DNA of 64,000 bases from an uncultured virus (IMG/VR IMGVR_UViG_3300021371_000011). Lineage: Duplodnaviria; Heunggongvirae; Uroviricota; Caudoviricetes. This document shows positions 1 through 64,000 of this stretch, one piece after another. Numbering within the stretch: position 1 is the first letter of the stretch; each line of letters begins with the position of its first letter. A program made the translations under genes and the position numbers. The stretch lies in IMG/VR virus record IMGVR_UViG_3300021371_000011. One strand, 5' to 3'. Below the pieces are notes generated by a model. That model did not search any database. It was not told the DNA's origin and saw only the letters and a program-made list of their open reading frames with translations.

Positions 1-344
1 AAGTGTGGTAGTGGATATGTACAACCTGTACCCGAACACACGAATGACGGGCTTGTATGTATGGAAAACAACGATGTTTTACATGGTGTCTTGAAACAGA
101 TTTTAGAGAACCTAGATGATGAAATAAGTTTGGGTAATTTATCAAAATTAAAAGGTAAAAAGGCGTGGAATAAATACAACCCTAACCTTTGGTATTCCGA
201 TAAAAATAAGTTAGAACGTGAAAATTATTTATTCTTTTTATGATTCTAAATTACGCAAAAAGAATAACAGGCTTGCAGTACTGCGGTTTTGTTAATTCTT
301 TAATTAATTCAATAGTATGTTTGGTAAGCCCACTACTATTATTC

Positions 345-406
345 TCATCTATACTATAGAAGAAATAAAATTAATTAGAAAATGGAGAGCAGTACAGCGT
401 TTTATT
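345..406 (+). promoter_or_regulatory. 62-bp bipartite conserved element, copy 1, upstream of the replication operon
   Basis: Matches the reverse complement of 49874-49935: 26/27 identical in the left box and 18/18 in the right box GCAGTACAGCGTTTTATT, with the same spacing. Confidence 0.75.
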
Positions 407-446
407 CTTTTTACGCAAAGCAGAAATAAAAAAAAGAATTAAAAAG

Positions 447-477
447 TTTATAATCGAAAGAAAAGGAGAGAAGAAAT
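447..477 (+). promoter_or_regulatory. Archaeal TATA-box promoter (TTTATAAT), probably leaderless
   Basis: TATA starts 31 nt before ATG 478; followed by CGAAAGAAAAGG, similar to the promoters at 5710, 9892, 12176 and 14452. Confidence 0.6.
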
Positions 478-903
478 ATGGGTAGAGCGACAGGTGTAAT
501 GCTTCAAGATGAAGTATATCAAATACTAAAGGATAAGCCGAATGGAATGACAGCGTATGAGATAAACAAAATATTGAATGACAAAGACCGACTAAAAAGA
601 AAGAATGAAGAAAGATACGAAAACAGGAATAATAACGGTAATAAATATCATCCTATTAGAGTAAAGGGAAATGGTAGCGGTAATACGACAATAGAATTAT
701 CCGCAAAACTAAGTAGGAGTATATTATTTGACAGTAGGATGGAATCAAGAAGGAATACTAAAGGTCAATTGACACCCACTAATATTTACACAGCAAGAGA
801 TTTAGAAACAGCGTATGATAAAATGATTAGAAGTAAAAAGAAAACAAGTAAGTTTCCTAAAGTATTACAAAATTACGCTAAAGGTAAGGGGATGACACAA
901 TGA
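478..903 (+). CDS. Basic putative winged-HTH DNA-binding protein
   Basis: VYQILKDKPNGMTAYEINKIL resembles wHTH helices 1-2; K/R-rich. Confidence 0.45.
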   Translation: MGRATGVMLQDEVYQILKDKPNGMTAYEINKILNDKDRLKRKNEERYENRNNNGNKYHPIRVKGNGSGNTTIELSAKLSRSILFDSRMESRRNTKGQLTPTNIYTARDLETAYDKMIRSKKKTSKFPKVLQNYAKGKGMTQ

Positions 904-1778
904 AGGCTAACATAGTAGAAACTTATGGTGATACAGATATTGTATGGAATAAGATATACGGTGAACACACATCGAAAACACCTACTACTCTCATAGTCTT
1001 TAATCAGAATGAAAAGGGGTATGCTAGTTTTATTACAGGCATGGGTTTGATAGGTGATGAGAAACCTGTCGCTAGAATCTTTAGTAGATTGCATCAAGTA
1101 GAGCCTTTCAACAATTATCCCGAACCCGTATTTCCCGAATGGAGATTGTTTGAAAGGAAAAATATGGATGGTGATAGATTCTTTATTCTTAGGATTACAC
1201 ATACATTCCCTGTACACAACGATGATGAATCTTCTATATCGTGGTTATACACATACCCAATCATTAGAGATATAGTCCTAGCACTAAACAATAAAGGTGT
1301 TGATTCTCTATGTTATCTTACGGTAAATCTAATGCAAGAGTTTTCTACTACTACTCACGGTATGATACATGAGAATCAAATAGGAATCTTTGACTACATG
1401 AACCACGAAGAAGATATTGACTTAATTACTAAATATAATGATACTAACGAAACATTATTCCGAACAAAAACGAAATTAGAAGAAGATATAGTGATGCCGT
1501 TGCCTGTTTGGGCTTTCGGTGCGGTGTTCAAAAACTTTTGTAGAAATACTATTAGGGAAAATATAACTGTAATAGGCGGTAGGGATAGAAATACATTTGT
1601 GAATACCGAAACACAAGAAACACTATCATGGTTTGTTCAAGATAAGTACAAATTGACCGTAGACCATGAGAAGGAAAAGTATTTAACCGTTCTATTGTCT
1701 GACTTAGAACACCTTACCAAGCCGCTAAGTCTTGATAGGGCTATGGTAGAGTTTGGGGGCGAAGAGTTTGGAGAGTAA
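900..1778 (+). CDS. PAC2/proteasome assembly chaperone-like protein (tentative)
   Basis: The pattern LIVF..GYASFITGMGL..PVARIFS..P.WRLF..FFILR..YPIIRDIVLAL..KGVDSLCYLT follows the PAC2 family layout as recalled; ATGA overlap with the upstream gene. Confidence 0.45.
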   Translation: MKANIVETYGDTDIVWNKIYGEHTSKTPTTLIVFNQNEKGYASFITGMGLIGDEKPVARIFSRLHQVEPFNNYPEPVFPEWRLFERKNMDGDRFFILRITHTFPVHNDDESSISWLYTYPIIRDIVLALNNKGVDSLCYLTVNLMQEFSTTTHGMIHENQIGIFDYMNHEEDIDLITKYNDTNETLFRTKTKLEEDIVMPLPVWAFGAVFKNFCRNTIRENITVIGGRDRNTFVNTETQETLSWFVQDKYKLTVDHEKEKYLTVLLSDLEHLTKPLSLDRAMVEFGGEEFGE

Positions 1779-3102
1779 TTTTAACGTATTTGAAAAGACG
1801 CAGGAGTTTGCTGATAGAAACTTCTTCATTGATGTAGCGGATAAGATACCTATATTTCTATGTAGTATCGGTGGACATTTGTTTAACACTATGAATAAGT
1901 GTAGCCGATGCGACTTCGACCCCGATAGCCCACTATATACAACAGGCGACTTCGTTATAGAGCATTGTCCACTACGACATAACAATATGCCGTTCTATAC
2001 TCCTATGTCTCAATTACCCGACACAAGGATTCACCTAATGCTTAGAGGTGCTAAAGGTTCGGGTAAAAGTATTCTTATCTTAATGTTCCTAGCAGAAAAT
2101 ACAGGTCTTGTTCATAGCAACAATGCAGATATGGGACAAGGTTATAGTACAATGATGGGTGCTAACTCTATCACGGAAGCAGGTATGTTTGGCTCGGTAG
2201 ATGAGGATGGTAATATAGCGGGGCGACCTATCGCTAGGGAATTATGTGGTGGGTTCTTAGGCTTTGAAGAGTTTTCCTCTATGTCTGATGCGTCTAAAAA
2301 AGACCACAGCCTAGATATGAAAAACCAATTACTTACATCCCTAGATAATGGTAGGGTAAACAAAGCCATGAGAAACGGGTGGGTAAATTATACTACACGA
2401 TATACTATATGGGCGGGAACACAACCCGCTAGGTTTGAGTTAGAATCCGGTCTTGACAGAAGATTCTTTATCATTGATATTGAGATGACACCGGAGAAGG
2501 AACAGGCTTACAAGAAAGCACAACACGCACAAGCAAATATGCAGATAGAAGAAAGGGCATCTCTCGCTAACCTTAATATCGAGATTAAGGAGTGGATTAG
2601 AAGAAGGCAACAAGAAGCAACAGCAAATCCACCAACGGGTGTTTTATTTGATGATGACGTGGCTGAATGGATTGACAGACCGGATGTACGTTCTTTTGAG
2701 GCAGATTTATTCCGTAGATTATGTATAGGTTATCACATGATGCAACCTACTTATGTTGGTGGGCAACCACTAATTATTACTCTTGACGATACTCTTAGGG
2801 GAATACTAAATCAATCACTAGAGATGAGAAGAAGAGTAATGGATGCAGACCTTGAGTTAATCAAGAGTACGTTTTGGATGAAGGATATATCTAAATCAAT
2901 ATTACTAAAAGAAGTCTCCAAGATGATTACAGCAGGTGATTATCAATCAGCGAAGAGATGGGTTGTAGAAAACCTAGAAGGTCAATCATGGTACGGTGAA
3001 TACGCACCTAACGTCAAGAGGCGTGGTAGAAAGGGTATTACTTGTCGTATCGGAACACAGCGTCTTGAATCAGATGAAGAGGAACAAAAGTGGGGTATAT
3101 AG
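1768..3102 (+). CDS. mcm: MCM-like AAA+ helicase
   Basis: Walker A GAKGSGKS, ITEAGMFG, Walker B GGFLGFEEF, LDRRF arginine finger; Cys/His insert CSRC..HCPLRH. Start is probably TTG 1768 after GGGGG (the track uses 1753). Confidence 0.75.
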   Translation: MESNFNVFEKTQEFADRNFFIDVADKIPIFLCSIGGHLFNTMNKCSRCDFDPDSPLYTTGDFVIEHCPLRHNNMPFYTPMSQLPDTRIHLMLRGAKGSGKSILILMFLAENTGLVHSNNADMGQGYSTMMGANSITEAGMFGSVDEDGNIAGRPIARELCGGFLGFEEFSSMSDASKKDHSLDMKNQLLTSLDNGRVNKAMRNGWVNYTTRYTIWAGTQPARFELESGLDRRFFIIDIEMTPEKEQAYKKAQHAQANMQIEERASLANLNIEIKEWIRRRQQEATANPPTGVLFDDDVAEWIDRPDVRSFEADLFRRLCIGYHMMQPTYVGGQPLIITLDDTLRGILNQSLEMRRRVMDADLELIKSTFWMKDISKSILLKEVSKMITAGDYQSAKRWVVENLEGQSWYGEYAPNVKRRGRKGITCRIGTQRLESDEEEQKWGI

Positions 3103-3711
3103 ATGAGGACAGCAAGAGAAATACAACAAAGACTACACGGAGAAAATGACGCTTTTGCTATCGAGGTTCTTAGGTGGGTTTTAGATGGTGGCTGTCCTAT
3201 GTGCGACCACAAATCCAAGAAGGATTACGAATTAGGTATAATGAATGAAGAGTTTAGTGCTACGTTTTTAGAAGTAAGGCACAATTGGAATGAAGGTGTA
3301 GTTATGAACCACATGGATAATCATATAGAGTTTGATGCTTTACAGGCAAAGAACATGGAAGAAGATAGACAACAAACTATCTCTACATTAGATGCGGCAG
3401 AAGATATTGTTATTAGGATTCAGAATTACTTAAACGAATTAGAAGTACAGAAAGAAGCAGCAGGTGGTATATCATCCGAGTTTGTTAGTGATGCGGCAAA
3501 ACTAATTGGACAGGCTAATTCTTCTTTGAAATTGGTAGGTCAATTGAAAAAAGAAATAGGTGTAGATTCGCAGTTGATGTTGGCTCAAGCACAGGTCAAT
3601 GATATGTCGAGAATATTGATAGAGGTATTAGGTTCTCACCCGCAATTACTAGACCAAGTAGAATTGAAAATGGCTTTGTTGAAAGAACCTTCGGTGATTA
3701 TAGATGGCTAA
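3103..3711 (+). CDS. Hypothetical protein, Zn-binding (CPMC..H) plus helical/coiled-coil region
   Basis: 202-aa ORF abutting the MCM-like gene. Confidence 0.6.
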   Translation: MRTAREIQQRLHGENDAFAIEVLRWVLDGGCPMCDHKSKKDYELGIMNEEFSATFLEVRHNWNEGVVMNHMDNHIEFDALQAKNMEEDRQQTISTLDAAEDIVIRIQNYLNELEVQKEAAGGISSEFVSDAAKLIGQANSSLKLVGQLKKEIGVDSQLMLAQAQVNDMSRILIEVLGSHPQLLDQVELKMALLKEPSVIIDG

Positions 3712-3952
3712 GAAATGGCGAAACGAACCCGCTAGAAGGTTAATCAATAGAGCAATCTATGAAAAGGATTTACCTAATTTGATTGAAGCCATGAAAGAAG
3801 ATAATCTTACGGCAAATATAACTCACAATGGTATAGAATGGTATCATGCAGATTATAGGATAACTAAGACTTCTATAATGGATGTTTGGGGTCTTACCGC
3901 AGGACAAATGGAACGTGTGCAGAATTACGTTTATGGACATGACCCATTCTAA
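3704..3952 (+). CDS. Hypothetical protein
   Basis: GGTGA RBS, overlapping operon arrangement. Confidence 0.6.
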   Translation: MAKKWRNEPARRLINRAIYEKDLPNLIEAMKEDNLTANITHNGIEWYHADYRITKTSIMDVWGLTAGQMERVQNYVYGHDPF

Positions 3953-4004
3953 CTTTATATAGTAGTATATCAAAAAATTGTAGCAAAAAAATTATGGTGA
4001 GCCT

Positions 4005-4670
4005 ATGGGTATAGTGATATTTACAGATGATGACAGTAAGTTTATGGAATCTAAATACATTATGATGATAGGAGAAATTGATACACCACCTACTGATAAA
4101 GATACTACTTACATTTTGCGTAGCAATAAGTTTAAGGAAAAAGATGTGTTAGAATGGCTTCCTTTAATAACAAACCGACTTGTAGTTTGTTGTGATAAAC
4201 CACCTAAGATAACTAAGAAAAGTGAGGATTATGTTATTATATCCGACTCTCTTAAGATTAAGGGTAAAAGTAATCACTACTCTCCTATAAATGCTTTGCT
4301 AACATGGAAGGACAGAAGAAGAGTCAATGCGATATTTAGTAAAACTCCTTTGCCTTTGGCTAAGGCATTCTTGAAAGAAAATGACGTAGACATTACAGTA
4401 TGGCGTAAATTAGCCAAAACTGCTATGTTTTTACCGGAAAAGTATGTAAGGGCAATAATGGTTTATGGTATAGAACCTGCTCATAAAAAAACTAAGTTTC
4501 CTAAGAAGAAAAAACAAGAATATAGACACGAACAATCCCGTTCAAGTGATAAGCACATAGAGGTTATAGTAAAAAACTCTATAACCGTAAGTAATCGTAT
4601 TAAGGAACAAGGCGGAAGCGTACCTAAAGGTATGAAGAAGTCTAAGGGATTGATACAAGAATGGTTGTGA
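4005..4670 (+). CDS. Hypothetical protein
   Basis: 221-aa ORF, GGTGA RBS, TTTATATA upstream at about 3954. Confidence 0.6.
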   Translation: MGIVIFTDDDSKFMESKYIMMIGEIDTPPTDKDTTYILRSNKFKEKDVLEWLPLITNRLVVCCDKPPKITKKSEDYVIISDSLKIKGKSNHYSPINALLTWKDRRRVNAIFSKTPLPLAKAFLKENDVDITVWRKLAKTAMFLPEKYVRAIMVYGIEPAHKKTKFPKKKKQEYRHEQSRSSDKHIEVIVKNSITVSNRIKEQGGSVPKGMKKSKGLIQEWL

Positions 4671-4864
4671 TATATATGGTGGGAGTACTAAAACTTTTTA
4701 TCATGTATATTCTATTGTATTTACCTTTTAAGGCAATAGGTAATTACTACGAGCCAAAAAAACAAAGAACACAATATACTGATGAAATACATTTATATAA
4801 AAATATAGGAGATGATGGATTCTTTATGGCCGCTATGTATCAAGATATGGGGAATGATTTATAA
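4661..4864 (+). CDS. Small membrane protein
   Basis: Hydrophobic N-terminus; start uncertain. Confidence 0.45.
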   Translation: MVVIYMVGVLKLFIMYILLYLPFKAIGNYYEPKKQRTQYTDEIHLYKNIGDDGFFMAAMYQDMGNDL

Positions 4865-4888
4865 GCACTATGAGGCTTACATTTATAC

Positions 4889-5287
4889 ATGAGTGCTAAT
4901 AACAAAAGAGTCAGACGTATTATCGTTGACATTTTGTGGGAATATGGTGCTATGACGAAAGAAGGGATGGCTGCTATGTTAAGTAAAACCAAAAACATTA
5001 GAACCGTTCCTTCACCACACAGTCTTTCGGCTTTGTTAAGTAAGAATCCACAGATTGTACAAGTAGGTTCTACTAAAGTAGAAAATGCGATAGGTACATC
5101 AGCAAATCATTTAGTATATGATATTAACAGAAAAATAATACATACAAAGGAAGATATTATGCTTACAAGAAGTCCGACAGTTATGACTCCGGCACAGATG
5201 CAGGAAGCACAACAATGTTCTTGTGGTAAGATAAGAATATTTCCCCCAAATGAAACTCAATGTTTGCATTGTGTTAGGAAAGTATAA
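4889..5287 (+). CDS. wHTH plus C-terminal Zn-ribbon protein, putative transcription regulator
   Basis: IVDILWEYGAMTKEGMA..PSPHSLSALL; CSC..CLHC; TATA TTTATAAG at 4858, 31 nt upstream. Confidence 0.55.
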   Translation: MSANNKRVRRIIVDILWEYGAMTKEGMAAMLSKTKNIRTVPSPHSLSALLSKNPQIVQVGSTKVENAIGTSANHLVYDINRKIIHTKEDIMLTRSPTVMTPAQMQEAQQCSCGKIRIFPPNETQCLHCVRKV

Positions 5288-5305
5288 TAATAAAACACTA
5301 GAGGT

Positions 5306-5680
5306 ATGACTATGCAGGGAATAGAAATGGATGACTTATCCACTATCATAGCAAGTGTCTTTAATGTTGAGAAACCGATAGATTTAGGGGAAATATTAAC
5401 TACTCAAAATATGAATGAGGCTCAATACATGAGGTTTGTTCTTTGTCTCGCTACCGATGTAGATTACGAGTTAGGAGATGACGAAGTAATAGATGATATG
5501 ATTACTACTCTTCCCGAAAAAGTAAGTACAGAATACCTAAAAGGTATTATGGTAGGATTACTTTTATCCTTAGAAGCAGAAGCGAGAACAGGCGGCCAAT
5601 TAGGTTTCAGACCTGCACACGCAGAAATTATGAGTTTATTCCAATCAGCAGAAGCGTTAATTTATGAGAGACAGGTGTAA
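5306..5680 (+). CDS. Acidic hypothetical protein
   Basis: 124-aa ORF in the operon. Confidence 0.6.
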   Translation: MTMQGIEMDDLSTIIASVFNVEKPIDLGEILTTQNMNEAQYMRFVLCLATDVDYELGDDEVIDDMITTLPEKVSTEYLKGIMVGLLLSLEAEARTGGQLGFRPAHAEIMSLFQSAEALIYERQV

Positions 5681-5685
5681 ATATG

Positions 5686-5739
5686 ACGCTTGCGATACAG
5701 AACATAAAGTATATAACCGTAGAAAAATGAGGTATTAAC
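5686..5739 (+). promoter_or_regulatory. Outlier copy of the 18-bp motif (ACGCTTGCGATACAGAAC) plus TATATAAC promoter
   Basis: 17/18 identical to the copy at 63919; TATA at 5710, ATG 30 nt later. Confidence 0.7.
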
Positions 5740-5892
5740 ATGGGAGAAACAGACGACTGCGACCCTAGACACCATGAGTTTGATTTTGTTAGAATCAAGG
5801 GTGATAGTAGGGGAGACAGGATGTTAGTATATTGTACTTGTAGAGTATGTGGAATGCAGACAGCATTACACGGCACTATGGGTCTTTATTGA
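5740..5892 (+). CDS. 50-aa Cys/His microprotein (not in ORF track)
   Basis: MGETDDCDPRHHEF...CTCRVCGM..; ATG exactly 30 nt from the TATA box. Confidence 0.6.
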   Translation: MGETDDCDPRHHEFDFVRIKGDSRGDRMLVYCTCRVCGMQTALHGTMGLY

Positions 5893-5899
5893 ATCTCAA

Positions 5900-6008
5900 G
5901 TTGGCGAGGCTACACATTTGGGGTAGTCCAAACCGTTATCCAATCGTATTACCCGTAGGCGAAAGCCGTTTGATGGGTATGTTTACGAGAGCCGTCGGAT
6001 AAGCCAAC
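5900..6008 (+). ncRNA. Candidate structured RNA (three-way junction, GAAA tetraloop)
   Basis: Nested pairings GTTGGC/GCCAAC, GGCTAC/GTAGTC, TTATCC/GGATAA, TCGTA/TACGA, TACCCGT/ATGGGTA, GGC-GAAA-GCC in a GC-rich intergenic gap. Confidence 0.5.
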
Positions 6009-6028
6009 AAAAATAAGGAGAATATAAT

Positions 6029-6919
6029 ATGACGATATGGGCTACTGAATACAGACCTACTCTTAGTGAGATAGTAGGTCAAAACGAAGTTATTAATGAG
6101 ATAACTTCTTTACAGCACTTTATCTTTTATAGTCCTCAAGCGGGTACAGGCAAAACAAGTCTTGCTTTGGCTATGGCTAAGGATTTGGGTTGGCCTATTC
6201 ATGTATTCAATGCTAGTAGTAAAAAGACTAGGGGTATTGACTTCGTAGAAGAAGAGTTATTACCTATGTCTAGGACAGGCAACACAAACCAATTCTTTTT
6301 ACTCGATGAGGCAGACCAATTGACACCCGCCGCACAATCAGCACTAAAGGGAGTTATAGAAAACTCACAGGGTTATTTTATCCTTACTTGTAATGATTTG
6401 AGTAAGGTTAGTAAGTGGCTACAATCTAGGTGTAGAGTTTTGAGGTTCAACCCTATTTCTAAGGAACACATAGTAAAAAGATTATCTATGATAGCAGGTA
6501 AAACAGGTACGGTTATTACAGAAGGTCAATTAAATCTGATTGCTGATGCACATGAAGGAGACTTAAGGAATAGTATCAATGCTTTACAGGCATTTTCTGT
6601 TCACCCCGAACCGGAAGGGTTCATTAACGGCCTTGTTTCACAAGGTCTTGACGCTAAACATTTTCTTACGTTATGTTTCCGAGAGAACGATTATAATTTA
6701 GCCTTAAAAGAAACATATGGAATACCACCTAGAGAAGTGGTAAAAACAGTATTCGACTACGCTATTACATCTACCGCAAAAGTAGATAGTATAATGCGTA
6801 TCGTAGATGCCGCAGCAATAACCGAAAGGGATTTGATACACGGTGTCGAGGAAAATATAGCCATAGCAAACTTTGTCCGTTTGTGTATGGAAGGATATAC
6901 AAAAACTTTATATCCGTAA
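6029..6919 (+). CDS. rfcS: Replication factor C small subunit (clamp loader)
   Basis: WATEYRP, GTGKTS, NAS, LDEAD, SRC and GDLR motifs. Confidence 0.9.
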   Translation: MTIWATEYRPTLSEIVGQNEVINEITSLQHFIFYSPQAGTGKTSLALAMAKDLGWPIHVFNASSKKTRGIDFVEEELLPMSRTGNTNQFFLLDEADQLTPAAQSALKGVIENSQGYFILTCNDLSKVSKWLQSRCRVLRFNPISKEHIVKRLSMIAGKTGTVITEGQLNLIADAHEGDLRNSINALQAFSVHPEPEGFINGLVSQGLDAKHFLTLCFRENDYNLALKETYGIPPREVVKTVFDYAITSTAKVDSIMRIVDAAAITERDLIHGVEENIAIANFVRLCMEGYTKTLYP

Positions 6920-6956
6920 GAAAATAGGACTAGAAATACAAACAGAGGAAACCAAT

Positions 6957-8141
6957 ATGGATGACACGATGATTAATAACGTAGCAAAAACAGTAAATGT
7001 GGCCGCAGACACCCTGCGTAGTAAGGCTGAATCAGTCTTAGCAGAACAGGGTGCGGCTTGGAAAAACGCAGGTAAGTCTGATGACGACTGCGGTATTCTT
7101 GCACTAAGAGTAGCAGCAAGAATGATTAGTACGGAAAATGCGAGACTATCTCGTTCCGGTGCAACAAAGTATGAAGGTATGTTTATTTCAGTACCACGCC
7201 CTAAAGAATGGGGTAAAATACTATACAATAAAATGTCCGGTCAATTAAGAGCCGCTACAGAAGATGTACGAAACGTATTGGTCGAATCCGGTGCTGTTGT
7301 TCTCTTTGAGAATAACCATGATGGTACTTATACAAGACACGCTAGAGAAGATTTCTACGGTGTAGAGACTGCTGACGTATCAGAATTACCACGACATACA
7401 CAAAAACTAGATGAGAATACACACTTCTTCGTAGTATGGGATAAGAACAATAAGACTTTCCCATCCGGTGATGCTAACTTTAAGTATGGCCGACCTAGAC
7501 CACAAGACGAAAGAGAAAGGACTATGTTATTCTTAGGCCGCAAACAAGGTACTAATGATGAAGTAAAGACACTTACTGTTAAGGCGACACAAAAAGGTGC
7601 AGATGTGCAATACCCTACCTTTACAACAGGTACTATCGCATTAAGACCTGCCGCTAACGGCACTACTGCTTACGCTAAAGACGGAGTTTCAGTCTTTGAG
7701 TCTGACGCATCATTATCAAGTATCTTTTCAGCAGACCCATTGACACTTGTACCACAGATTATCGGTCAAGAGAATATGATTTCGGGCTTAGATAAACTAG
7801 GTCAATACTACGACACCCATAACGGAAATGCAGGTTGGTGGGATAGAACCCTCGCTACTGTAGCAGAAGTTATACACATAGACCCTAGAGATAATGGCGG
7901 GTATGTTTTAGTATGTGCAGATTTAGATATTTCTTCTACGGCAGCAACCGTAGATGTATACATTCCAAGTGAACAAGATTCACTTGTTGACTTCGCTGTT
8001 GGTACTAAAGTACTACTTCACGGACAGGCATGGCGAACAAAAGAAGGAGAAGATAGAATGTCTATCTCCGGTTGGTATGCCTTTGACAGAATAGCAGTCA
8101 TGGATGAAGTAGTTTCTACTAACGATGGGTGGGATGAGTGA
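6957..8141 (+). CDS. Putative ssDNA-binding protein (RPA-like OB fold)
   Basis: OB-like C-terminus (AEVIHIDPR..VLVCAD..VGTKVLLHG), acidic tail DGWDE, replication context; start at ATG 6957 after TATA 6907. Confidence 0.55.
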   Translation: MDDTMINNVAKTVNVAADTLRSKAESVLAEQGAAWKNAGKSDDDCGILALRVAARMISTENARLSRSGATKYEGMFISVPRPKEWGKILYNKMSGQLRAATEDVRNVLVESGAVVLFENNHDGTYTRHAREDFYGVETADVSELPRHTQKLDENTHFFVVWDKNNKTFPSGDANFKYGRPRPQDERERTMLFLGRKQGTNDEVKTLTVKATQKGADVQYPTFTTGTIALRPAANGTTAYAKDGVSVFESDASLSSIFSADPLTLVPQIIGQENMISGLDKLGQYYDTHNGNAGWWDRTLATVAEVIHIDPRDNGGYVLVCADLDISSTAATVDVYIPSEQDSLVDFAVGTKVLLHGQAWRTKEGEDRMSISGWYAFDRIAVMDEVVSTNDGWDE

Positions 8142-8356
8142 AGGCTTTAGGTCATTACGTCTTTCTCCATAACACCATACAGGAAACTGTCGGTGGACTC
8201 ATTCTTGAAGGCCATCTACAAGTCCTATCCGTAGGCGGTTTAGTCCCTCTTGTAATAGAAGAGGGCTATTCCGTCATGGTGGATGAGACAAAGGTTATTC
8301 CTTTTGACAATGAAGTTAGTGCTATACATTGGGAACACATACTAGGATATTATTGA
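8138..8356 (+). CDS. groES: GroES-like co-chaperonin
   Basis: MKALGHYVFL..ETVGGLIL..VLSVG..EHILG follows the GroES pattern; directly upstream of GroEL. Confidence 0.7.
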   Translation: MKALGHYVFLHNTIQETVGGLILEGHLQVLSVGGLVPLVIEEGYSVMVDETKVIPFDNEVSAIHWEHILGYY

Positions 8357-8365
8357 GGTATAAAT

Positions 8366-9889
8366 ATGGAAAATATATTACATGGAGAAGAAGCGAGAGA
8401 CAAATTACTCTTAGGGGTAAACAAAGTCGCTAATGCAATCAAAGGCACACTAGGTGCTAATGCGGGGACTGTAATAATACAGAACCCTGCGGGACTACCC
8501 TTAATTCTTAATGATGGTGTGTCTATCACTAAGTCTATTACCGACCCCGACCCTTACGTGCAAATGGGAATCAATCTAATGCAAGAGGTGGCTCACGAAG
8601 CACAAAGTAAATCGGGAGATGGTACTACTACTGCTACTATCTTAGCACAGGCATTGTGTAATACAATGGCTGATGATGATACAGATAATATTAAGATAAA
8701 AGAAACTCTTAATACTATGTGTAAGTTTATAGTAGATGAATTAAAAGACATGGCTACTGATGTTAATGACGATGACTTACTAGATGTATGTATTGTCGCA
8801 TCTAATAATGATGTAGAATTAGGTAGGTTGATACACCAAGCACTTTTGGCTGTAGGCGAAGAAGGTAATGTGATAATAGAAAGCAATTCCGATAACACTA
8901 CTACATGGTCTTTAACCGAAGGGCTTGTTATGGATAGTGGGTATGTAAACAAACTGATGGCTAATGCAGATAGAGAGAAGTGTATTTATGACAATGCCTC
9001 TATACTTTTAACACAAGAGAAAATAGAAACTTTCAATCATATAGTCCCTGCACTAGAATTATCTATGAAAGCAGGTAAACCTTTAGTGATAGTTTGCCAT
9101 GATTATAACCCAAGCATACTACCTAACTTACTTGTTAATATTATGCAAGGTAAATTAAATGTCTGTATAGTTAAGACGGCAGGTTTCGGTGATACTCAAG
9201 ACCATTGGCTTCAAGATATAGAAGCGAAATGTGGTGGTAAAGTATTCAATTCATTTGACAGTATTATTACGGTAAAAGAACATGAGTTAGGTGTGTGTGA
9301 TAAAGTAGAGATAACTTCTACTACATCTACATTCATTAAGGATGGGGTAGATGAGGATTACATAGGTAATCTTACCTCAATACTAACTCAAGTAGAAACG
9401 GATTTTGAACGTGAGATAGTAGAGAATAGAATTGCTAGACTGACTTCGGGTATCGCATCTATTAAAGTAGGTGGAATTACCGACATAGAACAAAGAGAAC
9501 GTAGAGAACGTGTAGACGATGCTGTCAATGCCGCTACTCTTGCTAGGAAACAAGGCGTAGTATGTGGTGGTGGAGTAGCACTTAAGGATATTTGGTGGAA
9601 AACCCATGAAACTGTTGATAAGATGGATGGCGTAAAGTACTTTGATGCAATCCTAGCACCTATGAAACAGATTTTATCTAATAGTAGTATTGTACTAGGA
9701 AAAAGTGGACTGTTAATGTGGAAGGAAAAAGACATAGGTTGGAACGCAGTTTCAAGAAAAACTGAAAACTTGAGATTTCATGGTATTATTGACCCTGTTG
9801 GAGTAAGTATCAACGCTGTTGAATCCGCTTTCTCTATCGCTATACTACTACTTACTACTGATTGTGCTATAATTGCACCACAGGAGTAA
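8366..9889 (+). CDS. groEL: Group I chaperonin GroEL-like
   Basis: GVNKVANAIKGTLG, NDGVSI, GDGTTTA, GFGD, ERVDDAVNA, GGGVAL, GIIDP. Confidence 0.93.
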   Translation: MENILHGEEARDKLLLGVNKVANAIKGTLGANAGTVIIQNPAGLPLILNDGVSITKSITDPDPYVQMGINLMQEVAHEAQSKSGDGTTTATILAQALCNTMADDDTDNIKIKETLNTMCKFIVDELKDMATDVNDDDLLDVCIVASNNDVELGRLIHQALLAVGEEGNVIIESNSDNTTTWSLTEGLVMDSGYVNKLMANADREKCIYDNASILLTQEKIETFNHIVPALELSMKAGKPLVIVCHDYNPSILPNLLVNIMQGKLNVCIVKTAGFGDTQDHWLQDIEAKCGGKVFNSFDSIITVKEHELGVCDKVEITSTTSTFIKDGVDEDYIGNLTSILTQVETDFEREIVENRIARLTSGIASIKVGGITDIEQRERRERVDDAVNAATLARKQGVVCGGGVALKDIWWKTHETVDKMDGVKYFDAILAPMKQILSNSSIVLGKSGLLMWKEKDIGWNAVSRKTENLRFHGIIDPVGVSINAVESAFSIAILLLTTDCAIIAPQE

Positions 9890-9891
9890 AC

Positions 9892-9921
9892 TATATAACC
9901 GTAAGAAAATGAGGTATTAAT
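9892..9921 (+). promoter_or_regulatory. Promoter TATATAACCGTAAGAAAATGAGG
   Basis: Near-identical to 5710-5739; ATG 30 nt from the TATA box. Confidence 0.7.
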
Positions 9922-10866
9922 ATGACATGGGGAACACAAGCACCACAAACGACTAAGACGACAGAAGCACCACAAGGAGTGGTGTATAACGAAGAATACT
10001 ACCGTAATATCTTCAAGAACAACAAATCACAATCCGTTGATTTGCGTATGGGATTGGTAGGTTGGGAAAACACCGCTAAGACAGGACTAGCACTATCTAT
10101 GATGGATGCAGAAATCAAAGCAGGTAAAAAGGTAGCAGTATTTGATGTAGATAATTCAGCAAAGTCTACCGTAGATTATATCTATCCCGATGCAGAAAAC
10201 ATTATGGTAATACCATTACATGATGAAACAGATGATTCTATCTTTGATACAGATAACAACGTAGATTACAAAGCATTGGTTGATAAGACTAATTGGTTTG
10301 TAAACATTCTAGCAGAAGAGGTAGCAGCCAATCCCGATGATTGGGCGGGTGTAGTATTCGATGGTGGTTCAACATTCCTAAAGTGGTGTGAACACGCTAT
10401 GAGAGCGTCATTACTAAGTCGTGGTATCATTGAAACAGAAGATGGTACTTTTAACCAAAAAGAATGGCGAGAACGTAATCGTATGAACAGAAATGTTCTA
10501 ACTAGGATTCATGCTTTGCCTGTACCTAAAGTATTCTTTACCTTCCACCTAAAACCTGTACAGCAGTATATGGATGACGGCACAGGTAAGAAAGTACTAA
10601 TGACAGTCGGTGATAGACCCGATTGGGACAAAGGTACTATGCGTAAGTTTTCGCAACAGATTTTCCTAAATAGATACATGAAAAAGGCAGACGTAGCCGC
10701 AGGTGTTAAGGGTGATAAAACCCTAGCCGATGGTGAGTGGGCTATCAAAGGTACTATTGAGGAAATGAAAGGTAAGAACATGGAGTATGTAGGTACAACA
10801 CATACTATTTTGACGGTGAAAAGCGGGAAGGTAGAGTGGACAGGACTACCTTTCTTAAATGAGTGA
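9922..10866 (+). CDS. P-loop ATPase (AAA_24/Sak4/RecA-like), putative recombination or annealing protein
   Basis: Walker A GWENTAKT, VFDVD, Walker B VVFDG. Confidence 0.65.
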   Translation: MTWGTQAPQTTKTTEAPQGVVYNEEYYRNIFKNNKSQSVDLRMGLVGWENTAKTGLALSMMDAEIKAGKKVAVFDVDNSAKSTVDYIYPDAENIMVIPLHDETDDSIFDTDNNVDYKALVDKTNWFVNILAEEVAANPDDWAGVVFDGGSTFLKWCEHAMRASLLSRGIIETEDGTFNQKEWRERNRMNRNVLTRIHALPVPKVFFTFHLKPVQQYMDDGTGKKVLMTVGDRPDWDKGTMRKFSQQIFLNRYMKKADVAAGVKGDKTLADGEWAIKGTIEEMKGKNMEYVGTTHTILTVKSGKVEWTGLPFLNE

Positions 10867-10875
10867 GGTGATAAT

Positions 10876-11703
10876 ATGCAATCTATCGTAGATACACAAT
10901 CGTTGATATGGTTGCTAAAGTGTACACAACGTAGACAAACCATTTCCGGTAAAAATATACCACAAGTTTCGGCTTGTATGTTGAATGCCGTAGGTGGTAG
11001 AATGTCTACTTGTTCTCTCACTAAAGATGGTGTATCATCTGTAGGTATCTTCTCGATACCATCTACAGGAGAAGCCAAAATACCTGTTAGCGACATAGAG
11101 ACTATGTTGGGAATACTAAAGTATCATGGAAATGCTTTGACCTTAACTTATGATAATGATAAGTTAAAACTAAAGTCTAGGTATAAGCAAACAACGCTTA
11201 CTGCTTCCGAGAATGCTTTGGCTTTCCCACATAGTCCTACCACATTAAATGAGTGGTCTAATACATCAATAACATTTGCCGCAAAACTAAATGTAGGTAA
11301 TGAAATAGGATATACTATGAATGATGGTAGTATCTTACAACCTGCTTGTTCTTGGGAATCGGTAGATGCAGTACGTTTATTTGAAGCAGTTAGATGTGAT
11401 GAAATGAACGGACAAAAATTAAACACATTCACTTTTAAGGGAGATGAAAACGGACTTAGTGTTGTCGTTGGTAAGGAATTAAAGGGTAGAACAGAATATG
11501 AGTTAGATAGGAGAAGCACTCAATGGCCTTTCATGGCTACCTATCAAGGTGGATTCAATAATCTATTTGCTAACATTAACGGTAAAATAAACTTATACTT
11601 TTTTGATTTCACACAATGGGAACAAGGCGTTAAATTACTTATAACTTTAGGTGATGGCGACTTTATTTTCCAATCAGCACTATTAGGAGATGAATATATA
11701 TGA
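10876..11703 (+). CDS. Putative DNA sliding clamp (divergent PCNA-like)
   Basis: 275 aa with a two-domain alpha/beta pattern; RFC and PolB are nearby; GAGGTGA RBS. Confidence 0.5.
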   Translation: MQSIVDTQSLIWLLKCTQRRQTISGKNIPQVSACMLNAVGGRMSTCSLTKDGVSSVGIFSIPSTGEAKIPVSDIETMLGILKYHGNALTLTYDNDKLKLKSRYKQTTLTASENALAFPHSPTTLNEWSNTSITFAAKLNVGNEIGYTMNDGSILQPACSWESVDAVRLFEAVRCDEMNGQKLNTFTFKGDENGLSVVVGKELKGRTEYELDRRSTQWPFMATYQGGFNNLFANINGKINLYFFDFTQWEQGVKLLITLGDGDFIFQSALLGDEYI

Positions 11704-12056
11704 TTATAAGTTTAGATGTGAAGGCATATCCGGTATCTGATGATGTAGAGTACCCTACATGGTACACTATACCTTACTTCGATGTTTGCGTACCCAACCC
11801 CGAAACAGAATCGGATGGTCTTACTACATTTACATTTAAGGGCAAAAATGACGAAAATTATGTAGTATCTATAAAGGTTAGGCAGGAATTAGACCCATTG
11901 TATCGTGATAGAATATGGTTAGATAAAGAATACACCGAGATGGAAAGAAGCATGGCCGACATAGCAGACCAATTCGGTATTACACCTGCCGCTATCAATC
12001 AATGGTTAAATAAATACGATATACCTACTAGAAATAGGGGTAGAAACCATGAGTAA
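11700..12056 (+). CDS. C-terminal HTH protein
   Basis: RSMADIADQFGITPAAINQWLNKYDI. Confidence 0.7.
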   Translation: MIISLDVKAYPVSDDVEYPTWYTIPYFDVCVPNPETESDGLTTFTFKGKNDENYVVSIKVRQELDPLYRDRIWLDKEYTEMERSMADIADQFGITPAAINQWLNKYDIPTRNRGRNHE

Positions 12057-12231
12057 TTGTGAACATTGTGGTAAACCTTTAGTACCTATTGGTACTTCCC
12101 GTAAAAATGGAAAGGCTACGCACAATGATTGGGGTACACGTAGACTACACAAGAAATGTTGGATGGAATTAAAAGATTATAACCGTAAGATTAGGTGGAA
12201 TAGTTATGATAGTAGAGCAAGGCAAAGGTAG
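12049..12231 (+). CDS. Zn-finger microprotein
   Basis: CEHC...HKKC. Confidence 0.6.
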   Translation: MSNCEHCGKPLVPIGTSRKNGKATHNDWGTRRLHKKCWMELKDYNRKIRWNSYDSRARQR

Positions 12232-14446
12232 AGAAGTCCTAGTGAGGTATAGAGATGCACAAGGAAATAGAAAAACCGAGTCAATCAAAGGCCACTATCC
12301 GTACTGTTTTATTGAGACTGATAATGCCCCTTATGTAGAAGATTGTATAAGAAAAGAAGATGGTTATACAGGTCTTTATGGGGAAGATTTAACTAAGATT
12401 GTTGTTTCGCATAACTCGGAGTTAAGGAATCTATCTTATTACGGGGCAACATGGGAAGCAAACGTACCTTATGTTAATCGTGTACTTATAGATAGGCTAA
12501 AAGAAAAAGATAACAAACCTTTTGAAAATTATAAACATAGGACTTGGTATCTTGATTGTGAATGGTCGCCCGCAACAAGCCAAATGAGGGTGATAGTAGT
12601 TTATGATAATTTTACGGAAAATGAATATGTATGGTTTGTATGCCCTTCTATTAAAGAAGAAGGTTTGGCTGATGGCGAGCCTAAAAGGTTCGATACATAC
12701 GGTGATTACGAATACCCTACCCCTGCACTCGGATTTGGTAGTGAAAGGGATATGCTTATTCATTTTTTGCGACACATGAAGAAGCAAGACCCCGATATTA
12801 TCACAGGGTGGTATGTCGTTGGGGCTGATATTAGAACGATAGTAGAAAGAAGTAGGGCTTGCGGTCTTAATCCCGCCACACTATCTCCTATGAGAAGAAT
12901 TAGATATAAGTTTGGTGATTGGGAACAACCAATAGTAGGTAGAAACTGTATAGATTTGATGATAGCATTCTCTAAAATATGGGAATTGAAAAACGGTAAA
13001 TTACCTTCTTACAAATTGGATGATGTTGCTAGTGAGGTTTTAGGGGAAAAGAAAGTAGACTTGCCCGATGGACATGACACTTACTATTCAGACTTACCTT
13101 TGTATGTACATTATTGTAGACAAGACGTAAGATTACTACCTAGACTTGACTCAAAAGTAAATGCTTTAGATTACTATACTGCTTTACAACACGTTGTACA
13201 ATGCGATTTGCGTTCCACACCGTTTATTACCAAGATGTTCACAAGTCTAGCATTGAAGGATGAGAAGTTTGATAAGAGAATACCTACACAACCACAGTTT
13301 CCTTATACACCTTATGACGGGGCTAATGTATTAGAGCCGGAAACAGGTGTGTATGAAAACGTAGGTATCTTAGACATAAAGGCTATGTACCACAGCAACG
13401 TACACAAGTATGGTATATCATGGGACACGCTAGACCCCGAAGGTGAGGATTGTGGTAATGGTAGTAAGTTTAACGTAAAAGAAAAGGGATTACTTTGTAG
13501 ATTAATGGATGATATGACTTATCTAAGGAACGAAAACAAACTTAAAATGCTTATGAGTGATACTGTAGAACAGAAAAACAAATGGGATATTATGCAATTT
13601 GCTTGTAAGTCATTAGTAGCATCTATGTATGGTGTAGCGGGTGATTCTAAGTACGGCTTTTATCACCCCGAAGTAGCATCTGCTATCACATATACATCAA
13701 GGAATACTCTTGAGGAATTAATGTATCACGCTGAAAACGTAGGCTTCAAAGTTTACTATGGACATACTGATTCTATATTCTGTAATATACCTAATCCCGA
13801 AGAGGGTATGAAGGCACTAAAAATATTCAATGAAGAAATGTCTCCAATAGAAACCGAGTTTGAGAAGTGGTGTCCTAGTATGTTGATTATGGCTAAGAAT
13901 AGATATGCCGGAAAAGTAAGTTGGACTGATGGTTCTTATCACGACCCCAAAACTTATGTTAAGGGAATAGAATTAAAACAATCAAGGATGCCTAGTGTAA
14001 TGAAATTGTGTATGAATACAGTTATTGATGGTATATTGGATGGTACAGACCAAAAAGAAATCACACAAAGTATATCCTCTCTTGTTGATGATGTAGTTAA
14101 GGGAAAAGTAGACCCTTCCGACCTATGTATGAAGGGTAAACTAGAGAGAAACCTAGATGATTATAAGGTATTATCGGGTTCTTCCGCAGGTGCGGCTTGG
14201 GCTAATGAGTTTCTAGGTAAAGGATATAGAAAAGGTTCATTCTTCAAAGTTTCTATTGATGAGAACGGTAAATACATAGCATTTGATGACCCGTCTGATA
14301 TAGAGGGCGTAGCAAAAATAGGTAATAAGATTCTTGCACAAAGATTTATCTTAAATAAAATAGAGCCTTATTACAATTTAGCCCAATGGGATATTCAACC
14401 TATACATAACTCTTTAGAGGGTATGAGTGGGATGAAATGGTTGTAG
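12206..14446 (+). CDS. polB: Family B DNA polymerase
   Basis: Exo motifs DCE, DIITGWY..D, YCRQDV; polymerase motifs DIKAMYHS, KSLVASMYG, YGHTDS, KNRY, KGIE; TATA at 12176, 30 nt upstream. Confidence 0.95.
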   Translation: MIVEQGKGREVLVRYRDAQGNRKTESIKGHYPYCFIETDNAPYVEDCIRKEDGYTGLYGEDLTKIVVSHNSELRNLSYYGATWEANVPYVNRVLIDRLKEKDNKPFENYKHRTWYLDCEWSPATSQMRVIVVYDNFTENEYVWFVCPSIKEEGLADGEPKRFDTYGDYEYPTPALGFGSERDMLIHFLRHMKKQDPDIITGWYVVGADIRTIVERSRACGLNPATLSPMRRIRYKFGDWEQPIVGRNCIDLMIAFSKIWELKNGKLPSYKLDDVASEVLGEKKVDLPDGHDTYYSDLPLYVHYCRQDVRLLPRLDSKVNALDYYTALQHVVQCDLRSTPFITKMFTSLALKDEKFDKRIPTQPQFPYTPYDGANVLEPETGVYENVGILDIKAMYHSNVHKYGISWDTLDPEGEDCGNGSKFNVKEKGLLCRLMDDMTYLRNENKLKMLMSDTVEQKNKWDIMQFACKSLVASMYGVAGDSKYGFYHPEVASAITYTSRNTLEELMYHAENVGFKVYYGHTDSIFCNIPNPEEGMKALKIFNEEMSPIETEFEKWCPSMLIMAKNRYAGKVSWTDGSYHDPKTYVKGIELKQSRMPSVMKLCMNTVIDGILDGTDQKEITQSISSLVDDVVKGKVDPSDLCMKGKLERNLDDYKVLSGSSAGAAWANEFLGKGYRKGSFFKVSIDENGKYIAFDDPSDIEGVAKIGNKILAQRFILNKIEPYYNLAQWDIQPIHNSLEGMSGMKWL

Positions 14447-14481
14447 ATAAGTATATAACCGAAAGAAAAGGAGTTAATAAT

Positions 14482-14790
14482 ATGTCCAACGCAAGCGATA
14501 TAAGAGAATTACAAGAGAAACAAGAAAACTTAACTAAAGGCGTAGTACAAGCATTTGAACACGTTAGTTTTGACTATGCTAAATTACAAACGATGTTCTT
14601 CGCACTACTACAAGACTTAGGTAAAACAGATACTTTGTTTTGCTCGGATTGTGATGAAGAAGTTATGAGGCCATTATTGTCTCAATTGCCTGTAGAAAAT
14701 ACCTGCCCTATGTGCGGTGGTGATTTAGTCATTGATACTTCACAAACTACTGTTGATGATTGGGATAACGCTAAGGTAGAAGAAGAGTGA
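14482..14790 (+). CDS. Coiled-coil plus Zn-ribbon protein
   Basis: CSDC..CPMC; ATG 14482 lies 30 nt after TATATAAC at 14452. Confidence 0.65.
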   Translation: MSNASDIRELQEKQENLTKGVVQAFEHVSFDYAKLQTMFFALLQDLGKTDTLFCSDCDEEVMRPLLSQLPVENTCPMCGGDLVIDTSQTTVDDWDNAKVEEE

Positions 14791-14794
14791 TTAT

Positions 14795-15661
14795 ATGAAA
14801 GCGACACAAGAGCAGACTAATAATTCTTCATACAGACCTACAGAAAAGAAATGGTTGAGGATAAGTAAATCATCTTTGATGACATACATGATGTGTCCTA
14901 GACAATTTTATTGGCGGTATATAGCAGATATACCTAGCCCACCACCTAGTGAGGCCGCCATTCGTGGTGGTAAAATACACAAGGTAATGGAGATAGGTCT
15001 ACTAGAAGGGTCAGATAAAATAATGAGTGCCGCCATAGAAGAAGGTGTGGCTGATGACGTAGGGGTAGATAGCCTCAATATGTTATTACATCAGATAGCA
15101 CATGACATGGGCGGCTTTGACATAGTAGAAGCGGAAATTAAGCACCAAGTAGCAGAAAAATACAACGGCTACAATATTATTTGGGTTGGTATGATTGACG
15201 GTGTTATTAGACACCCCGATGGTGGTTTAATTCTCATGGAATTGAAAACAGGTAAAATGAATATGGGTAAACTAGGTAGGACTAGAAAGGAATTAGTCTA
15301 CTATTCTAGGCTTTTAAGTAAACTAGGGTACGATGAACCCATAACACATTTTATGTATATCTCTCCCGATTATGAAATACCCGAAGATGGTAATGATAAA
15401 TTATTATTAGAAGGAAACAAGAGAGGTAAAAGTTTGTGGTTGGGTGCGGAACGTGGGATTGCTATTCTTGAGAAGATAAACAAGCGAAGTATAAATGCTT
15501 TCTCGGAATCATTAAGTAGCACTATCGAGTCGCTAGTAATCCAACAGTACCCTATGAATTGGAACGACTATTTTTGCCCTTTATGGTGCGAGTTTAACAT
15601 GAATTGTGAGTCCGAGATGACAGGGTACGTTGATAACGGATTAGGTGAATGGAATGAGTAG
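14795..15661 (+). CDS. Cas4/RecB-like PD-(D/E)XK nuclease
   Basis: SKSSL..CPRQF, GMIDG, MELKTG, terminal CPLWCEF..C (Fe-S cluster pattern). Confidence 0.85.
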   Translation: MKATQEQTNNSSYRPTEKKWLRISKSSLMTYMMCPRQFYWRYIADIPSPPPSEAAIRGGKIHKVMEIGLLEGSDKIMSAAIEEGVADDVGVDSLNMLLHQIAHDMGGFDIVEAEIKHQVAEKYNGYNIIWVGMIDGVIRHPDGGLILMELKTGKMNMGKLGRTRKELVYYSRLLSKLGYDEPITHFMYISPDYEIPEDGNDKLLLEGNKRGKSLWLGAERGIAILEKINKRSINAFSESLSSTIESLVIQQYPMNWNDYFCPLWCEFNMNCESEMTGYVDNGLGEWNE

Positions 15662-15809
15662 AATTAATGTATGTGCGGCTTGCGGGACTAGCGAATCTTG
15701 GGTAGACCAAGATATTATGTGGAGAGTAATGGGTGAAGAGGGTGCAGACCCCGAAGAGATTACCGTAATTACTTGTAAATGTGGTAATAAACAAAAGAAA
15801 GAAGAGTGA
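15654..15809 (+). CDS. 51-aa Zn-ribbon microprotein (not in ORF track)
   Basis: MSRINVCAACG...TCKCGN; GGTGA RBS; fills the gap between genes. Confidence 0.6.
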   Translation: MSRINVCAACGTSESWVDQDIMWRVMGEEGADPEEITVITCKCGNKQKKEE

Positions 15810-15813
15810 TTTT

Positions 15814-16827
15814 ATGCTTAGTTTTCCTAGAGAGATTGGTCTTAGGCGTAAGATTTGTAAATCTCAAGAGGAATATGATATTTACGTTAAAAGTATTAAT
15901 GGTAAATCTTCTTGTTATACATCTTTGTATAGTTTTCAACAAATGCACCCTAATATGTCTTGGAAAGTAGACCCCGAAACGGTCATCATGGATAGAGCGT
16001 GGTGGGATTTTGATATTGTAGAGGGTGGTACTCTCGATGATGTAAAAAGAGATGTAGCAGTTTTACTAAATAGACTTAAGGGAGATGTAAGGTTAGTCTT
16101 TACAGGTAGAGGATTTCATATCCATCAGATGTTCGATAAAAATGTTATTGGTACTACCATAGCCAAGCACGTTGATAGGTACGAGAGAGAGGTCGCTAAG
16201 GGGTTAAAAACACTAGATGGTGTAGGTCATCCCCTTAAACTTACACGAATACCGGACACATATAACACGACAAGAAAAAAGTGGGCGGTCAATGTAGATT
16301 TAGATGCTTTCAAAGCAGACCCTTTGGGATATAAGATACCGGAAAGACCTAACCCATCTCTTAAAATCAATGACCCTTTTAAGGGAAAAGAAAAACAATC
16401 AAACTTTAGTATCATAAAATGGATTGCTAATAATCCTTTACAGGTAGAATACCTACCTATTACGGGTAGTTTTGACGGAAATATAACTTCTGCTAGTCAG
16501 ATACCAATACCACCATGTATAGATAATGCTATGAGGCATGAGAATCCTAGACATGAGGTAAGAATAGCGTTGGCTCAACATCTGTATGAGAATCTTAGAT
16601 GGTTTGCACACCCTAGTACATTAACGGTAAAACAAAAAAGTGATATTACAGAAGAAATTGTAGATTTTATATCAACATTAGGGTGGAGAGACTTTAATGA
16701 GTACACAAGTAGGAAGCACGTTAGAAGTTTACTCAATTATGAGAGGACACCCTCATGTTCTTGGCTTCAAACAAGAGGATTATGTGAAGCCTCTTGTTGG
16801 AGAGATGACGGTACAAGGAGAAGATAA
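15814..16827 (+). CDS. Archaeo-eukaryotic primase, PriS-PriL fusion
   Basis: WWDFD, FTGRGFH, RIP motifs; C-terminal PPCI..H..R..CSWL..GLC..C resembles the PriL Fe-S domain. Confidence 0.85.
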   Translation: MLSFPREIGLRRKICKSQEEYDIYVKSINGKSSCYTSLYSFQQMHPNMSWKVDPETVIMDRAWWDFDIVEGGTLDDVKRDVAVLLNRLKGDVRLVFTGRGFHIHQMFDKNVIGTTIAKHVDRYEREVAKGLKTLDGVGHPLKLTRIPDTYNTTRKKWAVNVDLDAFKADPLGYKIPERPNPSLKINDPFKGKEKQSNFSIIKWIANNPLQVEYLPITGSFDGNITSASQIPIPPCIDNAMRHENPRHEVRIALAQHLYENLRWFAHPSTLTVKQKSDITEEIVDFISTLGWRDFNEYTSRKHVRSLLNYERTPSCSWLQTRGLCEASCWRDDGTRRR

Positions 16828-16828
16828 T

Positions 16829-16975
16829 ATGATGCGAACACCCAAACACTCAAGAGTATTTTTTGAAGTAGTAAATGAGGAATGTAATTTCTGTAAAAGC
16901 AGACTAGGTTTCCTTTACCCTAAAAATATGCCGCCTGTATGTATGAATTGTAGTATGGAAAAACAATCCTCTTAA
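16829..16975 (+). CDS. Zn-ribbon microprotein
   Basis: CNFC..CMNC; the ATG follows the primase stop. Confidence 0.5.
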   Translation: MMRTPKHSRVFFEVVNEECNFCKSRLGFLYPKNMPPVCMNCSMEKQSS

Positions 16976-17000
16976 ATACAGTAATAATACTGTATCAATT

Positions 17001-17705
17001 GTGCTTCTGATAGATGACCGAGAAAACCCTAAAGTAATTAATAAGTTGTTAATGAGATTGGGTGAAGAAAACACCCAAGTTTTACGGATGGCTTCTTCTG
17101 ATTACAGAATAGGTTCTTGGGGAATTGAGGCAAAAGAAATAAATGATTTGTACCGTAGTATCTTAGGTCTAGGTAGAAATGGTAGAACAATAGTACATCA
17201 ATTAAGAGAATTACAAGAAGATTTTGATAATCCTATGTTAGTAGTCTACGGTACTAAACTAAAACCGTATGTTCATGGTGGTAGACCGTCAGCAAAACAG
17301 ATAGCCATAGAGATGTCTAGGATGAAAAAAGTAAATCAACAATTCAAAATGACATTTTACCAAAGATTTCCTAAAATTAAGTACATGGAATTGACTACTA
17401 TGGATGATTTTGTTGAATGGTTGGTAATAAATCATACACAAACACAAGTAAAAGAGGCTACAGGTCTTAATGTTATGGAAAAAGAAACAAGAAGTGCTGC
17501 TGAAATGAGTAATTTAGACCCAAGAGTAGCGGCTTTATGTTCCCTTAAAGGTATTTCTGTACAGAATGCAGAAGATTTACTAAAAGAGTTTGGTAGCATA
17601 CCTAAAATACTAAGAAGTAGGACTACGCAGAAATCTATTATGGAAATCAAGGGTCTAGGTAGACTTAAAGCACAAACAATTTTAGGGTTGAGAGAGCCTT
17701 ACTGA
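17001..17705 (+). CDS. ERCC4/XPF-family nuclease with HhH motifs (putative resolvase)
   Basis: LIDDRE, SDY, IEAKEIND, LKGIS..AEDLLKEFGSI, IKGLG; CTTAAATA 30 nt upstream. Confidence 0.85.
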   Translation: MLLIDDRENPKVINKLLMRLGEENTQVLRMASSDYRIGSWGIEAKEINDLYRSILGLGRNGRTIVHQLRELQEDFDNPMLVVYGTKLKPYVHGGRPSAKQIAIEMSRMKKVNQQFKMTFYQRFPKIKYMELTTMDDFVEWLVINHTQTQVKEATGLNVMEKETRSAAEMSNLDPRVAALCSLKGISVQNAEDLLKEFGSIPKILRSRTTQKSIMEIKGLGRLKAQTILGLREPY

Positions 17706-20700
17706 ACACCAAAACTATTAGAAGTACCCCTAACAGGTGCAGTAGCCCTATTTAGTTTTACGTCAATATTTTTAAGAATAACACTATTTCTATCCGAGTT
17801 ATCATTACCTGTGGCTGCCTTTCTTGTTATTTTTATGGTTAATTTATTACCCGATTCTATACCTGTCAATATAGTTTGTGGTATTAACTCTATTACTTTA
17901 TCCGTAGTATTAGTTTTTATTTCGTAGGTGTTTGATATTGTTTCACCCGTTTCTTGTACTAGAACAGTAGTGTATATTACTGCTGTTTTGTTCAATGTTG
18001 AGCCGGATGCGTGAGTTATTTCTCCTTGTATTAAAATACTTTTATCTATAACATCAACAGGTATAACAAACTCGGTTTGTAGCGTAGATTCAAAGGTAGT
18101 AGTTGTAGTAGTTTCGTTTAGTAAATCTACTCTACCTTTACCTGCTAACATATACCCGTCAGAAGTTATAGACGCATTACCGCTTGCTGTCTGTATGCTT
18201 ACATCCATACCTTCTATACCCTTTAATATACTTGGTACTTTAGGTGGTTTTTGTTGACCTAAGATACTAAACTTAGAATTATGACTAAGATTATCATTTA
18301 TCAAAGCCATTCTACCCTTTATATTACCGTAGGCTGTTTTACTAATTTTATTTATACCTTGATTCGGGTTAAAGTCTAATCTATCCGCACCACCTTTACT
18401 ATTATCATCTGCACCACCTTCCGGTTTTTGTCCGTCTTGGTTAATATCTTGTGAGGGTGTTGTTATGGGTGGAGTTATTGTTGTTGTCTGTTCCGGTGCG
18501 GCAGGGACATACCCTCTTGAATCTTGGTTTCCTACCTGTCTAGTCTTTCCGTCAGTAGGGAATAGATAACCCATTACCCCACCACTTCTTAAAGATTCAT
18601 CCCTTTCTAACTTAAAAGAAACATTTTCCTTTTTATTTGCTTTTATATCCCACGAAACTTCTTGTATAGTCAAAGTAGTGGCTGTATCTAAACCTATACC
18701 TGCGTCAGTATATGAAACATAAGTAGCGGGTATGTAAGATAGGTCATTAGTAATATTTATTCTTGGTGCATACCATTCATTTCTTTCTACGGTAAATCCA
18801 CCATACATTTCTGAATATTCTCTACCACCAAGAGGGAAAATGCTATTTGTATTTCCCGTTGTCAAAGTTATGCCTTGTATAGAGTTAGCGTTTTTTAGGA
18901 TATTAGCACTATCGGGGTCGCCACATCTATGACGTAGTAAAGCCCTACAATATTCTGCGTTAAAACTAACTACTATCTTAGCACTTGCTACCGCACCATA
19001 TCCACTAGGTATATCTATTTCATAAAACCCACTACGTTTTACATTCTTAGAAGTTGTAGCAGACAAAGTAGGTGCTTTATCTCTATCATTAGCGAAACTA
19101 TAATCAGCAAGATGTATTGTAAACTCGCAATCATCTATTGTAGAAGTTTGGGTTTTTAATGATATAAAGACTCTTAGTGATTCTCCGGTAGCACTACTTA
19201 CTTTTGGCGTAAAATTAGGTACATGAACAATCTGTAAAGCATAACTAAGAGATTTAGAGCCATACCAATAATAGTTATCATCCCAAGCCACATCACTAGC
19301 AGTATGAGTAAAGGCAGAATTACCATGTCTATTGTGTATATCCGTAGAAGTTTTCATATTACCGTCTAGTCCGTTAGTCATACCGGAAAACAAAACACCA
19401 CCTGTACCTAATCTAGTCCAAGAATTACCTTTATTAGTATTACCGGAATCATAATCACCATAACCCTGTAAGGCGATTTGCGGGTCAGAAATATAACCAA
19501 ATCTACCACTATCAATCATTTTATTTTTTGTTGCACCTTCTAGTATGGGTTCTGCTGTTATAGACATACGAGTTTCTTGGTTTTGGTTGTATGTTTTCTT
19601 CGCTACGGATTCGGCTTCTATACTTGATGTTATGTTTGGGTATTCTAATACTTTCCATCTAGTAGTATCTGTTAGATTTGTAGCGGGATAATCAACAAAA
19701 GCCTGTGAATTATTATAGTAAACACGAACATTTGTTATTTGACCTGCTACTTGTGTTTTTAGGTCAGATATTTTTAGGTTTTCTCTAGTAAAAACTAACC
19801 CACTATTGTACTTGGGTCTATACTCTATTCTACCATCTCTACCGACTAAGTAAGAAAAGGTCGTTTTAAGGCCGTTTGTTGAGCCGAAGCCACTCTTAGA
19901 CCTAATATCATTTATCGTGCTTAGAATCGTCTTAGTACGGCTATCTACGATACTTCCGTAGGTATCGTTGTTGGTAGTAGTGCCATCAGTAGTCATATTA
20001 GAAGTTATAGGTATATTATTTATGTCAAAAGCACATGATAATCTAGTCTTAGGCAACCAAGAGTCCATAAGTGCGGCAGACCATAGTAATCTAAACTTAT
20101 CACTATCATAAAAACTACCACTATTTTCACTTTTTATATCACCCTTGACATTCATAAGTAGTCTTAGCATAAAAGCACTACTAACAGTAGTGTGTACGGC
20201 TATCGAAGAGGCATCTATTGTACTACCTGCTATTCTTATACTTGTTTTTACTCCTAGATTAGTATTATTATTAACCCAAGTAGAAACATATTGAGTCCAT
20301 AAAAATCTTTCTAACTCAAACGGTGTATCTTTCAAGGAATCGGAAATAGTTGTAGCAGATGTTATATACACATTACTTAGTTGTACCGGAATTGTATAAT
20401 CATCTGTATTAGAAGCGTCAGAAGTCCAAGTACCACTAACAAGTATTGTATCTTCGTCTATTACCGATAATATGTTGTGTCTTGTACTATTCGTAGTATT
20501 CTTGATAACCATACCGTTAGTGATACCTTTTGTTATAAAAGTTTCTCCGGTCTTAGTAAGTGTTGTGTTAGGTGTAGGATAACTAGGGCTGTCCGAAGAA
20601 TCTACTGCTATTGCTGTATTGGAAACTGCTGTACCTAGTTTACCTGTCCAACAAAAATATAATTCTTGGGTATCATCTGAACCTTCTAAATCTGCTTGTA

Positions 20701-23700
20701 TTAAGCCTGTTCCCCTATCTGAAAAATTAGTAGTATCTTCTACGGGTATTCCGGCATCACCTACAAACAAACCCTCGTCTGCAAATGTTATATCTGATAA
20801 TAACCTTCTAGTGTTAGGGTGTTCTTGGTAGGGAGTAGCGGTTGTTTTGTAAGAGGAAATTGCTTCCGCATAGTAGTTATCTATCAAAGAAGGGAATCCG
20901 TGTACCGTTGCTACATAATCACCTAAGTTAGTATTACCACCGGAGATTTGACCCGTTGTACCTTTATTCACTAAGGTATTAAGGTTAAAGAAAGGCGAAG
21001 AATCTATAACTAAAAATGACCCCGCCTTATTTTCCCAATCGTGATATTTGGTATCTAATTCTTTTTCCGAGGCTGCTGCGGGTGCAACCATTATACTACC
21101 TACTGCTGCATTAGTATTTGTACCTGCACTAACACCTTGTAAAGTAATGCTAGTAGAGCCATTAATAGATGCTATTTGATAAGTACCATCATAGTGTAGA
21201 CTGTTATATACAGTAGCATAAGAACCTACTGTGTATCTTGATTCTGTAAGACCCTCTATTACTAATTGATTTGCCCCATAAGTAAAACTTGATACCGCCT
21301 CTCCTAAAGAATAATCGGGTGTCTTAGAAAATGCAGCCCCACTAACAGGCTCATTTGTCGCATCAACATTCCAAATATTTATATCTTGTCCTACCTTCAA
21401 AGACGCAAACTTATCTATATCTCCGTTAGTATCAGTTTGGTCTACATAATACAAAGAAACATCGTAGTTTTCCGATGTAGGGTATTGTAAGCCAAAGTCC
21501 TTTTTTCTAAAACTACCGTCTGCATCAGCCTTACCGTTATTTCTCATGTCAGCCCAAAGCAACCAAAGATGTTTATAATCGTTTGATATATCTAATATAT
21601 CCACTTTAAAATTACCACTTAAATTGGCTACCGAAGTAGCAACATAATCTATATATTTACAACCCACAAGATAATAATTACCACCACTAGATTGAATACC
21701 TTGATAAATAAATTGGTATCTCATGTGAGAGTTAGTAGAAAACTTACCTTTTATTTGGGCTACACCACTTGTTTTACCCGCATTAGAAAGAGTGGTATAA
21801 AGAGCAGATGTTATTTGTACCCATTTGTAATTAGTAGTGTCAATACCTGTATAATCACAAGAGCCTATTTCGGTTTCCTTTATGTTTCCATAGTGATATT
21901 GAAACCAAAGAGAATTAGGTAAATCTCTCATCCATCTAGCGTGTAGTGTTCTGTATTTGGCTGCTGTAAATGCCGAAGGTGCGGGAGTTATTACCCCCTT
22001 ATCGCTAGTCCATTCCTTTCTATCATTAAGTGTCTTAAGTCCTGTGTTGCTTGTATATGTACCAAACTCACCACTTGTATATGTTGTTGTTGTAGTTATA
22101 CACCAAATATATGTACTACTTAAAGTAGAAACGTCATAGTAGTTCAAAGTTTTTTTAGTAGATGCGACAACGTGCCTACCACTTTGTGTAGTTTCTGCCG
22201 CACCACCGATTGTTAATTTATTTACATAAAATACATCTCCCGAAGATAGTGCGGGGTCAGCATCAAAGAAAAATGTGACATATTCTGATGTTGGGTCAGT
22301 AGATTGTGGGTATTGGGTAGCCACTAATATTTGCCAATTACCGTAGCCTGTTATATTATCAGCAATAGTAGTATCAAAATCTACACCTGTATATTTACCT
22401 GCGTAAACTATACTTCCGTTGCCTATTTGACTAGCACCAAAAGGTAAATCAGTTTGTGAAAAACTTAGTGATGTTGCTGCTACACCACCTGCTACCGGAT
22501 TTATACCACTTGCATTGAAATTATCTGAGCCACTTATAGTTATACTGCTACTTGTGGTATATCCATGACCCGAAGGTACTTCAATAGTAGTTCTTTTAGT
22601 ACCTGTAATTAAAGTTTCGTGAAAAGTGTCTGCGTTTATACCTTCATATTGTTCCTCTAAACTATTAGGTCCTTTTTCACTTTCGTTATTATACATCTGT
22701 ATAGGATGACTTGAACCTAACTGCATTCTTTGGTTGGAAGTTTCTTCGTAAGAATCGTCTACATCAAAACCGATATTACTACTTAATACTTTTAGGGGTA
22801 AAGTACCTAGATTCATAATACTCTTAAAACCCTGTGCATCATAAAGCCAATATTCTGTGACTGCGTTTTCAGAATCATTAATACCTTTTTGGCCTATTTC
22901 CCAAAGAGGCACTTGTCTATCAAGAAGGCTTATATTATCGGTAGCGTTTAAATCTATACTTCTATCTCTACCTTTTTGTTTTATACTCATAGTATTTATT
23001 ACGCCTCTCCATACCGGCCTATCTATTCTAGGGTTTTGACTACCAAAAACTAACAAGGACCAATCTACAGGTGTTGAAGAAGAAAAAATACTTTTAAGGT
23101 TTAATAAATAATCTTGTTTTCTCATACCTAAGTTTAGGTTTTCCGTACCACCGCTTTCATAGTTAGGCATATCATTTATTTCTAAGTTAGCAGTTGAGAA
23201 ACCATTTAAGGGATAAGTAATTTTTAAAGATTGTATAGGTGTTTCATAACTTGAGTAATCTTCTGCATCTGTTAAATATCTAACTAAGCCCACCCTATCT
23301 ACCATAAGAGTTGTACTACTACTACTACCCGATTTAGGTAGCAAAGTTAATTGAAATCCATACATATTTTCTGCTGTTCTTGTTTCGTCAAACGCTGTGC
23401 CTGTAATTTTTTTCTGTCCGTTAATATATACATCATAAGTTTGTGCTGTATAATTCATAACAAAATCAAAATCTATCCATGTATCATCATTAATAACATT
23501 CTGTGCTGTATTATTACCTATGTATTCAAATCCTAAAGCATCATACTCTATTGTACTACCACTATCCAAATCAATAGTTTTGCTTATTGCGGGATTTCCC
23601 CCGAACCCGTTAGAGATATTACTACTAGGAAAATCACTAGACTCAAAACCTAATTCAAAAAGTAGATTTAAGTCAATTTTACCATTATTAGTAGTAGCAC

Positions 23701-24532
23701 CATTAAATGCTCTTGCTGCTATTCTTGCGGTAAAAGTATCTCCATCTAATCTACTATTCAAAGAACCTTTATAGATTAAAGTAGGTTTAGTGCTACTACT
23801 ATTGTATGCAGAACGATATGTTTGTATAGCCAAAAAAGGTTGGCCCGATGGTGATACAACAGGTGCAAAAAGATTTTGTGGTGTAGTGCTTGTAGCATCC
23901 CATGTACCGGATTCGCCTAGTGTTTCTCCCATCCAAGTACCGACTAAATGACCCCTTTGCATAAAATCTCCATCAGCAATTATTTCACCTGCTACTTTAC
24001 TAACATAATTAGTAGTACCACCGGAATTGTAAAATGATTTCATATTTGTTCTACCTAGAGTAGAATCGTTATCTCCGGTAGGGATATAGTATTTACCTAA
24101 TGTATCATAACCATTTGAAAGTAAAAGATAATCTTCACTAGATACTGTGTTAAACTCATATCTATTAGCAACGTGTCCATCGGGATATTGTAGTTGCGCT
24201 CGACCTTCCCACTTTTCGGGTTTTTGTCTTGAAGTATCATAAGACAACCACTCAAAAAGACCGTTATTCTTAAGGTATTGGTTGTCGGTAGTACTTAAAA
24301 AATTAGTACCATAAGAACCAATTCTATTTCTATCTGCTATACTAAATCTATATCTAGGATTTAGTGTTGCTTCTCCATTCATAGGATTTCCAAAATGACT
24401 TGCTGTTATAGAATAATCACTAGATATATTAGGATAGTTATTATCATCGGGTATAGCCCTAGCACTATTAAAGTCATCGTAATAGCCCGCAAGCCAAACC
24501 CCATACATACTAGATACTTTTCTTACCATCAA
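17699..24532 (-). CDS. Giant tail tip/baseplate or host-recognition protein (2277 aa)
   Basis: Follows the tape measure; beta-rich, S/T/G/N-rich; hub-like segments VWRGVINTMSI..DLNATD and ITNVRVYY. Confidence 0.7.
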   Translation of the reverse strand: MMVRKVSSMYGVWLAGYYDDFNSARAIPDDNNYPNISSDYSITASHFGNPMNGEATLNPRYRFSIADRNRIGSYGTNFLSTTDNQYLKNNGLFEWLSYDTSRQKPEKWEGRAQLQYPDGHVANRYEFNTVSSEDYLLLSNGYDTLGKYYIPTGDNDSTLGRTNMKSFYNSGGTTNYVSKVAGEIIADGDFMQRGHLVGTWMGETLGESGTWDATSTTPQNLFAPVVSPSGQPFLAIQTYRSAYNSSSTKPTLIYKGSLNSRLDGDTFTARIAARAFNGATTNNGKIDLNLLFELGFESSDFPSSNISNGFGGNPAISKTIDLDSGSTIEYDALGFEYIGNNTAQNVINDDTWIDFDFVMNYTAQTYDVYINGQKKITGTAFDETRTAENMYGFQLTLLPKSGSSSSTTLMVDRVGLVRYLTDAEDYSSYETPIQSLKITYPLNGFSTANLEINDMPNYESGGTENLNLGMRKQDYLLNLKSIFSSSTPVDWSLLVFGSQNPRIDRPVWRGVINTMSIKQKGRDRSIDLNATDNISLLDRQVPLWEIGQKGINDSENAVTEYWLYDAQGFKSIMNLGTLPLKVLSSNIGFDVDDSYEETSNQRMQLGSSHPIQMYNNESEKGPNSLEEQYEGINADTFHETLITGTKRTTIEVPSGHGYTTSSSITISGSDNFNASGINPVAGGVAATSLSFSQTDLPFGASQIGNGSIVYAGKYTGVDFDTTIADNITGYGNWQILVATQYPQSTDPTSEYVTFFFDADPALSSGDVFYVNKLTIGGAAETTQSGRHVVASTKKTLNYYDVSTLSSTYIWCITTTTTYTSGEFGTYTSNTGLKTLNDRKEWTSDKGVITPAPSAFTAAKYRTLHARWMRDLPNSLWFQYHYGNIKETEIGSCDYTGIDTTNYKWVQITSALYTTLSNAGKTSGVAQIKGKFSTNSHMRYQFIYQGIQSSGGNYYLVGCKYIDYVATSVANLSGNFKVDILDISNDYKHLWLLWADMRNNGKADADGSFRKKDFGLQYPTSENYDVSLYYVDQTDTNGDIDKFASLKVGQDINIWNVDATNEPVSGAAFSKTPDYSLGEAVSSFTYGANQLVIEGLTESRYTVGSYATVYNSLHYDGTYQIASINGSTSITLQGVSAGTNTNAAVGSIMVAPAAASEKELDTKYHDWENKAGSFLVIDSSPFFNLNTLVNKGTTGQISGGNTNLGDYVATVHGFPSLIDNYYAEAISSYKTTATPYQEHPNTRRLLSDITFADEGLFVGDAGIPVEDTTNFSDRGTGLIQADLEGSDDTQELYFCWTGKLGTAVSNTAIAVDSSDSPSYPTPNTTLTKTGETFITKGITNGMVIKNTTNSTRHNILSVIDEDTILVSGTWTSDASNTDDYTIPVQLSNVYITSATTISDSLKDTPFELERFLWTQYVSTWVNNNTNLGVKTSIRIAGSTIDASSIAVHTTVSSAFMLRLLMNVKGDIKSENSGSFYDSDKFRLLWSAALMDSWLPKTRLSCAFDINNIPITSNMTTDGTTTNNDTYGSIVDSRTKTILSTINDIRSKSGFGSTNGLKTTFSYLVGRDGRIEYRPKYNSGLVFTRENLKISDLKTQVAGQITNVRVYYNNSQAFVDYPATNLTDTTRWKVLEYPNITSSIEAESVAKKTYNQNQETRMSITAEPILEGATKNKMIDSGRFGYISDPQIALQGYGDYDSGNTNKGNSWTRLGTGGVLFSGMTNGLDGNMKTSTDIHNRHGNSAFTHTASDVAWDDNYYWYGSKSLSYALQIVHVPNFTPKVSSATGESLRVFISLKTQTSTIDDCEFTIHLADYSFANDRDKAPTLSATTSKNVKRSGFYEIDIPSGYGAVASAKIVVSFNAEYCRALLRHRCGDPDSANILKNANSIQGITLTTGNTNSIFPLGGREYSEMYGGFTVERNEWYAPRINITNDLSYIPATYVSYTDAGIGLDTATTLTIQEVSWDIKANKKENVSFKLERDESLRSGGVMGYLFPTDGKTRQVGNQDSRGYVPAAPEQTTTITPPITTPSQDINQDGQKPEGGADDNSKGGADRLDFNPNQGINKISKTAYGNIKGRMALINDNLSHNSKFSILGQQKPPKVPSILKGIEGMDVSIQTASGNASITSDGYMLAGKGRVDLLNETTTTTTFESTLQTEFVIPVDVIDKSILIQGEITHASGSTLNKTAVIYTTVLVQETGETISNTYEIKTNTTDKVIELIPQTILTGIESGNKLTIKITRKAATGNDNSDRNSVILKNIDVKLNRATAPVRGTSNSFGVQ

Positions 24533-24538
24533 AACACC

Positions 24539-27500
24539 TTAACTACTCGCAAATGAGATTCCTCTTTGATTACCGCCTCTTTCTATCTCATCCAATATTT
24601 GATTTGCTACTTCGGTAGTAGTCATACCATTAAAAGTATTACTCATAATTACTTCTGTAGTAGTTATAAGGGTTTCTACCCCCTGTTGTACTACTTGTTT
24701 AACTAGATTTCCGGTTAAATTATCAGAAGAAAATCCGTAGAATAATTCTTCTCTAGCATTAGCAAACTCATGCAAAGCATCCGAAGCCTCTTCGTAGCCA
24801 TCTACTATCATACCTAAAGTGTTTTGTTCTGCACTACTAAGTATTTCTAAACCGGATTCAATACCTTCTAGGAAATTAAGCCAATCTTGTTCACTCTCTA
24901 TATTTCTTTCTTTAAGTAAAGTACCAAACTCGTCATTATCTTTTAATATTTTATCCATTTCTGATTTTAAATCTTTTCTAGCATCAACAATATTTTTACC
25001 ACCTGCTGAATCACCCTCTCTTAGACCGTAAGTAAAACGATTATAACTTTGCTTTAAAAATTGTTCTGCGCCGTAAAATCCGCCCCCGCTATCTGCTAAA
25101 AATCCTGTGCCAAACTCTTTATCAATTCTTGATAATTGGTCTTTTGCCGCAAAATAATCGTCTACTGCACTTTGATTAAAAGTACCGGCTTCTTTTTGTG
25201 CTATGACTAATTGGGCCTTTTTAATATCTAAAAGACTTTGTTCTAATCCTAATTCTGTGTGTAGTTGTTCAATTTTTGCTTTAGTTACCGTATCTTCTAC
25301 TTTTTTAAGACTATTTAAAGTTGATTGTTTTTCTACTATTGAGGATGTAAGGCTATCAATAGTATGCGTTTCATCTTTTAACAAATCTATTAATTCGGCT
25401 GTACTTGCTTTATATTTATCCATAGATTCTAAATCACTTTCAAAATCTAAATTATCCATATCTCCCATAAACCCTAAAAACTCTAAAACTTCAACAACGG
25501 CCATAGCCGCTAAAGCCATAGCCAAATATTGAGGGACTGCCGCCATAACAGCCCTACTAGATGCTATAATTGACGTAGCGGCGGCTTGTGCTGATTTACC
25601 TACTGCTGCAAAAGAAGTAGCACTAAATATATTACCTTTAGTATTTATTCCGGTAATAATAGTATCTTTTTTAGTTGCTTCGCTTTTTAATCTCATAGCA
25701 TTTAATTGTACTAACATAGCGGCTGTATTTAATACTATACCAACCCTCATACTTTTTTGTCCTTTACCGAATAACATAAATCCTGTTCCTACAGCACCCA
25801 TTTTCATAGTAAGATTATTCATAACACTTGCGTGTGCCGCAGTATCAGAAAGCATTTGTTTTCTTTTGTTTTCTTTTTCTATATCACTCGCTAAATTATG
25901 ACTACCTATTGTGCTTGTCAATTCATCATACTTAGCATCTAACATATCTAATGCTTGACCTGTTTCTAATTTTTTCTTGTTATTAATTTCTATAACATCA
26001 CTATTATGTAATATTGCTTTACTTTGTTTATGTAGTTTGTCTGTTTCTCTATCTATTTGGCCCTGTCTTGCTAGTCCTTTAGTAGACCTTCCACTTGGGT
26101 TATCTCTCATCTTTCTTTTTCTTGCTTGTTCTAATTCTCTACTTTCTGCTTTTAGTGCTATAATTTTGTTTTTTATAGCAATAACTTCTTCTCTACTTGT
26201 AAAAACCGACTTTATATCATCCATAGTTTTATCAACAACGGCTTGTTCTAATTTTTCAGTTTCAAAAGTTTGCATTTTTAATTGGTCTGTTATATTTTGA
26301 ATACTAGCAGAATAGTGCATCATTTGTGCTGTGCCTGTAGAATATGCCGCCGCTTTATTACCATAAGCATCTTGATTAATTAACTCATCACCGGCTAAAG
26401 CCCTTACAACAGATTGATATGTCCCCATAGCAACAGTAAGCATTTGTAGATTTACCATAGTATTAAACATAGGGGCTACTGCTGTAGTTAATGTTTGTCC
26501 AAAACTAGCCATTTTACCTACTAAATCACCTATACCCCTTGTTCCTAAAAACATAGCAATTTCAGCATTTAAATCTGCTTGTCTTTCTGTTGCTTCTGTT
26601 AAAGCAGGTATCATAGAATTACCAATTGCACCGGACATATTTTTAAGCCTTGCTTCTGCTTGTTCTAATTGGAATAAATCTGTTTGTCTCCTTCTATTTA
26701 TTTCCTCTAAAGCCGGAGATAATCGCATGGTTGCTTCAAACTCTAACTCTAAAGCCCTGTTATAGTTTTCGCTTAACTTTAAAAATCTTGTGTAATGTCT
26801 ATTACCTGCTACCTTTTGGGCTAAAGTAGTTTTTTCGTGGTCCTCTAATGTAGGGTATATTTTATTTAAATCTCCCATTATTTCTGAAAGACTTCTTAAG
26901 TTTTCATTTTCGTCATGTGTAGCAATACCTAATGCGTGGAATGCTTCTGCCGCACCATTTGTATTAGCACCTAACCTAGCATATATCATACGCAAGGCTC
27001 TACCACCCTTACCTTGTTCCTCACCTGCTTCAATAAGAACAGCAGACTGAGCCGCCATAGCCGCTATACTTTCACCTGTAAGGTGAGCCTGTGAAGCGAA
27101 CTGATTCATAACATAAGTAATCTGTTCCATAGTAGAAGCAGACCTATTTTCAATTGTGTTAAGTTGGTCTAGTACCCTAATAGAGTTTTGTCTAATAGCA
27201 TCTATTCTTTGTTGTTCGGTAGCGTTTTCTTGTATTCCTTCGGTCATAAACTTAGTCTGTTGTTGTAAGTTAATCATACGCTGCATGGCTGCTTCTGTTT
27301 CCATATTGCTTATCATACCAAATTGCATACCTACTTCTGTACCTACACCCATACTACCTGCGCCTAAAACACCTGTTAATTGTGCCATTCTTGCTGCTGC
27401 TTGAAATGTTTGGTCGGCTGAAAAACCAAACGCTAAACCTGTTGCTTGTATTTCGTTTTGTACCTTAGCAGTATCTTCTGTTACATTAAGAAACTTTTCT

Positions 27501-27796
27501 AATTCTATTCTTGCTGTTTCTATTTCTCTAGCAATAGGTGTCATGCTATTCATCATACCGGCAAATTGGTCGCCTATGGCTTGACCTGCCTCTTGTACAC
27601 CACTAATAGCGTCAAGCATAAGAGATTGAAACACTACGCTTGCAGTTTTAGCATCTTTAATTAATCTGTTTGCTTGGAACGTACCTACAACATCGAAGAA
27701 AACCCTAGATGCACCGGCTCTTAGAACAAGTAAAGTGACAGCGCATACAATAGGTATAAAACTTGTAAAATACCCTAAAAATAAATCATCTATCAT
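24539..27796 (-). CDS. Tail tape measure protein
   Basis: Helical, Ala-rich; TP901-like core (GEEQGKGGRALRMIYARL); follows the chaperone pair. Confidence 0.88.
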   Translation of the reverse strand: MIDDLFLGYFTSFIPIVCAVTLLVLRAGASRVFFDVVGTFQANRLIKDAKTASVVFQSLMLDAISGVQEAGQAIGDQFAGMMNSMTPIAREIETARIELEKFLNVTEDTAKVQNEIQATGLAFGFSADQTFQAAARMAQLTGVLGAGSMGVGTEVGMQFGMISNMETEAAMQRMINLQQQTKFMTEGIQENATEQQRIDAIRQNSIRVLDQLNTIENRSASTMEQITYVMNQFASQAHLTGESIAAMAAQSAVLIEAGEEQGKGGRALRMIYARLGANTNGAAEAFHALGIATHDENENLRSLSEIMGDLNKIYPTLEDHEKTTLAQKVAGNRHYTRFLKLSENYNRALELEFEATMRLSPALEEINRRRQTDLFQLEQAEARLKNMSGAIGNSMIPALTEATERQADLNAEIAMFLGTRGIGDLVGKMASFGQTLTTAVAPMFNTMVNLQMLTVAMGTYQSVVRALAGDELINQDAYGNKAAAYSTGTAQMMHYSASIQNITDQLKMQTFETEKLEQAVVDKTMDDIKSVFTSREEVIAIKNKIIALKAESRELEQARKRKMRDNPSGRSTKGLARQGQIDRETDKLHKQSKAILHNSDVIEINNKKKLETGQALDMLDAKYDELTSTIGSHNLASDIEKENKRKQMLSDTAAHASVMNNLTMKMGAVGTGFMLFGKGQKSMRVGIVLNTAAMLVQLNAMRLKSEATKKDTIITGINTKGNIFSATSFAAVGKSAQAAATSIIASSRAVMAAVPQYLAMALAAMAVVEVLEFLGFMGDMDNLDFESDLESMDKYKASTAELIDLLKDETHTIDSLTSSIVEKQSTLNSLKKVEDTVTKAKIEQLHTELGLEQSLLDIKKAQLVIAQKEAGTFNQSAVDDYFAAKDQLSRIDKEFGTGFLADSGGGFYGAEQFLKQSYNRFTYGLREGDSAGGKNIVDARKDLKSEMDKILKDNDEFGTLLKERNIESEQDWLNFLEGIESGLEILSSAEQNTLGMIVDGYEEASDALHEFANAREELFYGFSSDNLTGNLVKQVVQQGVETLITTTEVIMSNTFNGMTTTEVANQILDEIERGGNQRGISFASS

Positions 27797-28110
27797 GCTG
27801 CACTATCTCCACTCTCACCCTTTATAGGCATTCCGCTATCCTTAATCGCTTGTAGTACATCACCACCGTCTGATAAGTATTTTCGTTGCTCTCTTCTTTG
27901 GTTTCTACGGGCTACTGCGCCTTTAGCATCAGTCTTAGCATCTTTAGTTGCTTCGGATATTTTATCGCTTATTTCTGCCGCTACTATCATATCTAATTGC
28001 ATTTTATAAGACCCACCTTCGCAATCATACCTATCCCATAGGTCCGAGGGTAAGACCCCCTTGTACGCCATACATAGAGAGGGGGCTACTCTAATAAAGT
28101 CTATAAAGGG
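27793..28110 (-). CDS. Tail assembly chaperone T part, reached by -1 frameshift
   Basis: The -1 frame from slippery C CCT TTA is open into MAYKGV... Confidence 0.75.
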   Translation of the reverse strand, partial: PFIDFIRVAPSLCMAYKGVLPSDLWDRYDCEGGSYKMQLDMIVAAEISDKISEATKDAKTDAKGAVARRNQRREQRKYLSDGGDVLQAIKDSGMPIKGESGDSAA

Positions 28111-28451
28111 ACTGCGCCTTCGTCTACATCACCACGAACAAATTGTAGTATTTCATTTAACTCTTCAAAAGTTAAATCGTCTAAGTCTATATTTTCATCT
28201 AAGATACAGTTAGGAACCCACGCTTCTATTTGGTCGGTCATTCCTGCGCCCATTTCATCAAGCATACTAGCAAAATCTTCATTTTGTTCATCGGTCCATT
28301 CGCTAGGCTCACCCGCATGACGCATTTTTCTAAATGCTTGTGCTTGTAAATTAGTAATTTTTAGTTTAGCCATACCGGATGCCTGTTTGACCCATATTCT
28401 TGTTCCATCATTTAATTCTATTTCTTTTTTTAATACCGGCATTTCTATCAC
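28101..28451 (-). CDS. Tail assembly chaperone (gpG-like)
   Basis: Lies between tail tube and TMP; ends GTC CCT TTA TAG. Confidence 0.8.
   Translation of the reverse strand: MIEMPVLKKEIELNDGTRIWVKQASGMAKLKITNLQAQAFRKMRHAGEPSEWTDEQNEDFASMLDEMGAGMTDQIEAWVPNCILDENIDLDDLTFEELNEILQFVRGDVDEGAVPL
28104..28110 (-). other. Programmed -1 ribosomal frameshift heptamer C CCU UUA
   Basis: X XXY YYZ pattern in the last two sense codons of gpG. Confidence 0.8.
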
Positions 28452-28556
28452 TCCTTCTTTTTTCTTTTGGCTGTTCCGCCTCGCTTATCAGACGGATTGT
28501 TCCATCCTCTTTAATTTCCCAAACACCTAAAGTGTTTATGAAGGTATTCCTATCAG

Positions 28557-28805
28557 TCATTCTTCTTCATCTACTTTTGGCGTAAAAGAACGGGGTAATG
28601 CTTTCATTACTTTATCCCATCCTAAATCAATTGCTTCTTCTCTTGTTAAAGTGGTGTTTGCTACTATATGTCCTTTGAGTAAACCAAGACGATAACCTAC
28701 TTTTCTATCTGCTTCGTTAGCCCACCAAAACACATCTTCGGCAGAATGCTGCCCTAGTGCTGCTGCTAATACTTCTATATCATCTGTTGCTACAAGTACT
28801 CTCAT
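28557..28805 (-). CDS. Hypothetical protein
   Basis: 82-aa ORF with AGGTG RBS. Confidence 0.6.
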   Translation of the reverse strand: MRVLVATDDIEVLAAALGQHSAEDVFWWANEADRKVGYRLGLLKGHIVANTTLTREEAIDLGWDKVMKALPRSFTPKVDEEE

Positions 28806-28814
28806 TTTTACACC

Positions 28815-28952
28815 TTACTGTTTTTTAGATTTCTTAGCAGCCTTCTTTTTAGGTGCTGCTTTCTTTTTTCTCTCGATAAGTTTTTCAACTAATCTACCAT
28901 CTTTTATTTCTTTAGACCAAATGTTTCCTTCTTTATCTTTGTATGTTTCCAT
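28815..28952 (-). CDS. 45-aa lysine-rich microprotein (not in ORF track)
   Basis: METYKDKEG...KKKAAPKKKAAKKSKKQ; AGGTGA RBS. Confidence 0.55.
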   Translation of the reverse strand: METYKDKEGNIWSKEIKDGRLVEKLIERKKKAAPKKKAAKKSKKQ

Positions 28953-28968
28953 TTTACTCACCTTATGT

Positions 28969-29166
28969 TTATGCTACATCAATCCATACTACGGTTAATG
29001 TAATAAAATTACTATCTTTCTTTCTTGAAGTATCACAAGAAATTACTACATCATCGTTGGCTATTGCTGCCCTAAATGCTGTTTGTACTTCTGCTGCTGT
29101 ACCTGTAAAAGCATTGACTTTTAGTTTGGTTTTGTCTGCAATTACTGTACCACCATTGTTAGCCAT
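28969..29166 (-). CDS. Small virion-module protein
   Basis: GAGGTGA RBS; follows the tail tube gene. Confidence 0.6.
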   Translation of the reverse strand: MANNGGTVIADKTKLKVNAFTGTAAEVQTAFRAAIANDDVVISCDTSRKKDSNFITLTVVWIDVA

Positions 29167-29177
29167 ACTTAATCACC

Positions 29178-30386
29178 TCAGTATGCTGATGGCGCACCGC
29201 TACCGTCATCTAAGCCTGTACCTGCTATGCTAATGTCAATCGCTTTTCCTAGTAGTGGATTCACTAATGCTGTAAAGTTTACAGACATTGTGTTTGTATC
29301 TCTACCGCTTACGTTAGCAGTAGGGGCTTCAAACCTTAAGTGGTATAGATTAATTGTAAGATTAGAAGGTGTTGATTCATCATCAGTAAAGACTAACTGC
29401 ATAATAGAATTACCGTTGTATACACGGTCCTCAAAGGATAAACCATCTTCTGCGATTAAAGTATCATAGGTAGGTTCTTCTGCTGCTGCTGTGTAAACAA
29501 CTTCGTTAAAGTCAATACTACCTGTAATCTCCATTTGTTGTGAAGCAGGTGCGTGTCTGTAAGTACTGCTACCTAGACCGTATGAGTTATCTGTATCTCT
29601 ATTCATAGAAATACTTAGATTTACCCCTTTAACCTTTGCTGTTGCTGATGCTAATCCATCTGTACTGTTATCAAACTTTACTGTACCGTTAGCAAAATGA
29701 AGTGCATCTAAAGCAACACCGTCAAACAAAACAGTACTTGTTTGTAGTGCAGATGTAGAGGATTCTGATTTTCCTACGAAGTCAAAACTAGCCATAACGT
29801 ATTCTCCTACGTTAGCAGTTAAAGACATACTATTAACCATCATACCTGTGTATGTATGTTCTTTTGCTTCTCTACCTACTCTTACGGTAAAAGAAGGATA
29901 GGTAATTTTGTATGCGTCTGCTGCATCCCAAGCACCGGCTGAATGAGGGGCAATAAATCTGTATAATTCATCATTGTAAATAACGTAATCTCCACTAGCA
30001 TAAGTAGTAAGTGCAGAAAACACACCTTTGTTTGCTAATGCTGTATTACTTGTTCTTTTGTTAAGACCAAAAAATGCTTGTTCTAATCCATGTTTTGAAG
30101 TAGCACCGCTACCCGATACTGTGTCATCCGGTAAGATACCGTGTAGTAGCATTCCTAAGAAATCATCTACTTGTACGGCCATGTTTATACCGCCTTCGGA
30201 ATATTCCGTTCCTGTCACCATTTTGCTTGATTGTTGCCTACTTATATCAGACCTACCTAGCATTTCAAAGTTCATTGAAATAGATTCATCGTCTATTTCT
30301 CCAAATGTTTGTGTTCCACTAGGTTCTGTACCATATGCAGCCTCTTTTTCTATTGAAATATACCTATTTAAAAACTCAGTCGCCAT
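29178..30386 (-). CDS. Major tail (tube) protein with an inserted small domain
   Basis: EKEAAYGTEP N-terminus, SFTVRVG..YTGMMVNSMSL, EITGSIDF; position in the module. Confidence 0.8.
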   Translation of the reverse strand: MATEFLNRYISIEKEAAYGTEPSGTQTFGEIDDESISMNFEMLGRSDISRQQSSKMVTGTEYSEGGINMAVQVDDFLGMLLHGILPDDTVSGSGATSKHGLEQAFFGLNKRTSNTALANKGVFSALTTYASGDYVIYNDELYRFIAPHSAGAWDAADAYKITYPSFTVRVGREAKEHTYTGMMVNSMSLTANVGEYVMASFDFVGKSESSTSALQTSTVLFDGVALDALHFANGTVKFDNSTDGLASATAKVKGVNLSISMNRDTDNSYGLGSSTYRHAPASQQMEITGSIDFNEVVYTAAAEEPTYDTLIAEDGLSFEDRVYNGNSIMQLVFTDDESTPSNLTINLYHLRFEAPTANVSGRDTNTMSVNFTALVNPLLGKAIDISIAGTGLDDGSGAPSAY

Positions 30387-30437
30387 ATTATTACCTCTAT
30401 GTGTGTGTAGAACGAACCGAGTCTCTTATCAATATTA

Positions 30438-31502
30438 TTATCTGTGCCTCATATCTATTAAACGCATATACGTTAGTGTTAAAGTGTGTACACATACTGT
30501 TTCGTCATCATCCATTTTAGTATCTAATTCTGCATTGTAAGATATAAGGCTATCGGTAGTACCTAATACACCTGTATTTACATACAATTCATCGAATATT
30601 TCACCAATTATATTTAAACCTTGTCTGTATGCGTTTTCATAATTAGTACCTTTAGTTGTGACATATATTTCTACGTCATAATTTTGTTTAATTTTAGAAC
30701 CCGATAATGCTTCAAATTGTGGAGAATCAAGACCTGTTATAAGAACGTGTATATTAGGTGTAGTATATCTATTTAACATACGGGAAGATATATCATAACC
30801 ATACAATATATTAGCATCAGAAACCTGTGTTTTTAAATATATTTTTTGTGTATTTTTTAATAAATCTACAATAGCAATACCCATTCTAGGTACTGCGTCT
30901 TGTGCGAAATCACTTGTCATTAATTGTTCGGGGGTAAATGCACCAAACTTAGAATAATATACGTTAGCCCATTTTACATTACCACTTGTATTTCCCCATT
31001 GTATAGTCTTAGATGAACCACTAGCACCTACAACACTAGAAAATATATCTTCCGCATTATCATCCTGTATAATCTCATGCACATACATTTTAGCCACCCC
31101 TGCTGCATCTAAAGTTAATCTTAAAACTAACGGTACGGGGTTGTTTTCCGTTAAAAGTAAATCTAAATTACTTACTGTAAGTGTTGTAGCACCTACTAAT
31201 TTAAGTGATGTACCGTTTCCTGTACCTTTTACTTCTACCTTATGTGTACCATTATCTAATTTTACCAATACTTCATCATTACTAGGTGCAGTAGTATAAG
31301 ACAAACAAGCAACAAATGTGTACGCTGTATTAGTCGTAGGTGTTATTGTGTATATTCCATTTGTTATAACCCAATTACCACCGGATGCAGAACCGCTACC
31401 GGATTCAGCAGTCCAAGCATCTTGGAAATAACCCGTTAATCCTGTTGGGTCTGTACCATTCATTCTACTATTCCAATATTGTGTTGTTGTCGCTACTGCC
31501 AT
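30438..31502 (-). CDS. Tail terminator/completion-like protein with N-terminal beta domain
   Basis: Directly upstream of the tail tube; C-terminal ~140 aa has a terminator-like pattern. Confidence 0.5.
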   Translation of the reverse strand: MAVATTTQYWNSRMNGTDPTGLTGYFQDAWTAESGSGSASGGNWVITNGIYTITPTTNTAYTFVACLSYTTAPSNDEVLVKLDNGTHKVEVKGTGNGTSLKLVGATTLTVSNLDLLLTENNPVPLVLRLTLDAAGVAKMYVHEIIQDDNAEDIFSSVVGASGSSKTIQWGNTSGNVKWANVYYSKFGAFTPEQLMTSDFAQDAVPRMGIAIVDLLKNTQKIYLKTQVSDANILYGYDISSRMLNRYTTPNIHVLITGLDSPQFEALSGSKIKQNYDVEIYVTTKGTNYENAYRQGLNIIGEIFDELYVNTGVLGTTDSLISYNAELDTKMDDDETVCVHTLTLTYMRLIDMRHR

Positions 31503-31504
31503 AT

Positions 31505-32668
31505 TTACTGCCCCTTCAATTGTTTTCTAAAAGTCCTTCCACTTAAACCTTGCCTTCTATTTATTCTTGTTCCTTTTCCTAGATAATAAGCAGTAGTTTT
31601 ACTTAATGGTGATGAGCCTACATTTGGCTTAACTGTAAATGCTGGTTGTGTGTTTTCACGCAATTCTGTTAAAGACTGTTCACCTTTTCTCATACGACTA
31701 CCTCTTGCCCCCGTAGGATTTGTAGGTGAATCCCCCGCGTCAAAAGAACCTATAACAAACGTAATATACCTTGAGTAATTTCTTGTATTTTGTCCTTTTA
31801 ATTCCTTTAAGTTTCCATATAAAGAATGTGCAATCCTATTTATTGCATCACCCTCTAGTTTATGTGCTGTACCTATAAAAGAAGTTGTATCATTTTCGCT
31901 AAAACTCTTTTTTCCCCATCTTGATTTTTTCTTAAAATGCTTAGTTTTACTTGTTCCGGGTCTAGCGTTAATTTCTTTCCTTGTTTTTTGTACTGTTTTA
32001 TGTACTATATCACTTAAAAAAGCATTTGCTAACATATTAACTCCTTGTGTTAGGCTTTCTGCCTGTTTGACAAAAGCAGATTTATCAAAATAAGCCTTAA
32101 AACTTAAATTGTATTCTTTATTTCTCAAAGGTTTTGGGTATCTAGGGTTGCTTCTATCTATTCTACCACCTGCTTTAAATCCAAAACGACCTTGCCTTAA
32201 ATTAGAGGCTGCTCTTTGTTTTCTTAATACCCTATTCCATGCTTCTCTTGATTTAGCCGATGATGTAGCCTCGGCTATTTCTCCACCTTTTAATCTAATT
32301 TCTGTTCCCGGCATATATCCCGGTGCATTAAATAAACTTTTCATATTTGATTGATTAGGATTTCTAAAACCCGCACTACCTATATTTTTAGTGCTAGGGT
32401 TTTCTTTTAAATATTTTTTTTCTTGGGTTGTTAAACCTTTACCATCTCTAAGTTTACGGGTTAAATCAAGCCAAGTCCTATCTTCTAAGTTTTTTATTTC
32501 TATTTGAAAATTGCGTATATTTTGCCCCATTATCATAGCGTAATTATTTCTTGCTTTAGTCATTGTTCCTAGTTTAACCCAACCCGGATGAGTATAACCA
32601 TCAGCATTAATAAAAACATGGCCTTCTTTTTCTTGTTGTACTTTAAATTGTTTTTTTAATGTAGCCAA
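31505..32668 (-). CDS. Very basic neck/tail-completion region protein
   Basis: K/R-rich 387 aa; GAGGTGA RBS, TTG start. Confidence 0.5.
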   Translation of the reverse strand: MATLKKQFKVQQEKEGHVFINADGYTHPGWVKLGTMTKARNNYAMIMGQNIRNFQIEIKNLEDRTWLDLTRKLRDGKGLTTQEKKYLKENPSTKNIGSAGFRNPNQSNMKSLFNAPGYMPGTEIRLKGGEIAEATSSAKSREAWNRVLRKQRAASNLRQGRFGFKAGGRIDRSNPRYPKPLRNKEYNLSFKAYFDKSAFVKQAESLTQGVNMLANAFLSDIVHKTVQKTRKEINARPGTSKTKHFKKKSRWGKKSFSENDTTSFIGTAHKLEGDAINRIAHSLYGNLKELKGQNTRNYSRYITFVIGSFDAGDSPTNPTGARGSRMRKGEQSLTELRENTQPAFTVKPNVGSSPLSKTTAYYLGKGTRINRRQGLSGRTFRKQLKGQ

Positions 32669-32677
32669 TTAATCACC

Positions 32678-33202
32678 TCAAGAAAAACTTCCGAGATGAG
32701 CCAATCTTGTAAGGTTGTTTATTCCTCTTTCTCTAAGAGTATTTCCCCTTAAAGAATTACCACCTTCGTGAAATGTGGATTCATCTTCCATGTAGTAAGC
32801 GGCTGCTATATCAGCACATATTTCTCTAAGAACGTGTGCAAACTCACCTTGCTGTACTGCTACTCCACTTTCGTGTGCGATAGAAACTCCTGTGACACCT
32901 GTTAAATCATTACTAGATTTTCCTGTCCAAGATATTGTATCTCCATCAATATTACCGCTACCCGCAGTAGCAAAAGCACTTGCGCTTGTTAGTGTTATAG
33001 TAGTATCTCCTACCGATACAGCCCCATTAGCGGTAGTTTCTATAACAATAGGATTAGACCTACCATAGTCATTATAAACTTGCTCTATTTCAATAGAGGC
33101 TCTACGGATTGCTACCTGTAAAGTATTACCTGCTTGTACCCTTTGGGCTGAATTAAGACCTAATCTTTGGCCGACATCACTTGTAGAACAATAATAAACC
33201 AT
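32678..33202 (-). CDS. Head-tail connector-like protein
   Basis: YCSTSDV..L..AIRRAS.EI..LREICADIAAAY pattern typical of adaptors. Confidence 0.6.
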   Translation of the reverse strand: MVYYCSTSDVGQRLGLNSAQRVQAGNTLQVAIRRASIEIEQVYNDYGRSNPIVIETTANGAVSVGDTTITLTSASAFATAGSGNIDGDTISWTGKSSNDLTGVTGVSIAHESGVAVQQGEFAHVLREICADIAAAYYMEDESTFHEGGNSLRGNTLRERGINNLTRLAHLGSFS

Positions 33203-33374
33203 TTAAACCAATTACTCCTATTAATAATATTTGTGTTATCCAAAGCATACGCTTATTTATAGTATGGTATTCCTTAAGTGTCTTTTCAATATTACTAACT
33301 GTGACAGATGTACTAGCAGATGTAGAACCTAGATGTTTTACCCAAGTATTCCATTTTTCTATATCGCTAGTCAT
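33177..33374 (-). CDS. Small membrane protein
   Basis: C-terminal transmembrane segment. Confidence 0.55.
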   Translation of the reverse strand: MTSDIEKWNTWVKHLGSTSASTSVTVSNIEKTLKEYHTINKRMLWITQILLIGVIGLNGLLLFYK

Positions 33375-33378
33375 ATTA

Positions 33379-33624
33379 TCACATTTGTGTAGAAATACCC
33401 ATAGCCCCTGCTACTATTGCTATTAAGGTAAAAATAATTTTTTGCATATTCCCCATATATGTACCTATTAAACCATTAGTTATTTCTAACTCGGTAGCCA
33501 CTTTAGCAAGCCCTGTTTGCATACTTACTTGGGATTGTACTAATTGTTCAATTAATCTTTCATGTCTTTTTACAGACTCTTCTAAATTGTCTAATCTTAT
33601 TGAGACAACATCAGAATCGGCCAC
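33379..33624 (-). CDS. Coiled-coil plus C-terminal TM protein (XhlA/holin-like layout)
   Basis: RLDNLEESVKRHE..; IIFTLIAIVAGAMG. Confidence 0.5.
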   Translation of the reverse strand: MADSDVVSIRLDNLEESVKRHERLIEQLVQSQVSMQTGLAKVATELEITNGLIGTYMGNMQKIIFTLIAIVAGAMGISTQM

Positions 33625-34010
33625 TAAGCCTCACCCATGTGTGCTTCTAATCGAGCCACAAGGTCTGCTTTTTTGCCTTTTACTGAAAGACCTGCTGCTT
33701 TTAACTTCTCTTTCAATTCTGCAACATTATGAGAGTCAAGAGTTTTTTCTATTTTCTCTATCTCTTCTTTTGCTTCTTCGGCTTTCTCCTTAACCTCGTC
33801 TACTGAATCTAATAATTCGTCTAATGTTATTTTTCCATCAGCATTTAGTACTAGGTATTTTTTATATAAAAATACACCTATACCCGCTAATGCTACTAAA
33901 GATAACAGTATCAATTCTATATCATCTAATAATGATGAAGAATCTAGGGCTATGCAATCTATTGTTTCGTTAAGTGCGTTTAGGCACGTTTCTTTTGTTG
34001 TGTTATTCAT
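33624..34010 (-). CDS. Membrane protein with C-terminal SAP domain
   Basis: TM segment LILLSLVALAGIGVFLY; VAELKEKLKAAGLSVKGKKADLVARL. Confidence 0.7.
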   Translation of the reverse strand: MNNTTKETCLNALNETIDCIALDSSSLLDDIELILLSLVALAGIGVFLYKKYLVLNADGKITLDELLDSVDEVKEKAEEAKEEIEKIEKTLDSHNVAELKEKLKAAGLSVKGKKADLVARLEAHMGEA

Positions 34011-34012
34011 TT

Positions 34013-34189
34013 TTATTCCTCTCTATCGTATATTACTTGCTTAACTGCTGAATGCGGTATAACTGTAAATGCTCTTTCGCTACCTCTTCGGTAAATCTTG
34101 AACCCATGAGGTGTCTCTTCAATGTTTACATTGGTATATGACTTTTCGGGCGCAATATACACTATTTTACCTGTTCTTACTTCTCCCAA
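34013..34189 (-). CDS. 58-aa hypothetical protein (not in ORF track)
   Basis: TTG start, MGEVRTGKIVY...VIYDREE; fills the gap exactly. Confidence 0.55.
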   Translation of the reverse strand: MGEVRTGKIVYIAPEKSYTNVNIEETPHGFKIYRRGSERAFTVIPHSAVKQVIYDREE

Positions 34190-34193
34190 AAAA

Positions 34194-34763
34194 TCACGCC
34201 CAACGTGGACCTTCGGCCCACCCTACTAGACTTGTTCTGCTACCTTTAGTAATAGGTGCTACTCCGTGTTCATAGTAAGATAAGAAACATATTACTGTAC
34301 CTTTCTTAGCAAGTGCTATTGGGTCGGGATTTTGTGTATGACTAAATGTTAATTCTCCACCTTCATAATCTTCGGGGTCTGATAATTGTACGACAATACT
34401 TACTTTTCTGTGCATACCATCTTGCCTGTTCCAATCAATATCGTGGTGCATACCATAGTGGTAGCCTATATCCATATATTCTGTAAATTGTAATGGTGGT
34501 AGATAAGATACTTCTACACCAAAATGCTCATTTGCTTTTTCTATATACCACATCATTTGTTCTGTAAGAGGTTTGTATTTTTCATCTTGTAGCCATCTTA
34601 TTTGGGTTTTTCTATGGCTATCTTCTTTACCTTCACCTGTTCTAAAGGTAGATGCCGCTTGAGGTTCGGCTTCCTTTGCCGCCTCAATTATTTCATTCAC
34701 TATTTCTTCACTCAACGCTTCTTCCCACATTATCCATGCAGGATGTTCCATCATTTCTGACAT
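34194..34763 (-). CDS. 2OG-Fe(II) oxygenase (prolyl-hydroxylase/PKHD-like)
   Basis: HHD, RKVSIVVQLS, YEGGEL, HGVAPI..G.R.SLVGW; own TATA CTTATATA 30 nt upstream. Confidence 0.9.
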   Translation of the reverse strand: MSEMMEHPAWIMWEEALSEEIVNEIIEAAKEAEPQAASTFRTGEGKEDSHRKTQIRWLQDEKYKPLTEQMMWYIEKANEHFGVEVSYLPPLQFTEYMDIGYHYGMHHDIDWNRQDGMHRKVSIVVQLSDPEDYEGGELTFSHTQNPDPIALAKKGTVICFLSYYEHGVAPITKGSRTSLVGWAEGPRWA

Positions 34764-34857
34764 AACGTACCATTACATCATAGGGTATATAAGATGTATT
34801 ACAATAACATACCTAGTTTTTTCATTAAGTATAACCAAAATCGGTTATATCCTTCCA

Positions 34858-35193
34858 CTAACAATCAACACCATCAGTAAATCCGGTCATAGTTTTAAGA
34901 TTTATATAACATTGTTTAATTATATTGTATTGAGTTTTTCCTGCACTAGCATTTAAATCAAAATTATTACCAAAACCACCAATAGGTGCTGCATTTGCTT
35001 CGTAAGCGGCCTGTGAAGCATATATTTTACCGTTATAATTTATTTTAAAACCTTTAGTTAAACTACCATCAGCATTTATTAATATTTCTTTTGAAGCCAT
35101 AGTATTTGACATAACACATATTGCGTCATTACAAGTTATACCATACTCAGTCACATAGTCTATTTTTAAGCCCATATCCTTACCACACATCAT
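34858..35193 (-). CDS. Hypothetical protein
   Basis: ORF in the module; the start may be MGLK. Confidence 0.55.
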   Translation of the reverse strand: MMCGKDMGLKIDYVTEYGITCNDAICVMSNTMASKEILINADGSLTKGFKINYNGKIYASQAAYEANAAPIGGFGNNFDLNASAGKTQYNIIKQCYINLKTMTGFTDGVDC

Positions 35194-35212
35194 TTGTTTT
35201 ATAAATCATTCT

Positions 35213-35773
35213 CTAAACAAAGAGTACTGTTATCTCACATTTTGCGGTTGATAAGACACCGTTAAGAGTGCTTGACCCTCTTACTGCAAACAGTACTGAA
35301 TCATTACTAGCAGGTGTGTTAATTGTTTTCCCTACCGTCTGACATTGAATACGAAGGGCTTGTCCCATACCACTTGTAGCATCTTGAGATGTAGACGCTG
35401 TGCCTACAATACTTGAAGTATTACTATTACTTAAACTTGAACTCCCAATTAGCAGACTCCACGCAAACGTAGGAGAGCCACCACCTAGCCATCTTAGATA
35501 CCCTGCGGGTATAATATTTAATCGGTCAATTCCATAATTATTACAGATTTGATTAAATCCTTGTGCATCTATATGAAGAGTAGCAGTAAAAACCCCTTGA
35601 GCATTAACAGAAAACTCACTACCATTAAGTGCGCCCGCTAAAAGAAAAGGTGCGCCCATTAAGTCATTAGTTGCCGTACAAGCATTATCATAATTACCAC
35701 TTGATGATGTCGCTACACTTAAAAGAGAAGCACCCCCTATTTGAGAACAAATACCTATTATTGTTGGATAAAT
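35213..35773 (-). CDS. Fibre-associated hypothetical protein; probable ATT start
   Basis: The frame is open 38 codons upstream of ATG 35659, to an ATT located 4 nt after GGGTGA. Confidence 0.5.
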   Translation of the reverse strand: MYPTIIGICSQIGGASLLSVATSSSGNYDNACTATNDLMGAPFLLAGALNGSEFSVNAQGVFTATLHIDAQGFNQICNNYGIDRLNIIPAGYLRWLGGGSPTFAWSLLIGSSSLSNSNTSSIVGTASTSQDATSGMGQALRIQCQTVGKTINTPASNDSVLFAVRGSSTLNGVLSTAKCEITVLFV

Positions 35774-35777
35774 AATA

Positions 35778-38700
35778 TCACCCTACTACTATCCATGCTG
35801 ACGAAGATGTAGCAATAAATGTTTTTGCTTCATATCTTGTTGTAATTGTTTGATTAGTGGTAGAACCGTTCATTGTATCTGTACCATCAGCACTTATTGT
35901 AGTAGTCCCTGCGTGGTCGCTAATAATAATATATTGTTCCCCTACAGCCGGACTAGCAGGTAATGTTAATGTTGCGGTACTATTAACTATAATATATTTA
36001 CCTGCATAAGTATCTGATAATGTAATACTACTTCCTAATGTAGAAATCTTACCTCTTTTAGCAACAAACTCTTGTTCTACTGTTAGACCGCCGTTAGGTA
36101 TACTTACATCTCCAGAGTTGTCTGCTGTAATCCATGTTAATAATCCCGAACCGTCTGATATGGTTAATGATTGACCGACAGTTGCACTACTAACATCTGC
36201 ATTTCCTATGAGAACATTGTAACTTCCTGTGGTCAAACTACTTGCACCATTGTAAGAAGAAAGGATAATATTTTTCTGACCCGAAGTGATGTTTTGACCT
36301 GCATATCTTCCGACCCCAAGATTGTAACTTCCTGTCGTCAAATCTTTGAGACTGTCAGCACCAATTCCTACGTTTTGATTTGCTGCATTACTAGCAACCC
36401 CTTGACCTGCATTCCAACCAATGAAAGTGTTTGCCGAACCTGTTCCAGCCGTCATAGCATTATGACCTACAACGGTATTGTAGCCTGTTCCGTTAGTTCC
36501 GGCTTGACTTCCTACTATTGTCTCGGAATATCCTGTGCTACTAACACCTGCCCGATAACCAACATAAACTCCTGTGTTTTGATTGGTAATTGCTGCCCCC
36601 GCAGTATGTCCTATCATAACGTGGTCGCCACCTGTGGAAATTGCTGTTCCGGCTTGATAACCCATTAGAATATTCCTGTCTCCTGTGCTAAGTGTTGTTC
36701 CTGCGTCTACACCCAATGCTACGTTGTAGTTGCCACTTGATGCAGTTAAAGAATCTAAAGCACCACTACCTAATCCTATGTTAGAAGTAGCAGTAGTGAC
36801 TGCATCTGATAAATCACCAATACCACCTGCTACACCACTAGGTCCGGGTGGGCCATTAGGTCCCGGTGGACCTGCGCCACCTTGAGAACCCGGTGGTCCA
36901 CTAGGTCCGGGCGGCCCTGTCGAACCGGGCGGGATTGTAAAGGCAAAAACCTTAGCAGTCGCAGGTCCACTAGATGCAATTGCTAACGGACCACTTGCTA
37001 CCGTAGGCGTTCCAAATCCGGCTGCTGCCCCATCTGACCCATTAGAACCGGGTGGACCTGTAGGTCCTGTTGGCCCCGGCGGTCCTGCCGGACCTGCTGC
37101 GCCTTGTGGTATAGTAAATGCGAATACTTTAGCAGTATCGGGTCCACTTGTACTAACCGCAATAGGTCCTGTACTAGCAGACGCACTACCAAACCCTGCT
37201 GCTGCCCCTGTAGAACCTGTAGGGCCGGGTGGTCCTGTTGGTCCGGTTGGGCCGGTTGGACCTGTCGGGCCTGTCGCACCTTGTGGTATAGTGAATGCAA
37301 AGACTTTCGCTGTATTAGGGCCACTAGAAGATACGCCTATTGGTCCTGTGGTTGCTGTAGGTGTCCCAAATCCTGCGCCCGGTCCTATTGCACCTGTCGG
37401 ACCTGTACCGCCGGGTGGCCCGGTAGGACCCGTTGGGCCTGTAGGACCTGTAGGTCCTGTATCACCTTGTGGTATAGTAAAAGCAAAAACTTTTGCGGTG
37501 TCGGGACCGCTTGAAGAAACTGCTATGGGTCCGGTACTAGCGGTTGGAGTACCAAATCCTGCTGCCGTTCCTGTAGGACCTGTAGGACCTGTTGGGCCGG
37601 GTGGACCTGCGCCGCCCGAAGGACCGGGTGGACCTGTTGCACCTTGAGGAATTGTAAAAGCAAATACCTTAGCAGTATTTGGGCCACTAGATGAAACACC
37701 AATAGGGCCTGTTGTAGCCGTAGGTGTTCCGAATCCCGCAGCCGCACCCGTAGGACCTGTACCACCATCGTTTCCATCATTACCTGTCGGTCCGGTAGGA
37801 CCTGTTGGTCCGGGTGGCCCTGCGGGTCCTGTGCTTCCGGGCGGAATTGTAAAAGCAAATACTTTTGCGGTATTAGGACCGCTACTAGATATGGCTAAAG
37901 GACCACTACTAACACTTGGTGTCCCGAATCCCGCAGCACTACCTGTTGGTCCTACAGGTCCACCACTACCTGTCGGTCCGGGCGGTCCCGTAGGTCCCGT
38001 AGGTCCGGTTGGGCCTGTTGGTCCGGCATCTCCGGCAGGTATAGTAAAAGCAAAGACCTTTGCTGTATTTGGACCACTACTACTTATAGAAAGCGGACCG
38101 GAAGAAACAGTTGGTGTTCCGAATCCTGCTGATGTTCCCGCAGGTCCGCTTCCACCTGTATTTCCTGTTGGACCCGTAGGACCCGTAGGACCTGTAGGAC
38201 CATCCGGTCCCGTTGGTCCGGTTGCACCTTGTGGTATGGTGAAAGCAAATATTTTTGCTGTATTTGGACCGCTTGTTGAAACACCTATTGGTCCTGTGGT
38301 TGCCGTAGCAGTCCCAAATCCGGCGGCTACACCTGTAGGTCCTGTTCCGCCTGTGCTACCTTGTGGTCCCGGTGGGCCATTAGGTCCGGTAGGTCCGGTA
38401 GGACCTGTAGGCCCTTCATCACCTTGAGAACCCGGCGGTCCTGTTGGTCCTGTGCCGCCACTAGGTCCTGTTGGTCCTGTTGGCCCTACACTACCTGTAG
38501 GTCCGGTATCTCCTTTATCTCCTGTTCTAGCAAAAGTTACCATAACATCTTCGCCATCTGAAAATGGTGCAGAAGCAGAAGAATCTATTGTACTTACTGT
38601 TATGTCAAAGTAGCCCGAATCTTCTGATAGAGAAGTAATAGTATGTAAAGTAAATTGACCTGCATCTGTTAAATTACTAATTTTAACGTGTCCTTTTATC

Positions 38701-41498
38701 GCAGATGTAGAATCATCTATTGTACGAAGGAATGATTGAATATCTGTTCCGTCTAAATCGCTGTCATCTATATAGATTCTAGTAGCAGATGATTGAGTAG
38801 CGTTGTTTAGTTTTACCTTACCTGCGCCGGGGTCGCTGTCTGCTGTATTTGTAGAAAAATCATATTTAAAGGATGCGCCACCAAAATTACCGTCTGCGCC
38901 TGTAGGTCCTGTCGGTCCGGTAGGACCTTGACTTCCTGTACTACCCGCCGGTCCGGTAGGCCCTGTCGGTCCGGTTGGACCCGCAGGACCTTGACTTCCT
39001 GTAGGACCTTGTGGTCCGGTAGGCCCTGTAGGTCCTGTCGGAATTGTAAAGGCAAATACTTTAGCACTATCCGGCCCACTTGTCGCTACTGCTAAAGGTC
39101 CTGTAGTTATGGTAGGTGTTCCAACACCTGCTGATGCACCCGCCGGTCCTGTAGGACCTGTAGGACCTTGACTTCCTGTTCCGCCTGTTGGCCCTGTTGG
39201 GCCTGTTGCACCCGTAGGTCCTGTAGGCCCGGTACTACCCGGTGGAATTGTGAAAGCAAATACCTTTGCTGTGTCCGGCCCACTAGAACCGATTGCTAAA
39301 GGACCACTAGATACTGTCGGTGTTCCAAAACCTGCGGCTGTTCCGGTAGGCCCTGTATTACCCGTAGTACCTTGAGGCCCTGTAGGTCCGGTTGGTCCTT
39401 GAGAACCTGTAGGTCCATTTGGTCCGGGTGGACCTGCCGCGCCTGTGCTACCTGTAGGTCCTGTAGGCCCATCCGGTCCTGTAGCACCTTGAGGTCCTGT
39501 AGGTCCATCCGGCCCATCCGGTCCTGTAGGTCCTGTATTTCCAATAGGCCCTTGACTGCCCGTTGGACCTTGAGGTCCTGTAGGTCCTGTAGGACCGGCA
39601 GGTCCGGTATCTCCTTTATCACCCGTTCTTGCGAATGTGACTAAAATATCTTCTCCCGCACTAAAAGGTGATGTAGCAGAAGAGTCTATACCACTTACTG
39701 TTATATCAAAGAAACCTGTTTGTTCACTTAGTGAAGAAATAGTAAATATTATAAATTGTGAAGCGTCTAGTAAATTACTTATCTTTACATGACCCTTTAT
39801 TGTAGAAGTAGAGTCGTCTATTGTTCTCATAAAAGATTGAATATCGCTACCGTCTAAGTCGCTATCATCAATAACAATATGCGTAGCAGCATTTTGCGTA
39901 GCACTATTTAATCTTAGTTTACCTGCGCCGGGGTCTGCTATACCATTAGCAGCATCAAAATCATACTTAAATGAAGCACCACCAAAATTACCATCCGGTC
40001 CTGTCGGACCTGTAGGTCCTGTACTACCTGTCGGACCTGCTACGCCTTGTGGACCTTGAAGGCCGGTAGGACCTTGTGGTCCTGTTGAACCTGTTGTGCC
40101 TTGTGGACCTTGTGGTCCATCCGGTCCTGTCGGGCCTTGTGAGCCTGTCGGTCCTGTCGGGCCTGTCGGTCCCGCTACTGTAGAATCTGCACCTGTAGGG
40201 CCTGTTGGACCTGTCGGGCCTGTTGGCCCGGTATTACCTTGTGGGCCTTGAGGTCCTGTACTTCCCGTAGAACCTGTAGGTCCTTGTGGACCTGTAGGGC
40301 CTGTAGGCCCTTGTGAACCTAATTGACCTGCCTGTCCAAAGTTTAAAACATATTTTGTGTTGTTTGTAAGAACGTCTGTTTGACTAGCAGTATTAGGAGA
40401 TACACCTAGTGTGTACCATCCGGTATTATCTGTGACAGTATTAACTATAAAATTAGCAAACTCTTCTACATCCCCACCTATATGTTGTATTTGTAATAAA
40501 CCCTTTCTAGTGTTATTAGATGCACTTATAAAAGTAAACCAAGCATCTTGATTTACAGCACCGGCATCTTCTTCATCTATATAGATTTCAGTAATGTTAG
40601 CAAATGTACCATTGTCAAATCTCATAAACCCCGAACCGGGGTCTGCTTCTGTTGTAGTGGTACTAAACTTCCAAACTACTCCCGATTTAAAACCTGCGGG
40701 ACCTTGAGGTCCTGTAGGACCGGAAGGAATAGTAAACGCAAAGACTTTAGCGGTATCGGGTCCACTAGCAGTTATACCTACGGGGCTACCTGTGACAATA
40801 GTAGGTGTACCAAACCCTGCCGCCGCACCTGTTGAACCTGTATTACCTTGTATTCCTTGTGGACCTTGTGGACCTGTATTACCTGTAGAACCCGTAGAGC
40901 CTGTCGGTCCCGTTGGTCCTTGTGGACCTGTCGGTCCTGTAGGACCTGTATTCCCTTGAACACCTTGAATACCTTGAATACCTTGTGGGCCTGTTGGCCC
41001 TGTAGCATTATTTTGATATGCAATCCATGTATCTTGTGTAGCACTATGCCTTACATATACTTTTTGATTTTGTGTTAAGGTAAAAGTACCACCTGTACCC
41101 GGATTAGTGACCCCTTGACCTACAAGAGAAACTACTGTACCTGCATCAGTACCAATAGTAATATTACCGCTACCTTCATTCATAATTTGTAATTCTGATA
41201 GACCTACCGGAAAAGGAACGGAAGCGTATGTAGGTAATGTGTATGTATATGTAGAAGAGTCAGTATGTATAATCATACGTGCTTCGTCTGCTCTAGTAAA
41301 TGTATAATTAGCGTTTTTTGTTTCTAGTGGCCTAACGTCTGCCGACCTACCACCTGCTGTAGAACCATCACCAATAAAAACACCATTAGCGGCTGAACCT
41401 GTATTTGTATCTAGGAATATTTGTTCTTTAGTAGGTGTGACACCCGCCCTTTGGGTAGTGGTAGCAGTAAAAAGATTTTTATTACCTGTTAGTGCCAT
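35778..41498 (-). CDS. Collagen-like virion fibre (1906 aa)
   Basis: Long Gly-X-Y (mostly GPT) tracts, 11 AK(V/I)FAFTIP modules, 3 globular repeats, C-terminal NxxxG adhesin-like repeats. Confidence 0.85.
36830..41005 (-). repeat. Coding collagen repeats and interspersed module repeats
   Basis: GGACCTGTAGGTCCTGT-like 9-nt periodicity; local rise in GC content. Confidence 0.9.
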
Positions 41499-41526
41499 AT
41501 ACTTTCCCTCTTTTATTGTTTAATAA

Positions 41527-42873
41527 TTATATCACTAATGCGCCCATGATAATGATACCACTATCATTATTACTTACAACTAAGTCGCCTATATCAAGTG
41601 TTCCACCGCCACCGCTTTCTCCACCTGTGTTAGTAGCCCAAACAGGACTGCCGCTATTTATAGTAAGCACCGTTCCTTCTGAACCTGCGGCTAATATTGT
41701 CATATCATCGTGTCCCTGCCCCACTAATATTGCATTTTTAGTAATAAACTCTCTTCCTGTACCCCCCTCTACGACAGAAGTTGAAGGTGGTGTGTTTCTA
41801 CTGCGGTAAATACCATCAGATACTTGAGAAAAGTTCCAATCTCCTTTTACCGTAGGTCTTTTTACCGTGTGTATATCAGCACTTTGTTTTGATTGTGAAT
41901 AAGGACCATATAATACACCATCAGTTTCTATGACTAATTCATTACACGTTAGTGTACGGCCATCAGATATAATCCAATCGTGTGTAGATGCCTCAATAAC
42001 TACTTTGTTATATTTGACGTTAAACTTTTTTGTTGTAGAATTACCGTAAGTTGTATCTCCGTTTACAGGTAAAACTTGGTTAGTAGAAGTAGCGGTATAG
42101 TGTACAGTAGTATTACCCCAATTATATTCTTCATGTGCTATACTAATAGTGCCTTGTAATTTAAATATTTTTGACAAATCATCTGTATCAATTGTTTTAG
42201 GACTTACTTTTACGGTAGAAGGAATAACAAAATTACCAATATCTACAGAACCGTATGTATTCCACACCGCACCTGTTCTTGTGTATATGTGTTCGGGACT
42301 AAATGTAGCACTACCGGATGCAGTAGCCAATGTGATTTTAGGGTATTTACCGTCTACCAAAGTCAATACACCTGCGGCGGGTAATGTAAATGTTATTATA
42401 GTATTAGCGTGTGGCTCTCCGTTTGCGCCCGCCCATATACTTGTGTTTGCTTCATATTGTATGTAAAGTCTATTATTTGTTTGGTTTGCTGCACTATCGC
42501 CTATAGGAAAAGGTGGTGTCCCTGTAAAAACCCACGTTGTGCCTAAATCCGCTATACAGGCATCTTTAGCAACAATTAAACCCGCTTCAAAATAAAGTAC
42601 TGACCCACTATCAAAAGCAAGAGTATTGTCAAATCCCGAATCTATTGTGACTGTATTTAAATACCAATCTCTACTTGTAGTAAATCTACATTTATTTTTA
42701 CCTACTCCCGAACCAACAGAAGTAAAATATAATTGATAGTCGTTTGTTGTGTCTAACCAATCACTCGGTAAACCTAGTTGTGTTAATACGGGACTACCGC
42801 TTGAGTCAAGCGACCAATTTCTACCATCTTCGGGGTCTGCTGATGTGCTACCAACCCAATAATAATTTGTCAT
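41527..42873 (-). CDS. Beta-rich virion/adhesin-like protein
   Basis: YYWVG..NWS N-terminus; C-terminal GGTG..AILVG..G.VLT..W fibre-like motif. Confidence 0.55.
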   Translation of the reverse strand: MTNYYWVGSTSADPEDGRNWSLDSSGSPVLTQLGLPSDWLDTTNDYQLYFTSVGSGVGKNKCRFTTSRDWYLNTVTIDSGFDNTLAFDSGSVLYFEAGLIVAKDACIADLGTTWVFTGTPPFPIGDSAANQTNNRLYIQYEANTSIWAGANGEPHANTIITFTLPAAGVLTLVDGKYPKITLATASGSATFSPEHIYTRTGAVWNTYGSVDIGNFVIPSTVKVSPKTIDTDDLSKIFKLQGTISIAHEEYNWGNTTVHYTATSTNQVLPVNGDTTYGNSTTKKFNVKYNKVVIEASTHDWIISDGRTLTCNELVIETDGVLYGPYSQSKQSADIHTVKRPTVKGDWNFSQVSDGIYRSRNTPPSTSVVEGGTGREFITKNAILVGQGHDDMTILAAGSEGTVLTINSGSPVWATNTGGESGGGGTLDIGDLVVSNNDSGIIIMGALVI

Positions 42874-42885
42874 ATTTTACCCTCT

Positions 42886-43326
42886 TTAATCTTGATAAAG
42901 AGAGCCGGACAATTGCGAGCCGGTTGTTGTTCCCCCGACTCTTGATGCTGTTGTTCCCGATTTAAACGCACTACCACCCTTCTCTTCTATCGCTGCTAAA
43001 GCGTCTTGTGCTGATTTCTCAAAAGACGCTAATTGTTTATTGTATCGAATGTCAGATGTACCTTGTTCTTTTTGTGGGAATACAGCAGGTATAGTATCTA
43101 TTAATACTCTTAGACAATCTACACAAACTAAAAACTTTACTGCACTTTCTTTTAAGGTATCAGTAGGTGCGCCTGTAGTATCTACACCAAAGTATTCTGC
43201 TACTCTTGCTTTTTTGTTTACTTCTGCTGTACGAATAGTAATATATTCTGTGATTGTACCATTGTTTAGACCTCTAGGTCTATTAAGTAAATCTCTAATA
43301 TTATCTGTTGTGACTGTCATCTCCAA
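42886..43326 (-). CDS. Putative head completion/adaptor protein
   Basis: Helical ~145 aa downstream of MCP. Confidence 0.5.
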   Translation of the reverse strand: MEMTVTTDNIRDLLNRPRGLNNGTITEYITIRTAEVNKKARVAEYFGVDTTGAPTDTLKESAVKFLVCVDCLRVLIDTIPAVFPQKEQGTSDIRYNKQLASFEKSAQDALAAIEEKGGSAFKSGTTASRVGGTTTGSQLSGSLYQD

Positions 43327-43693
43327 ACCTCTCCCTGTAATCTAACGGTACGTCAAGCACTATATTGTTTGATGAAGGTTTGGTTGCTCGGCCTAGTACT
43401 ACTACAAGTTTAGTAGCAATAATTTTTTGAGCCATTTCGCTATTTGGAATCCAATAAGGTTTCTTCGCACTTCTACTTAACAAAGACATAGGGTGATTAG
43501 CGTATCTTCTACCACCGTTCTTATGCGCCCTTATTAACCATCCCGGTCCGGGCAAATAATTATCTAATCTAAATTGCATATCTTCTATATTACCACTTTC
43601 GGGCAAAGGAATACCTGCTTCTTTTAATGCAGATGCAAGTTTAGCCTTAGAAGGTTTCTTTGGCTTCGCCTTAGCGACTTTTTTATCACTCAT
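43301..43693 (-). CDS. Basic hypothetical protein
   Basis: AGGTGA RBS; helix-extension-helix-like N-terminus. Confidence 0.55.
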   Translation of the reverse strand: MSDKKVAKAKPKKPSKAKLASALKEAGIPLPESGNIEDMQFRLDNYLPGPGWLIRAHKNGGRRYANHPMSLLSRSAKKPYWIPNSEMAQKIIATKLVVVLGRATKPSSNNIVLDVPLDYRERFGDDSHNR

Positions 43694-43710
43694 TCATTCA
43701 CCTTTTAGTC

Positions 43711-44127
43711 TCAAGGGTTAGAATATCCAAGTACGAATACATGGACTGCCGGTGCTGTATCATCAGATGATGTAGATGTGACCTTAAGAGTACCACCTGC
43801 ACTAATCTTGTAGTGTGCGTCATCTATCTCACCACATCTTACGACATCTTTATCACCTGCTGTTCCTGTGACAAAAGCATCAGTAATAGCGTCAGTTCCG
43901 TTAAGAACCTGTAGGCTGTTAGAGTTATCTCCACCATCTGCTAAAAGATGGGACCAAACATCAACAACCTCTAAGTTTCTATCTACGGTTAGTGAAACGC
44001 TTTCTGTTGCGCCACCATCTACTGCTATTTTGTAAAGGATAGGTATAGACCCACCTGTACCACCATTAGAGACTTGCTTTGTGTTAAGCCCTGTCATTAG
44101 GTTTTGGAGTTTACGGTTAATAGGCAT
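43711..44127 (-). CDS. Putative capsid-associated beta protein
   Basis: Immediately after MCP. Confidence 0.5.
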   Translation of the reverse strand: MPINRKLQNLMTGLNTKQVSNGGTGGSIPILYKIAVDGGATESVSLTVDRNLEVVDVWSHLLADGGDNSNSLQVLNGTDAITDAFVTGTAGDKDVVRCGEIDDAHYKISAGGTLKVTSTSSDDTAPAVHVFVLGYSNP

Positions 44128-44141
44128 TTATTTTAGCCCCC

Positions 44142-45053
44142 TTAAGCCCTTACGCCTGTAATCTTACAGATTCGGTTGTTCTTACCTGCTGCTGCACCAT
44201 CTTGCATTTCGTGGATAACGCTACCCATGTAAGATGTTAATAGCCAATCAAAACCGACTCCCGGTAGACGTGTTAATTCTGTCTCTTGGAATCCCGGTCC
44301 GTTGTATGTAAAGAACTCTGCTGTTTCTGCACCCGGTATAAGTAGTAGACCATCGTTTACCAATGCGCTACTAGCCCCGAAATCTCTTGTGTAGTAAATT
44401 GTTAGGTTTGCGATTCTACCCAAGTGTTGTTGTAGAGACTCGACTACGTTTCCGTATAGAGTAGTGTTAAGCATAGCACTTCTCTTGTCAGCAGGTAATA
44501 CAAGAGCCATTGGCTCATTACCGCTAACCTTTGCGTTAGCAAAGATTAAGTCCATAGCGTCTAGCAAGTCTTTTTCCTCGTCTGCTGATGCACTACCGAA
44601 TGTTGATGTTGCTGCTTGTGATTGTCCATTACCTGCCATCAATTTTGTTAGGATGTGGTTGTCTATTAAGTCTGCACGACCTCTTACAACAGCCATTTGT
44701 TGCCTGTCAATGTTCTCAAAGGATTCGCCACGTAGTCTTACTGCGTCTAGGAAAGTTACTCTACCCTGTCCTTTCTCAAGTTTAACTGTGTAGTTTGCTG
44801 TTCCGATGTTTGTTGGGTCTGTTAGAGCAACGTCATCAATTGGATAAGCGAATGTACCTGTCACTCCGGTGTACCACTTAAACTCTAACCAAGGAACGGT
44901 TCTTACACCAACCAAATCAGTCGCTATTGCGATTGTGTTAGACTGTAATTGAATGAAATCTCTTAGAGTCTGTTCTAAAACCGCATCTCCTACTGAGAAC
45001 GGGCCTGTTGCTGCTTCTACATTTAATATTTCTTCTAGTGTGTTATTTACCAT
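44142..45053 (-). CDS. Major capsid protein (HK97 fold)
   Basis: About 300 aa; gene order portal-protease-decoration-MCP; GAGGTGA RBS before ATG 45053. Confidence 0.8.
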   Translation of the reverse strand: MVNNTLEEILNVEAATGPFSVGDAVLEQTLRDFIQLQSNTIAIATDLVGVRTVPWLEFKWYTGVTGTFAYPIDDVALTDPTNIGTANYTVKLEKGQGRVTFLDAVRLRGESFENIDRQQMAVVRGRADLIDNHILTKLMAGNGQSQAATSTFGSASADEEKDLLDAMDLIFANAKVSGNEPMALVLPADKRSAMLNTTLYGNVVESLQQHLGRIANLTIYYTRDFGASSALVNDGLLLIPGAETAEFFTYNGPGFQETELTRLPGVGFDWLLTSYMGSVIHEMQDGAAAGKNNRICKITGVRA

Positions 45054-45081
45054 TTTATTCACCTCAATTTATTTGCTATAT

Positions 45082-45495
45082 CTAACAAGATACAGGAATA
45101 AAGTCTCCCGATGCGATTGCACCTTCTCCACCAAAGTAGTACCCTACGAATACTGCTGAATTGGTTGCGTCATTTACTGTGACTGTTCCGTTGTCGGAAG
45201 CAGTCTGTGAAACATATACAGACATTCCGAACTTAGGTGCTGCTGTTGCTGCACCTGCTTTAAGATAGCAAATACCGTCAAGAGCAACTACTGAAACTGT
45301 TCCTGTCCCTGCTGCTTCTAATGCTTGGTCTGCATCTCGGCTTGATTCAGCCATTGTGTATGCAATTGGTGTGTCTGTCACACTTGCTGTCATTAGTATT
45401 CCACCTGCACCGTACTTAACTAAAAGTCCTTTGCTTGCGAAAGTTTCTGCTATATCTACTACGTTTACCGGGTCGTTTCCACTATATGCTACCAT
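45082..45495 (-). CDS. Capsid decoration/cement protein
   Basis: Small G/A/V-rich beta protein between protease and MCP. Confidence 0.65.
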   Translation of the reverse strand: MVAYSGNDPVNVVDIAETFASKGLLVKYGAGGILMTASVTDTPIAYTMAESSRDADQALEAAGTGTVSVVALDGICYLKAGAATAAPKFGMSVYVSQTASDNGTVTVNDATNSAVFVGYYFGGEGAIASGDFIPVSC

Positions 45496-45496
45496 T

Positions 45497-47398
45497 TTAT
45501 CTCATCTCCTTTATTGTGTCGTATGTTGGGGCAACCATTTGTGTGCCTTCTCCAACTGCGAGTGTTTTGTTCCATGCACCGGCCCAAGCGTTCCATGCTT
45601 TAGCGTATAGTGCTTCATCGTTTTCTACTACTCTACCATTTAGATAGTTAGAAACTTTGTGGGTTGATTCAGAAGCGATTGCTTCTTCGATAGGTTTTTC
45701 GACTGATTCAACAGGAGACATTTCTACTTCTGTTGGTGTCGGGTGTGCCTCATTCCATGAAGCAATTAGAGAAGTTAGTGTATCGGATGACAAATCTTCG
45801 TGTCCCGACATTCCTAATTCTGATGCCTCATCAACAAGAGTTTGGCGTGTTGCCTCTACTCTTGCTTCTTCTAGTGCCTCAAACTCGCCAACTCTTGAAT
45901 TGGCTAAAACGAGGGAAGCCTTAAGTGCTTCAATTTCTGCTGCGTAGTCTACTGTATTTTCTTCTTCGGTCATTATCTCACCTGTTTGTTGGTCTGTGTC
46001 AGTTTGTGAATGTCCTATAAAGGTTGCTTCTGCTGCCGTTGCCTCTATTTTTCGTATAGAATCTATCGTAGCCCTTTGATATGCGGGTTTATGGACAATA
46101 GCAAGGTGGTCAAACTTAAAATCTTCCCCAAACAACATACCATCTTCGGAAGCCTCGACAGGTACGCCGCTACCCCCAATTGACACTCCGTAGTTATCCC
46201 TAGACCATAAGCCGGACTCTAAAGCATCGAATAATTCTGTTCTTACAACGTGTGCTACATATCTAACTTCATAACCACCTGCTACGGTTTTATGGAATGA
46301 TGCACCTTTAATATATCCGACTACTGCTTCTTCAACACCGCCATTCATATTTCTTGTAAAGCCGCTACCATGTTCACTTGCTGCCGGATGATTTAATGTT
46401 AAGTCTGCACCTTTCATTTGTTCTGCTACTAACTTTGCACCTTCTTCTGTTAAGGCCCATTTGTTTTTATTCATACCTTCGTGGAATGCTACACCTCTTA
46501 TTTCTATAACAGTTTCTCCGGTAGATGCTTCTAGTATTGCTTCTACCTCATCAAAATCTAAATCTAGTGTGACAGAAACTTTTCTGCATTCACCATCTAT
46601 CATTTCTTCTCCTATTCCACATTCAGAAGCATATCCTTTCTTTTTCTTATCATCGTAATCTGCTTCTGTCTTAAACTCATGTCCTTCGTGTGCAGCCATA
46701 CATTCTTCTTTAGAATATCCTGCCTCTTGACACCTAGACATATATTCTCCGTGTGTTTCGGAATCTTTTGGTGTAGGTTCTGCTGCTTGTTTCAAAGCCT
46801 TTTCCATTGAAGGTTCGGGGTCCTCTACATAAGCAACGCTCATACACTCTCCGTGATTAGCACATTTTTCTTGTGTCATACAAGAAGAACAAACATCGTA
46901 TGCTGCTTCTGCCTTTTTCTTAATAGGAATACAATTAGGTACTTTTCTACCATTTTTCATTTTCATACCGTATTGTTCATATCCCGCAGTACAAGGGTCA
47001 TCAGCATCTTTAGCCTCAACCTCTTCATCATTACATCCACACCCACATGGTGTTCCATCTTCTGCTTCTACTTTTGTTCCGCCTCGCCATTGTCTACAAG
47101 ACCAATACCTAGCCTTCCATTTTGGGCCGGGTGTTTTACAGTTATGTCTAGCACGAAATGATTTTCTTCTAGCGGGGTCATCTCTTTTGATTTCCATGTT
47201 AGGGTCGCCAAATCGTACAATAACTACTGTGCCGCTACCATTTTTAGTATATACCGCAAACTTTTTAGGTCCACCCTTTGTTCTAAAGGGTTTATTGAGA
47301 CTTACAGTACGACCTTGATACTCGGCTGCTGAAACATCTTCTTCATCCCATTCTTCGTATGCTACTACTTCGCCACTACAACCGCATCCACACGACAT
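45497..47398 (-). CDS. Prohead protease-scaffold polyprotein with N-terminal accessory modules
   Basis: Protease-like LNHP..VVG..GVSIGG..HLAIVHKPAY; C-terminal acidic coiled coil. Confidence 0.8.
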   Translation of the reverse strand: MSCGCGCSGEVVAYEEWDEEDVSAAEYQGRTVSLNKPFRTKGGPKKFAVYTKNGSGTVVIVRFGDPNMEIKRDDPARRKSFRARHNCKTPGPKWKARYWSCRQWRGGTKVEAEDGTPCGCGCNDEEVEAKDADDPCTAGYEQYGMKMKNGRKVPNCIPIKKKAEAAYDVCSSCMTQEKCANHGECMSVAYVEDPEPSMEKALKQAAEPTPKDSETHGEYMSRCQEAGYSKEECMAAHEGHEFKTEADYDDKKKKGYASECGIGEEMIDGECRKVSVTLDLDFDEVEAILEASTGETVIEIRGVAFHEGMNKNKWALTEEGAKLVAEQMKGADLTLNHPAASEHGSGFTRNMNGGVEEAVVGYIKGASFHKTVAGGYEVRYVAHVVRTELFDALESGLWSRDNYGVSIGGSGVPVEASEDGMLFGEDFKFDHLAIVHKPAYQRATIDSIRKIEATAAEATFIGHSQTDTDQQTGEIMTEEENTVDYAAEIEALKASLVLANSRVGEFEALEEARVEATRQTLVDEASELGMSGHEDLSSDTLTSLIASWNEAHPTPTEVEMSPVESVEKPIEEAIASESTHKVSNYLNGRVVENDEALYAKAWNAWAGAWNKTLAVGEGTQMVAPTYDTIKEMR

Positions 47399-47429
47399 GG
47401 TTTTTCAATTTAGGGTTTGTCTTATTAAT

Positions 47430-47789
47430 CTATTCTAGTATGCCGGATTGTTTTAGACTTTCTATCAAATCTTTATAGATTGAGTAATCAGATAAAGTAC
47501 ATATTGGTTCTATATGTGTATCACCTATACTATAATTAGCGTATGATTTAGGGCTTACATATACCTTAAAGTCCTCACTAACATAAGTGTAGTTATCTTC
47601 TACTCTTACAATAATATAGAATGGTTCTTTTTCCACTATTTCTCCGGTAATACTACTACAAGAAATCATATTCGGGTCATAAAAAGGACTTGTTTCAAAC
47701 GCAGGTGTAGCAAAAGGCACAAGAAAAACAGACATCATACATATAGCAATAAACTTTTCTATAACTTCGTCTTTATCCATTAGCCCCAC
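47430..47789 (-). CDS. Membrane/secreted hypothetical protein
   Basis: N-terminal hydrophobic segment. Confidence 0.5.
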   Translation of the reverse strand: MGLMDKDEVIEKFIAICMMSVFLVPFATPAFETSPFYDPNMISCSSITGEIVEKEPFYIIVRVEDNYTYVSEDFKVYVSPKSYANYSIGDTHIEPICTLSDYSIYKDLIESLKQSGILE

Positions 47790-47892
47790 TTTTCCGTATC
47801 AAGGGCCATAGCAGCGATAACGATAAATAATAGGATGCAACAAACTTCGTTGAGTGTCATAACACTAGGTTATCCTAGTGTTTTATGATTAT

Positions 47893-48399
47893 TTACTTTT
47901 TGCCGCCTTTAGTAATTTGAAATGCTTCCATATCCAAAGTGTGTTTTTGTTGCATGGCTTCCATATCCAAATCGTGTTGTAGTTTTAATTCTTCTAGTTT
48001 ACGAGTGTGGTTTTTAGATGCGTTAGTAGATTCTACGTCAGCGTTTAGTCTGTCGGGTAATACTGCAATTTTAGCACTTTCTTTACCTTTAAATAAATCT
48101 AGTACACTTGTTATAATAAGAAGTGCAGGACCACCTAATAGACCAATAACTGTAAGTTGTGAATCCGATATATCACGTTGTTCTACAACGCTGTAATAAG
48201 AAGCAGCCGCAGCGATTATAACCCACGCCATAACAACACCCATACCAAAAGTTAGCATAAGTGTTTCGTTGGGATTTGTCATTTTTGGGCTACTCATGTC
48301 TTTTCGTTGTTCGGGGTGTCTTTTAAGTATTATTGCTGCAACAGCACCCAAAGCCGCTAAAACAAGGCTATACACCGCAAATTGTAATTCCGGTATCAT
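47893..48399 (-). CDS. Multi-pass membrane protein
   Basis: Two to three TM segments plus a coiled-coil tail; overlaps the portal stop. Confidence 0.6.
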   Translation of the reverse strand: MIPELQFAVYSLVLAALGAVAAIILKRHPEQRKDMSSPKMTNPNETLMLTFGMGVVMAWVIIAAAASYYSVVEQRDISDSQLTVIGLLGGPALLIITSVLDLFKGKESAKIAVLPDRLNADVESTNASKNHTRKLEELKLQHDLDMEAMQQKHTLDMEAFQITKGGKK

Positions 48400-49790
48400 A
48401 TATCTTCCTCGCTAGGTGCGCTTTCTTGTTCATTTTCTCTAGGTAAACTTCCTACATTTGCAGGTTGTTCGACCTCTTTTCTTTCATCACCTTCTTTGCC
48501 TATTTCCGGTAAGTTTAGAATATCAAGGGATTGATTGAGCGTAAGTAGGCCACCATCGTAACCCATCGTAACTCTTTGCATAACATTTAGTGGAGACTCC
48601 ATATCCATAGCGTCAAACTTAATAGTAGGTAAATCTTGTCGTCTATATGTTATGCCTAATAGGTCTAAGTGCATCATAAATAATTGCATGGCAGACTCCG
48701 CTAGTATTTTGTGCATACGGCTTATTGCTTGTACGGCCCAAAGGTTAGCATTGAATGTTGCTGCGAATGTAGAGCCACGTTCTTGACCTGCTGCTACTCT
48801 TGGTACTTGTAGAACGGCTGCAATATCGGCATTTATACTATCTAGGAAATCTGCACTATTAGGCATTGTATTACCTAAATCTACATGGTGTAGATTAACG
48901 TAATGCGGTAATACAGGTATTTGGTCGCCCCTTAAACCGGAGAATAAACTAATTACCTCATCCATAATAAATGATAACCTTTGTGATTGTTCAACAGGGT
49001 CTTGTATGTGTTCAATAGCAGATTTGTCTATCGTAATGTATTGTTTAGTCATAGCATCTTCTAAAGATATACGATTATTCATACTGTTGTATTTCATGCG
49101 TATTGCTTGCTTTAGTGCCGAGAAACGTGATGCGCCCCATATACCATAAGTCTTTCTACCTTTGTTATCTGTAAACCAATTAGAACGGAAATCAACCTTT
49201 ATGTGTAATATTTCTTTTGCGGAAATAGCAACTTCGTAAGGTGATGTTTCCCGCATAATATATGTTCTTGGGTTAATTATAGGGTTATCTTCGTCAGCAA
49301 CGAAGTAAGAACCTACACCGCCTCTTTCATCAACAATAGTTATTTGTTTGATAGGAAGGCTTTGTAGACCTGTGACCCCTATACCTTGTTTACCTACTAT
49401 TTTGTTAATGTCATTACCGTAAACCATCATATTACGCATAGAGTTAATCATAATGTCGTCAAAGTCAAGAGTATCTTCTACAAGTGTTTGTATGGCGTTT
49501 CTTATCTGTGCATTTTTACCTTTAGAATAATTTATTTCGTAATTATTAGCCGTAAGTGATACAGCACGAACCGCACCGTTCAATTCCGGGTCTAACTTCA
49601 ACATAAGGTCATACAAATCAAACTCATTGTCAAACTTACTGTCTTGTCTTAGTTTTTCTGTATCTCTAACAATATCCGGTATTCCTGCAATTGCTGAAAA
49701 CTTTTCGTTAGTAGATAACGCTATTCTCTTCGGTTCTACGGGTTTTTCTACACTTCCGGTTAATCTTTGCCACAAACTTCGCTCGGCCAT
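48396..49790 (-). CDS. Portal protein
   Basis: 464 aa; YGN, EILH, YG.SRF..L, IAAVLQVP motifs; first gene of the head operon. Confidence 0.85.
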   Translation of the reverse strand: MAERSLWQRLTGSVEKPVEPKRIALSTNEKFSAIAGIPDIVRDTEKLRQDSKFDNEFDLYDLMLKLDPELNGAVRAVSLTANNYEINYSKGKNAQIRNAIQTLVEDTLDFDDIMINSMRNMMVYGNDINKIVGKQGIGVTGLQSLPIKQITIVDERGGVGSYFVADEDNPIINPRTYIMRETSPYEVAISAKEILHIKVDFRSNWFTDNKGRKTYGIWGASRFSALKQAIRMKYNSMNNRISLEDAMTKQYITIDKSAIEHIQDPVEQSQRLSFIMDEVISLFSGLRGDQIPVLPHYVNLHHVDLGNTMPNSADFLDSINADIAAVLQVPRVAAGQERGSTFAATFNANLWAVQAISRMHKILAESAMQLFMMHLDLLGITYRRQDLPTIKFDAMDMESPLNVMQRVTMGYDGGLLTLNQSLDILNLPEIGKEGDERKEVEQPANVGSLPRENEQESAPSEEDI

Positions 49791-49873
49791 ATAATTACGA
49801 GGTTTCGGTCGTTTTATAACACTTTTTGATGTTTTTCTTAATTTTTTTTATTTTTTCGATATATTACAAAATT

Positions 49874-49935
49874 AATAAAACGCTGTACTGCGCTAATTCT
49901 TTCTATTTATTTTATTTCTTCTATAGTATGGATGA
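49874..49935 (-). promoter_or_regulatory. 62-bp bipartite conserved element, copy 2, upstream of the portal operon
   Basis: See 345-406; the portal TATA GTTATAAA starts at 49820, 30 nt from the ATG. Confidence 0.75.
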
Positions 49936-50106
49936 AGTTAATAACTAAAAGAGTAATAGATAGACAGGGCCGCCGCCTACCCATACTAAAGAAAAAATAA
50001 ATTAATTCACACATAGGCTTTTGGTAAAGCGTTTTTTTAATTTTGTTAAGTGTAGAATCAATAAAAATAAATAAGTATTATAAGACGATATGAGCAGGAC
50101 AGTACA

Positions 50107-51537
50107 ATGGGAAGGTATCAAGGGGGCTACGACCTCATAGAAAAATACGCCAATGATAGGACTTTTAGGAATAATTCTGACTTTGCTCGGTTTTTGCACG
50201 AAGTTGAGCCACAATGCTCGATAAACAGTTGGAGATGTAGAATACAACGGTGGGTAAAACAAGGAAATGACTTTAGGGACACTACTACTACAGAATTATC
50301 TGTAAATAAGATAAGAGTTTACTACGATAAAGCAAATGACACTTATTTAACGGTGCTAGATGCTCTAGGTGGTGAAATGGTTGCTATTGATGGTGACAAA
50401 CACAGAAATATGAAAAAAGATTATTCAGATGACGGTAATGGTTTGTCTGCAACAGATTTGGCTAGAAAATACGGAATACCTACGGGTTGGATTAAAGAAT
50501 ACATAAGAGTCAATGAATGGAATCACGGTATGGACATTTTTACCGATGAAGAAGTTATGACAAAGACTACTGATGATTTAGTAAATGAAACTCTTGCTGT
50601 TAGACGTATGCAAGTAGCAGAAAAGGTAGAAAGTAAGCGTTGGGCTGAAATAGAAAAAGATGCTAACGCATATAGGGCTTTTAGTGATACAATTCTTAAT
50701 GAGTTTCTTACTTTAATCCCAAAAGTAAAAACAAGTACGAAAAACAGAATCAAGATGACGGAAAACGGTAATTATGCTGTAGTCATTTCTCCTACTGACT
50801 TACATTATGGTAAATATGGTTGGAAAGATGAGGTTGGCGAAGAATATGACCTTGACGAAGCACGTTCAAGACTTATTGACCGCACAAACAATTTAATTTC
50901 AAGATTACCTAGTAGACCCGAAAAAGTTATTGTAACTGCGGGTTCTGATTGGTTTCATGTTGATAACGATGCAGGTACTACTACAAAAGGAACGGCACAA
51001 GATATGGCGGCTACACCTGCACAAATACTTATGGGTGGTTGTGAGTTAGCAAGAGAGCATATAGAAATGCTTCGTGCTGTTTCTCCTGTACAAGTAGTAT
51101 TTATGTGTGGTAATCACGATAGACACAGTAATTTTGCTTTGATGATGTATTTATCTGCACTTTATGAAAATGCAGACGATGTAGAAGTAATTGTTAGTCC
51201 GTACCCTCGACAGTATATAAAATACGGAAACTCTTTGTTAGGTTTTACTCACGGTGATGGAGTTAGGGGTAATGACTTACCTGCACTTATGGCTACAGAA
51301 GAAAGACAGGCTTGGGGAGAAAGAGAACACCATTATTGGTTTCACGGACACCTACACCACATGAGATTAACAGAAAAGGCAGGATGTACGGTAATTCAAT
51401 TACCTAGTCTAGCCGGACACGATAGATACCACGCTAGAAAAGGATATGTACTTGCTAGAGCAGGTATTTGCGCCCATATTGTAGATAAGGAATTAGGATT
51501 AGTAGGTAATCTGTTTTCTCCGGTGGTGCATGAGTAA
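50107..51537 (+). CDS. Calcineurin-like metallophosphoesterase with N-terminal HTH regions
   Basis: DLHYG, GSDWFH, GNHD, HGD, GHLH; LSATDLARKYGIP HTH. Confidence 0.85.
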   Translation: MGRYQGGYDLIEKYANDRTFRNNSDFARFLHEVEPQCSINSWRCRIQRWVKQGNDFRDTTTTELSVNKIRVYYDKANDTYLTVLDALGGEMVAIDGDKHRNMKKDYSDDGNGLSATDLARKYGIPTGWIKEYIRVNEWNHGMDIFTDEEVMTKTTDDLVNETLAVRRMQVAEKVESKRWAEIEKDANAYRAFSDTILNEFLTLIPKVKTSTKNRIKMTENGNYAVVISPTDLHYGKYGWKDEVGEEYDLDEARSRLIDRTNNLISRLPSRPEKVIVTAGSDWFHVDNDAGTTTKGTAQDMAATPAQILMGGCELAREHIEMLRAVSPVQVVFMCGNHDRHSNFALMMYLSALYENADDVEVIVSPYPRQYIKYGNSLLGFTHGDGVRGNDLPALMATEERQAWGEREHHYWFHGHLHHMRLTEKAGCTVIQLPSLAGHDRYHARKGYVLARAGICAHIVDKELGLVGNLFSPVVHE

Positions 51538-51653
51538 TGTGGGTTTCAGCCAAATGCTACACTTGTGGTTGGGCTACTAACAGAATGATGAAAACAAAAG
51601 CGTTAAAAGGTATATGCCCACATTGTAATAAAAAAGATTTACACCCGAAGTGA
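51537..51653 (+). CDS. 38-aa Zn-ribbon microprotein (not in ORF track)
   Basis: CYTC..CPHC; TAATG coupling. Confidence 0.6.
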   Translation: MWVSAKCYTCGWATNRMMKTKALKGICPHCNKKDLHPK

Positions 51654-51657
51654 TTAT

Positions 51658-53172
51658 ATGGCTACATTCAATACTAATTTTTCTATGGAACGTAGTCGTA
51701 ATGACGTAGAGTATTTCTACAAGTGGTTAGGCTATACTTGGGGTGAACACATAGGTGAGTGGGTAGATATGTATGGTAATAATCACGACAATGCTTCTGT
51801 ACACCGTGTTTGTATTATTGCACCGAGGGACCACAGTAAATCAACTACTTTAAGGGTAAAACTATTACACATGGCTCTTTTTGAACAATGGCGTAATAAA
51901 CCTTTTACTTGTTGGTTGTTTTCTGCTAGTAAAGACCTTGCAGTCAGAAGGTTAGAAGAAATAAGAGAAGATATGAAAAGACACCCTCAATTATCTAGGT
52001 ATCTCGACCCTAAGAGGGGCAACAAACTAGAAATCCGTTTTACTAATGGTGCATGGATTCGTGCTACTTCTGTCGGTGCGGCTATTCGTGGAGAACACCC
52101 TGCGGCTATTGCATTTGATGACGTTCTTGATGATATGGGGGATATGAATTGGAATAACATAGCACAATGGTTTAGAAAGAAAATTACACCTATGTTGAGT
52201 CCCGGTACAGCAATTTTCGTAGTAGGTACACCTATGAGTATGAATGATTTGTACCATACAGAAATGCTAGAGAATAAAACATGGAAATCGGGTACATGGT
52301 CTGCTATTCCTAATTGGGATGAACATAAGGCTGACCCACTAAATATTAAGCCTGTAGAGTTGTGGGCTGAATATAGACCTATTAAGTTTTTACTAGAACA
52401 AAAAGAGGCTATGGGTGAATTATCTTTTGTACAGGAATATTTGTGTAAAGTAGTAGATGATGAGGCTAGTGTCTTTCCTAGAATGTTGATTAGAAAAAAT
52501 ATGGATATGGATGCTATATTACAGACTGATAAAATGGATGGGTACAGATATGTTATAGGTTTTGACCCTGCACATGGATTAGGGCAAGATTACAGCGTTA
52601 TGATATGCCTAAAGCAAGATGATGACGGTTATATTCATTTTGTAGATATGTGGAGAAGAAATGACTTTCCACCGGATAAACAAGCAGATATGTTGATAGA
52701 GTGGGCTAAACGCTACGGTAATTGTCCGATAGCGGTTGAGGATGTAGGTTTCCAACAAATGTACGAAAGTTTACTTGCACAAAAAGGTGCGGTAGTAGAT
52801 TACAGGGCTAGTAAGGTTAGTAATAGAACATTAAAGCAAGGATTACTAAATAGACTTAGAGTTTGGTTTGAAAGAGAAATGGTAGTATTCCCATTTGGTA
52901 ATGACGCTACTAGAACAAAAGTAGGTATATTATTACAAGAATTAGAAACCCATGCGTGGCGTGATGGGATTATAGTAGATTTAGGCAGACATAACGATAC
53001 TGTTATGGCTTTTGCACACGCCATAGACCAATTCACATACAGGACACCCGATATGCCGGTAATTATGAAAACAATGAAAGGCGGCGATTGGTTAGGTGGT
53101 GAAACACAAATGCAACGAATAAGCAAACATGAAGGTCTTGGTGGGAAAATAATAGATAGGAGAGGATGGTAA
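51658..53172 (+). CDS. terL: Terminase large subunit
   Basis: APRDHSKS Walker A, IRG, IAFDD, VGTP, QEY, GFDPA..DYS, HNDTVMA. Confidence 0.93.
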   Translation: MATFNTNFSMERSRNDVEYFYKWLGYTWGEHIGEWVDMYGNNHDNASVHRVCIIAPRDHSKSTTLRVKLLHMALFEQWRNKPFTCWLFSASKDLAVRRLEEIREDMKRHPQLSRYLDPKRGNKLEIRFTNGAWIRATSVGAAIRGEHPAAIAFDDVLDDMGDMNWNNIAQWFRKKITPMLSPGTAIFVVGTPMSMNDLYHTEMLENKTWKSGTWSAIPNWDEHKADPLNIKPVELWAEYRPIKFLLEQKEAMGELSFVQEYLCKVVDDEASVFPRMLIRKNMDMDAILQTDKMDGYRYVIGFDPAHGLGQDYSVMICLKQDDDGYIHFVDMWRRNDFPPDKQADMLIEWAKRYGNCPIAVEDVGFQQMYESLLAQKGAVVDYRASKVSNRTLKQGLLNRLRVWFEREMVVFPFGNDATRTKVGILLQELETHAWRDGIIVDLGRHNDTVMAFAHAIDQFTYRTPDMPVIMKTMKGGDWLGGETQMQRISKHEGLGGKIIDRRGW

Positions 53173-53451
53173 GTGAAGAAGCGATACAATAAACAGAACC
53201 CGGAAATAAGAAGGCATGGTCCTAAAAGCAAAAAGATTGTCTATAAGGAATCTATTGATAAAATAATGGATGAAGGGTATTTAGACGATTGGAAAACATC
53301 AGAAGAAATTGCGTGGAAAGCAAATAAGTATGTAAGTAATTATTGGACACCACTTTCTAGGAACATAGTCCCAACGTACTTGAAGCGTACTAACCAAGTA
53401 AAATGGCGTAGAAAACCCGGCGCACATAAACTTGAGTGGAAAAAAATATAA
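53173..53451 (+). CDS. Basic putative wHTH protein
   Basis: WKTSEEIAWKAN..LSRNIVPTYL. Confidence 0.45.
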   Translation: MKKRYNKQNPEIRRHGPKSKKIVYKESIDKIMDEGYLDDWKTSEEIAWKANKYVSNYWTPLSRNIVPTYLKRTNQVKWRRKPGAHKLEWKKI

Positions 53452-53628
53452 AAAAATATTTTTCAAAAAAATTATAAAAAATCGTAAGCGGTGGTTGGCG
53501 GTGTAATACGGCGACCTATGTATGCCTTTTGGAAGAGTAAAAGGTGCGTTTTTGGCTCAAAATCGCACTTTTTTGAGTGTGAACACTACATCGAACATAC
53601 TATGTAGTTTCACTACATAGTGTTAAGC

Positions 53629-54804
53629 ATGGATGAACTAGTGTTTCACCAAATAGGACGCATAGAAAATGAATGCCCTCTTGGAGTTAAAGACTCCTTA
53701 GAGGATAGGGTAGACTCGGAGTCTAAGACCCTTATAGAGATAGTAAAAACTCTCGGAATTACCACAAAGAAAGGTGAACATTTCAAGAGATATTCTTCAA
53801 TGATTAAGAAACTAAAAGAAGTCGGCTTCCCTATCATAGATTTACCAAACAAAGATATTACTAAAATGAATCTTCAATTAAAGATTTTACCAAGTAAATC
53901 GAATGCTATCGTATCATCATATAAATCGGATGAACTAGGTAGAAGTGTAGACCCTTCAAACAAGAATGTTAAGAGATACTCAAAGCAAGATTTCACAACC
54001 CAACCGAGAAAGATTTGTTCATGTCATTTCAATGATAAATACCGAGAAGATAAATCAGCGACAGCACCGATTTGCTATGCTATCTTAGAGAGTAATACTA
54101 ACCCCAATGAAATCAAACATATTGGAGTAGGTTCAAAGTGTCGTGGTCATGTCTTAAATCACTTCGATTATTACTCATTAGAAACTTATTACACAAGTGC
54201 AATTCTTGAAGATTATTGGAAGAGTATTTTACTCCCGACATTAGACTTCAATAAGTACAATGATTTCACTATGAAGAGAGCATCTAAATTGAACCTAAGA
54301 TTCAATCAAGATGATTCACCATTCAAAGAGCCATTCTACTCAAACAACCAAGATAACCGACACTTAGAACATCCACTAAATGAGAATGAAAAAGGTGTTT
54401 GTATTGACTGTAATTCCCAAGGTTTTCAATGCCTAACAAAACAGAAAAAGAACGGTCATAAAGAAGTGTTCGGAGAAATGCAAGTTAACACCCTTGATTA
54501 TTGGGGTTGGCAATCAGAGACTTTTGATATGGTTGGTCTTGAACAATCATGGAATCAACCAAAGTATTTGATGAATCTCGATACTAAAGAAATTAAGTCC
54601 GTTGAAGAATGGGGTCTTGATGGTTTCAGATGCCGACCCGTTTGGAGATATACAATTGCTTGCTTCTTAGGTAGAGAAAATCAAATTGGCTTCGGTTGGG
54701 TTAAGTTTCAACCAACAGACAGACTAATGAATGCACTAAATAAAATCAATAATGTATCTACTACAAATCTACTGTTTGAGGATATAGACGGGGGGTACTA
54801 TTAG
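53629..54804 (+). CDS. Hypothetical protein with Cys motifs
   Basis: Long ORF with CSC, CYA, GSKC and CIDC motifs. Confidence 0.7.
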   Translation: MDELVFHQIGRIENECPLGVKDSLEDRVDSESKTLIEIVKTLGITTKKGEHFKRYSSMIKKLKEVGFPIIDLPNKDITKMNLQLKILPSKSNAIVSSYKSDELGRSVDPSNKNVKRYSKQDFTTQPRKICSCHFNDKYREDKSATAPICYAILESNTNPNEIKHIGVGSKCRGHVLNHFDYYSLETYYTSAILEDYWKSILLPTLDFNKYNDFTMKRASKLNLRFNQDDSPFKEPFYSNNQDNRHLEHPLNENEKGVCIDCNSQGFQCLTKQKKNGHKEVFGEMQVNTLDYWGWQSETFDMVGLEQSWNQPKYLMNLDTKEIKSVEEWGLDGFRCRPVWRYTIACFLGRENQIGFGWVKFQPTDRLMNALNKINNVSTTNLLFEDIDGGYY

Positions 54805-54810
54805 ACGTAA

Positions 54811-54844
54811 AGGGGGTTAGGGGTCGTCAAGACCTCTAGCCTCT
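54811..54844 (+). terminator. Hairpin after gene 53629-54804
   Basis: GGGGGTTAGGGGTC-GTCAA-GACCTCTAGCCTCT. Confidence 0.45.
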
Positions 54845-54874
54845 CTTAAAACATCACAATAGGGGGTAAAAAAC

Positions 54875-54982
54875 ATGAAAGAAATAGTAAAGTGTACAAG
54901 GTGTAAATCATACCTTTGGGAATCTTCTCAAATTGTATGTAAGGAGTGCTTTGATGAATGGAAAGCAACGGTGATAATATGA
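54875..54982 (+). CDS. 35-aa Zn-finger microprotein (not in ORF track)
   Basis: CTRC..CKEC; GGGGGT RBS; ATGA overlap with the next gene. Confidence 0.5.
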   Translation: MKEIVKCTRCKSYLWESSQIVCKECFDEWKATVII

Positions 54983-55278
54983 GTTTAGAAAATGGAGATA
55001 TAATCGTAGTGAAATGGATGATAAAAACGTCAAAGAAAAAAATATGGACTTCCGTATTTACTGACTTTGATGATTACTTAGATTTCATTGATTCGGGAAA
55101 TAAAATAATAATAACACAAGACCGAAAAAATAATGTTTTTGGTGCATGGCTAAAAAGACTTCAAACAGAAGAAGAAAAGACAAATGATGATTTTGAATTA
55201 ATGGATTATTTAGAAGAGATAGAAACTATTGAGGATGAAAGAATGAACGCGAAAAAGTCGAGAAAGGGGGTGATATGA
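54979..55278 (+). CDS. Hypothetical protein
   Basis: GGTGA RBS before ATG 54979. Confidence 0.6.
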   Translation: MSLENGDIIVVKWMIKTSKKKIWTSVFTDFDDYLDFIDSGNKIIITQDRKNNVFGAWLKRLQTEEEKTNDDFELMDYLEEIETIEDERMNAKKSRKGVI

Positions 55279-55279
55279 A

Positions 55280-55597
55280 ATGACTATAACTAAGAAAACT
55301 GAATTAGATTTTAAAGAAGCAACACTAAAATATAGATGCAAGAAAACAGGAAAAATTGAAATCAGAACAGCAAATCTACAAGAGTGGTTTGAAGATGAAG
55401 AGTTTGATTTAATTGGGTTTGAAACTGAAGAAATGAGTAATCTAAAATATAAATTAGAACATTTAATTTGCGGTTTGTTTGATGCTGACAGAGAATTGAA
55501 TAAAACAATTAATGCTTTGAAACCTAATCTTGAATACCAAAGAAAAATTATAAGAGATAATTTATTAGATATTGACACTAAATCTAAATCACTTTGA
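55280..55597 (+). CDS. Hypothetical protein
   Basis: GGGGTGA RBS. Confidence 0.6.
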   Translation: MTITKKTELDFKEATLKYRCKKTGKIEIRTANLQEWFEDEEFDLIGFETEEMSNLKYKLEHLICGLFDADRELNKTINALKPNLEYQRKIIRDNLLDIDTKSKSL

Positions 55598-55628
55598 TTA
55601 GATTTAATATTAATCGGATTTACAAAAA

Positions 55629-55703
55629 ACTTCTAGGGATATATTCCTAGAAGTCGAAATTAATTAGGTCGGCCACCGAATATCGGTGGTCGGCCTTTTT
55701 TTT
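55629..55703 (+). terminator. Two hairpins plus T-tract
   Basis: ACTTCTAGG..CCTAGAAGT, then AGGTCGGCCACCGA-ATA-TCGGTGGTCGGCCT-T7. Confidence 0.7.
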
Positions 55704-55976
55704 ATTTTTACAAAAGTCAACCCTACAAAATATAACCCTACATTTTTATTTCTAGGCGTTAACCCTACAAAATATAACCCTACAAAATAAAAACCCTACA
55801 AAATATGACCCTACAAAATATAACCCTACAAAACATAGTCCTACAAAAGTCTGAAAGAATCTGAAAAATAAAAATGTTTTCAAAAATTAAGAATCCAAAC
55901 CCTACAAAAGAATCCAAACCCTACAAAAAAAAGGTAAGGTAGGGGTCTAGTGTCCCCCTACCCTACAAAAGTTTTT

Positions 55977-56270
55977 TTATATTATTTGTATATCAGTATA
56001 TGTGTCGCTTGATTTTTTTACGGTGTATGTTTTTTTACTAACTTTTCCATCTGGGTTAAATATTGTTATTTCGCCTTTGCCGTATTTTTTCATTCCGTGT
56101 ATAGACATATTTACAGTACCATTTTCGTGTTCATATATATTAAAACGAACACCACCTACCGTAATGTAATGAAGGGCTGATTTCTCGCCCTCTCTAGGAA
56201 CTAATTCAATACTATGAATCTCCTCTAATCGCAGTCTAGTGCCAGCCTCTAGGTCAATCTCCTTTACCAT
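55977..56270 (-). CDS. Hypothetical protein embedded in the repeat field
   Basis: Motif-free 97-aa ORF; CTATAAGC about 29 nt upstream. Confidence 0.6.
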   Translation of the reverse strand: MVKEIDLEAGTRLRLEEIHSIELVPREGEKSALHYITVGGVRFNIYEHENGTVNMSIHGMKKYGKGEITIFNPDGKVSKKTYTVKKSSDTYTDIQII

Positions 56271-57089
56271 GTTTTAGTCTAATTACATTTTGCTTATAGT
56301 ATTATCTATAATCAATCTCTTTATTTTGTAGGGTTATTTTTTATTGTGTGATTATTTCTCCCTACAAAATATTATGTATCTTTTTTTATTATGCCCCTCT
56401 AAGTAGGGGGGTTTCAGCCCAAAAAAAACAAACCCTACAAAATAATAATAAGTGTAGTTTTTACACTAAGTGTTGTGAATAACACCGAATAACCCTACAA
56501 AATAAGTTTTTTCGTAAAAAAAACCCTACAAAATAAGGAGATTCATAATAATAGTCTTTATATAGGTAAACAGCATCTCATTACGGATAAGTGGTTTTGC
56601 GAAATTGTTTTGTAGGGTCGAAATAACATGGCCGGATTTGACATAGAGTCTAGCGGATAAAAAATAAACCCTACAAAATAAAAAAAACGCTGTACTGCGG
56701 CGGTGCAAAAAGTAAACCTGAGATTTTTTACCTACAAAATAAAACCTACAAAAGATTTTCCTACATTTTCTTAGCCATGATTATTTTGTAGGGTTTCCAA
56801 GAGTGAAAAAAATATTTTGTAGGTTGAAAAAGTGCAGTTAGTGTAAAATCTACACCGAGTGTCAAAAAACTCACCAAGTGAGAAAGACACACTAAGTTAT
56901 TTTGTAGGGTATTACTATTGAGAAAAAACTAAAATCCTACAAAATATTAAATACTAAGATTATTTTTTGGGTAAAACAAAACCCTACAAAAGACAGGCTA
57001 TAAGCGACCGAAAAACACTAAATATAACCCTACAAAATAAGGAGAATGAGAATAGAAACGCTTATATAGGGGAACTAATATTGTATATT

Positions 57090-57668
57090 ATGACTAAAAT
57101 TAAGAAAGCGTGCAGATATAAGAAATGTAAAGGGGTTATCCATCGAGGTAAATGCCCCGTCGCCTCAAGTCGAGGTTCAAAAGGTGGCAGCACTACCGGA
57201 AAATCAAAAGCGAGAACGGGTTCAAATAATGGCCGATTTACAGGACTTCGAGAATGTGGATGTCCTAAGCGTCAACATTTACCTTCATGTATTCATTCTC
57301 AATTGACATTACAAAAAGTCAAAATTATTAATGCACATGATTTCAATTATAATTCAAATCTACCACTAGAAAATTATCAGCAAATCATTCAATCTAAGTT
57401 TCCAAAATCTCAACCGAAAGTTAGAATTGCCCGAAAAGAAAATATTCCACTCAAGAGAACTGTCGCCAAATGGGAATTAGAAAATGCCGTCAAGGTAAAA
57501 TCAATTCCACATTATTCATTCTTAAAATATACAGGCGTGTGTGCCTCATGTGGGTGCGTGCGTGATGTGCATGATGCACATATGATACACGTAGATGATA
57601 TAAAATACAAATTACCCGAAGAACATTATTTCAAGGCTCGGATTGTTTGCCACGCTTGCGAAGCATAA
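57090..57668 (+). CDS. Basic Cys/His-rich protein
   Basis: ATG 57090 lies 29 nt after CTTATATA; several Cys/His clusters and a GSKGG motif. Confidence 0.65.
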   Translation: MTKIKKACRYKKCKGVIHRGKCPVASSRGSKGGSTTGKSKARTGSNNGRFTGLRECGCPKRQHLPSCIHSQLTLQKVKIINAHDFNYNSNLPLENYQQIIQSKFPKSQPKVRIARKENIPLKRTVAKWELENAVKVKSIPHYSFLKYTGVCASCGCVRDVHDAHMIHVDDIKYKLPEEHYFKARIVCHACEA

Positions 57669-57796
57669 TCGGAGACTATAAATAGTATTAAAGATAGGTG
57701 AAAACATGGACAAAAGAGGCGTAAATAATAGAGGCACTACTCAAAGAATCGTGAATATGCTTCTCGATGATTCTAAAAATTACGGGAGAAAAAGAT

Positions 57797-58018
57797 ATGA
57801 AAATTAATTATGAAAAATATTGCTATAAGATTGATAGTAATTACGGCCTTCATTATAATAATTCTTATTATAATGTTGGTGGTGATGGTAAAGTTTCACA
57901 ATGTAAAATAATAATTGTTGATGACGGTTATGGAATCATCAAACCATTTTCATTTACTTTTGAAATATCTGAGCCTACATTTTGTAGGGTTGGAAATGAC
58001 GCTTGCGAAGCACAATGA
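57797..58018 (+). CDS. Hypothetical protein ending in the motif
   Basis: GGGAG RBS before MKINYEK; C-terminal DACEAQ is encoded by the motif. Confidence 0.5.
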   Translation: MKINYEKYCYKIDSNYGLHYNNSYYNVGGDGKVSQCKIIIVDDGYGIIKPFSFTFEISEPTFCRVGNDACEAQ

Positions 58019-58160
58019 GAGACTTTAAATAAGATTGACGATAAGATTAAATTGTAAGAAAAACAACGGAGACAAAAAATATGTATGAAGATAGCGAATG
58101 GCTAAAAGAGATGATTAAAAAGACGAATGCGGGAATGATTTATTTGGCGGGGTCTGAGAG

Positions 58161-58280
58161 ATGAAAGATTTACGCCCGACACTTCAAAACCGAAAAGATT
58201 TGAGAAAGTCAAATCCGCCCTTGACCCTTTGGGCAAGGCAGCAAATTGACAAACTCGGTTTTAATGCCGAGCAATTCTGA
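58161..58280 (+). CDS. 39-aa microprotein
   Basis: ATGA-coupled to the 27-aa ORF 58081-58164, downstream of promoter unit 57999. Confidence 0.4.
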   Translation: MKDLRPTLQNRKDLRKSNPPLTLWARQQIDKLGFNAEQF

Positions 58281-58934
58281 GCCTACATTTTGTAGGGTTA
58301 GAAATCCCACTCCCGCCCGTTGAGCGTTGATTTCGGGCTGCATCCTAAGCATGATGTGAGATTGCGAATAACCTATTGACGAGTAGGCGAAAACTTTCGG
58401 AAACTGCTTACATTTAACGAAAAAGAAAAAAAGATTTACGCAAAAAAGAAAAGAAAGCCTTCCGGCATTAGGTTCGGAAGAGGACTTTCTTTTAAGGTCA
58501 AAATACCTTTCGGGGTGCATCCATTTCGGGTGCATCCCACTTTTTTTATTTTTATAGCCTATATTTTGTAGGGTTAAAGATTCATTTTTTTTTATTTCAG
58601 ATTCAAATATTTTGTAGGGTACTTACTTCTTCCGCAAAAATAATTTTGTAGGGTCGCCCTTTTTTTCTACACCCATACACCCTACAAAATAATTAAGCCT
58701 GTCTTTTGTAGGTTAATTACATTTACAGTAAAACTAAAAATCCTACAAAAGATTTCAAATCCAAAAACTAAAACCCTACAAAATAAAACCGTAAAAGAAA
58801 AAAATAAACTCAAAAATAAACCCTACAAAATATAGGCTAAAGAGAAAAAATAAAACTCAAAAATAAACCCTACAAAATAACGCTTGTGTAGCAAAATAGT
58901 AGCCTTTTTATAGTAGTAGTTTTTAGTAGTGAAC

Positions 58935-59393
58935 ATGATGTTTGGAGAACACGATAGACAGATAATTAGTATAGAGAGAGAAAAGTTTAGAGAAATTAAA
59001 AAGGGAGATATTTTTTTCATGGGTCAAGATAAAGTTAGAGTTTTGGCAAAAGTAAATAAAGTTTCTTGGCGTTATGAAAATGGTAGAGAGTTTTATTGGT
59101 TTAGTATGAAATATATAGCAAGAAAAGATTTAGAAACAGGCGAAGTTAAAAGATGGAATGAAGAGGAATCTCTTAGGAAAAACGGAAAAGAAAGAAAAAA
59201 TATTGATAATACCAAATATGGTTTTCTTTTAAGTTATTCTTGTAATCAAGAAGAAGGTACTCAAAGACATTTACCGCTTCGTTCTTGGGGGTTCTCAATT
59301 TCACCCGAAAACTTTGAACACCATTCAATTTTCATGGAATCACCCGATACAGATTTTAATTTAGATTTCTACTACGCTTGCGTAGCAGAATGA
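58935..59393 (+). CDS. Hypothetical early protein
   Basis: ATG 30 nt from TATA 58905. Confidence 0.7.
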   Translation: MMFGEHDRQIISIEREKFREIKKGDIFFMGQDKVRVLAKVNKVSWRYENGREFYWFSMKYIARKDLETGEVKRWNEEESLRKNGKERKNIDNTKYGFLLSYSCNQEEGTQRHLPLRSWGFSISPENFEHHSIFMESPDTDFNLDFYYACVAE

Positions 59394-59428
59394 TAACAGT
59401 TAAATAGAATGAAAAAGGAGAATTAAAT

Positions 59429-59626
59429 ATGAGCCAAAACACAAAAGAGATATATGGGGTATGGAATATCCATGACTTAGAGAAGCAAATAAAAAGATTT
59501 AAGAAAAATGAGAGAGAAAATCTAGGCGTAAAAAGACTTAGTAGAAATGCTAATGTCGTAATAGATTTTACTAGTGTTGAAGATTCATCCGGTGATTCCC
59601 AATTATCAATTAAGGAGATGTACTAA
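59429..59626 (+). CDS. Hypothetical early protein
   Basis: ATG 30 nt from TATA 59399. Confidence 0.65.
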   Translation: MSQNTKEIYGVWNIHDLEKQIKRFKKNERENLGVKRLSRNANVVIDFTSVEDSSGDSQLSIKEMY

Positions 59627-59854
59627 ATGACATACAACGGTTGGACAAATAGAGAAACATGGCTTATTAATTTACATTTTGAGCCGAAAAATCAAGGAGA
59701 TATTGAATGGTTAAGATTACAATTAGAAACAGCATTTCGCAAAATGACTGTTGACCATTTTTACGGTAATTTTTTCAATGATTTAATTAATTTCCAATTA
59801 ATCAATTGGGATGAATTAGCAAATCACGTTCAAGAAAATTACGAAGAAGAGTAA
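59627..59854 (+). CDS. Hypothetical protein (YNGWTNRETW type, common in viruses)
   Basis: N-terminal motif; GGAG RBS. Confidence 0.7.
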   Translation: MTYNGWTNRETWLINLHFEPKNQGDIEWLRLQLETAFRKMTVDHFYGNFFNDLINFQLINWDELANHVQENYEEE

Positions 59855-59909
59855 GACGCTTGCGAAGCAGAATGACAAGGCTTATATAGTAGCACTTATA
59901 TGTATATAT

Positions 59910-60290
59910 ATGAGCAAAGAGGTGATTAGAATGAATGATATAAAACTTTTAATGAAAAAAGAAACGGTAGATGGGACTTATAAAAAAGATGGAACGAGGA
60001 TAAATAGAGAAGTAGGCTATGCAGTAGGCTTAGTCAAAGGTGATGGATTTACTACTTTTAACGTAAATGAAATTATGACTAAGTTTTTGGCTACAAGAGT
60101 AAATTATCCAAATGCTGAATATATAGGTATATGGACTAGAAAAAACGGCCAAATGGTTTTTGACCCAATTGCTATTTATGAAAATATTAAAGATGCTTTC
60201 AAAGTAGCGACAAGAAATCGTCAAGATGCAATTTGGGATTTCAAAGAAGGCAAAGAAATAACGCTTGCGAAGCAGAATGAGAAGGTTTAA
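59910..60290 (+). CDS. Hypothetical early protein
   Basis: ATG 29 nt from TATA 59881; IGIW..QDAIWD. Confidence 0.7.
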   Translation: MSKEVIRMNDIKLLMKKETVDGTYKKDGTRINREVGYAVGLVKGDGFTTFNVNEIMTKFLATRVNYPNAEYIGIWTRKNGQMVFDPIAIYENIKDAFKVATRNRQDAIWDFKEGKEITLAKQNEKV

Positions 60291-60327
60291 GTACTAGGGC
60301 TTATATGAATATACAGGAGATAAAAAC

Positions 60328-60801
60328 ATGACGACAGGAATATGGATTAGAGATAAAACTTTAGATAAAAACGTAGTATCAGCAGAAGGTTGCGTAGAAG
60401 ATATTACAGACGTAAAAATAAGATTTAAGATTTTTCAGCATCAAGATTGGTGGCTTGATAAATATGACGGGTTTAATTTAGGAGATGACTTTTATTTATG
60501 GCTTGAGAATCTTGCTGATAATACAAATATTCACATCCCCCGCAATAGATACGATAGTACTTATTATATAGGTATCTATGAGAATGAAAAAGTTAGAATT
60601 AGGATAAAAACAAATAGAAATATAGAGAGAGATTCAGATTCACATTGGTTAAAAAAGTGGGGCGGAAAATTACAAAAACCCCTCGGTACACCAACAGTTT
60701 CAACGCTTATGAAGCAGAATAACGTATATCCAATAAATATGAAGCCAAGTGGCATCACGATAAAGAAGGAAACGCTTGCGAAGCAGAATCAACAGGTTTA
60801 A
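60328..60801 (+). CDS. Hypothetical early protein
   Basis: Downstream of unit 60261; GGAG RBS. Confidence 0.65.
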   Translation: MTTGIWIRDKTLDKNVVSAEGCVEDITDVKIRFKIFQHQDWWLDKYDGFNLGDDFYLWLENLADNTNIHIPRNRYDSTYYIGIYENEKVRIRIKTNRNIERDSDSHWLKKWGGKLQKPLGTPTVSTLMKQNNVYPINMKPSGITIKKETLAKQNQQV

Positions 60802-60825
60802 ATAGTAGGGCGGAGATGGATATAT

Positions 60826-60933
60826 ATGAGCAAATACACACCGATGATAGATGATAGACATATAACAGAGTGGAATGAATTAATGAAAAAAGTGGTAGAG
60901 AAAGTTAAAGACGCTTGCGAAGCAGAATCGTAA
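60826..60933 (+). CDS. 35-aa microprotein between two motif copies
   Basis: ATG 29 nt from TATA 60797; ends DACEAES. Confidence 0.5.
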   Translation: MSKYTPMIDDRHITEWNELMKKVVEKVKDACEAES

Positions 60934-61067
60934 GACTTAAATAGTAGGGCTAATATGAATATATATAAGTAAAAAGGTGATTAAATGGAAGAAGAAGATT
61001 ATATGACTAAAGAATGGATATTAAGAAAGTGGAAAGCAACAAGAATTATTAAGGGGGATGGAGAAGA

Positions 61068-61346
61068 ATGACAAAGACACCGATAGAAGCATTACAAGAT
61101 TTTGATTTTACAGTCAATACTCATAAAGATGCTACGACAATAAAGTATGACCCGAATGCACCTTTAATTAGGGCTAAAACTAATTATGCTAAAGATAAGT
61201 ATAATGAATCTAGTAAAAAAGAAAAACAACGCTTGCGAAGCAGAATCGTAAGCCTTAAAAGGAATGACGAATTAGTTAGTTTTGTGGGAGAAGTAATACC
61301 CACACCAATAAAAGAAAAAAAAGGAGATAAAAAAAATGAAATATGA
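61068..61346 (+). CDS. Hypothetical protein reading through motif 61229
   Basis: Coupled to the 28-aa ORF 60985-61071. Confidence 0.5.
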   Translation: MTKTPIEALQDFDFTVNTHKDATTIKYDPNAPLIRAKTNYAKDKYNESSKKEKQRLRSRIVSLKRNDELVSFVGEVIPTPIKEKKGDKKNEI

Positions 61347-61530
61347 AATAGGAATGAAAGTAAGTTTCGGGCGACCGAATGGAGAAAAGACTGAGGGTAT
61401 TATCATAAAGATAAACCCTAAAAGCCTCAAGGTGCGAACCTTAGAGAGTCGTGGTAGAACGGGTAGGTCTGTTCAAGGGACTGTCTGGAAAGTACCGAGA
61501 GATGAAAGATACGCGAAGGTGATACAATGA
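61336..61530 (+). CDS. Small SH3/KOW-like beta-barrel protein
   Basis: IGMKVSF..EGIIIKINPKSLKV..WKVP. Confidence 0.6.
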   Translation: MKYEIGMKVSFGRPNGEKTEGIIIKINPKSLKVRTLESRGRTGRSVQGTVWKVPRDERYAKVIQ

Positions 61531-62516
61531 GTATGAGAAATATGTTAGGGGCTTATGCCCGATTTGGAAAAGAAGCACAAGGAACGACTGTGAAAGAGGT
61601 ATTGCAGAATGCAAATGCCGATTTCAATATTGGTATGGAATCTGTCTATACTAAAGATGGAAAGGTTATACCTAACCAATTTAGGACATTTAGAGAAGAT
61701 ACCGATGAGACTTTTGGTGTCGTAAAAGGCACATACAAAGTTATGCAAAATGAAAGATTGTTAAATATATCTGACGATTTGGTAAAGAGAGAAAAAGTAA
61801 TTTGGGATAGAATTGGACTTGTAGATAACGGTAGAAAAATCGTAGCATCTTTTAAGATGCCCGAAGGTTTCTCTATCGGTGGAATGGATGATGTAGACCA
61901 ATATATCATGCTTCAAAATACTAATGACGGTTCGGGTGGAATCCGTATTTTACCCTCAAATGTAAGAATTGCTTGCAGTAATCAATTTACATATATGCAA
62001 AGTCTATTGAATAAAATGGGTATCAATAAAAATGCTCTAACTATCAGACATTCAGCACGTCAAGAAGATAGGATTGCACAATTGGTAGAGGCTCTAAAAA
62101 TTGTAGACCATCTCAATCAGACATTCATGGAAACAGCGACAGAATTAATCAATGTTGAAATGTCTCAAGATGACAGAATTAATTTCTACATAGATACTTT
62201 AGGGCTAAAACAAAATGAAGATATGATGAAGGGCGGCAAAGATTATGATGCTAACAACCCTTACGGATTAGGCACTAGAGGTCAAAATACTCTAACCACT
62301 TTGTTAGACTTAGAAAAATCAGATACGAATACTATCAACGGTATGGAAAATAGTGCTTGGGCTGCTTTCAATGTGGCTACGGAGTACATAGACCACGCAT
62401 GGAGTCATAGCAAAGACGGCAAATCTAGCGATAGCAAAGTAGAATCAGCAATCGTAGGTGCGGGTGCAAGAATGAAGTCAAACGCATGGGAGACTATCAC
62501 GGAGATGTACGCCTAA
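61527..62516 (+). CDS. DUF932-family protein
   Basis: FGVV..YKVMQN, NDGSG, RIACSNQ, IRHS, AWAAFNVATEYIDH. Confidence 0.85.
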   Translation: MSMRNMLGAYARFGKEAQGTTVKEVLQNANADFNIGMESVYTKDGKVIPNQFRTFREDTDETFGVVKGTYKVMQNERLLNISDDLVKREKVIWDRIGLVDNGRKIVASFKMPEGFSIGGMDDVDQYIMLQNTNDGSGGIRILPSNVRIACSNQFTYMQSLLNKMGINKNALTIRHSARQEDRIAQLVEALKIVDHLNQTFMETATELINVEMSQDDRINFYIDTLGLKQNEDMMKGGKDYDANNPYGLGTRGQNTLTTLLDLEKSDTNTINGMENSAWAAFNVATEYIDHAWSHSKDGKSSDSKVESAIVGAGARMKSNAWETITEMYA

Positions 62517-62530
62517 GATTTATCGTAAAA

Positions 62531-62573
62531 GTAAGTAGGGGGTTAGTACCCTCTACTTACGCCTTCGGGCGTA
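62531..62573 (+). terminator. Hairpins after the DUF932 gene
   Basis: GTAAGTAGGGGG..CCCTCTACTTAC and ACGCC-TTCG-GGCGT. Confidence 0.55.
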
Positions 62574-62648
62574 GCCTATCTTTTGTAGGGTTTACGCTTG
62601 CGAGGCAGAATGAATAGATTTAAGTAAAAAGAAAAAGGAGTGAGATAT

Positions 62649-63062
62649 ATGACAAGAGCGAGACACGGCAGACACGGAGAAATATGCAAGAGACAAAACG
62701 GAAGAATAATGATGACTGTAAGACCGACACCATCGATTTTAGATGATACAGATATAGCCATGCTTATCGGTTATATTACTAATGTAGGTAGGCCGGATTA
62801 TTATAGTGAAGAAGTTATATCCAAATCTGATGCTAAACAGGCAATACACGATTGGGAATATAATACAGGTAGTATTACACCTTTGACAAAGAAAATGGTT
62901 ATGATGTATCTAAGAAGTAATTATTACTTAGGACAAATTGAAGAACAAACCGATTTGATTGATACCTATGATGAAGATTGTGGGGTATGTCAAGCATTGT
63001 TAGAAAGAGTACATGAGATATTCCCTTCTTTTGTGGTAAAAGAAACTGAGGTGGTCGCATGA
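62649..63062 (+). CDS. Hypothetical early protein
   Basis: ATG 30 nt from TATA 62619. Confidence 0.65.
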   Translation: MTRARHGRHGEICKRQNGRIMMTVRPTPSILDDTDIAMLIGYITNVGRPDYYSEEVISKSDAKQAIHDWEYNTGSITPLTKKMVMMYLRSNYYLGQIEEQTDLIDTYDEDCGVCQALLERVHEIFPSFVVKETEVVA

Positions 63063-63307
63063 GTAATCCTTACGTTTCTCCTATGGCCGCAAATCAGTTT
63101 AGGATATATCATGGTGATACGATAACATTTCAATCATACAATTCAATAGTATGCACCAAAATTGAAGATAGAGTAATTTTACATGAGCCATATTGGGATA
63201 TGTATTCGGCAACCACTAACAAATATTTACTAAGATTCTTAGAAGATGATTCAATTAATACTATTAGGGCAAAAGTAAAGTCGGGAGAATATGAGGTGAT
63301 TGCATGA
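63059..63307 (+). CDS. Hypothetical protein
   Basis: GAGGTGG RBS; FQSYNS..YSATT.KY motif. Confidence 0.65.
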   Translation: MSNPYVSPMAANQFRIYHGDTITFQSYNSIVCTKIEDRVILHEPYWDMYSATTNKYLLRFLEDDSINTIRAKVKSGEYEVIA

Positions 63308-63441
63308 GTTCATATGACGGATATAAAAAAGTTCTCAAGGATTTGCATAACCATTCACCCGAAACAAAGGCTTTAGTAGATAAATATATGAAGATTCATC
63401 TTGATGCGTTTCTTAATGATAAAGAGAGTAGTGAGTTTTAA
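63304..63441 (+). CDS. 45-aa microprotein (not in ORF track)
   Basis: GAGGTGA RBS; coupled to neighbours at both ends. Confidence 0.55.
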   Translation: MSSYDGYKKVLKDLHNHSPETKALVDKYMKIHLDAFLNDKESSEF

Positions 63442-63977
63442 TGAATCTAAATATTATTAGAAATCAAGTTTACAATTGGATAAACGAATCTGATACAGAT
63501 TTTAATTTACATTTCGGAGAAAACAAACTTTACTTGGTTGTAGAATGGATTGACGGTAAATCACTTTTTATGGAAGATTATTTTGATTTTAATATAAAGG
63601 GCAGAATGGCTTTTATGAATGAATTGATTATGACTTATTGTGATTTAGATGAAGATACTGATGAGGTAAAAGTAATTTGGTTTAACAAATTATTCGGAAT
63701 CGGTAGTGAGTATCATGGAATCGCTGATGACGCTTTAGAACACAAAGAGGGCTTCACACCAATAGGTGTCTATGATGTTGAAGGTGTAGGTCTATGTACG
63801 GGTGTATCATTTGCAGAAAGACAGACCGCTTCTTTCACAGGAAAACCGCCTGTATTCTATGAATGGACATACATTTGCGACACTTGCACTTACGAAGAAG
63901 ATGAATGTAAATGTGATGACGCTTGCGATACAGAATCGGCAGACTTAAATAAGATGGAAAAGGAGAGAGATATATGA
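63441..63977 (+). CDS. Acidic hypothetical protein
   Basis: TAATG coupling; reads through motif 63919. Confidence 0.6.
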   Translation: MNLNIIRNQVYNWINESDTDFNLHFGENKLYLVVEWIDGKSLFMEDYFDFNIKGRMAFMNELIMTYCDLDEDTDEVKVIWFNKLFGIGSEYHGIADDALEHKEGFTPIGVYDVEGVGLCTGVSFAERQTASFTGKPPVFYEWTYICDTCTYEEDECKCDDACDTESADLNKMEKERDI

Positions 63978-64000
63978 GTAAAAGAGAAGAAGAGATGGTA

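Follow-up and report, generated by a model that had tools for sequence, protein, structure and literature searches.

The gap at positions 5900-6008 of the window (the whole 64-kb stretch of DNA analysed here) holds, in the reading that we favour at about even confidence, one copy of an undescribed family of stand-alone genes for a small structured RNA, carried by marine magrovirus-like and T4-like viruses. The RNA forms a three-way junction (P1, P2 and P3-P4), in which the loop of P2 is pseudoknotted to the internal loop between P3 and P4. We consider it a self-standing RNA acting through its fold, because it occurs in one copy per genome, is free in its choice of neighbours and possesses, in its phage form, a promoter and an end of its own. 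In the window it is placed as follows:

5740-5892, + strand: upstream neighbour, a 50-aa Cys-rich ORF with its stop 7 nt before the RNA
5900-6008, + strand: candidate structured RNA, a 109-nt non-coding gap between two genes
6015-6020, + strand: AAGGAG, followed by the downstream neighbour, an RFC-like clamp-loader gene (ATG 6029, end 6919)

A GC-rich gap in the gene array had been pointed out in an earlier, sequence-only reading of this DNA, and the gap is indeed present, with a GC content of 51% at 5900-5999 vs about 33-43% in the surroundings. The 3' end of the Cys-rich ORF is conserved among close relatives, and the gene at 6029-6919 encodes an AAA+ protein recognised by the Pfam models AAA, DNA_pol3_delta2 and, weakly, Rep_fac_C. 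Other genes around the RNA encode a Cpn60/TCP-1 chaperonin and a family-B DNA polymerase (PolB), the closest cultured relatives of which are found in haloarchaeal tailed viruses, at about 25% identity. Since the RFC-like gene, the chaperonin and PolB fit the magroviruses, described as viruses of Marine Group II archaea (PMC5434244), we infer the name magrovirus-like for the window.

Relatives of the element were collected in several ways. Retrieval by the RFC protein yielded 34 viral loci, and all 20 loci with an RFC at least 95% identical contain a related element directly upstream of this gene (two of them cut by the contig end), composed of a common 5' part of about 50 nt, a common 3' part of about 40 nt and a middle differing in length and sequence. 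DNA-pattern scans of viral contigs, a scan of metagenome contigs (109 stretches) and the covariance model R1 added further relatives. A first parse comprised at least 134 instances with at least 66 distinct sequences; for the final set, 85 model matches were reduced to 84 kept, 82 distinct and 80 parsed sequences, and the family is larger than these figures. It should be noted that most relatives were gathered with patterns fixing part of P2 and of J2/3, so the base conservation of these two parts is partly built in. A pattern scan of the genomes of 185,579 species (one per prokaryotic species) returned a single chance match and no real copy; this match, in a Verrucomicrobiota MAG, is situated inside a coding-like stretch and the rest of the element is missing, and it was therefore dismissed as an indication of a host or cellular origin. 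Searching 50,697 phage records by blastn with the window copy and a T4-like copy gave nothing, and no cultured carrier of the RNA was found among phage records; the proteins encoded beside it have distant cultured relatives (33-44% identity) or none.

Across the family the RNA measures 76 to 266 nt, with a natural minimal form of 76-78 nt. Its parts in the window are these:

5900-5905, + strand: P1, 5' strand GUUGGC, closing the whole RNA with 6003-6008
5906-5907, + strand: J1/2, GA, which is GA in 80 of 80 parsed relatives
5908-5913/5923-5928 (stem) and 5914-5922 (loop), + strand: P2 hairpin, 100% of cells paired
5919-5922, + strand: 5' strand of the pseudoknot, UGGG, the four bases that end the P2 loop, forming 4 bp with 5939-5942
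5929-5932, + strand: J2/3, CAAA, which is CAAA, CAAAA or CAAAG in 79 of 80 relatives and CCAAA in 1
5933-5935, + strand: P3, 5' strand CCG, forming 3 bp with 5996-5998
5939-5942, + strand: 3' strand of the pseudoknot, UCCA, lying in the P3-P4 internal loop
5944-5948/5984-5988, + strand: P4, the base of which covaries in many compensatory variants
5949-5983, + strand: the window's private P4 tip, with a helix 5950-5956/5973-5979 and GGC-GAAA-GCC at 5958-5967
5989-5995, + strand: J4/3, GAGCCGU, the mark of subtype A
5996-5998, + strand: P3, 3' strand CGG, partner of 5933-5935
5999-6002, + strand: J3/1, AUAA, which is AUAA in 65 of 80 relatives and a shorter A-rich variant in the others
6003-6008, + strand: P1, 3' strand GCCAAC, partner of 5900-5905

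Almost no variation is seen in the family at the junction bases GGC-GA / CAAA / AUAA-GCC, and the helices around them vary in a compensatory manner. P1 occurs in 26 sequence combinations among the 80 parsed relatives, its outer three pairs showing 27, 35 and 21 double changes while the inner GGC/GCC is nearly invariant, and P2 is found in 9 stem variants, including GGCUAC/GUAGYC, GGCUAG/CUAGYC, GGUCAC/GUGAUC and GGAUAG/CUAUCC. The GA of J1/2 is kept also in relatives found with 3'-anchored patterns that leave it free, and the same finds retain J2/3, although the search patterns partly forced this strand. P3 is of the Watson-Crick type in 80 of 80 relatives (CCA:UGG in 39, CCG:CGG in 38, CCC:GGG in 3). 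One short metagenome locus, L166, contains two copies within the one locus, the second of them divergent and with CCU:AGG as P3. At the base of P4 we found UCGUA/UACGA, GCAUC/GAUGC, GAUAC/GUAUC, GGAUUA/UAAUCC, AUGC/GCAU, GCAG/CUGC, GUAG/CUAC and others. Beyond this base, the tip of P4 ranges from 3 to 190 nt across the family and is a mosaic of recurring modules; of the window's own tip, just identical copies are known and no varying relatives. J4/3 separates the subtypes, being GAGCCGU, GAGCCGA or GAGCAGU in subtype A, UAANAAGU in B and GUAAGU in C.

The pseudoknot is supported by its own covariation. Its 3' strand reads [U/A]CCN across the family, and in the window a fifth pair, U5918:A5943, is possible. 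In types A and C taken together, 37 of 38 sequences have the outer pair (C:G in 22, U:A in 12, A:U in 3), compared with 24.1 +/- 1.7 of 38 in shuffles, none of 5000 shuffles reaching 37. Type B pairs directly in 4 of 41 sequences and in 36 of 41 only with one A or G bulged, this bulged form covarying as C..G (26) and U..A (10). The innermost pair is U:A in 61 relatives and G-U in 18.

Statistics on the model alignment (A2, 83 distinct rows) agree with this structure: standard pairs occupy 97.0% of the 1239 pair cells, vs 84.5% in shuffles, double changes occur at 9 of 15 pairs, and the covariation score amounts to 0.385 vs 0.139 in shuffles, a value reached by none of 500 shuffles and contrasting with at most 0.065 in slid controls. 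For the part-by-part description a manual parse was used in place of A2, because A2 puts subtype A out of register at P3; many type A rows are set one column off there, and the 90.4% pairing of P3 in A2 is accordingly an underestimate. Among the 1239 cells, 74 are G-U, which would be C-A on the opposite strand, so the RNA lies on the + strand, as the sequence-only reading had judged. That reading had also proposed six helices. Five of them stand in the sequence and in its MFE fold, and three (5900-5905/6003-6008, 5908-5913/5923-5928 and 5944-5948/5984-5988) covary among the relatives. The remaining one, 5936-5941/5997-6002, has to be replaced: all 6 of its pairs are possible in 1 of 79 distinct relatives and just 4 of 6 in 66 of 79, and it competes with P3 and the pseudoknot, which the family keeps instead.

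Two tests, folding energy against shuffled controls and covariation among homologues, had been named beforehand as those whose failure would refute the RNA, and they gave different answers. The folding energy of 118 nt of the + strand is -33.8 kcal/mol (z -1.65; 12 of 200 shuffles equally good), the exact 109 nt reach z -1.35 (21 of 200 shuffles equally good) and the minus strand z -1.25; there is hence no significant excess on either strand. The energy test is useless in this case, neither proving nor refuting an RNA fold. Covariation, on the other hand, is strong in the 80 parsed distinct relatives. An energy no better than that of shuffles, together with an interior that is a mosaic exchanged by recombination, would suit a stretch without any RNA function, either a signal acting as DNA (an origin, or a site of packaging or recombination) or a neutral spacer folding by chance. 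Compensatory changes in four helices and in the pseudoknot, G-U cells pointing to the + strand only, as well as a promoter and a U-tract belonging to the element in T4-like contigs, speak against this, and we regard it as extremely improbable.

As regards copy number, the model has one match in the 64-kb window, and the RNA was found in exactly one place in 10 of the 12 viral records searched whole (one copy each in G001, G002, G003, G004, G007 and G008-G012). It is absent from the other two, G005 and G006; the gap between the DUF932 and Pyr_excise-like genes of G005 contains a different GC-rich hairpin and not a diverged copy. The contexts are, in comparison, numerous. Clustering by flanks, done for the 71 distinct instances in which these are full, separates 51 groups and so at least 51 contexts. 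RFC, a rIIB-like gene, many small ORFs and other RNA motifs are among the neighbours, and in some contexts the RNA is flanked by two genes recognised by Pfam, DUF932 on its upstream and Pyr_excise-like on its downstream side. Neither of the latter two tracks the RNA, and both were rejected as partners: Pyr_excise-like genes are present in 8 of 12 records and DUF932 genes in 9 of 12 (7 over the cut-off), both occur in G005 and G006, which do not contain the RNA, and both are absent from G007, which is complete and contains it. Among the 12 records no protein co-occurs strictly with the RNA.

These contexts also bear on the idea, put forward in the sequence-only reading, that the element might regulate the clamp-loader gene RFC in cis, for example as an operator for autoregulation. 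The element does lie directly upstream of RFC in the lineage of the window (20 loci) and likewise in G012, L187 and L188, and in L022 it is located 326 nt upstream of RFC with an ORF in between. In loci with an RFC 47-57% identical, however, no element was found near this gene in 9 of the 10 searched (L024, L025, L027-L034), and most contexts have other neighbours (DUF932, Pyr_excise-like, rIIB-like, small ORFs, RNA motifs). In G003 the RNA is sited elsewhere than at RFC, as it is in G001, where a copy 99.1% identical to that of the window over 113 nt sits behind the DUF932 gene and the region upstream of RFC is without the RNA. As the same RNA, including this 99% identical copy, is found in many other contexts, we infer that it is not a specific regulator of RFC; its single copy per record and, in T4-like contigs, its own promoter and U-tract point in the same direction, and a role restricted to RFC is in our opinion very improbable.

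The G001 copy is far more similar to that of the window than the genomes around the two are: long syntenic blocks (>=250 nt) are 63-77% identical, with identity rising to 80-90% in a few short matches (42-60 nt). Conversely, L155 and L206 have identical flanks around a type A and a type B interior, respectively, and at the locus upstream of RFC the interiors give total lengths from 99 to 266 nt. Same flanks with different interiors, together with the 99.1% copy at another locus in G001, suggest that copies and interiors have been exchanged by recombination within the conserved ends.

A second form of the RNA was found in four large contigs of 62-145 kb (G008-G011), each of which contains a copy of subtype C with the compensatory P2 change GGUCAC/GUGAUC. 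In the corresponding loci, L519-L522, the RNA is preceded by a sigma-70 promoter at or near the consensus, of the type TTGACA-16/17-TATAAT, and followed directly after P1 by U6-7. The clearest case is L521, where the promoter TTGACA-16-TATAAT at 5141-5168 corresponds to the consensus in 12 of 12 positions, has the TG of an extended -10 and ends 7 nt before P1, the RNA starting at 5176 and being followed by U7; L519, L520 and L522 are laid out alike, L519 having TTGCAA in place of TTGACA and L520 a gap of 18 nt before P1. L522 has in addition a second full promoter behind the U-tract, and because the RNA is set between its own and this second promoter, it should lie outside the mRNAs of both neighbours. 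ARAGORN located tRNA genes within 3 kb of the RNA in L520, L521 and L522, a tmRNA gene (tag VEENFALAA) within the same distance in L521, and no tRNA or tmRNA genes within 3 kb in L519; a rIIB-like gene follows the RNA in G009 and G011. Judging from the sigma-70 promoters, the tRNA and tmRNA genes and the rIIB-like gene, G008-G011 are T4-type bacteriophages, where the RNA makes up a predicted transcription unit of its own of about 97 nt.

The situation in the window is different. No promoter of its own is visible before the RNA, either here or in most magrovirus-like contexts; sigma-70 promoters number 79 in the 64-kb window vs 71.6 +/- 7.9 in shuffles, none of them perfect. Directly 3' of P1 the window reads AAAAAUAAGGAG instead of the U-tract of the T4-like contigs, the motifs seen beside relatives of the RNA are absent from the window, and no enrichment of CCCCCACCTA was found. 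Contigs from RNA libraries of three runs span the small ORF, the RNA element (with the interior of a relative) and RFC, and a contig from a fourth run covers 5740-5959 in the window's own form. They are weakly compatible with co-transcription of the small ORF, the RNA and RFC; such libraries can also hold DNA. The cover by these contigs dips over 5948-6001, where the interiors of the relatives differ, and this dip is uninformative on transcription or on the ends of the RNA.

Contigs running through into both neighbours would equally be expected of a cis-acting punctuation of mRNAs, serving as a stabiliser, a processing site or an aid to termination for whatever genes happen to flank it, and several regularities of position agree with such a function. 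The RNA is always on the same strand as the neighbouring genes and begins 4-25 nt past a stop codon in most contexts. RFC contexts and those of type C have a Shine-Dalgarno sequence and an ATG within about 10-25 nt past the RNA. A T-rich tract comes after P1 in all 20 type C contexts listed, and several type B contexts contain the T-rich ACCUAUGUUUUCU, with a TATA-like box and a leaderless ATG behind it. Owing to this constant site after stop codons and often before a ribosome-binding site, a role in cis stays a serious rival, possible in our view, if unlikely. Punctuation would, however, be expected to recur at many gene borders, while 10 of the 12 records and the window have one copy; known terminators and stabilisers are much simpler than an invariant junction with a pseudoknot; and the copy in L522, between two promoters, seems to be outside the mRNAs that it would have to punctuate.

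For the stand-alone RNA that we favour, it is the folded product that would act, serving a protein or some other partner, independent of the domain of the host, as platform or decoy. The invariant junction, locked by the pseudoknot, would represent the functional site and the tip of P4 a tolerated point of insertion. In magrovirus-like genomes such as the window the RNA would be transcribed together with the small ORF before it and RFC after it, as part of one polycistronic message, and may be trimmed to the core closed by P1, while the conserved 5' and 3' ends could serve as homology arms for swapping interiors between viruses and loci. Since archaeal-type as well as bacterial viruses carry the RNA, a function independent of the host's domain is pointed to, and this distribution suggests that the partner is universal, encoded by the virus, or that there is none, as in self-cleavage or the binding of a small molecule. 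If confirmed, the family would be a new structured-RNA class. Its fold would be well defined, with a minimal form of 76-78 nt occurring in nature and a collection of more than 80 distinct variants, and its evolution would be cassette-like, with ends conserved and interiors swapped. Its carriers are abundant ocean viruses that contain it once per genome, and, tRNAs apart, it is unusual for a viral RNA to be shared, as here, by archaeal-type viruses (magrovirus-like) and bacterial ones (T4-like).

Searches for known RNA families bear out the suggestion of a novel viral ncRNA made in the sequence-only reading. Rfam 15 (4227 models) has 0 matches at the gathering score in the 64-kb window; at E<=10 none falls on the element within 5700-6200, a chance match to snR87 lying beside it, and none falls on the element at the loci of 22 distinct relatives at E<=5 or E<=0.01. 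ARAGORN predicts 0 tRNA or tmRNA genes in the window and, in L520-L522, never one on the element. Together with the lack of a match to the T4 RNAs discussed below, the strong covariation and the G-U pairs, this argues for a new RNA. No published description was found, in a search outside which the alignments of PMC10690425 lay. That 2023 catalogue, based on IMG/VR, is described as comprising 8,495 predicted structured RNAs (PMC10690425) and may already list the RNA under a number. In the text available from the magrovirus paper, 'non-coding', 'ncRNA' and 'intergenic' occur 0 times (PMC5434244), and the motif is absent from the supplements of PMC2864571.

The possibility of acting without a partner deserves separate consideration, as the RNA could be a device independent of the host: it might cleave itself, as a ribozyme of a new class, or bind a universal metabolite or nucleotide signal, as an aptamer. 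Catalysis or binding would then take place at the invariant three-way junction, locked by the pseudoknot, and, with no host factor needed, the same fold across loci and across archaeal and bacterial viruses would be explained: the RNA is found in magrovirus-like contigs, with a PolB nearest to haloarchaeal tailed viruses, as well as in T4-like phage contigs. Small self-cleaving ribozymes occur across domains, and in hammerheads as well as in THF-I and SAM-I riboswitches a conserved junction is combined with a tertiary contact between a loop and an internal loop and with variable peripheral stems. The new RNA resembles them in its three stems at a compact, conserved junction with nearly invariant unpaired bases, in its tertiary pairing and in outer stems that vary freely. 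It differs from them in matching no ribozyme or riboswitch of Rfam, even at E<=10. The hammerhead has a core in which CUGANGA joins stems I and II and GAAA joins stems II and III; as the junction strands GA, CAAA(A/G) and AUAA do not contain it and no Rfam hammerhead matches, this ribozyme was rejected. A riboswitch for one pathway was likewise rejected, because RFC, Pyr_excise-like and rIIB-like genes, small ORFs, RNA motifs or a second promoter are found downstream; the lack of a common function among these argues against any riboswitch controlling a gene. Moreover, J4/3 differs between the subtypes, and the RNA-library contigs span the element uncut, a weak argument against cleavage. On balance, we find such a device doubtful.

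Among RNAs of phages, the closest in kind are orphans such as those of T4 and manA. The stable RNAs C and D (rnaC, rnaD) of T4 are comparable with the stand-alone RNA proposed here in being small, single-copy and situated beside tRNA genes; their function is, to our knowledge, not known. Homology was rejected, as model R1, run with the filter off on T4 69000-75000, finds nothing on rnaC or rnaD in this tRNA region (best score 7.4 bits, E 0.69, elsewhere), and rnaC ends in a tRNA-like T arm, which the new RNA does not have. The orphan structured RNA manA (RF01745) is described from marine phages and from metagenomes; it contains multi-stem junctions, and a pseudoknot has been proposed for it (PMC2864571). 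It has a different and larger architecture (192 positions), and its Rfam model misses our element. In L166 (43.6 bits) and L196 (41.2 bits) an RNA similar to manA lies no more than about 120 nt from the new RNA, both scores being below the gathering score of 55.2. The pRNA of phi29 is built around a three-way junction, and a covarying complementarity of 4 nt, which is intermolecular, assembles it into a ring on the portal. The RNA described here, likewise viral and present in one copy, shares with it the three-way junction and a stretch of 4 complementary nt in a hairpin loop and an internal loop; the two are without any sequence relation, an intramolecular pseudoknot is the simpler reading in our case, and we know of no use of a packaging RNA by T4-like or magrovirus-like viruses. 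From tRNA the new RNA is set apart by a length of 76-266 nt and by the missing anticodon arm and T loop, whereas it shares with tRNA the pairing of its ends in a helix of 6-7 bp, a GG-bearing hairpin loop engaged in a tertiary contact and, in phage contigs, a position near tRNA genes.

Two sequence modules recur both within the new RNA and beside it in the viral and metagenome loci (L-numbers) that carry its relatives. The first, GAAGGGUCGGRGAGAGAUUAGA..GCGCCC, lies within the variable stem of the inner helix P4 in L007, L069, L077 and L126, and outside the RNA, just 3' of the element, in L153/L156, L238 and L259, an arrangement suggestive of a mobile building block; the module was looked for in the window and is absent there. 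The second module, also movable, consists of GGGUAAGYCCAUUAAAGUAAUCCCG with a hairpin after it. It sits within the P4 tip in L215 and L187, and in L172 it is found outside the element, in the downstream flank.

The flanks hold further structures. In L156, L238 and L172, an outer helix (GGGGGUCGUGUAGG / CCUACACACCCCC) surrounds the element together with the GAAGGGUCGG module, and ACCUA comes next; GC-rich hairpins followed by CCCACCUA, which could represent a terminator or a processing signal, are recurrent in these viruses and are also present in L181 and L524. Another recurrent hairpin, ACAAAGU..ACCAUAUGGU..ACUUUGU, is located 20-90 nt 3' of the element (L217, L218, L226, L169, L184, L196, L166). 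Its centre is the palindromic CCATATGG, and it could act as a hairpin in the RNA, or else be a site on the DNA to which a protein binds; a search of the window for this ACAAAGU/ACUUUGU hairpin found none. On the 5' side, an extra structured insert, GGCAUC..GGGUAAUUCGCACCC..AUGCC, lies 10-80 nt from the element in L018/L195 and L157, where it separates the upstream gene from the RNA.

The gap 3' of the DUF932 gene, which is the position of the new RNA in the viral records G001 and G003, is filled in the window (62517-62640) by two GC-rich hairpins, GUAAGUAGGGGG..CCCUCUACUUAC and GCCUUCGGGC. In the more distant virus L031, a different GC-rich non-coding stretch is situated about 60-180 nt upstream of the clamp-loader gene (RFC), and the covariance model of the new RNA, R1, did not match it.

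The T4-like phage contigs have several tRNA genes close to the new RNA, along with a tmRNA gene whose tag is VEENFALAA, at the following loci:

L521: 8054-8391 and 7488-7560, tmRNA and tRNA genes
L522: 2623-3207, tRNA genes
L520: 418-491, tRNA

A divergent second copy of the new RNA (L166:708-820, 36.5 bits) is present 128 nt past the first one in L166; its P3 helix reads CCU:AGG, and its closing helix P1 has GGA/UCC instead of GGC/GCC. The same locus (182-413, 43.6 bits) as well as L196 (709-942, 41.2 bits) contain a manA-like RNA (Rfam RF01745) at most about 120 nt from the new RNA, both matches having an E-value of about 1e-8 and scoring under the RF01745 gathering score of 55.2. The intergenic regions of L166 and L196 look like small RNA-motif islands.

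Follow-up and report, generated by a model that had tools for sequence, protein, structure and literature searches.

This locus raises the question of why one 18-bp word recurs along a viral genome, each time on the same strand and almost always at one distance from a TATA-like sequence, and what might read it. The window, by which we mean the whole 64-kb stretch of DNA analysed, belongs to a tailed virus of roughly 70 kb; judged from the longest related contigs, the complete genome is likely about 68-72 kb.

The virus and its probable host

Structural and packaging genes (portal, TerL, tube, and tape measure) are accompanied by replication and nuclease genes (PolB, an RFC-like clamp loader, GroEL, ERCC4, a PD-(D/E)XK nuclease, and an Mre11-like nuclease). 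Sequence searches against Pfam and PDB did not reveal a recognisable clamp (PCNA), MCM, or primase. The best solved relatives of PolB were archaeal-type PolB chains of 773-793 aa, including those of Deep Vent and Pyrococcus abyssi (~1e-27), followed by eukaryotic pol alpha and delta, with E. coli Pol II and RB69 at ~1e-12. The best matches in a phage collection were haloarchaeal tailed viruses, and those of TerL were cyanophages, at 25% identity. The chaperonin is a bacterial-type GroEL, which has been reported from viruses of Marine Group II (MGII) as well as from some genomes of MGII itself (PMC5434244; PMC5332604). Magroviruses and MGII clades 2-4 (PMC5434244; PMC5332604) are likewise marine and tailed, with an archaeal-type PolB, an RFC-like clamp loader, nucleases, and a GroEL within the replication block, although the first magroviruses were ~100 kb (PMC5434244) and the genome here is likely ~68-72 kb. 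The replication set typical of the group is archaeal in type (PolB, clamp loader, clamp, primase, MCM, a RadA-like protein, and nucleases) and goes with structural genes of the HK97 type and often with a chaperonin. Gene content and the literature thus indicate MGII (Poseidoniales) archaea as the probable host, as has been inferred in publication for the virus group. Promoters or motifs are not mentioned in PMC5434244 or PMC5332604. Besides, a literature search found no published description of the promoter element, which agrees with a first-pass annotation of the window that knew of none.

Motif copies in the window

A scan of the 64-kb window with the 18-mer ACGCTTGCGAAGCAGAAT gave 13 matches at ≤3 mismatches, all on the plus strand, compared with a mean of 0.05 and a maximum of 1 in shuffled windows (13 or more in 0/100 shuffles). 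Twelve of them lie within 57652-63936, with no mismatch in five copies, one in four, two in two, and three in one, and the remaining match is the outlying copy at 5686. In 11 of the 12 array copies, exactly 7 nt separate the motif from a TATA-like octamer. Counted from the TATA start, an ATG that opens an ORF follows at 29 or 30 nt in seven of these units and at 42 to 82 nt in the other four, each of which has a Shine-Dalgarno (SD)-like site before the ATG (Table 1). The first-pass annotation had claimed the 12 same-strand copies, the 7-nt spacing, and the seven ATGs, and all of these were confirmed, down to the same octamers. The motif overlaps the 3' ends of preceding ORFs in three reading frames and also occurs in noncoding DNA; it is therefore conserved as DNA and not as peptide.

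Table 1. Promoter units and neighbouring features of the window
Feature	Coordinates	Strand	Motif (mismatches)	TATA-like octamer	ATG (nt after TATA start)	Remarks
Repeat field	55721..58877	both orientations				35 CCCTACAAAA repeats
Cys-rich protein	57090..57668	+	none	CTTATATA 57061	57090 (29)	192 aa, three conserved Cys/His clusters; no SD
Unit 1	57652..57708	+	57652-57669 (1)	TATAAATA 57677-57684	57706 (29)	Motif overlaps stop codon of Cys-rich gene
Unit 2	57999..58083	+	57999-58016	TTTAAATA 58024-58031	58081 (57)	SD-led ATG
Unit 3	58880..58937	+	58880-58897 (3)	TTTTTATA 58905-58912	58935 (30)	GTGT variant; no SD; iteron-like CCCTACAAAATA directly adjoins motif
Unit 4	59374..59431	+	59374-59391	GTTAAATA 59399-59406	59429 (30)	AGGAG
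Unit 5	59856..59912	+	59856-59873 (0)	CTTATATA 59881-59888	59910 (29)	No SD; further in-frame, SD-led ATG at 59931
Unit 6	60261..60330	+	60261-60278 (0)	TTTAAGTA 60286-60293	60328 (42)	SD-led ATG
Degenerate copy	60703..60720	+	60703-60720 (2)	none (ATCCAATA)		69 nt before unit 7 motif (60772); within ORF 60328-60801
Unit 7	60772..60828	+	60772-60789 (0)	TTTAAATA 60797-60804	60826 (29)	
Unit 8	60911..60987	+	60911-60928 (0)	CTTAAATA 60936-60943	60985 (49)	SD-led ATG
Unit 9	61229..61338	+	61229-61246 (0)	CTTAAAAG 61254-61261 (weak)	61336 (82)	SD-led ATG; within ORF 61068-61346; kept in relatives
Unit 10	62594..62651	+	62594-62611 (1)	TTTAAGTA 62619-62626	62649 (30)	AGGAG
Unit 11	63919..63976	+	63919-63936 (2)	CTTAAATA 63944-63951	63974 (30)	AGGAG
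Outlying copy	5686..5742	+	5686 (3)	TATATAAC 5710-5717	5740	Second-class promoter; head of replication module

Occurrence in relatives and the conserved core

The promoter unit was found again in dozens of related contigs with G+C contents of 34 to 51%, and the exact 18-mer in 6 IMG/VR contigs; a motif scan of genome contigs gave only single chance matches. A syntenic relative (G001; 92% complete, G+C 49.8% versus 37.5% in the window) carries 13-14 units, on one strand, at 44.7-51.8 kb, and in relatives the array extends at least 5.4 kb past the point orthologous to unit 11. When both the motif and a strict TATA were required, no minus-strand unit was present in any of 35 sources.

The conserved portion is an asymmetric core, (tG)ACGCTTGCGA, located 15 nt ahead of the TATA and also written as the 5' core ACGCTT(G)(C)GA. 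Positions 1-10 and 13 of the motif are near-invariant, and positions 15 and 19-25 vary within one genome. The GCTT-N3-AAGC dyad, which the first-pass annotation had taken for the conserved feature, was not borne out as such, being retained in 37/55 units of the window's lineage, 10/48 of lineage B, and 21/95 of other lineages. The distance from core to TATA is rigid at 15 nt: ACGCTT stands exactly 25 nt before the TATA start, the dominant offset, in 222 of 329 promoters that combine a strict TATA with an ATG 29-30 nt further on, a set taken from the window and 114 related loci and chosen without reference to the motif. Besides, the core is retained across lineages whose adjoining Cys-rich protein shares only 28-36% identity. 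With the 18-mer ending 7 nt before the TATA, a specific site is present directly upstream of the BRE position, and this supports the earlier proposal that the units resemble promoters, with a TATA of archaeal type preceded by a conserved element at this place.

Archaeal-type promoter geometry

Among 130 units, 97 have a TATA that starts 29-30 nt ahead of the ATG opening the ORF. With this spacing, 26-27 nt lie between the octamer centre and the ATG, which corresponds to the published archaeal distance between TATA and transcription start site (PMC5512572). A pyrimidine (T or C) directly precedes the ATG in 153/153 units versus 26/53 control genes (Fisher 2e-19, the unit copies being related). 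Archaeal initiators have a pyrimidine at −1 and a purine at +1, a feature that is present in the units provided that transcription starts on the A of the ATG. The same 29-30-nt spacing recurs at SD-less genes outside the array, i.e., the portal gene at 49790(−) and the genes at 34763(−), 17001, and 57090. The 7-nt stretch before the TATA is purine/A-rich without a sharp consensus and A-rich 3-6 nt before the TATA (A in 62-86% at 3 nt; 60-67% at 4-6 nt in other lineages).

With a TATA at 29-30 nt, a pyrimidine always at −1, and no change of spacing at SD-less genes, the geometry appears consistent with archaeal leaderless initiation and not with a sigma-70 promoter. Of the 97 units having this ATG distance, 89 contain an SD-like site between TATA and ATG. 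These sites sit awkwardly with a strictly leaderless mRNA, which would exclude them, and we assume that they are used by read-through transcripts of upstream units. The RNA data consisted of assembled contigs of relatives; 5' ends and transcription itself are beyond their reach.

Recombination at the units

The units mark junctions at which cassettes have been inserted, deleted, and shuffled. One relative (L001) is without 58898-59373, exactly the stretch between two units, and has a chimaeric unit at the joint, and contigs of relatives link 59861 with 62615 and 62654 with 61149. The first-pass annotation had called the units portable, and homology blocks of relatives indeed break at them: of 152 block ends, 36 lie within a unit versus 11.8% expected (p = 3e-5), an enrichment that is only two-fold and comes from contigs that are not independent of each other. 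The gene content of the array is mosaic. The degenerate copy at 60703 looks like a recombination scar, since the orthologous gene in another relative (L011) ends directly at a full unit.

A lineage-specific change of the core

In a sub-lineage, referred to as lineage B, positions 7-8 of the motif are altered (GC to AA or TA) in all units. Position 7 is G in 55/58 units of contigs with an A-type Cys-rich protein (the 3 exceptions being chance ACGCTA matches), in 95/96 units of other lineages, and in 0/48 units of lineage B (40 A, 8 T). In lineages A and B, TerL and a nuclease are 93-99% identical in amino acid sequence, and array alleles have been exchanged between the two; for instance, 62649-63062 has 92% identity to a B genome versus 63-65% to some A genomes. 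The class-wide change points to a matching trans-acting factor, because this sub-lineage has changed all its units while swapping cassettes with the lineage of the window. However, the switch is a single evolutionary event, and shared descent alone could explain why it goes together with the upstream module.

The Cys-rich protein, the gene of which stands at the array head in all lineages, is one possible candidate for this role. Its predicted fold is poor (pLDDT 58), and its sole lead, HNH-nuclease-like at 0.87, lies under the 0.9 mark of the tool. None of the trans-factor candidates has a recognised DNA-binding family, and the near-complete genome G001 encodes no homologue of TFIIB, TBP, or sigma-70 region 2.

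Proposed mechanism and alternative explanations

We consider it reasonably probable, and the best explanation of these sequence patterns, that each unit is an archaeal-type promoter cassette read by a sequence-specific factor. Counted from the ATG, such a cassette would comprise the 18-mer (about −55 to −38) with its asymmetric 10-nt core ACGCTTGCGA, the 7-nt purine/A-rich stretch in the place of the BRE, the TATA octamer at −30 to −23, the Shine-Dalgarno site at about −13 to −9, and a pyrimidine at −1, the first base of the ATG being +1. Host TBP, TFB, and RNA polymerase would initiate at or beside the ATG and produce a leaderless mRNA. A specific protein on the core, held at a fixed distance from TFB/TBP, would set the activity of this one promoter class, most likely by activation, TFB/TBP being recruited as they are from other archaeal sites that directly precede a BRE. 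The class would drive a set of small genes with fast turnover that is flanked by the terminase region and the replication module, and its genes are, from their position, probably early. In view of the lineage B switch, the specificity of the factor may be matched to the virus lineage, implying a factor that is virus encoded or linked to host range. Being near-identical repeats, the units may also double as crossover points for cassette swaps, in accordance with the moderately enriched breakpoints observed there. The repeated TATA-linked word would thus mark a separately controlled set of a dozen small genes, and the element offers a handle on transcription control in hosts that nobody can grow.

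The core could instead be the operator of a viral or host repressor that shuts the class off later by blocking TFB access or by spreading, the promoters being inherently strong. Tailed phages commonly switch off their early genes as a class, TATA octamers near consensus (TTTAAATA and CTTAAATA) may need no help, and conservation together with a lineage-specific switch suits any sequence-specific binder. We regard this as rather unlikely, however, since published archaeal repressor sites usually overlap the BRE/TATA or lie downstream, sites upstream of the BRE being typical of activators (PMC5512572), and the rigid 15-nt distance suggests a stereospecific contact with basal factors. Quite unlikely, in our estimation, is that the unit has no dedicated factor and is kept alike by recombination or gene conversion, as an exchange joint similar to the PeSLs of T4-type phages or as a DNA-shape element aiding TFB/TBP. 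This would account for the homology blocks that break at units, the exact L001 deletion, the 69-nt scar at 60703, and the mosaic gene content, and T4-type phages employ repeated promoter/terminator cassettes likewise (PMC4122927). Yet conversion would even out neighbouring positions too, whereas variable and near-invariant positions of the unit stand side by side; the core persists at G+C contents of 34-51% and despite the low identity of the Cys-rich protein, and the lineage B change is confined to a few positions across all 48 units.

In a bacterium, a −10-like box, a short leader, and then a Shine-Dalgarno site are the ordinary layout, and with a bacterial host the units might be read as sigma-70-type promoters in which TTGCGA (positions 5-10) is the −35 box and TAAATA the −10 box, with a spacer of exactly 17 nt and an SD-like site placed for a leader of ~16 nt in the 89/97 units. 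We hold this to be very improbable. The bacterial-type GroEL, which would suit it, occurs in MGII viruses and some MGII genomes as well (PMC5434244; PMC5332604), PolB is of archaeal/eukaryotic type, and the search of G001 found no sigma factor gene. In addition, TAAATA is without the T at −7, the invariant ACGC falls outside any −35 hexamer, and lineage B changes TTG to TTA or TTT in 48/48 units; a consensus scan (hexamers 16-18 nt apart, TTGACA-like at −35 and TATAAT-like at −10, the latter with A as second and T as sixth base) reported 0/12 units, and 19 sites in the region versus 29.2 in shuffles. The 29-30-nt rule and the pyrimidine at −1 (153/153) would serve no purpose in a bacterial mRNA that has a leader, and SD-less genes show the identical spacing. 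It is extremely improbable, finally, that an RNA polymerase encoded by the virus or carried in its virion (T7-like or N4-like) uses the 18-mer as its promoter, with the TATA-like box incidental, even though long near-identical promoter words are typical of phage RNA polymerases and GCTTGCGAAGC is able to fold into a small hairpin like those of N4 early promoters. This hairpin is lost in lineage B (retained in 10/48 units), and the TATA and the 29-30-nt ATG distance are conserved like the word and recur at word-less genes. A 2277-aa ORF (17699-24532) without a family match might be thought to encode such a polymerase, but it adjoins the tape-measure gene in the tail module, and no Pfam RNA polymerase match was found among 28 large ORFs of the window; a PF00940 search also gave no match in G001, the control genomes being equally silent.

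Comparison with known systems

Class-specific promoter words are known from tailed phages, such as those of T4 middle promoters (MotA box) and of the T7 group, where one word corresponds to one temporal class read by a dedicated factor. The archaeal-type cassette that we favour would resemble them in having one word per class and differ in the transcription machinery. Its closest archaeal counterparts in PMC5512572 are the sites for EarA (Methanococcus fla), Ptr2 (M. jannaschii rb2), and TFB-RF1 (Pyrococcus pf1089) and the Sulfolobus ara-box, short specific sites directly before the BRE/TATA whose position lets the bound protein help recruit TFB or TBP. Unlike in those systems, one site precedes a dozen or more viral promoters per genome at one rigid distance, its conservation spans an entire group of viruses, the binder may be viral, and the TATA boxes look strong, not weak. 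T4-type phages exchange genes through repeated promoter/terminator cassettes, PeSLs (promoter-early stem-loops), which are also small repeated regulatory cassettes before many small variable genes, at which insertions, deletions, and swaps between close relatives take place (PMC4122927). The PeSL, however, combines a sigma-70 early promoter with a terminator hairpin (PMC4122927), in place of the archaeal-type TATA and upstream core found here. A stem-loop composite of this kind was rejected for the array, which has no conserved hairpin and only 2 plus-strand terminator-like hairpins near units.

Adjoining features

A terminator-like hairpin with a T-run (62557-62584) lies upstream of unit 10, after a DUF932 gene. 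The CCCTACAAAA repeats flank the Cys-rich gene and interleave with units 2-3, and their sequence varies between lineages; the repeat field is neighbouring context and not a component of the promoter units.

RESULTS AND DISCUSSION

The first-pass annotation had reported 12 same-strand copies of an 18-bp motif (ACGCTTGCGAAGCAGAAT), 11 of them with a TATA-like octamer exactly 7 nt downstream and seven with an ATG 29 to 30 nt from the TATA start, and all three counts were reproduced. Allowing up to three mismatches, we found 13 matches in the window, all on the plus strand, of which 12 form the array and one lies in the replication block. In 100 dinucleotide-preserving shuffles, the average was 0.05 matches and 13 was never reached. 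The array is real, and its geometry (motif, 7 nt, octamer; a unit hereafter) is kept in 11 of the 12 copies; the copy at 60703 has no TATA-like octamer, and the next copy follows 69 nt further on. The ATGs of the seven units open ORFs, and in the four remaining units an ATG lies 42 to 82 nt after the TATA start, each behind a Shine-Dalgarno (SD)-like site. Several upstream ORFs end in ...ACEA, and a peptide reading was considered and ruled out: where copies of the motif run into the 3' ends of upstream ORFs, three different frames are used, and the motif is also present in non-coding DNA. It is therefore a DNA signal. No Rfam match was found in 55000 to 64000 at E values up to 0.1, and array DNA had no match in the phage collection.

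A motif scan of related viruses, which had been proposed as a check, revealed that the units recur in many related contigs. The exact 18-mer was present in six IMG/VR contigs with the same layout as the window. A syntenic relative, G001 (61,012 bp, 92% complete), carries 13 to 14 units on one strand within 44.7 to 51.8 kb, between TerL and the replication genes, at a G+C content of 49.8% versus 37.5% in the window. With the Cys-rich protein encoded at the head of the array as the query, we collected 34 viral and 80 metagenome loci (114 in total). In the window and these loci, the sole criteria of a strict TATA octamer and an ATG 29 to 30 nt after it, without preselection on the motif, gave 329 promoters, and ACGCTT stood exactly 25 nt before the TATA start in 222 of them. 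When the motif and a strict TATA were both required, 130 units were found on the plus strand and 0 on the minus strand (35 sources). In relatives, the array continues for 5.4 kb or more beyond the position equivalent to the window's end; at least 5.7 kb beyond the array in relatives showed no overlap with window positions 1 to 7000, so no genome wrap was seen. The general motif pattern occurred at 79 loci in viral contigs, about 11 contigs having two or more matches, and single matches in unrelated viral contigs look like chance. Among the matches listed for genome contigs, the degenerate motif plus TATA occurred only singly, in assorted bacteria and a few archaea; Thermoplasmatota were absent from that listing, and the result has no bearing on Poseidoniales.

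Close relatives were split into two types by the Cys-rich protein carried, i.e., lineage A, with a protein like that of the window, and lineage B. The binding feature had been proposed to be a GCTT-N3-AAGC dyad, and this did not hold: lineage A retains the dyad in only 37 of 55 units, lineage B in 10 of 48, and the others in 21 of 95. Its loss in most B and other units argues instead for an asymmetric core, roughly one turn of the helix in length, (tG)ACGCTTGCGA, 15 nt before TATA, with no palindrome.

Conservation of the motif, with positions counted from its 5' end. Positions 1 to 6 were fixed by selection of the units, and conservation of ACGCTT was tested separately on the unselected promoters.
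Position	Base
0 (directly 5' of the motif)	G, 56-81%
7	G in lineage A and others; A or T in lineage B
8	C, 80-85% in lineage A and others; A, 92% in lineage B
9	G, 99-100%
10	A, 75-100%
13	C, 88-100%
14	A, 71-100%
17	A, 84-100%

Archaeal promoters have a TATA box centred 26/27 bp before the start site and a purine-rich BRE just upstream, and archaeal activator sites lie upstream of the BRE (PMC5512572). The octamer centre lay 26 to 27 nt before the ATG in 97 of the 130 units, and the 7 nt before TATA are variable yet purine/A-rich, as expected of a BRE. Besides, a pyrimidine directly preceded the ATG in all 153 tightly spaced units versus 26 of 53 other window genes (Fisher 2e-19, a value that overstates the case because the unit copies are related). 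The 29- to 30-nt spacing also occurred without any SD outside the array, at the portal gene (49790, minus), 34763 (minus), the ERCC4 gene (17001), and the Cys-rich gene (57090). From the octamer distance, the pyrimidine before the ATG, and the SD-less genes taken together, we infer the signature of leaderless archaeal transcripts starting at the ATG. The main point against this reading is an SD-like site between TATA and ATG in 89 of 97 tightly spaced units; we assume that such sites would serve read-through, each array gene being also internal to transcripts from upstream units. For the 90 units whose ATG lies at 30 nt, the downstream consensus reads TATA, aaAtgaA.a, AGGAG, 8 nt ending in AT, and ATG. 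Two marine metatranscriptome runs contain 8 to 9% of the words, as assembled contigs of relatives without ends, strand, or level, whose uncovered parts carry no meaning.

A sigma-70 promoter is possible on paper, with TTGCGA and TAAATA separated by a 17-nt spacer, but this reading fares badly. None of the 12 units passed a consensus scan, and the region has fewer consensus sites than shuffles (19 versus 29.2). Furthermore, the TTG is destroyed in lineage B, the invariant ACGC would be left without a role, and G001 encodes no sigma factor. A search of G001 for a T7-type RNA polymerase gave no match, but control genomes were equally silent. The most likely interpretation is an upstream promoter element that is specific to one promoter class, part of an archaeal-type promoter cassette and conserved across a group of putative Marine Group II viruses. 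A factor probably binds the core and activates these promoters, and the genes behind them are probably early. The element belongs to known classes, namely archaeal UAS, phage class promoters, and PeSL-like cassettes. We found no published description of it in the main texts of the literature on these viruses and on the 10-mer in archaea, and the papers searched on these viruses, including PMC5332604 and PMC11706807, do not mention a promoter or TATA; in PMC11706807, "motif" appears only as "HTH motif." Marine Group II archaea and their viruses are uncultured, and the literature found is silent on transcription control in these viruses. The element offers a concrete and testable entry to it, and a 10-nt word at one fixed TATA distance across a wide virus group is a usable experimental target. 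The 29- to 30-nt TATA-ATG rule, combined with a pyrimidine at -1, can also help to separate archaeal from bacterial viruses in metagenomes.

Across the whole array, the motif differs between lineages A and B at a few positions. Position 7 was G in 55 of 58 distinct units of A-type contigs (the three exceptions are chance ACGCTA matches) and in 95 of 96 units of the remaining lineages, versus none of 48 units of B-type contigs (40 A and 8 T). In the latter, position 8 is usually A and position 12 usually T. Amino acid identity between A and B is 93 to 99% for TerL, the nuclease, and a small neighbour, and array alleles have been exchanged between the two: window 62649 to 63062 is 92% identical to a B genome and 63 to 65% to some A genomes, and for window 59627 to 59854 identity reaches 90% with one A genome and with one B genome and is 51 to 60% with the rest. 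Each genome keeps a single motif type even though cassettes move from one type to the other, which suggests selection for a match to another component of the genome or to the host, and the lineage-wide switch points to a trans factor. Within the compared region of about ±8 kb, the only categorical difference between A and B was the module at 53.6 to 57.7 kb. In it, identity between A and B falls to 24% for a 391-aa protein (53629 to 54804) and to 59 to 60% for the Cys-rich protein (86 to 99% within A), the small genes lack homologues in B, and an iteron-like repeat changes from CCCTACAAAA in A to TGCCTACAAAAC in B. Because the switch is one evolutionary event, co-descent could also explain the link. 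Compared with the related locus L226 (3726 to 8838), the whole TerL-to-array module of the window (53629 to 57668) is replaced or highly diverged in genomes that are otherwise near-identical (TerL, 97 to 99%), and several of its small genes lack a counterpart there.

We tentatively propose, as a rather unlikely scenario, that the core is read by a virus-encoded activator from this hypervariable module. Such an activator would bind next to host TFB/TBP and turn on the whole array, with lineage B as a natural specificity swap. The activator module would consist of the Cys-rich (triple-zinc) protein, with its own motif-less leaderless promoter, and the 391-aa neighbour, and the activator and all its sites would have changed together in lineage B. 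If so, an archaeal virus would possess a transactivator of early genes whose address code is built in and able to evolve, and this among the uncultured archaeal viruses that are most abundant in the surface ocean. Candidate binders are the Cys-rich protein and its B-type counterpart, the 391-aa protein, an HTH-like protein (11700 to 12056), and the small proteins of the array. G001 encodes neither a TFIIB nor a TBP homologue. The Cys-rich protein is basic (192 aa), has three invariant Cys/His clusters (C8 C13 H18 C22; C56 C58 H63 C67; C151 C154 H167 C187 C190), and is confined to these marine viral contigs. As a demonstrated factor it was dropped: we found no Pfam family for it, its AlphaFold model is poor (pLDDT 58, pTM 0.34), and a weak Atlas lead (HNH-like, 0.85 to 0.87) falls below the 0.9 mark. 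Its divergence could equally track the neighbouring lineage-specific iteron-like repeats, and the protein may just as well serve those repeats. At up to one mismatch, 37 of 38 copies of CCCTACAAAA lie in the repeat field plus 62581 to 62590, in both orientations (6.7 expected by chance). The words at its place in relatives differ by lineage (TGCCTACAAAAC, AAATCCAAA, ACTACAAAAC, ACTACATAAC, GTTACAAAAC, TTACTACAAATTA, CCTACGAAGT, and TTATATACC), which looks like iterons of an origin or packaging site co-evolving with a binding protein.

Units also coincide with recombination joints. A related locus (L001) lacks window 58898 to 59373, exactly between two units, and its joint is a chimaeric unit with a 5' part like 58880 and a 3' part like 59374. 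The degenerate copy at 60703 with the following 69 nt looks like a recombination scar, because another locus (L011) has a single unit there, and in a third (L010) the cassettes are reordered. Metatranscriptome contigs of relatives contain two further joints at units, one linking 59861 with 62615 and the other 62654 with 61149. Overall, 36 of 152 internal ends of homology blocks fell inside units versus 11.8% expected by area (p = 3e-5; blocks of at least 150 nt in 16 related loci, which are not independent). The units thus resemble the PeSL cassettes of T4-type phages (PMC4122927) in serving as recombination joints, whereas the PeSL hairpin is absent from them. The units show that genes of archaeal viruses, like those of T4-type phages, can be shuffled by crossovers at promoter cassettes. 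The array of G001 encodes a pyrimidine-dimer DNA glycosylase (Pyr_excise, 5e-09; locus L019, 7170 to 7733, minus), which the window's array lacks; it is an example of cassette cargo and may matter in sunlit surface water.

The window is from a tailed virus, and the longest related contigs are 68 to 72 kb; the genome is therefore about 70 kb in size, and the window covers the greater part of it. The best solved relatives of its PolB are archaeal-type PolB chains of 773 to 793 aa (about 1e-27), including those of Deep Vent and Pyrococcus abyssi; the unnamed ones are presumably Thermococcales enzymes. Eukaryotic pol alpha and delta come next, with E. coli Pol II and RB69 polymerase at about 1e-12. 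The best PolB matches in the phage collection were haloarchaeal tailed viruses (about 25% identity), and TerL matched distant cyanophages. Putative Marine Group II viruses have the same gene set, with GroEL inside the replication block (PMC5434244; PMC5332604), and both papers state the host link as inferred; such a host is probable here as well.

Features of the window.
Feature	Position	Strand	Remarks
Replication block	0.5-17.7 kb	+	RFC-like clamp loader, GroEL-type chaperonin, family B polymerase, PD-(D/E)XK nuclease, ERCC4 nuclease
Structural block	17.7-49.8 kb	-	Tape measure, tube, collagen-like fibre, portal
Third block	from 50.1 kb	+	Mre11-like nuclease, TerL, repeat-rich non-coding field, small-gene array
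Motif array	57652-63936	+	12 copies
Motif match outside array	5686	+	Degenerate
Second promoter-like class	449, 5710, 9892, 12176, 14452	+	In replication block
2277-aa ORF	17699-24532	-	Very large, structural; no family match; adjoins tape measure
1906-aa collagen-repeat fibre	35778-41498	-	Very large; regional G+C about 0.49-0.51 vs 0.35-0.38 around
CCCTACAAAA repeat field	55721-58877		Non-coding DNA around Cys-rich gene
Tandem run of CCCTACAAAA	55763-55848		Period about 15
Promoter of Cys-rich gene	57058-57068		ACGCTT directly abutting TATA; A-type genomes only
Cys-rich gene	57090-57668		C-terminal residues encoded by first motif copy
Hairpin and T-run	58512-58547	+	In repeat field
Small array protein	59627-59854		Pfam DUF7249 over first 27 residues (30.8 vs cut-off 27 bits)
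Hairpin and T-run	62557-62584	+	After DUF932 gene

The two hairpins with T-runs are the only plus-strand terminator-like sites near units. The second promoter-like class, the TATATAACCG class of replication genes, reads (T/A)TATAAC/TCG(t/a)aaGAaaa and then an SD; its TATA start precedes the ATG by 30 nt at five genes, including that of PolB. It is without the 18-mer except for the degenerate copy, and it could represent a middle class.

What the first reader, a model, noticed from the sequence alone, without database searches (positions are those of the whole stretch)
57652..63977. The motif overwrites ORF ends in all three frames: a gene-cassette shuffling signature
Seen: upstream ORFs run into the motif and stop in or after it. 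Frame 1 gives HACEA* (57668), DACEAQ* (58018), YACVAE* (59393), DACEAES* (60933) and DACDTES.. (63977). Frame 2 gives TLAKQNEKV* (60290) and TLAKQNQQV* (60801). Frame 3 gives RLRSRI (61229). Conservation is therefore at DNA level, and many genes have no stop before the unit. Units also share post-TATA sequence (TAGTAGGGC..ATATGAATATA-like), and a decayed copy at 60703 lies 69 bp before an intact one. Inference: the units are recombination junctions for gain, loss and reordering of small host-takeover or anti-defence genes, an integron-like array with no integrase seen in this window.
Basis: partly seen in the sequence, partly recalled or inferred. Interest (0 to 1): 0.8.

Follow-up and report, generated by a model that had tools for sequence, protein, structure and literature searches.

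The report
Repeated promoter units shuffle viral genes
A 55-base promoter unit repeated before many small early genes of an uncultured marine virus, probably one infecting archaea, also ends the gene upstream of it and is one of the places where related viruses have lost or swapped genes.

Summary
The 18-mer ACGCTTGCGAAGCAGAAT (up to 3 mismatches) occurs 13 times, all on the + strand, 12 of them in 57652-63936 (expected 0.05). The ORFs stop there because each unit carries stops in all three frames within 36 nt.

The unit is a promoter cassette: the 18-mer, 7 nt, a TTTAAATA box, then an ATG at +54/55 in 49 of 78 units across eight genomes. Gene content points to a magrovirus-like archaeal virus. 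I read the box as an archaeal TATA box and the 18-mer as an upstream element.

Six close relatives (75-94% backbone identity) differ strongly in gene content here. Of 39 breakpoint clusters, 16 lie in units (13.9% expected). Three deletions left chimeric units. However, 8 clusters lie at unit-less start codons, 15 lie elsewhere, and motif-poor early DNA is almost as plastic.

The recombination inference is therefore partly right and the integron analogy is wrong. I found no integrase and no attC-like fold, and each cassette has its own promoter. The closest known cases are the T4-type PeSL cassettes and the halovirus HF2 intergenic-repeat promoters.

The parts
57652..57685 (+). Unit P1: 18-mer (1 mismatch) plus a TATA-like box. 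The ATG of a 33-aa ORF lies at 57706. The upstream 192/233-aa ORF ends inside the unit at 57668.
57999..58032 (+). Unit P2. The upstream ORF ends at 58018. The slot just upstream (57797-57996) holds different sequences in W, A/D, B/C and E; F has W's gene with a diverged last ~22 nt.
58880..58913 (+). Unit P3, a position-specific variant (..TTGTGTAGCA..) conserved in all lineages. It is the left partner of the chimeric units in relatives A and C/G.
58935..59393 (+). Cassette gene between P3 and P4 (152 aa). Present in B, D and F. Absent from A and C/G, where one chimeric P3/P4 unit remains, and absent from E.
59374..59407 (+). Unit P4, with the ATG at 59429 (+55). It is the right partner of the chimeric unit in A.
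59856..59889 (+). Unit P5, an exact copy. The upstream DUF7249 gene (59627-59854) stops 2 nt before it. The DUF7249 homologue sits before P2 in B and C/G.
60261..60294 (+). Unit P6, an exact copy. The upstream ORF ends at 60290 inside the TATA-like box.
60703..60720 (+). Decayed 18-mer (2 mismatches) with no TATA-like box. It is a breakpoint against A, B, D and E.
60721..60771 (+). 51-nt filler between the decayed and intact copies, read as extra C-terminal residues of the 157-aa ORF. No source was found in any held locus.
60772..60805 (+). Unit P7, an exact copy, with the ATG at 60826 (+54). The upstream ORF ends at 60801.
60911..60944 (+). Unit P8, an exact copy. The upstream 35-aa ORF ends at 60933.
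61229..61262 (+). Unit P9, an exact 18-mer with a weak box (CCTTAAAAGG). It lies inside ORF 61068-61346. The next ATG is at 61336 (+107).
62557..62627 (+). Terminator-like hairpin (62557-62574) with a T-run in the TTTTGTAGGG motif, followed directly by unit P10 (62594). The ATG is at 62649 (+55).
63919..63977 (+). Unit P11 (2 mismatches). The upstream 178-aa ORF reads through the whole unit and stops at 63977, overlapping the next ATG at 63974.
5686..5719 (+). Outlying unit (3 mismatches) in the replication gene cluster. Its box and leader resemble those before 9922 and 12206.

Best explanation
The motif is the upstream half of a roughly 55-nt promoter cassette. The cassette is repeated in direct orientation before the small early genes of an uncultured marine tailed virus.

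Anatomy (shown): an 18-nt conserved element, a 7-nt purine-rich spacer, a TTTAAATA or CTTAAATA box, about 20 nt that usually hold GGAG, then the ATG at +54/55.

How transcription works (inferred). The replication genes are of the archaeal kind and the virus looks like a group C magrovirus. I therefore read the box as an archaeal TATA box. It starts 28-29 nt before the ATG, so transcripts would begin at or a few nt before the start codon. The spacer would be a weak BRE (the TFB recognition element just upstream of an archaeal TATA box). The 18-mer, at -55 to -38, would be a binding site for a host or viral transcription factor that marks one regulon. I put about 2:1 odds on this over a bacterial reading with -35 TTGCGA, a 17-nt spacer and -10 TAAATA.

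Why ORFs end in it (shown). The genome is packed, and the unit holds stops in all three frames within 36 nt. Any ORF that abuts a unit therefore borrows its last 5-10 codons and its stop from the unit.

Recombination (partly shown, partly inferred). Ten or more near-identical units lie head to tail within 6 kb. They act as short portable homology. Exchange between two units deletes the cassette between them and leaves a chimeric unit; I saw this three times. Exchange between a unit and a second point swaps cassettes or gene 3' ends between co-infecting relatives. This is a side effect of general recombination, slippage or annealing at 8-18 nt of identity. It is not site-specific machinery, and it is only one of several routes of gene turnover in this region.
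For: Promoter cassette:
- All 13 copies are on the coding strand.
- Information content is near 2 bits for positions 1-7, 9, 13-14 and 17 of the 18-mer, and high for the box at +26 to +33. The flanks are near zero. This used 73 unique units from 8 genomes.
- The first ORF-opening ATG is at +54/55 in 49 of 78 units. That includes 10 of 10 in relative H, whose TerL is 77% identical in protein and whose early genes are mostly unrelated.
- A TATA-like 7-mer starts at offset 26 in 48 of 78 units.
- The 21 W ORFs in the region fall into 21 different families, so the repeats are not left over from gene duplication.
- Position-specific variants of the 18-mer (P1, P3, P10) are kept in all lineages.

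General promoter geometry:
- In 72 window genes without the 18-mer, TATA-like hexamers pile up at -30 to -28 from the start codon. There are 12 hits there against 0-3 at any other offset.

Archaeal context:
- PolB matches halovirus polymerases best among phage records. In the PDB it matches archaeal family-B polymerases at about 1e-27, against 4e-12 for RB69.
- There is an RFC small-subunit hit at 2.9e-43 and a Hef nuclease hit. RFC has its best E-values to haloviruses.
- An AEP/PriX-like lead exists for 15781-16827.
- A bacterial-type GroEL sits in the replication cluster and an exonuclease sits beside the packaging genes. Passages of PMC5434244 describe both for group C magroviruses.
- In halovirus HF2 the TATA box begins at -26 from mapped start sites, and a conserved upstream 'alpha' motif exists (PMC8707807, passages and sections 3.1 and 3.7).

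Stops.

Recombination:
- In W, 16 of 39 breakpoint clusters lie in units (13.9% expected, p=3e-5). Eleven lie in the core from -8 to +36 (8.4% expected, p=3e-4).
- Chimeric units: A11028 has a P3 left half and a P4 right half. C4479 has a P3 left half and the other P4 type seen in F. The second arrangement is also present in an independent assembly, G. F7213 joins the end of the 122-aa gene (59922-60290) to a P7-type right half, and the 157-aa gene (60328-60801) is lost.
- One downstream unit type is joined to as many as 5 different upstream sequences.
- Homologues of the 60328-60801 gene end as ..TVSLEKLFN* in A and D..TVSTLAKQN..* in B and E, and a 30-residue extension in W.
- The identity at the junctions (8-18 nt) is shorter than assembler k-mers, so repeat collapse during assembly cannot explain them.
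Against: - No transcript 5' ends or reporter data are available. All runs that hold the region are kept as contigs.
- The tool's sigma-70 scan calls none of the units. That argues against the bacterial reading but does not prove the archaeal one.
- GGAG lies between the box and the ATG. In the archaeal reading it would not be in the unit's own transcript, and would serve only read-through transcripts. That is awkward.
- Pfam did not find MCM, primase, PCNA or RadA in the window. No magrovirus record was available to compare. The portal protein has no match in the phage collection.
- 23 of 39 breakpoint clusters lie outside units. Eight of them sit at start codons with no unit (4.6% expected, p=4e-4), so gene boundaries in general are favoured.
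- Motif-sparse early DNA has 2.7-2.9 breakpoint clusters per kb against 3.4-3.8 in the motif-dense part.
- The seven lineages share ancestry, so clusters are not independent events.
- Alignment ends are good only to about 10 nt.
- All relatives are metagenome assemblies.
Confidence: 0.7

Rival explanations
1. A bacteriophage early promoter of the sigma-70 kind. TTGCGA inside the 18-mer is the -35, 17 nt follow, and TAAATA is the -10. Transcripts start about 15 nt before the ATG and carry the GGAG as a Shine-Dalgarno site. Recombination at the repeats works as in the best explanation.
For: The geometry fits. The spacer is 17 nt, GGAG lies 7-13 nt before the ATG in most units, and the ATG is at +54/55. 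GroEL is of the bacterial type. One PolB relative sits in a MAG labelled Legionellales.
Against: TAAATA lacks the T at the last position of the -10, and shifting by one base loses the A at position 2. The tool's sigma-70 scan therefore calls none of the units, and it finds fewer sites in the region than in shuffles (27 against 38). The promoters without the 18-mer keep the box at -30 to -28 but show no TTG 17 nt upstream. PolB, RFC, the Hef nuclease and the primase lead point to an archaeal-type replisome.
Confidence: 0.25
2. A dedicated cassette-exchange system, integron-like. The 18-mer would be the site of a specific recombinase or nuclease that excises and inserts promoter-ORF cassettes.
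For: Cassette content varies, and many junctions sit exactly at the 5' edge of the 18-mer: 57996, 59374, 59855, 60772, 61229 and 63914. The same cassette was lost twice between the same pair of units.
Against: No integrase, transposase or site-specific recombinase appears in 68 window ORFs or in 30 ORFs of relative D that cover the part missing from the window. The 18-mer has no conserved inverted repeat or shared fold; z-scores run from -2.0 to +1.4, and its right arm varies without compensation. Junctions are as enriched at start codons without a unit. The unit has a simpler role as a promoter.
Confidence: 0.05
3. The units are promoters only. Breakpoints map to them merely because they are the only conserved letters between variable genes, and because selection keeps only recombinants with intact genes. 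No exchange happens within the units.
For: Unit-less start codons are equally enriched (8 of 39 against 4.6% expected). Motif-sparse early DNA is nearly as plastic. Position-specific variants of the 18-mer persist, so copies are not homogenised.
Against: Three chimeric units each span exactly one repeat period. The left half comes from one copy and the right half from the next. That requires a crossover inside the 18-mer. One of these arrangements is present in two independent assemblies, C and G.
Confidence: 0.15

Closest known systems
PeSL (promoter-early stem-loop) cassettes of T4-type phages (Arbiol et al. 2010, PMC2839356: abstract and sections 13 and 16 read; Comeau et al. 2014, PMC4122927: abstract read)
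   Same: Both are repeated early-promoter units running from the upstream gene's end to the Shine-Dalgarno site and ATG of the next gene. Both are concentrated in a hyperplastic region of small ORFans. In both, indels and replacements are bounded by the units, and a deletion leaves a single chimeric unit. That is the ORFan192 case in RB49/phi1, matched here by the 58935-59393 gene.
   Different: The virus lineage differs: this one has PolB, RFC and Hef of the archaeal kind and is not a T4-like myovirus. The promoter is not a sigma-70 consensus. No stem-loop belongs to the unit; only about 2 units have a hairpin just upstream. In PeSLs the stops of upstream genes lie before the -35 element, whereas here they lie inside the promoter. 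Mini-circles were not tested.
Class I intergenic repeats of halovirus HF2 (Russ, Pfeiffer and Dyall-Smith 2021, PMC8707807: abstract, sections 3.1 and 3.7, and passages read)
   Same: Both occur in a tailed archaeal-type virus. Both are repeats of about 58 bp with a conserved upstream motif ('alpha'), then BRE, TATA box and start region. [quoted passage not shown] The HF2 TATA box begins at -26 from mapped start sites, which fits the spacing to the ATG here.
   Different: HF2 has 7 class I repeats spread over the genome, and they are intergenic. Here 12 units lie within 6.3 kb and 8 of them overlap the end of the upstream ORF. The sequences are unrelated. In the parts I read, the HF2 paper does not link the repeats to gene shuffling. 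Promoter activity was measured there but not here.
Integron cassette arrays (features recalled from general knowledge, not from a call)
   Same: Both are a one-directional row of small, variable genes separated by a repeated site, with gene content differing between close relatives.
   Different: No IntI-type integrase was found. There is no attC-like imperfect palindrome. Each cassette has its own promoter and start codon, rather than being promoterless behind one common promoter (Pc). Junctions are not confined to the repeat.

Membership tests
Integron | A tyrosine-recombinase integrase (IntI) next to the array | tested here: not met
   Pfam scans of 68 window ORFs and of 30 ORFs of relative D covering the ~7 kb missing from the window found no integrase or recombinase family.
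Integron | attC sites: imperfect inverted repeats that fold as hairpins | tested here: not met
   Twelve units folded with flanks gave z-scores from -2.0 to +1.4 and no shared structure. The GCTT..AAGC arms are not kept by compensating changes.
Integron | Promoterless cassettes read from one common promoter | tested here: not met
   Every unit carries its own TATA-like box, and 49 of 78 have an ATG at +54/55.
PeSL cassettes (T4-type) | A repeated promoter matching the host's early-promoter consensus (sigma-70) | tested here: not met
   None of the 27 sigma-70-like sites in 55000-64000 is a unit, because the second hexamer lacks the final T. The units are promoter-like, but of a TATA-box kind.
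PeSL cassettes (T4-type) | A stem-loop terminator or attenuator as part of the unit | tested here: not met
   No shared fold was found. Terminator-like hairpins precede only P10 (62557-62574) and lie in the non-coding stretch at 58512-58538.
PeSL cassettes (T4-type) | Concentration in a hyperplastic region, mostly before ORFans | tested here: met
   12 of 13 copies lie in 6.3 kb. Of the 19 genes counted in 57090-63977, only 2 match any family. Gene presence varies in 6 relatives.
PeSL cassettes (T4-type) | Indels bounded by units, with one chimeric unit left after deletion | tested here: met
   Chimeric units A11028, C4479 (also in G) and F7213. 16 of 39 breakpoint clusters lie in units.
PeSL cassettes (T4-type) | Excised mini-circles carrying one unit and one cassette | not testable with these tools
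   All runs holding the region are kept as contigs.
HF2-type intergenic-repeat promoters | A repeat of about 58 bp holding an upstream conserved motif, BRE, TATA box and start region | tested here: met
   By sequence only: an 18-mer, a 7-nt purine-rich spacer, an 8-nt box, and an ATG 28-29 nt after the start of the box.
HF2-type intergenic-repeat promoters | Measured promoter activity and mapped start sites | not testable with these tools
   No raw RNA reads were available.
HF2-type intergenic-repeat promoters | Intergenic position | tested here: not met
   Long upstream ORFs run into 8 of 12 units.
Magrovirus (group C) as the kind of virus | Tailed-virus structural module plus an archaeal-type replisome (PolB, RFC, clamp, AEP primase, MCM, RadA), GroEL, an exonuclease beside the structural genes, and no ligase | tested here: inconclusive
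   Found: portal, TerL, tail tube and tape measure; PolB, RFC, Hef, GroEL and an exonuclease at 50107-51537; a primase lead; no ligase. Not found by Pfam: MCM, clamp, RadA. No magrovirus sequence was available for direct comparison. Features were taken from passages of PMC5434244.

The most novel reading that the evidence does not exclude
The units form a true cassette-exchange scaffold in an abundant group of uncultured archaeal viruses. Any ORF dropped between two units is at once given a promoter, a start context and, from the next unit, a stop in whichever frame it arrives. Cassettes then move as unit-bounded pieces, possibly as circles like the PeSL mini-circles, within and between co-infecting viruses. 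The 18-mer would serve both as the mark of an early regulon and as the exchange point. This would be the first promoter-mediated gene-shuffling system described for archaeal viruses.
Probability: 0.2. Interest if true: 0.7.

Novelty: new variant of a known kind. Interest (0 to 1): 0.45.

Why it matters
Magrovirus-like viruses are abundant in surface oceans but have never been cultured. In two searches of the held library I found no paper that pairs 'magrovirus' with 'promoter' (0 papers; none of the 10 papers listed holds 'magrovirus').

A sharply defined 55-nt unit, together with the general rule of a box at -30 to -23 from the start codon, gives three things:
- A way to call early genes and true start codons in these genomes.
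- A concrete DNA site with which to look for the host or viral factor that reads it.
- A natural record of how accessory genes are gained and lost.

It also extends the PeSL idea, in which repeated promoters double as recombination handles, beyond T4-like phages. At the same time it shows the limits of that idea, because most junctions here do not need the repeat.

Tried and rejected
- Whole-genome search: none is held for this window.
- blastn of 57000-64000 against the phage collection gave no match. The portal protein gave no match there either.
- Exact 18-mer scan of genome contigs: 51 loci, all with a single exact match, about half of them one conserved Microcoleus locus. The two loci with extra approximate copies (L057, L061) and L003 showed no similarity to the window. 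I took these as chance matches that say nothing about the host.
- Origin of the 51-nt filler at 60721-60771: no match of 17 nt or more in any held locus or elsewhere in the window.
- Stem-loop in the units: none is shared.
- A viral TFB or other regulator that could read the 18-mer: the only hit was a faint TFIIB_C_2 match (E 0.0078, below cut-off) in a 66-aa ORF of relative D. That ORF is absent from B and C, which still carry the motif. Rejected.
- PDB sequence searches for 15781-16827, 53620-54804 and 50107-51537 gave no hits.
- Contigs of four public runs laid on the region: 4 of 12 joint ends fall in unit cores (57649, 59400, 60801, 63913), and three loose ends abut or contain a motif copy (60772, 62614, 63045). 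The sides are only 30-47 nt and likeness was set at 88. The tool warns that such joints often come from other organisms. I use them only as a weak hint. The loose ends at 59633/59671 reflect a widely conserved DUF7249 N-terminus, not junctions.
- A look for diverged units in the more distant relative L017 was uninformative.
- A loose regex for diverged units in the window was badly designed and found nothing useful.

Full report
1. THE OBSERVATION

The 18-mer ACGCTTGCGAAGCAGAAT, allowing 3 mismatches, occurs 13 times in the window, always on the + strand. Twelve copies lie between 57652 and 63936 and one lies at 5686. Shuffled sequence gives 0.05 on average.

These are HACEA* at 57668, DACEAQ* at 58018, YACVAE* at 59393, DACEAES* at 60933 and DACDTES.. 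running to 63977. They also include TLAKQNEKV* at 60290, TLAKQNQQV* at 60801, and RLRSRI read through at 61229.

Long ORFs enter 8 of the 12 clustered units, in all three frames. The copy at 60703 is decayed (2 mismatches, no box behind it) and lies 69 nt before the intact copy at 60772.

The stops need no special explanation. In nearly every copy, frame 0 meets TAA at +29, frame 1 meets a stop at +33, and frame 2 meets TGA or TAA at +19 or +22. Any ORF that runs into a unit ends within it.

2. WHAT THE UNIT IS

Aligned, the copies show a fixed layout:
- the 18-mer;
- 7 variable, purine-rich bases;
- a TTTAAATA or CTTAAATA box at +26 to +33;
- about 20 bases that usually hold GGAG;
- an ATG.

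I examined 78 units in eight genomes. The first ORF-opening ATG lies at +54 or +55 in 49 of them, and a TATA-like 7-mer starts at offset 26 in 48.

In relative H the large terminase is 77% identical in protein and most early genes are unrelated. All 10 of its units still keep the 18-mer (0-3 mismatches), and the ATG is at +54/55.

The 21 ORFs of the window's region fall into 21 different families. The repeat is therefore kept for its own sake and is not a trace of gene duplication. The units share no RNA or DNA fold.

All this points to an expression signal placed before genes, that is, a promoter cassette.

3. WHICH KIND OF PROMOTER

The window is a tailed virus. It has a portal, large terminase, tail tube and tape measure on the - strand, and replication and small genes on the + strand.

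Its replication genes are of the archaeal kind:
- PolB matches halovirus polymerases best among phage records.
- In the PDB, PolB matches archaeal family-B enzymes at about 1e-27. Pol alpha scores 1e-20, RB69 scores 4e-12 and E. coli Pol II scores 1.5e-12.
- There is an RFC small-subunit hit at 2.9e-43 and a Hef-type nuclease hit. The RFC's best E-values in the phage collection are to haloviruses.
- The 348-aa protein at 15781-16827 resembles clusters carrying PriX and primase domains. This is a lead only.

A bacterial-type GroEL sits in the replication cluster. A phosphoesterase-type exonuclease sits next to the packaging genes. No ligase was seen.

Passages of Philosof et al. 2017 (PMC5434244) describe just this combination for group C magroviruses, the presumed viruses of Marine Group II archaea. 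Their genomes are 65-100 kb. Relatives show that the window's genome continues for about 6.9 kb from position 64000 to position 1, which gives about 71 kb.

I could not compare directly with a magrovirus record, and Pfam did not find MCM, a clamp or RadA. I hold this identity as likely, not shown.

In that light the box is a textbook archaeal TATA box. A test that does not depend on the 18-mer supports this. Among 72 window genes that lack the 18-mer, TATA-like hexamers pile up at -30 to -28 from the start codon. There are 12 hits there against 0-3 at any other offset (examples). In halovirus HF2 the TATA box begins at -26 from mapped start sites (PMC8707807). Applied here, transcripts would start 2-3 nt before the ATG.

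The 18-mer then lies at -55 to -38, upstream of the BRE position. This resembles the conserved 'alpha' motif of the HF2 class I repeats, which the HF2 authors suspect binds regulators.

The bacterial reading (-35 TTGCGA, 17 nt, -10 TAAATA, a 15-nt leader with GGAG) also fits the spacing. But the -10 lacks its final T, and the tool's sigma-70 scan calls none of the units. The awkward point for the archaeal reading is that GGAG would lie upstream of the unit's own start site and would serve only read-through transcripts. I put the odds at about 2:1 for the archaeal reading.

4. DO THE UNITS MARK RECOMBINATION JUNCTIONS?

Scanning public contigs for the exact 18-mer gave six close relatives that carry arrays of it:
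- A = L001
- B = L006
- C = L009, with G = L040 as the same arrangement from another assembly
- D = L020, from a 71.8-kb contig
- E = L032
- F = L033
There is also the distant relative H = L008. Backbone identity to the window is 75-94%.

Gene content differs sharply. Of 19 window genes in 57090-63977:
- 57797-58018 is found only in F.
- 58935-59393 is found in B, D and F, but not in A, C or E.
- 59429-59626 has no counterpart in place in any relative; B has only a weak hit (39%) elsewhere.
- 60985-61071 and 63304-63441 are found in none of the relatives.
- 59922-60290 is absent from B and C.
- 60328-60801 is absent from C and F.
- 61336-61530 is absent from B and D.
- 63059-63307 is absent from D and E.

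The DUF7249 gene (59627-59854) has its homologue before P2 in B and C (51-54% identity) rather than before P5. In H the homologues of 62649-63062 and of the DUF932 gene (61527-62516) stand in the opposite order, each right behind a unit.

For breakpoints I chained blastn matches between all pairs of lineages. I took every gap of 40 nt or more, and clustered ends that lay within 12 nt of each other. In the window (57552-64000) there are 39 clusters:
- 11 lie in the unit core from -8 to +36 (8.4% of the region; p=3e-4).
- 16 lie in the whole unit through the ATG (13.9%; p=3e-5).
- 8 lie at start codons that have no unit (4.6%; p=4e-4).
- 15 lie elsewhere.
The other six lineages give the same picture, but they share history and are not independent.

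Typically homology resumes exactly at the 5' edge of the 18-mer: 57996, 59374, 59855, 60772, 61229 and 63914. It ends just after a start codon.

Three cases need a crossover inside the 18-mer:
- In A, one unit has the P3-specific left half (..TTGTGT..) and the P4-specific right half. The 450 nt between them in D are gone.
- In C, and independently assembled in G, the same left half is joined to the other P4 type, seen in F.
- In F, the end of the 59922-60290 gene is joined through an 18-mer to the P7-type right half seen in E, and the 60328-60801 gene is gone.

The identity available at these junctions is 8-18 nt. That is shorter than assembler k-mers, so repeat collapse during assembly does not explain them.

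One downstream unit type is found behind as many as five different upstream sequences.

Homologues of the 60328-60801 gene end in their own ..LEKLFN* in A and D. In B and E they end in unit-encoded ..TLAKQN..*. In the window they read through the decayed copy, a 51-nt filler of unknown origin and the intact copy.

5. LIMITS OF THE RECOMBINATION READING

- Most clusters (23 of 39) are outside units, and unit-less gene starts are as enriched as units.
- In B, C, D and E the early region continues for about 7 kb with only 2-3 units. It still shows 2.7-2.9 breakpoint clusters per kb. The motif-dense part shows 3.4-3.8 and the backbone shows 0.7-0.9.
- Position-specific variants of the 18-mer persist in all lineages, so exchange is not frequent enough to homogenise the copies.
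- Contigs from four public runs laid on the region gave 4 of 12 joint ends in unit cores, and some loose ends at units. The flanks are short, so I treat this as a weak hint only.

6. COMPARISON WITH KNOWN SYSTEMS

It is not an integron. There is no integrase in 68 window ORFs or in 30 ORFs of D. There is no attC-like fold. Each cassette has its own promoter.

It works like the PeSL cassettes of T4-type phages (PMC2839356, abstract and sections 13 and 16; PMC4122927, abstract). Those are repeated early promoters in hyperplastic regions, with indels bounded by them and chimeric units left after deletion. It fails two PeSL features, the sigma-70 consensus and the stem-loop, and it is in another virus lineage.

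In build it is closest to the class I intergenic repeats of halovirus HF2 (PMC8707807). Those are proven promoters with an upstream conserved motif. But they are intergenic, few and dispersed, and in the parts I read they are not linked to shuffling.

7. VERDICT

The finding is real. It is best read as a repeated promoter cassette, probably of an archaeal virus. The cassette also supplies stops for upstream genes and serves as one of several recombination handles.

This is a new variant of a known kind. Interest is moderate. The promoter rule and the 18-mer regulon appear to be undescribed for magroviruses in the library I searched. The shuffling principle itself is already known.

Noticed in passing
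window 55721-58877 and 62581: A second repeat, TTTTGTAGGG, occurs 38 times with up to 1 mismatch (6.5 expected), and 37 of the copies lie in 55721-62590. There is a 15-nt periodic run on the - strand at 55763-55848. Mixed copies lie at 56324-57037. Five + copies are followed by five - copies around 58564-58877, in a 600-nt non-coding stretch with T-runs and a hairpin at 58512-58538. This may be a replication origin or an operator field. The + copies just after gene ends (57980, 58288, 62581) supply T-runs that could act as archaeal terminators.
   Followed up: partly
window 5704-5745, 9885-9921, 12170-12205: A second promoter-and-leader type (..TATATAACCGTA(A)G.. then GAGGT.. then ATG) precedes replication genes at about 5740, 9922 and 12206. 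Only the first also has the 18-mer (5686). This suggests a separate, perhaps middle, class of promoters.
   Followed up: no
whole window: The gene set fits a group C magrovirus-like archaeal virus of about 71 kb. It includes archaeal-like PolB, RFC, a Hef nuclease, bacterial-type GroEL, an exonuclease beside TerL, a 2OG-Fe(II) oxygenase and no ligase. Relatives place about 6.9 kb between window end and window start.
   Followed up: partly
window 35778-41498 (- strand): A 1906-aa protein has collagen triple-helix repeats (Pfam 7.5e-69). It lies in a stretch of 49-51% G+C inside a genome of about 36% G+C.
   Followed up: no
window 59633-59671: The first ~38 nt of the DUF7249 gene match many otherwise unrelated contigs in three public runs (loose ends on both sides). 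This is a very widely conserved N-terminal motif (..GWTNRETW..).
   Followed up: no
L032 4126-4275 (relative E) against window 60826-61228: In E the start of the 35-aa gene (MSKY..) is fused in frame to the C-terminal part of the 92-aa gene. The junction has a few shared bases (..AAATAC.. and ..AAGTATGAC..). This deletion used microhomology inside ORFs, not a unit.
   Followed up: partly
window 11700-12056: A small HNH endonuclease gene (PHROG 8.8e-8) lies directly before the PolB gene.
   Followed up: no
L032 3676 (relative E): The unit before the 157-aa gene homologue carries the spacer of the P7 type (caacagg) but the leader of the P6 type. It is a mosaic within one unit that could reflect a short conversion tract between units.
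   Followed up: no
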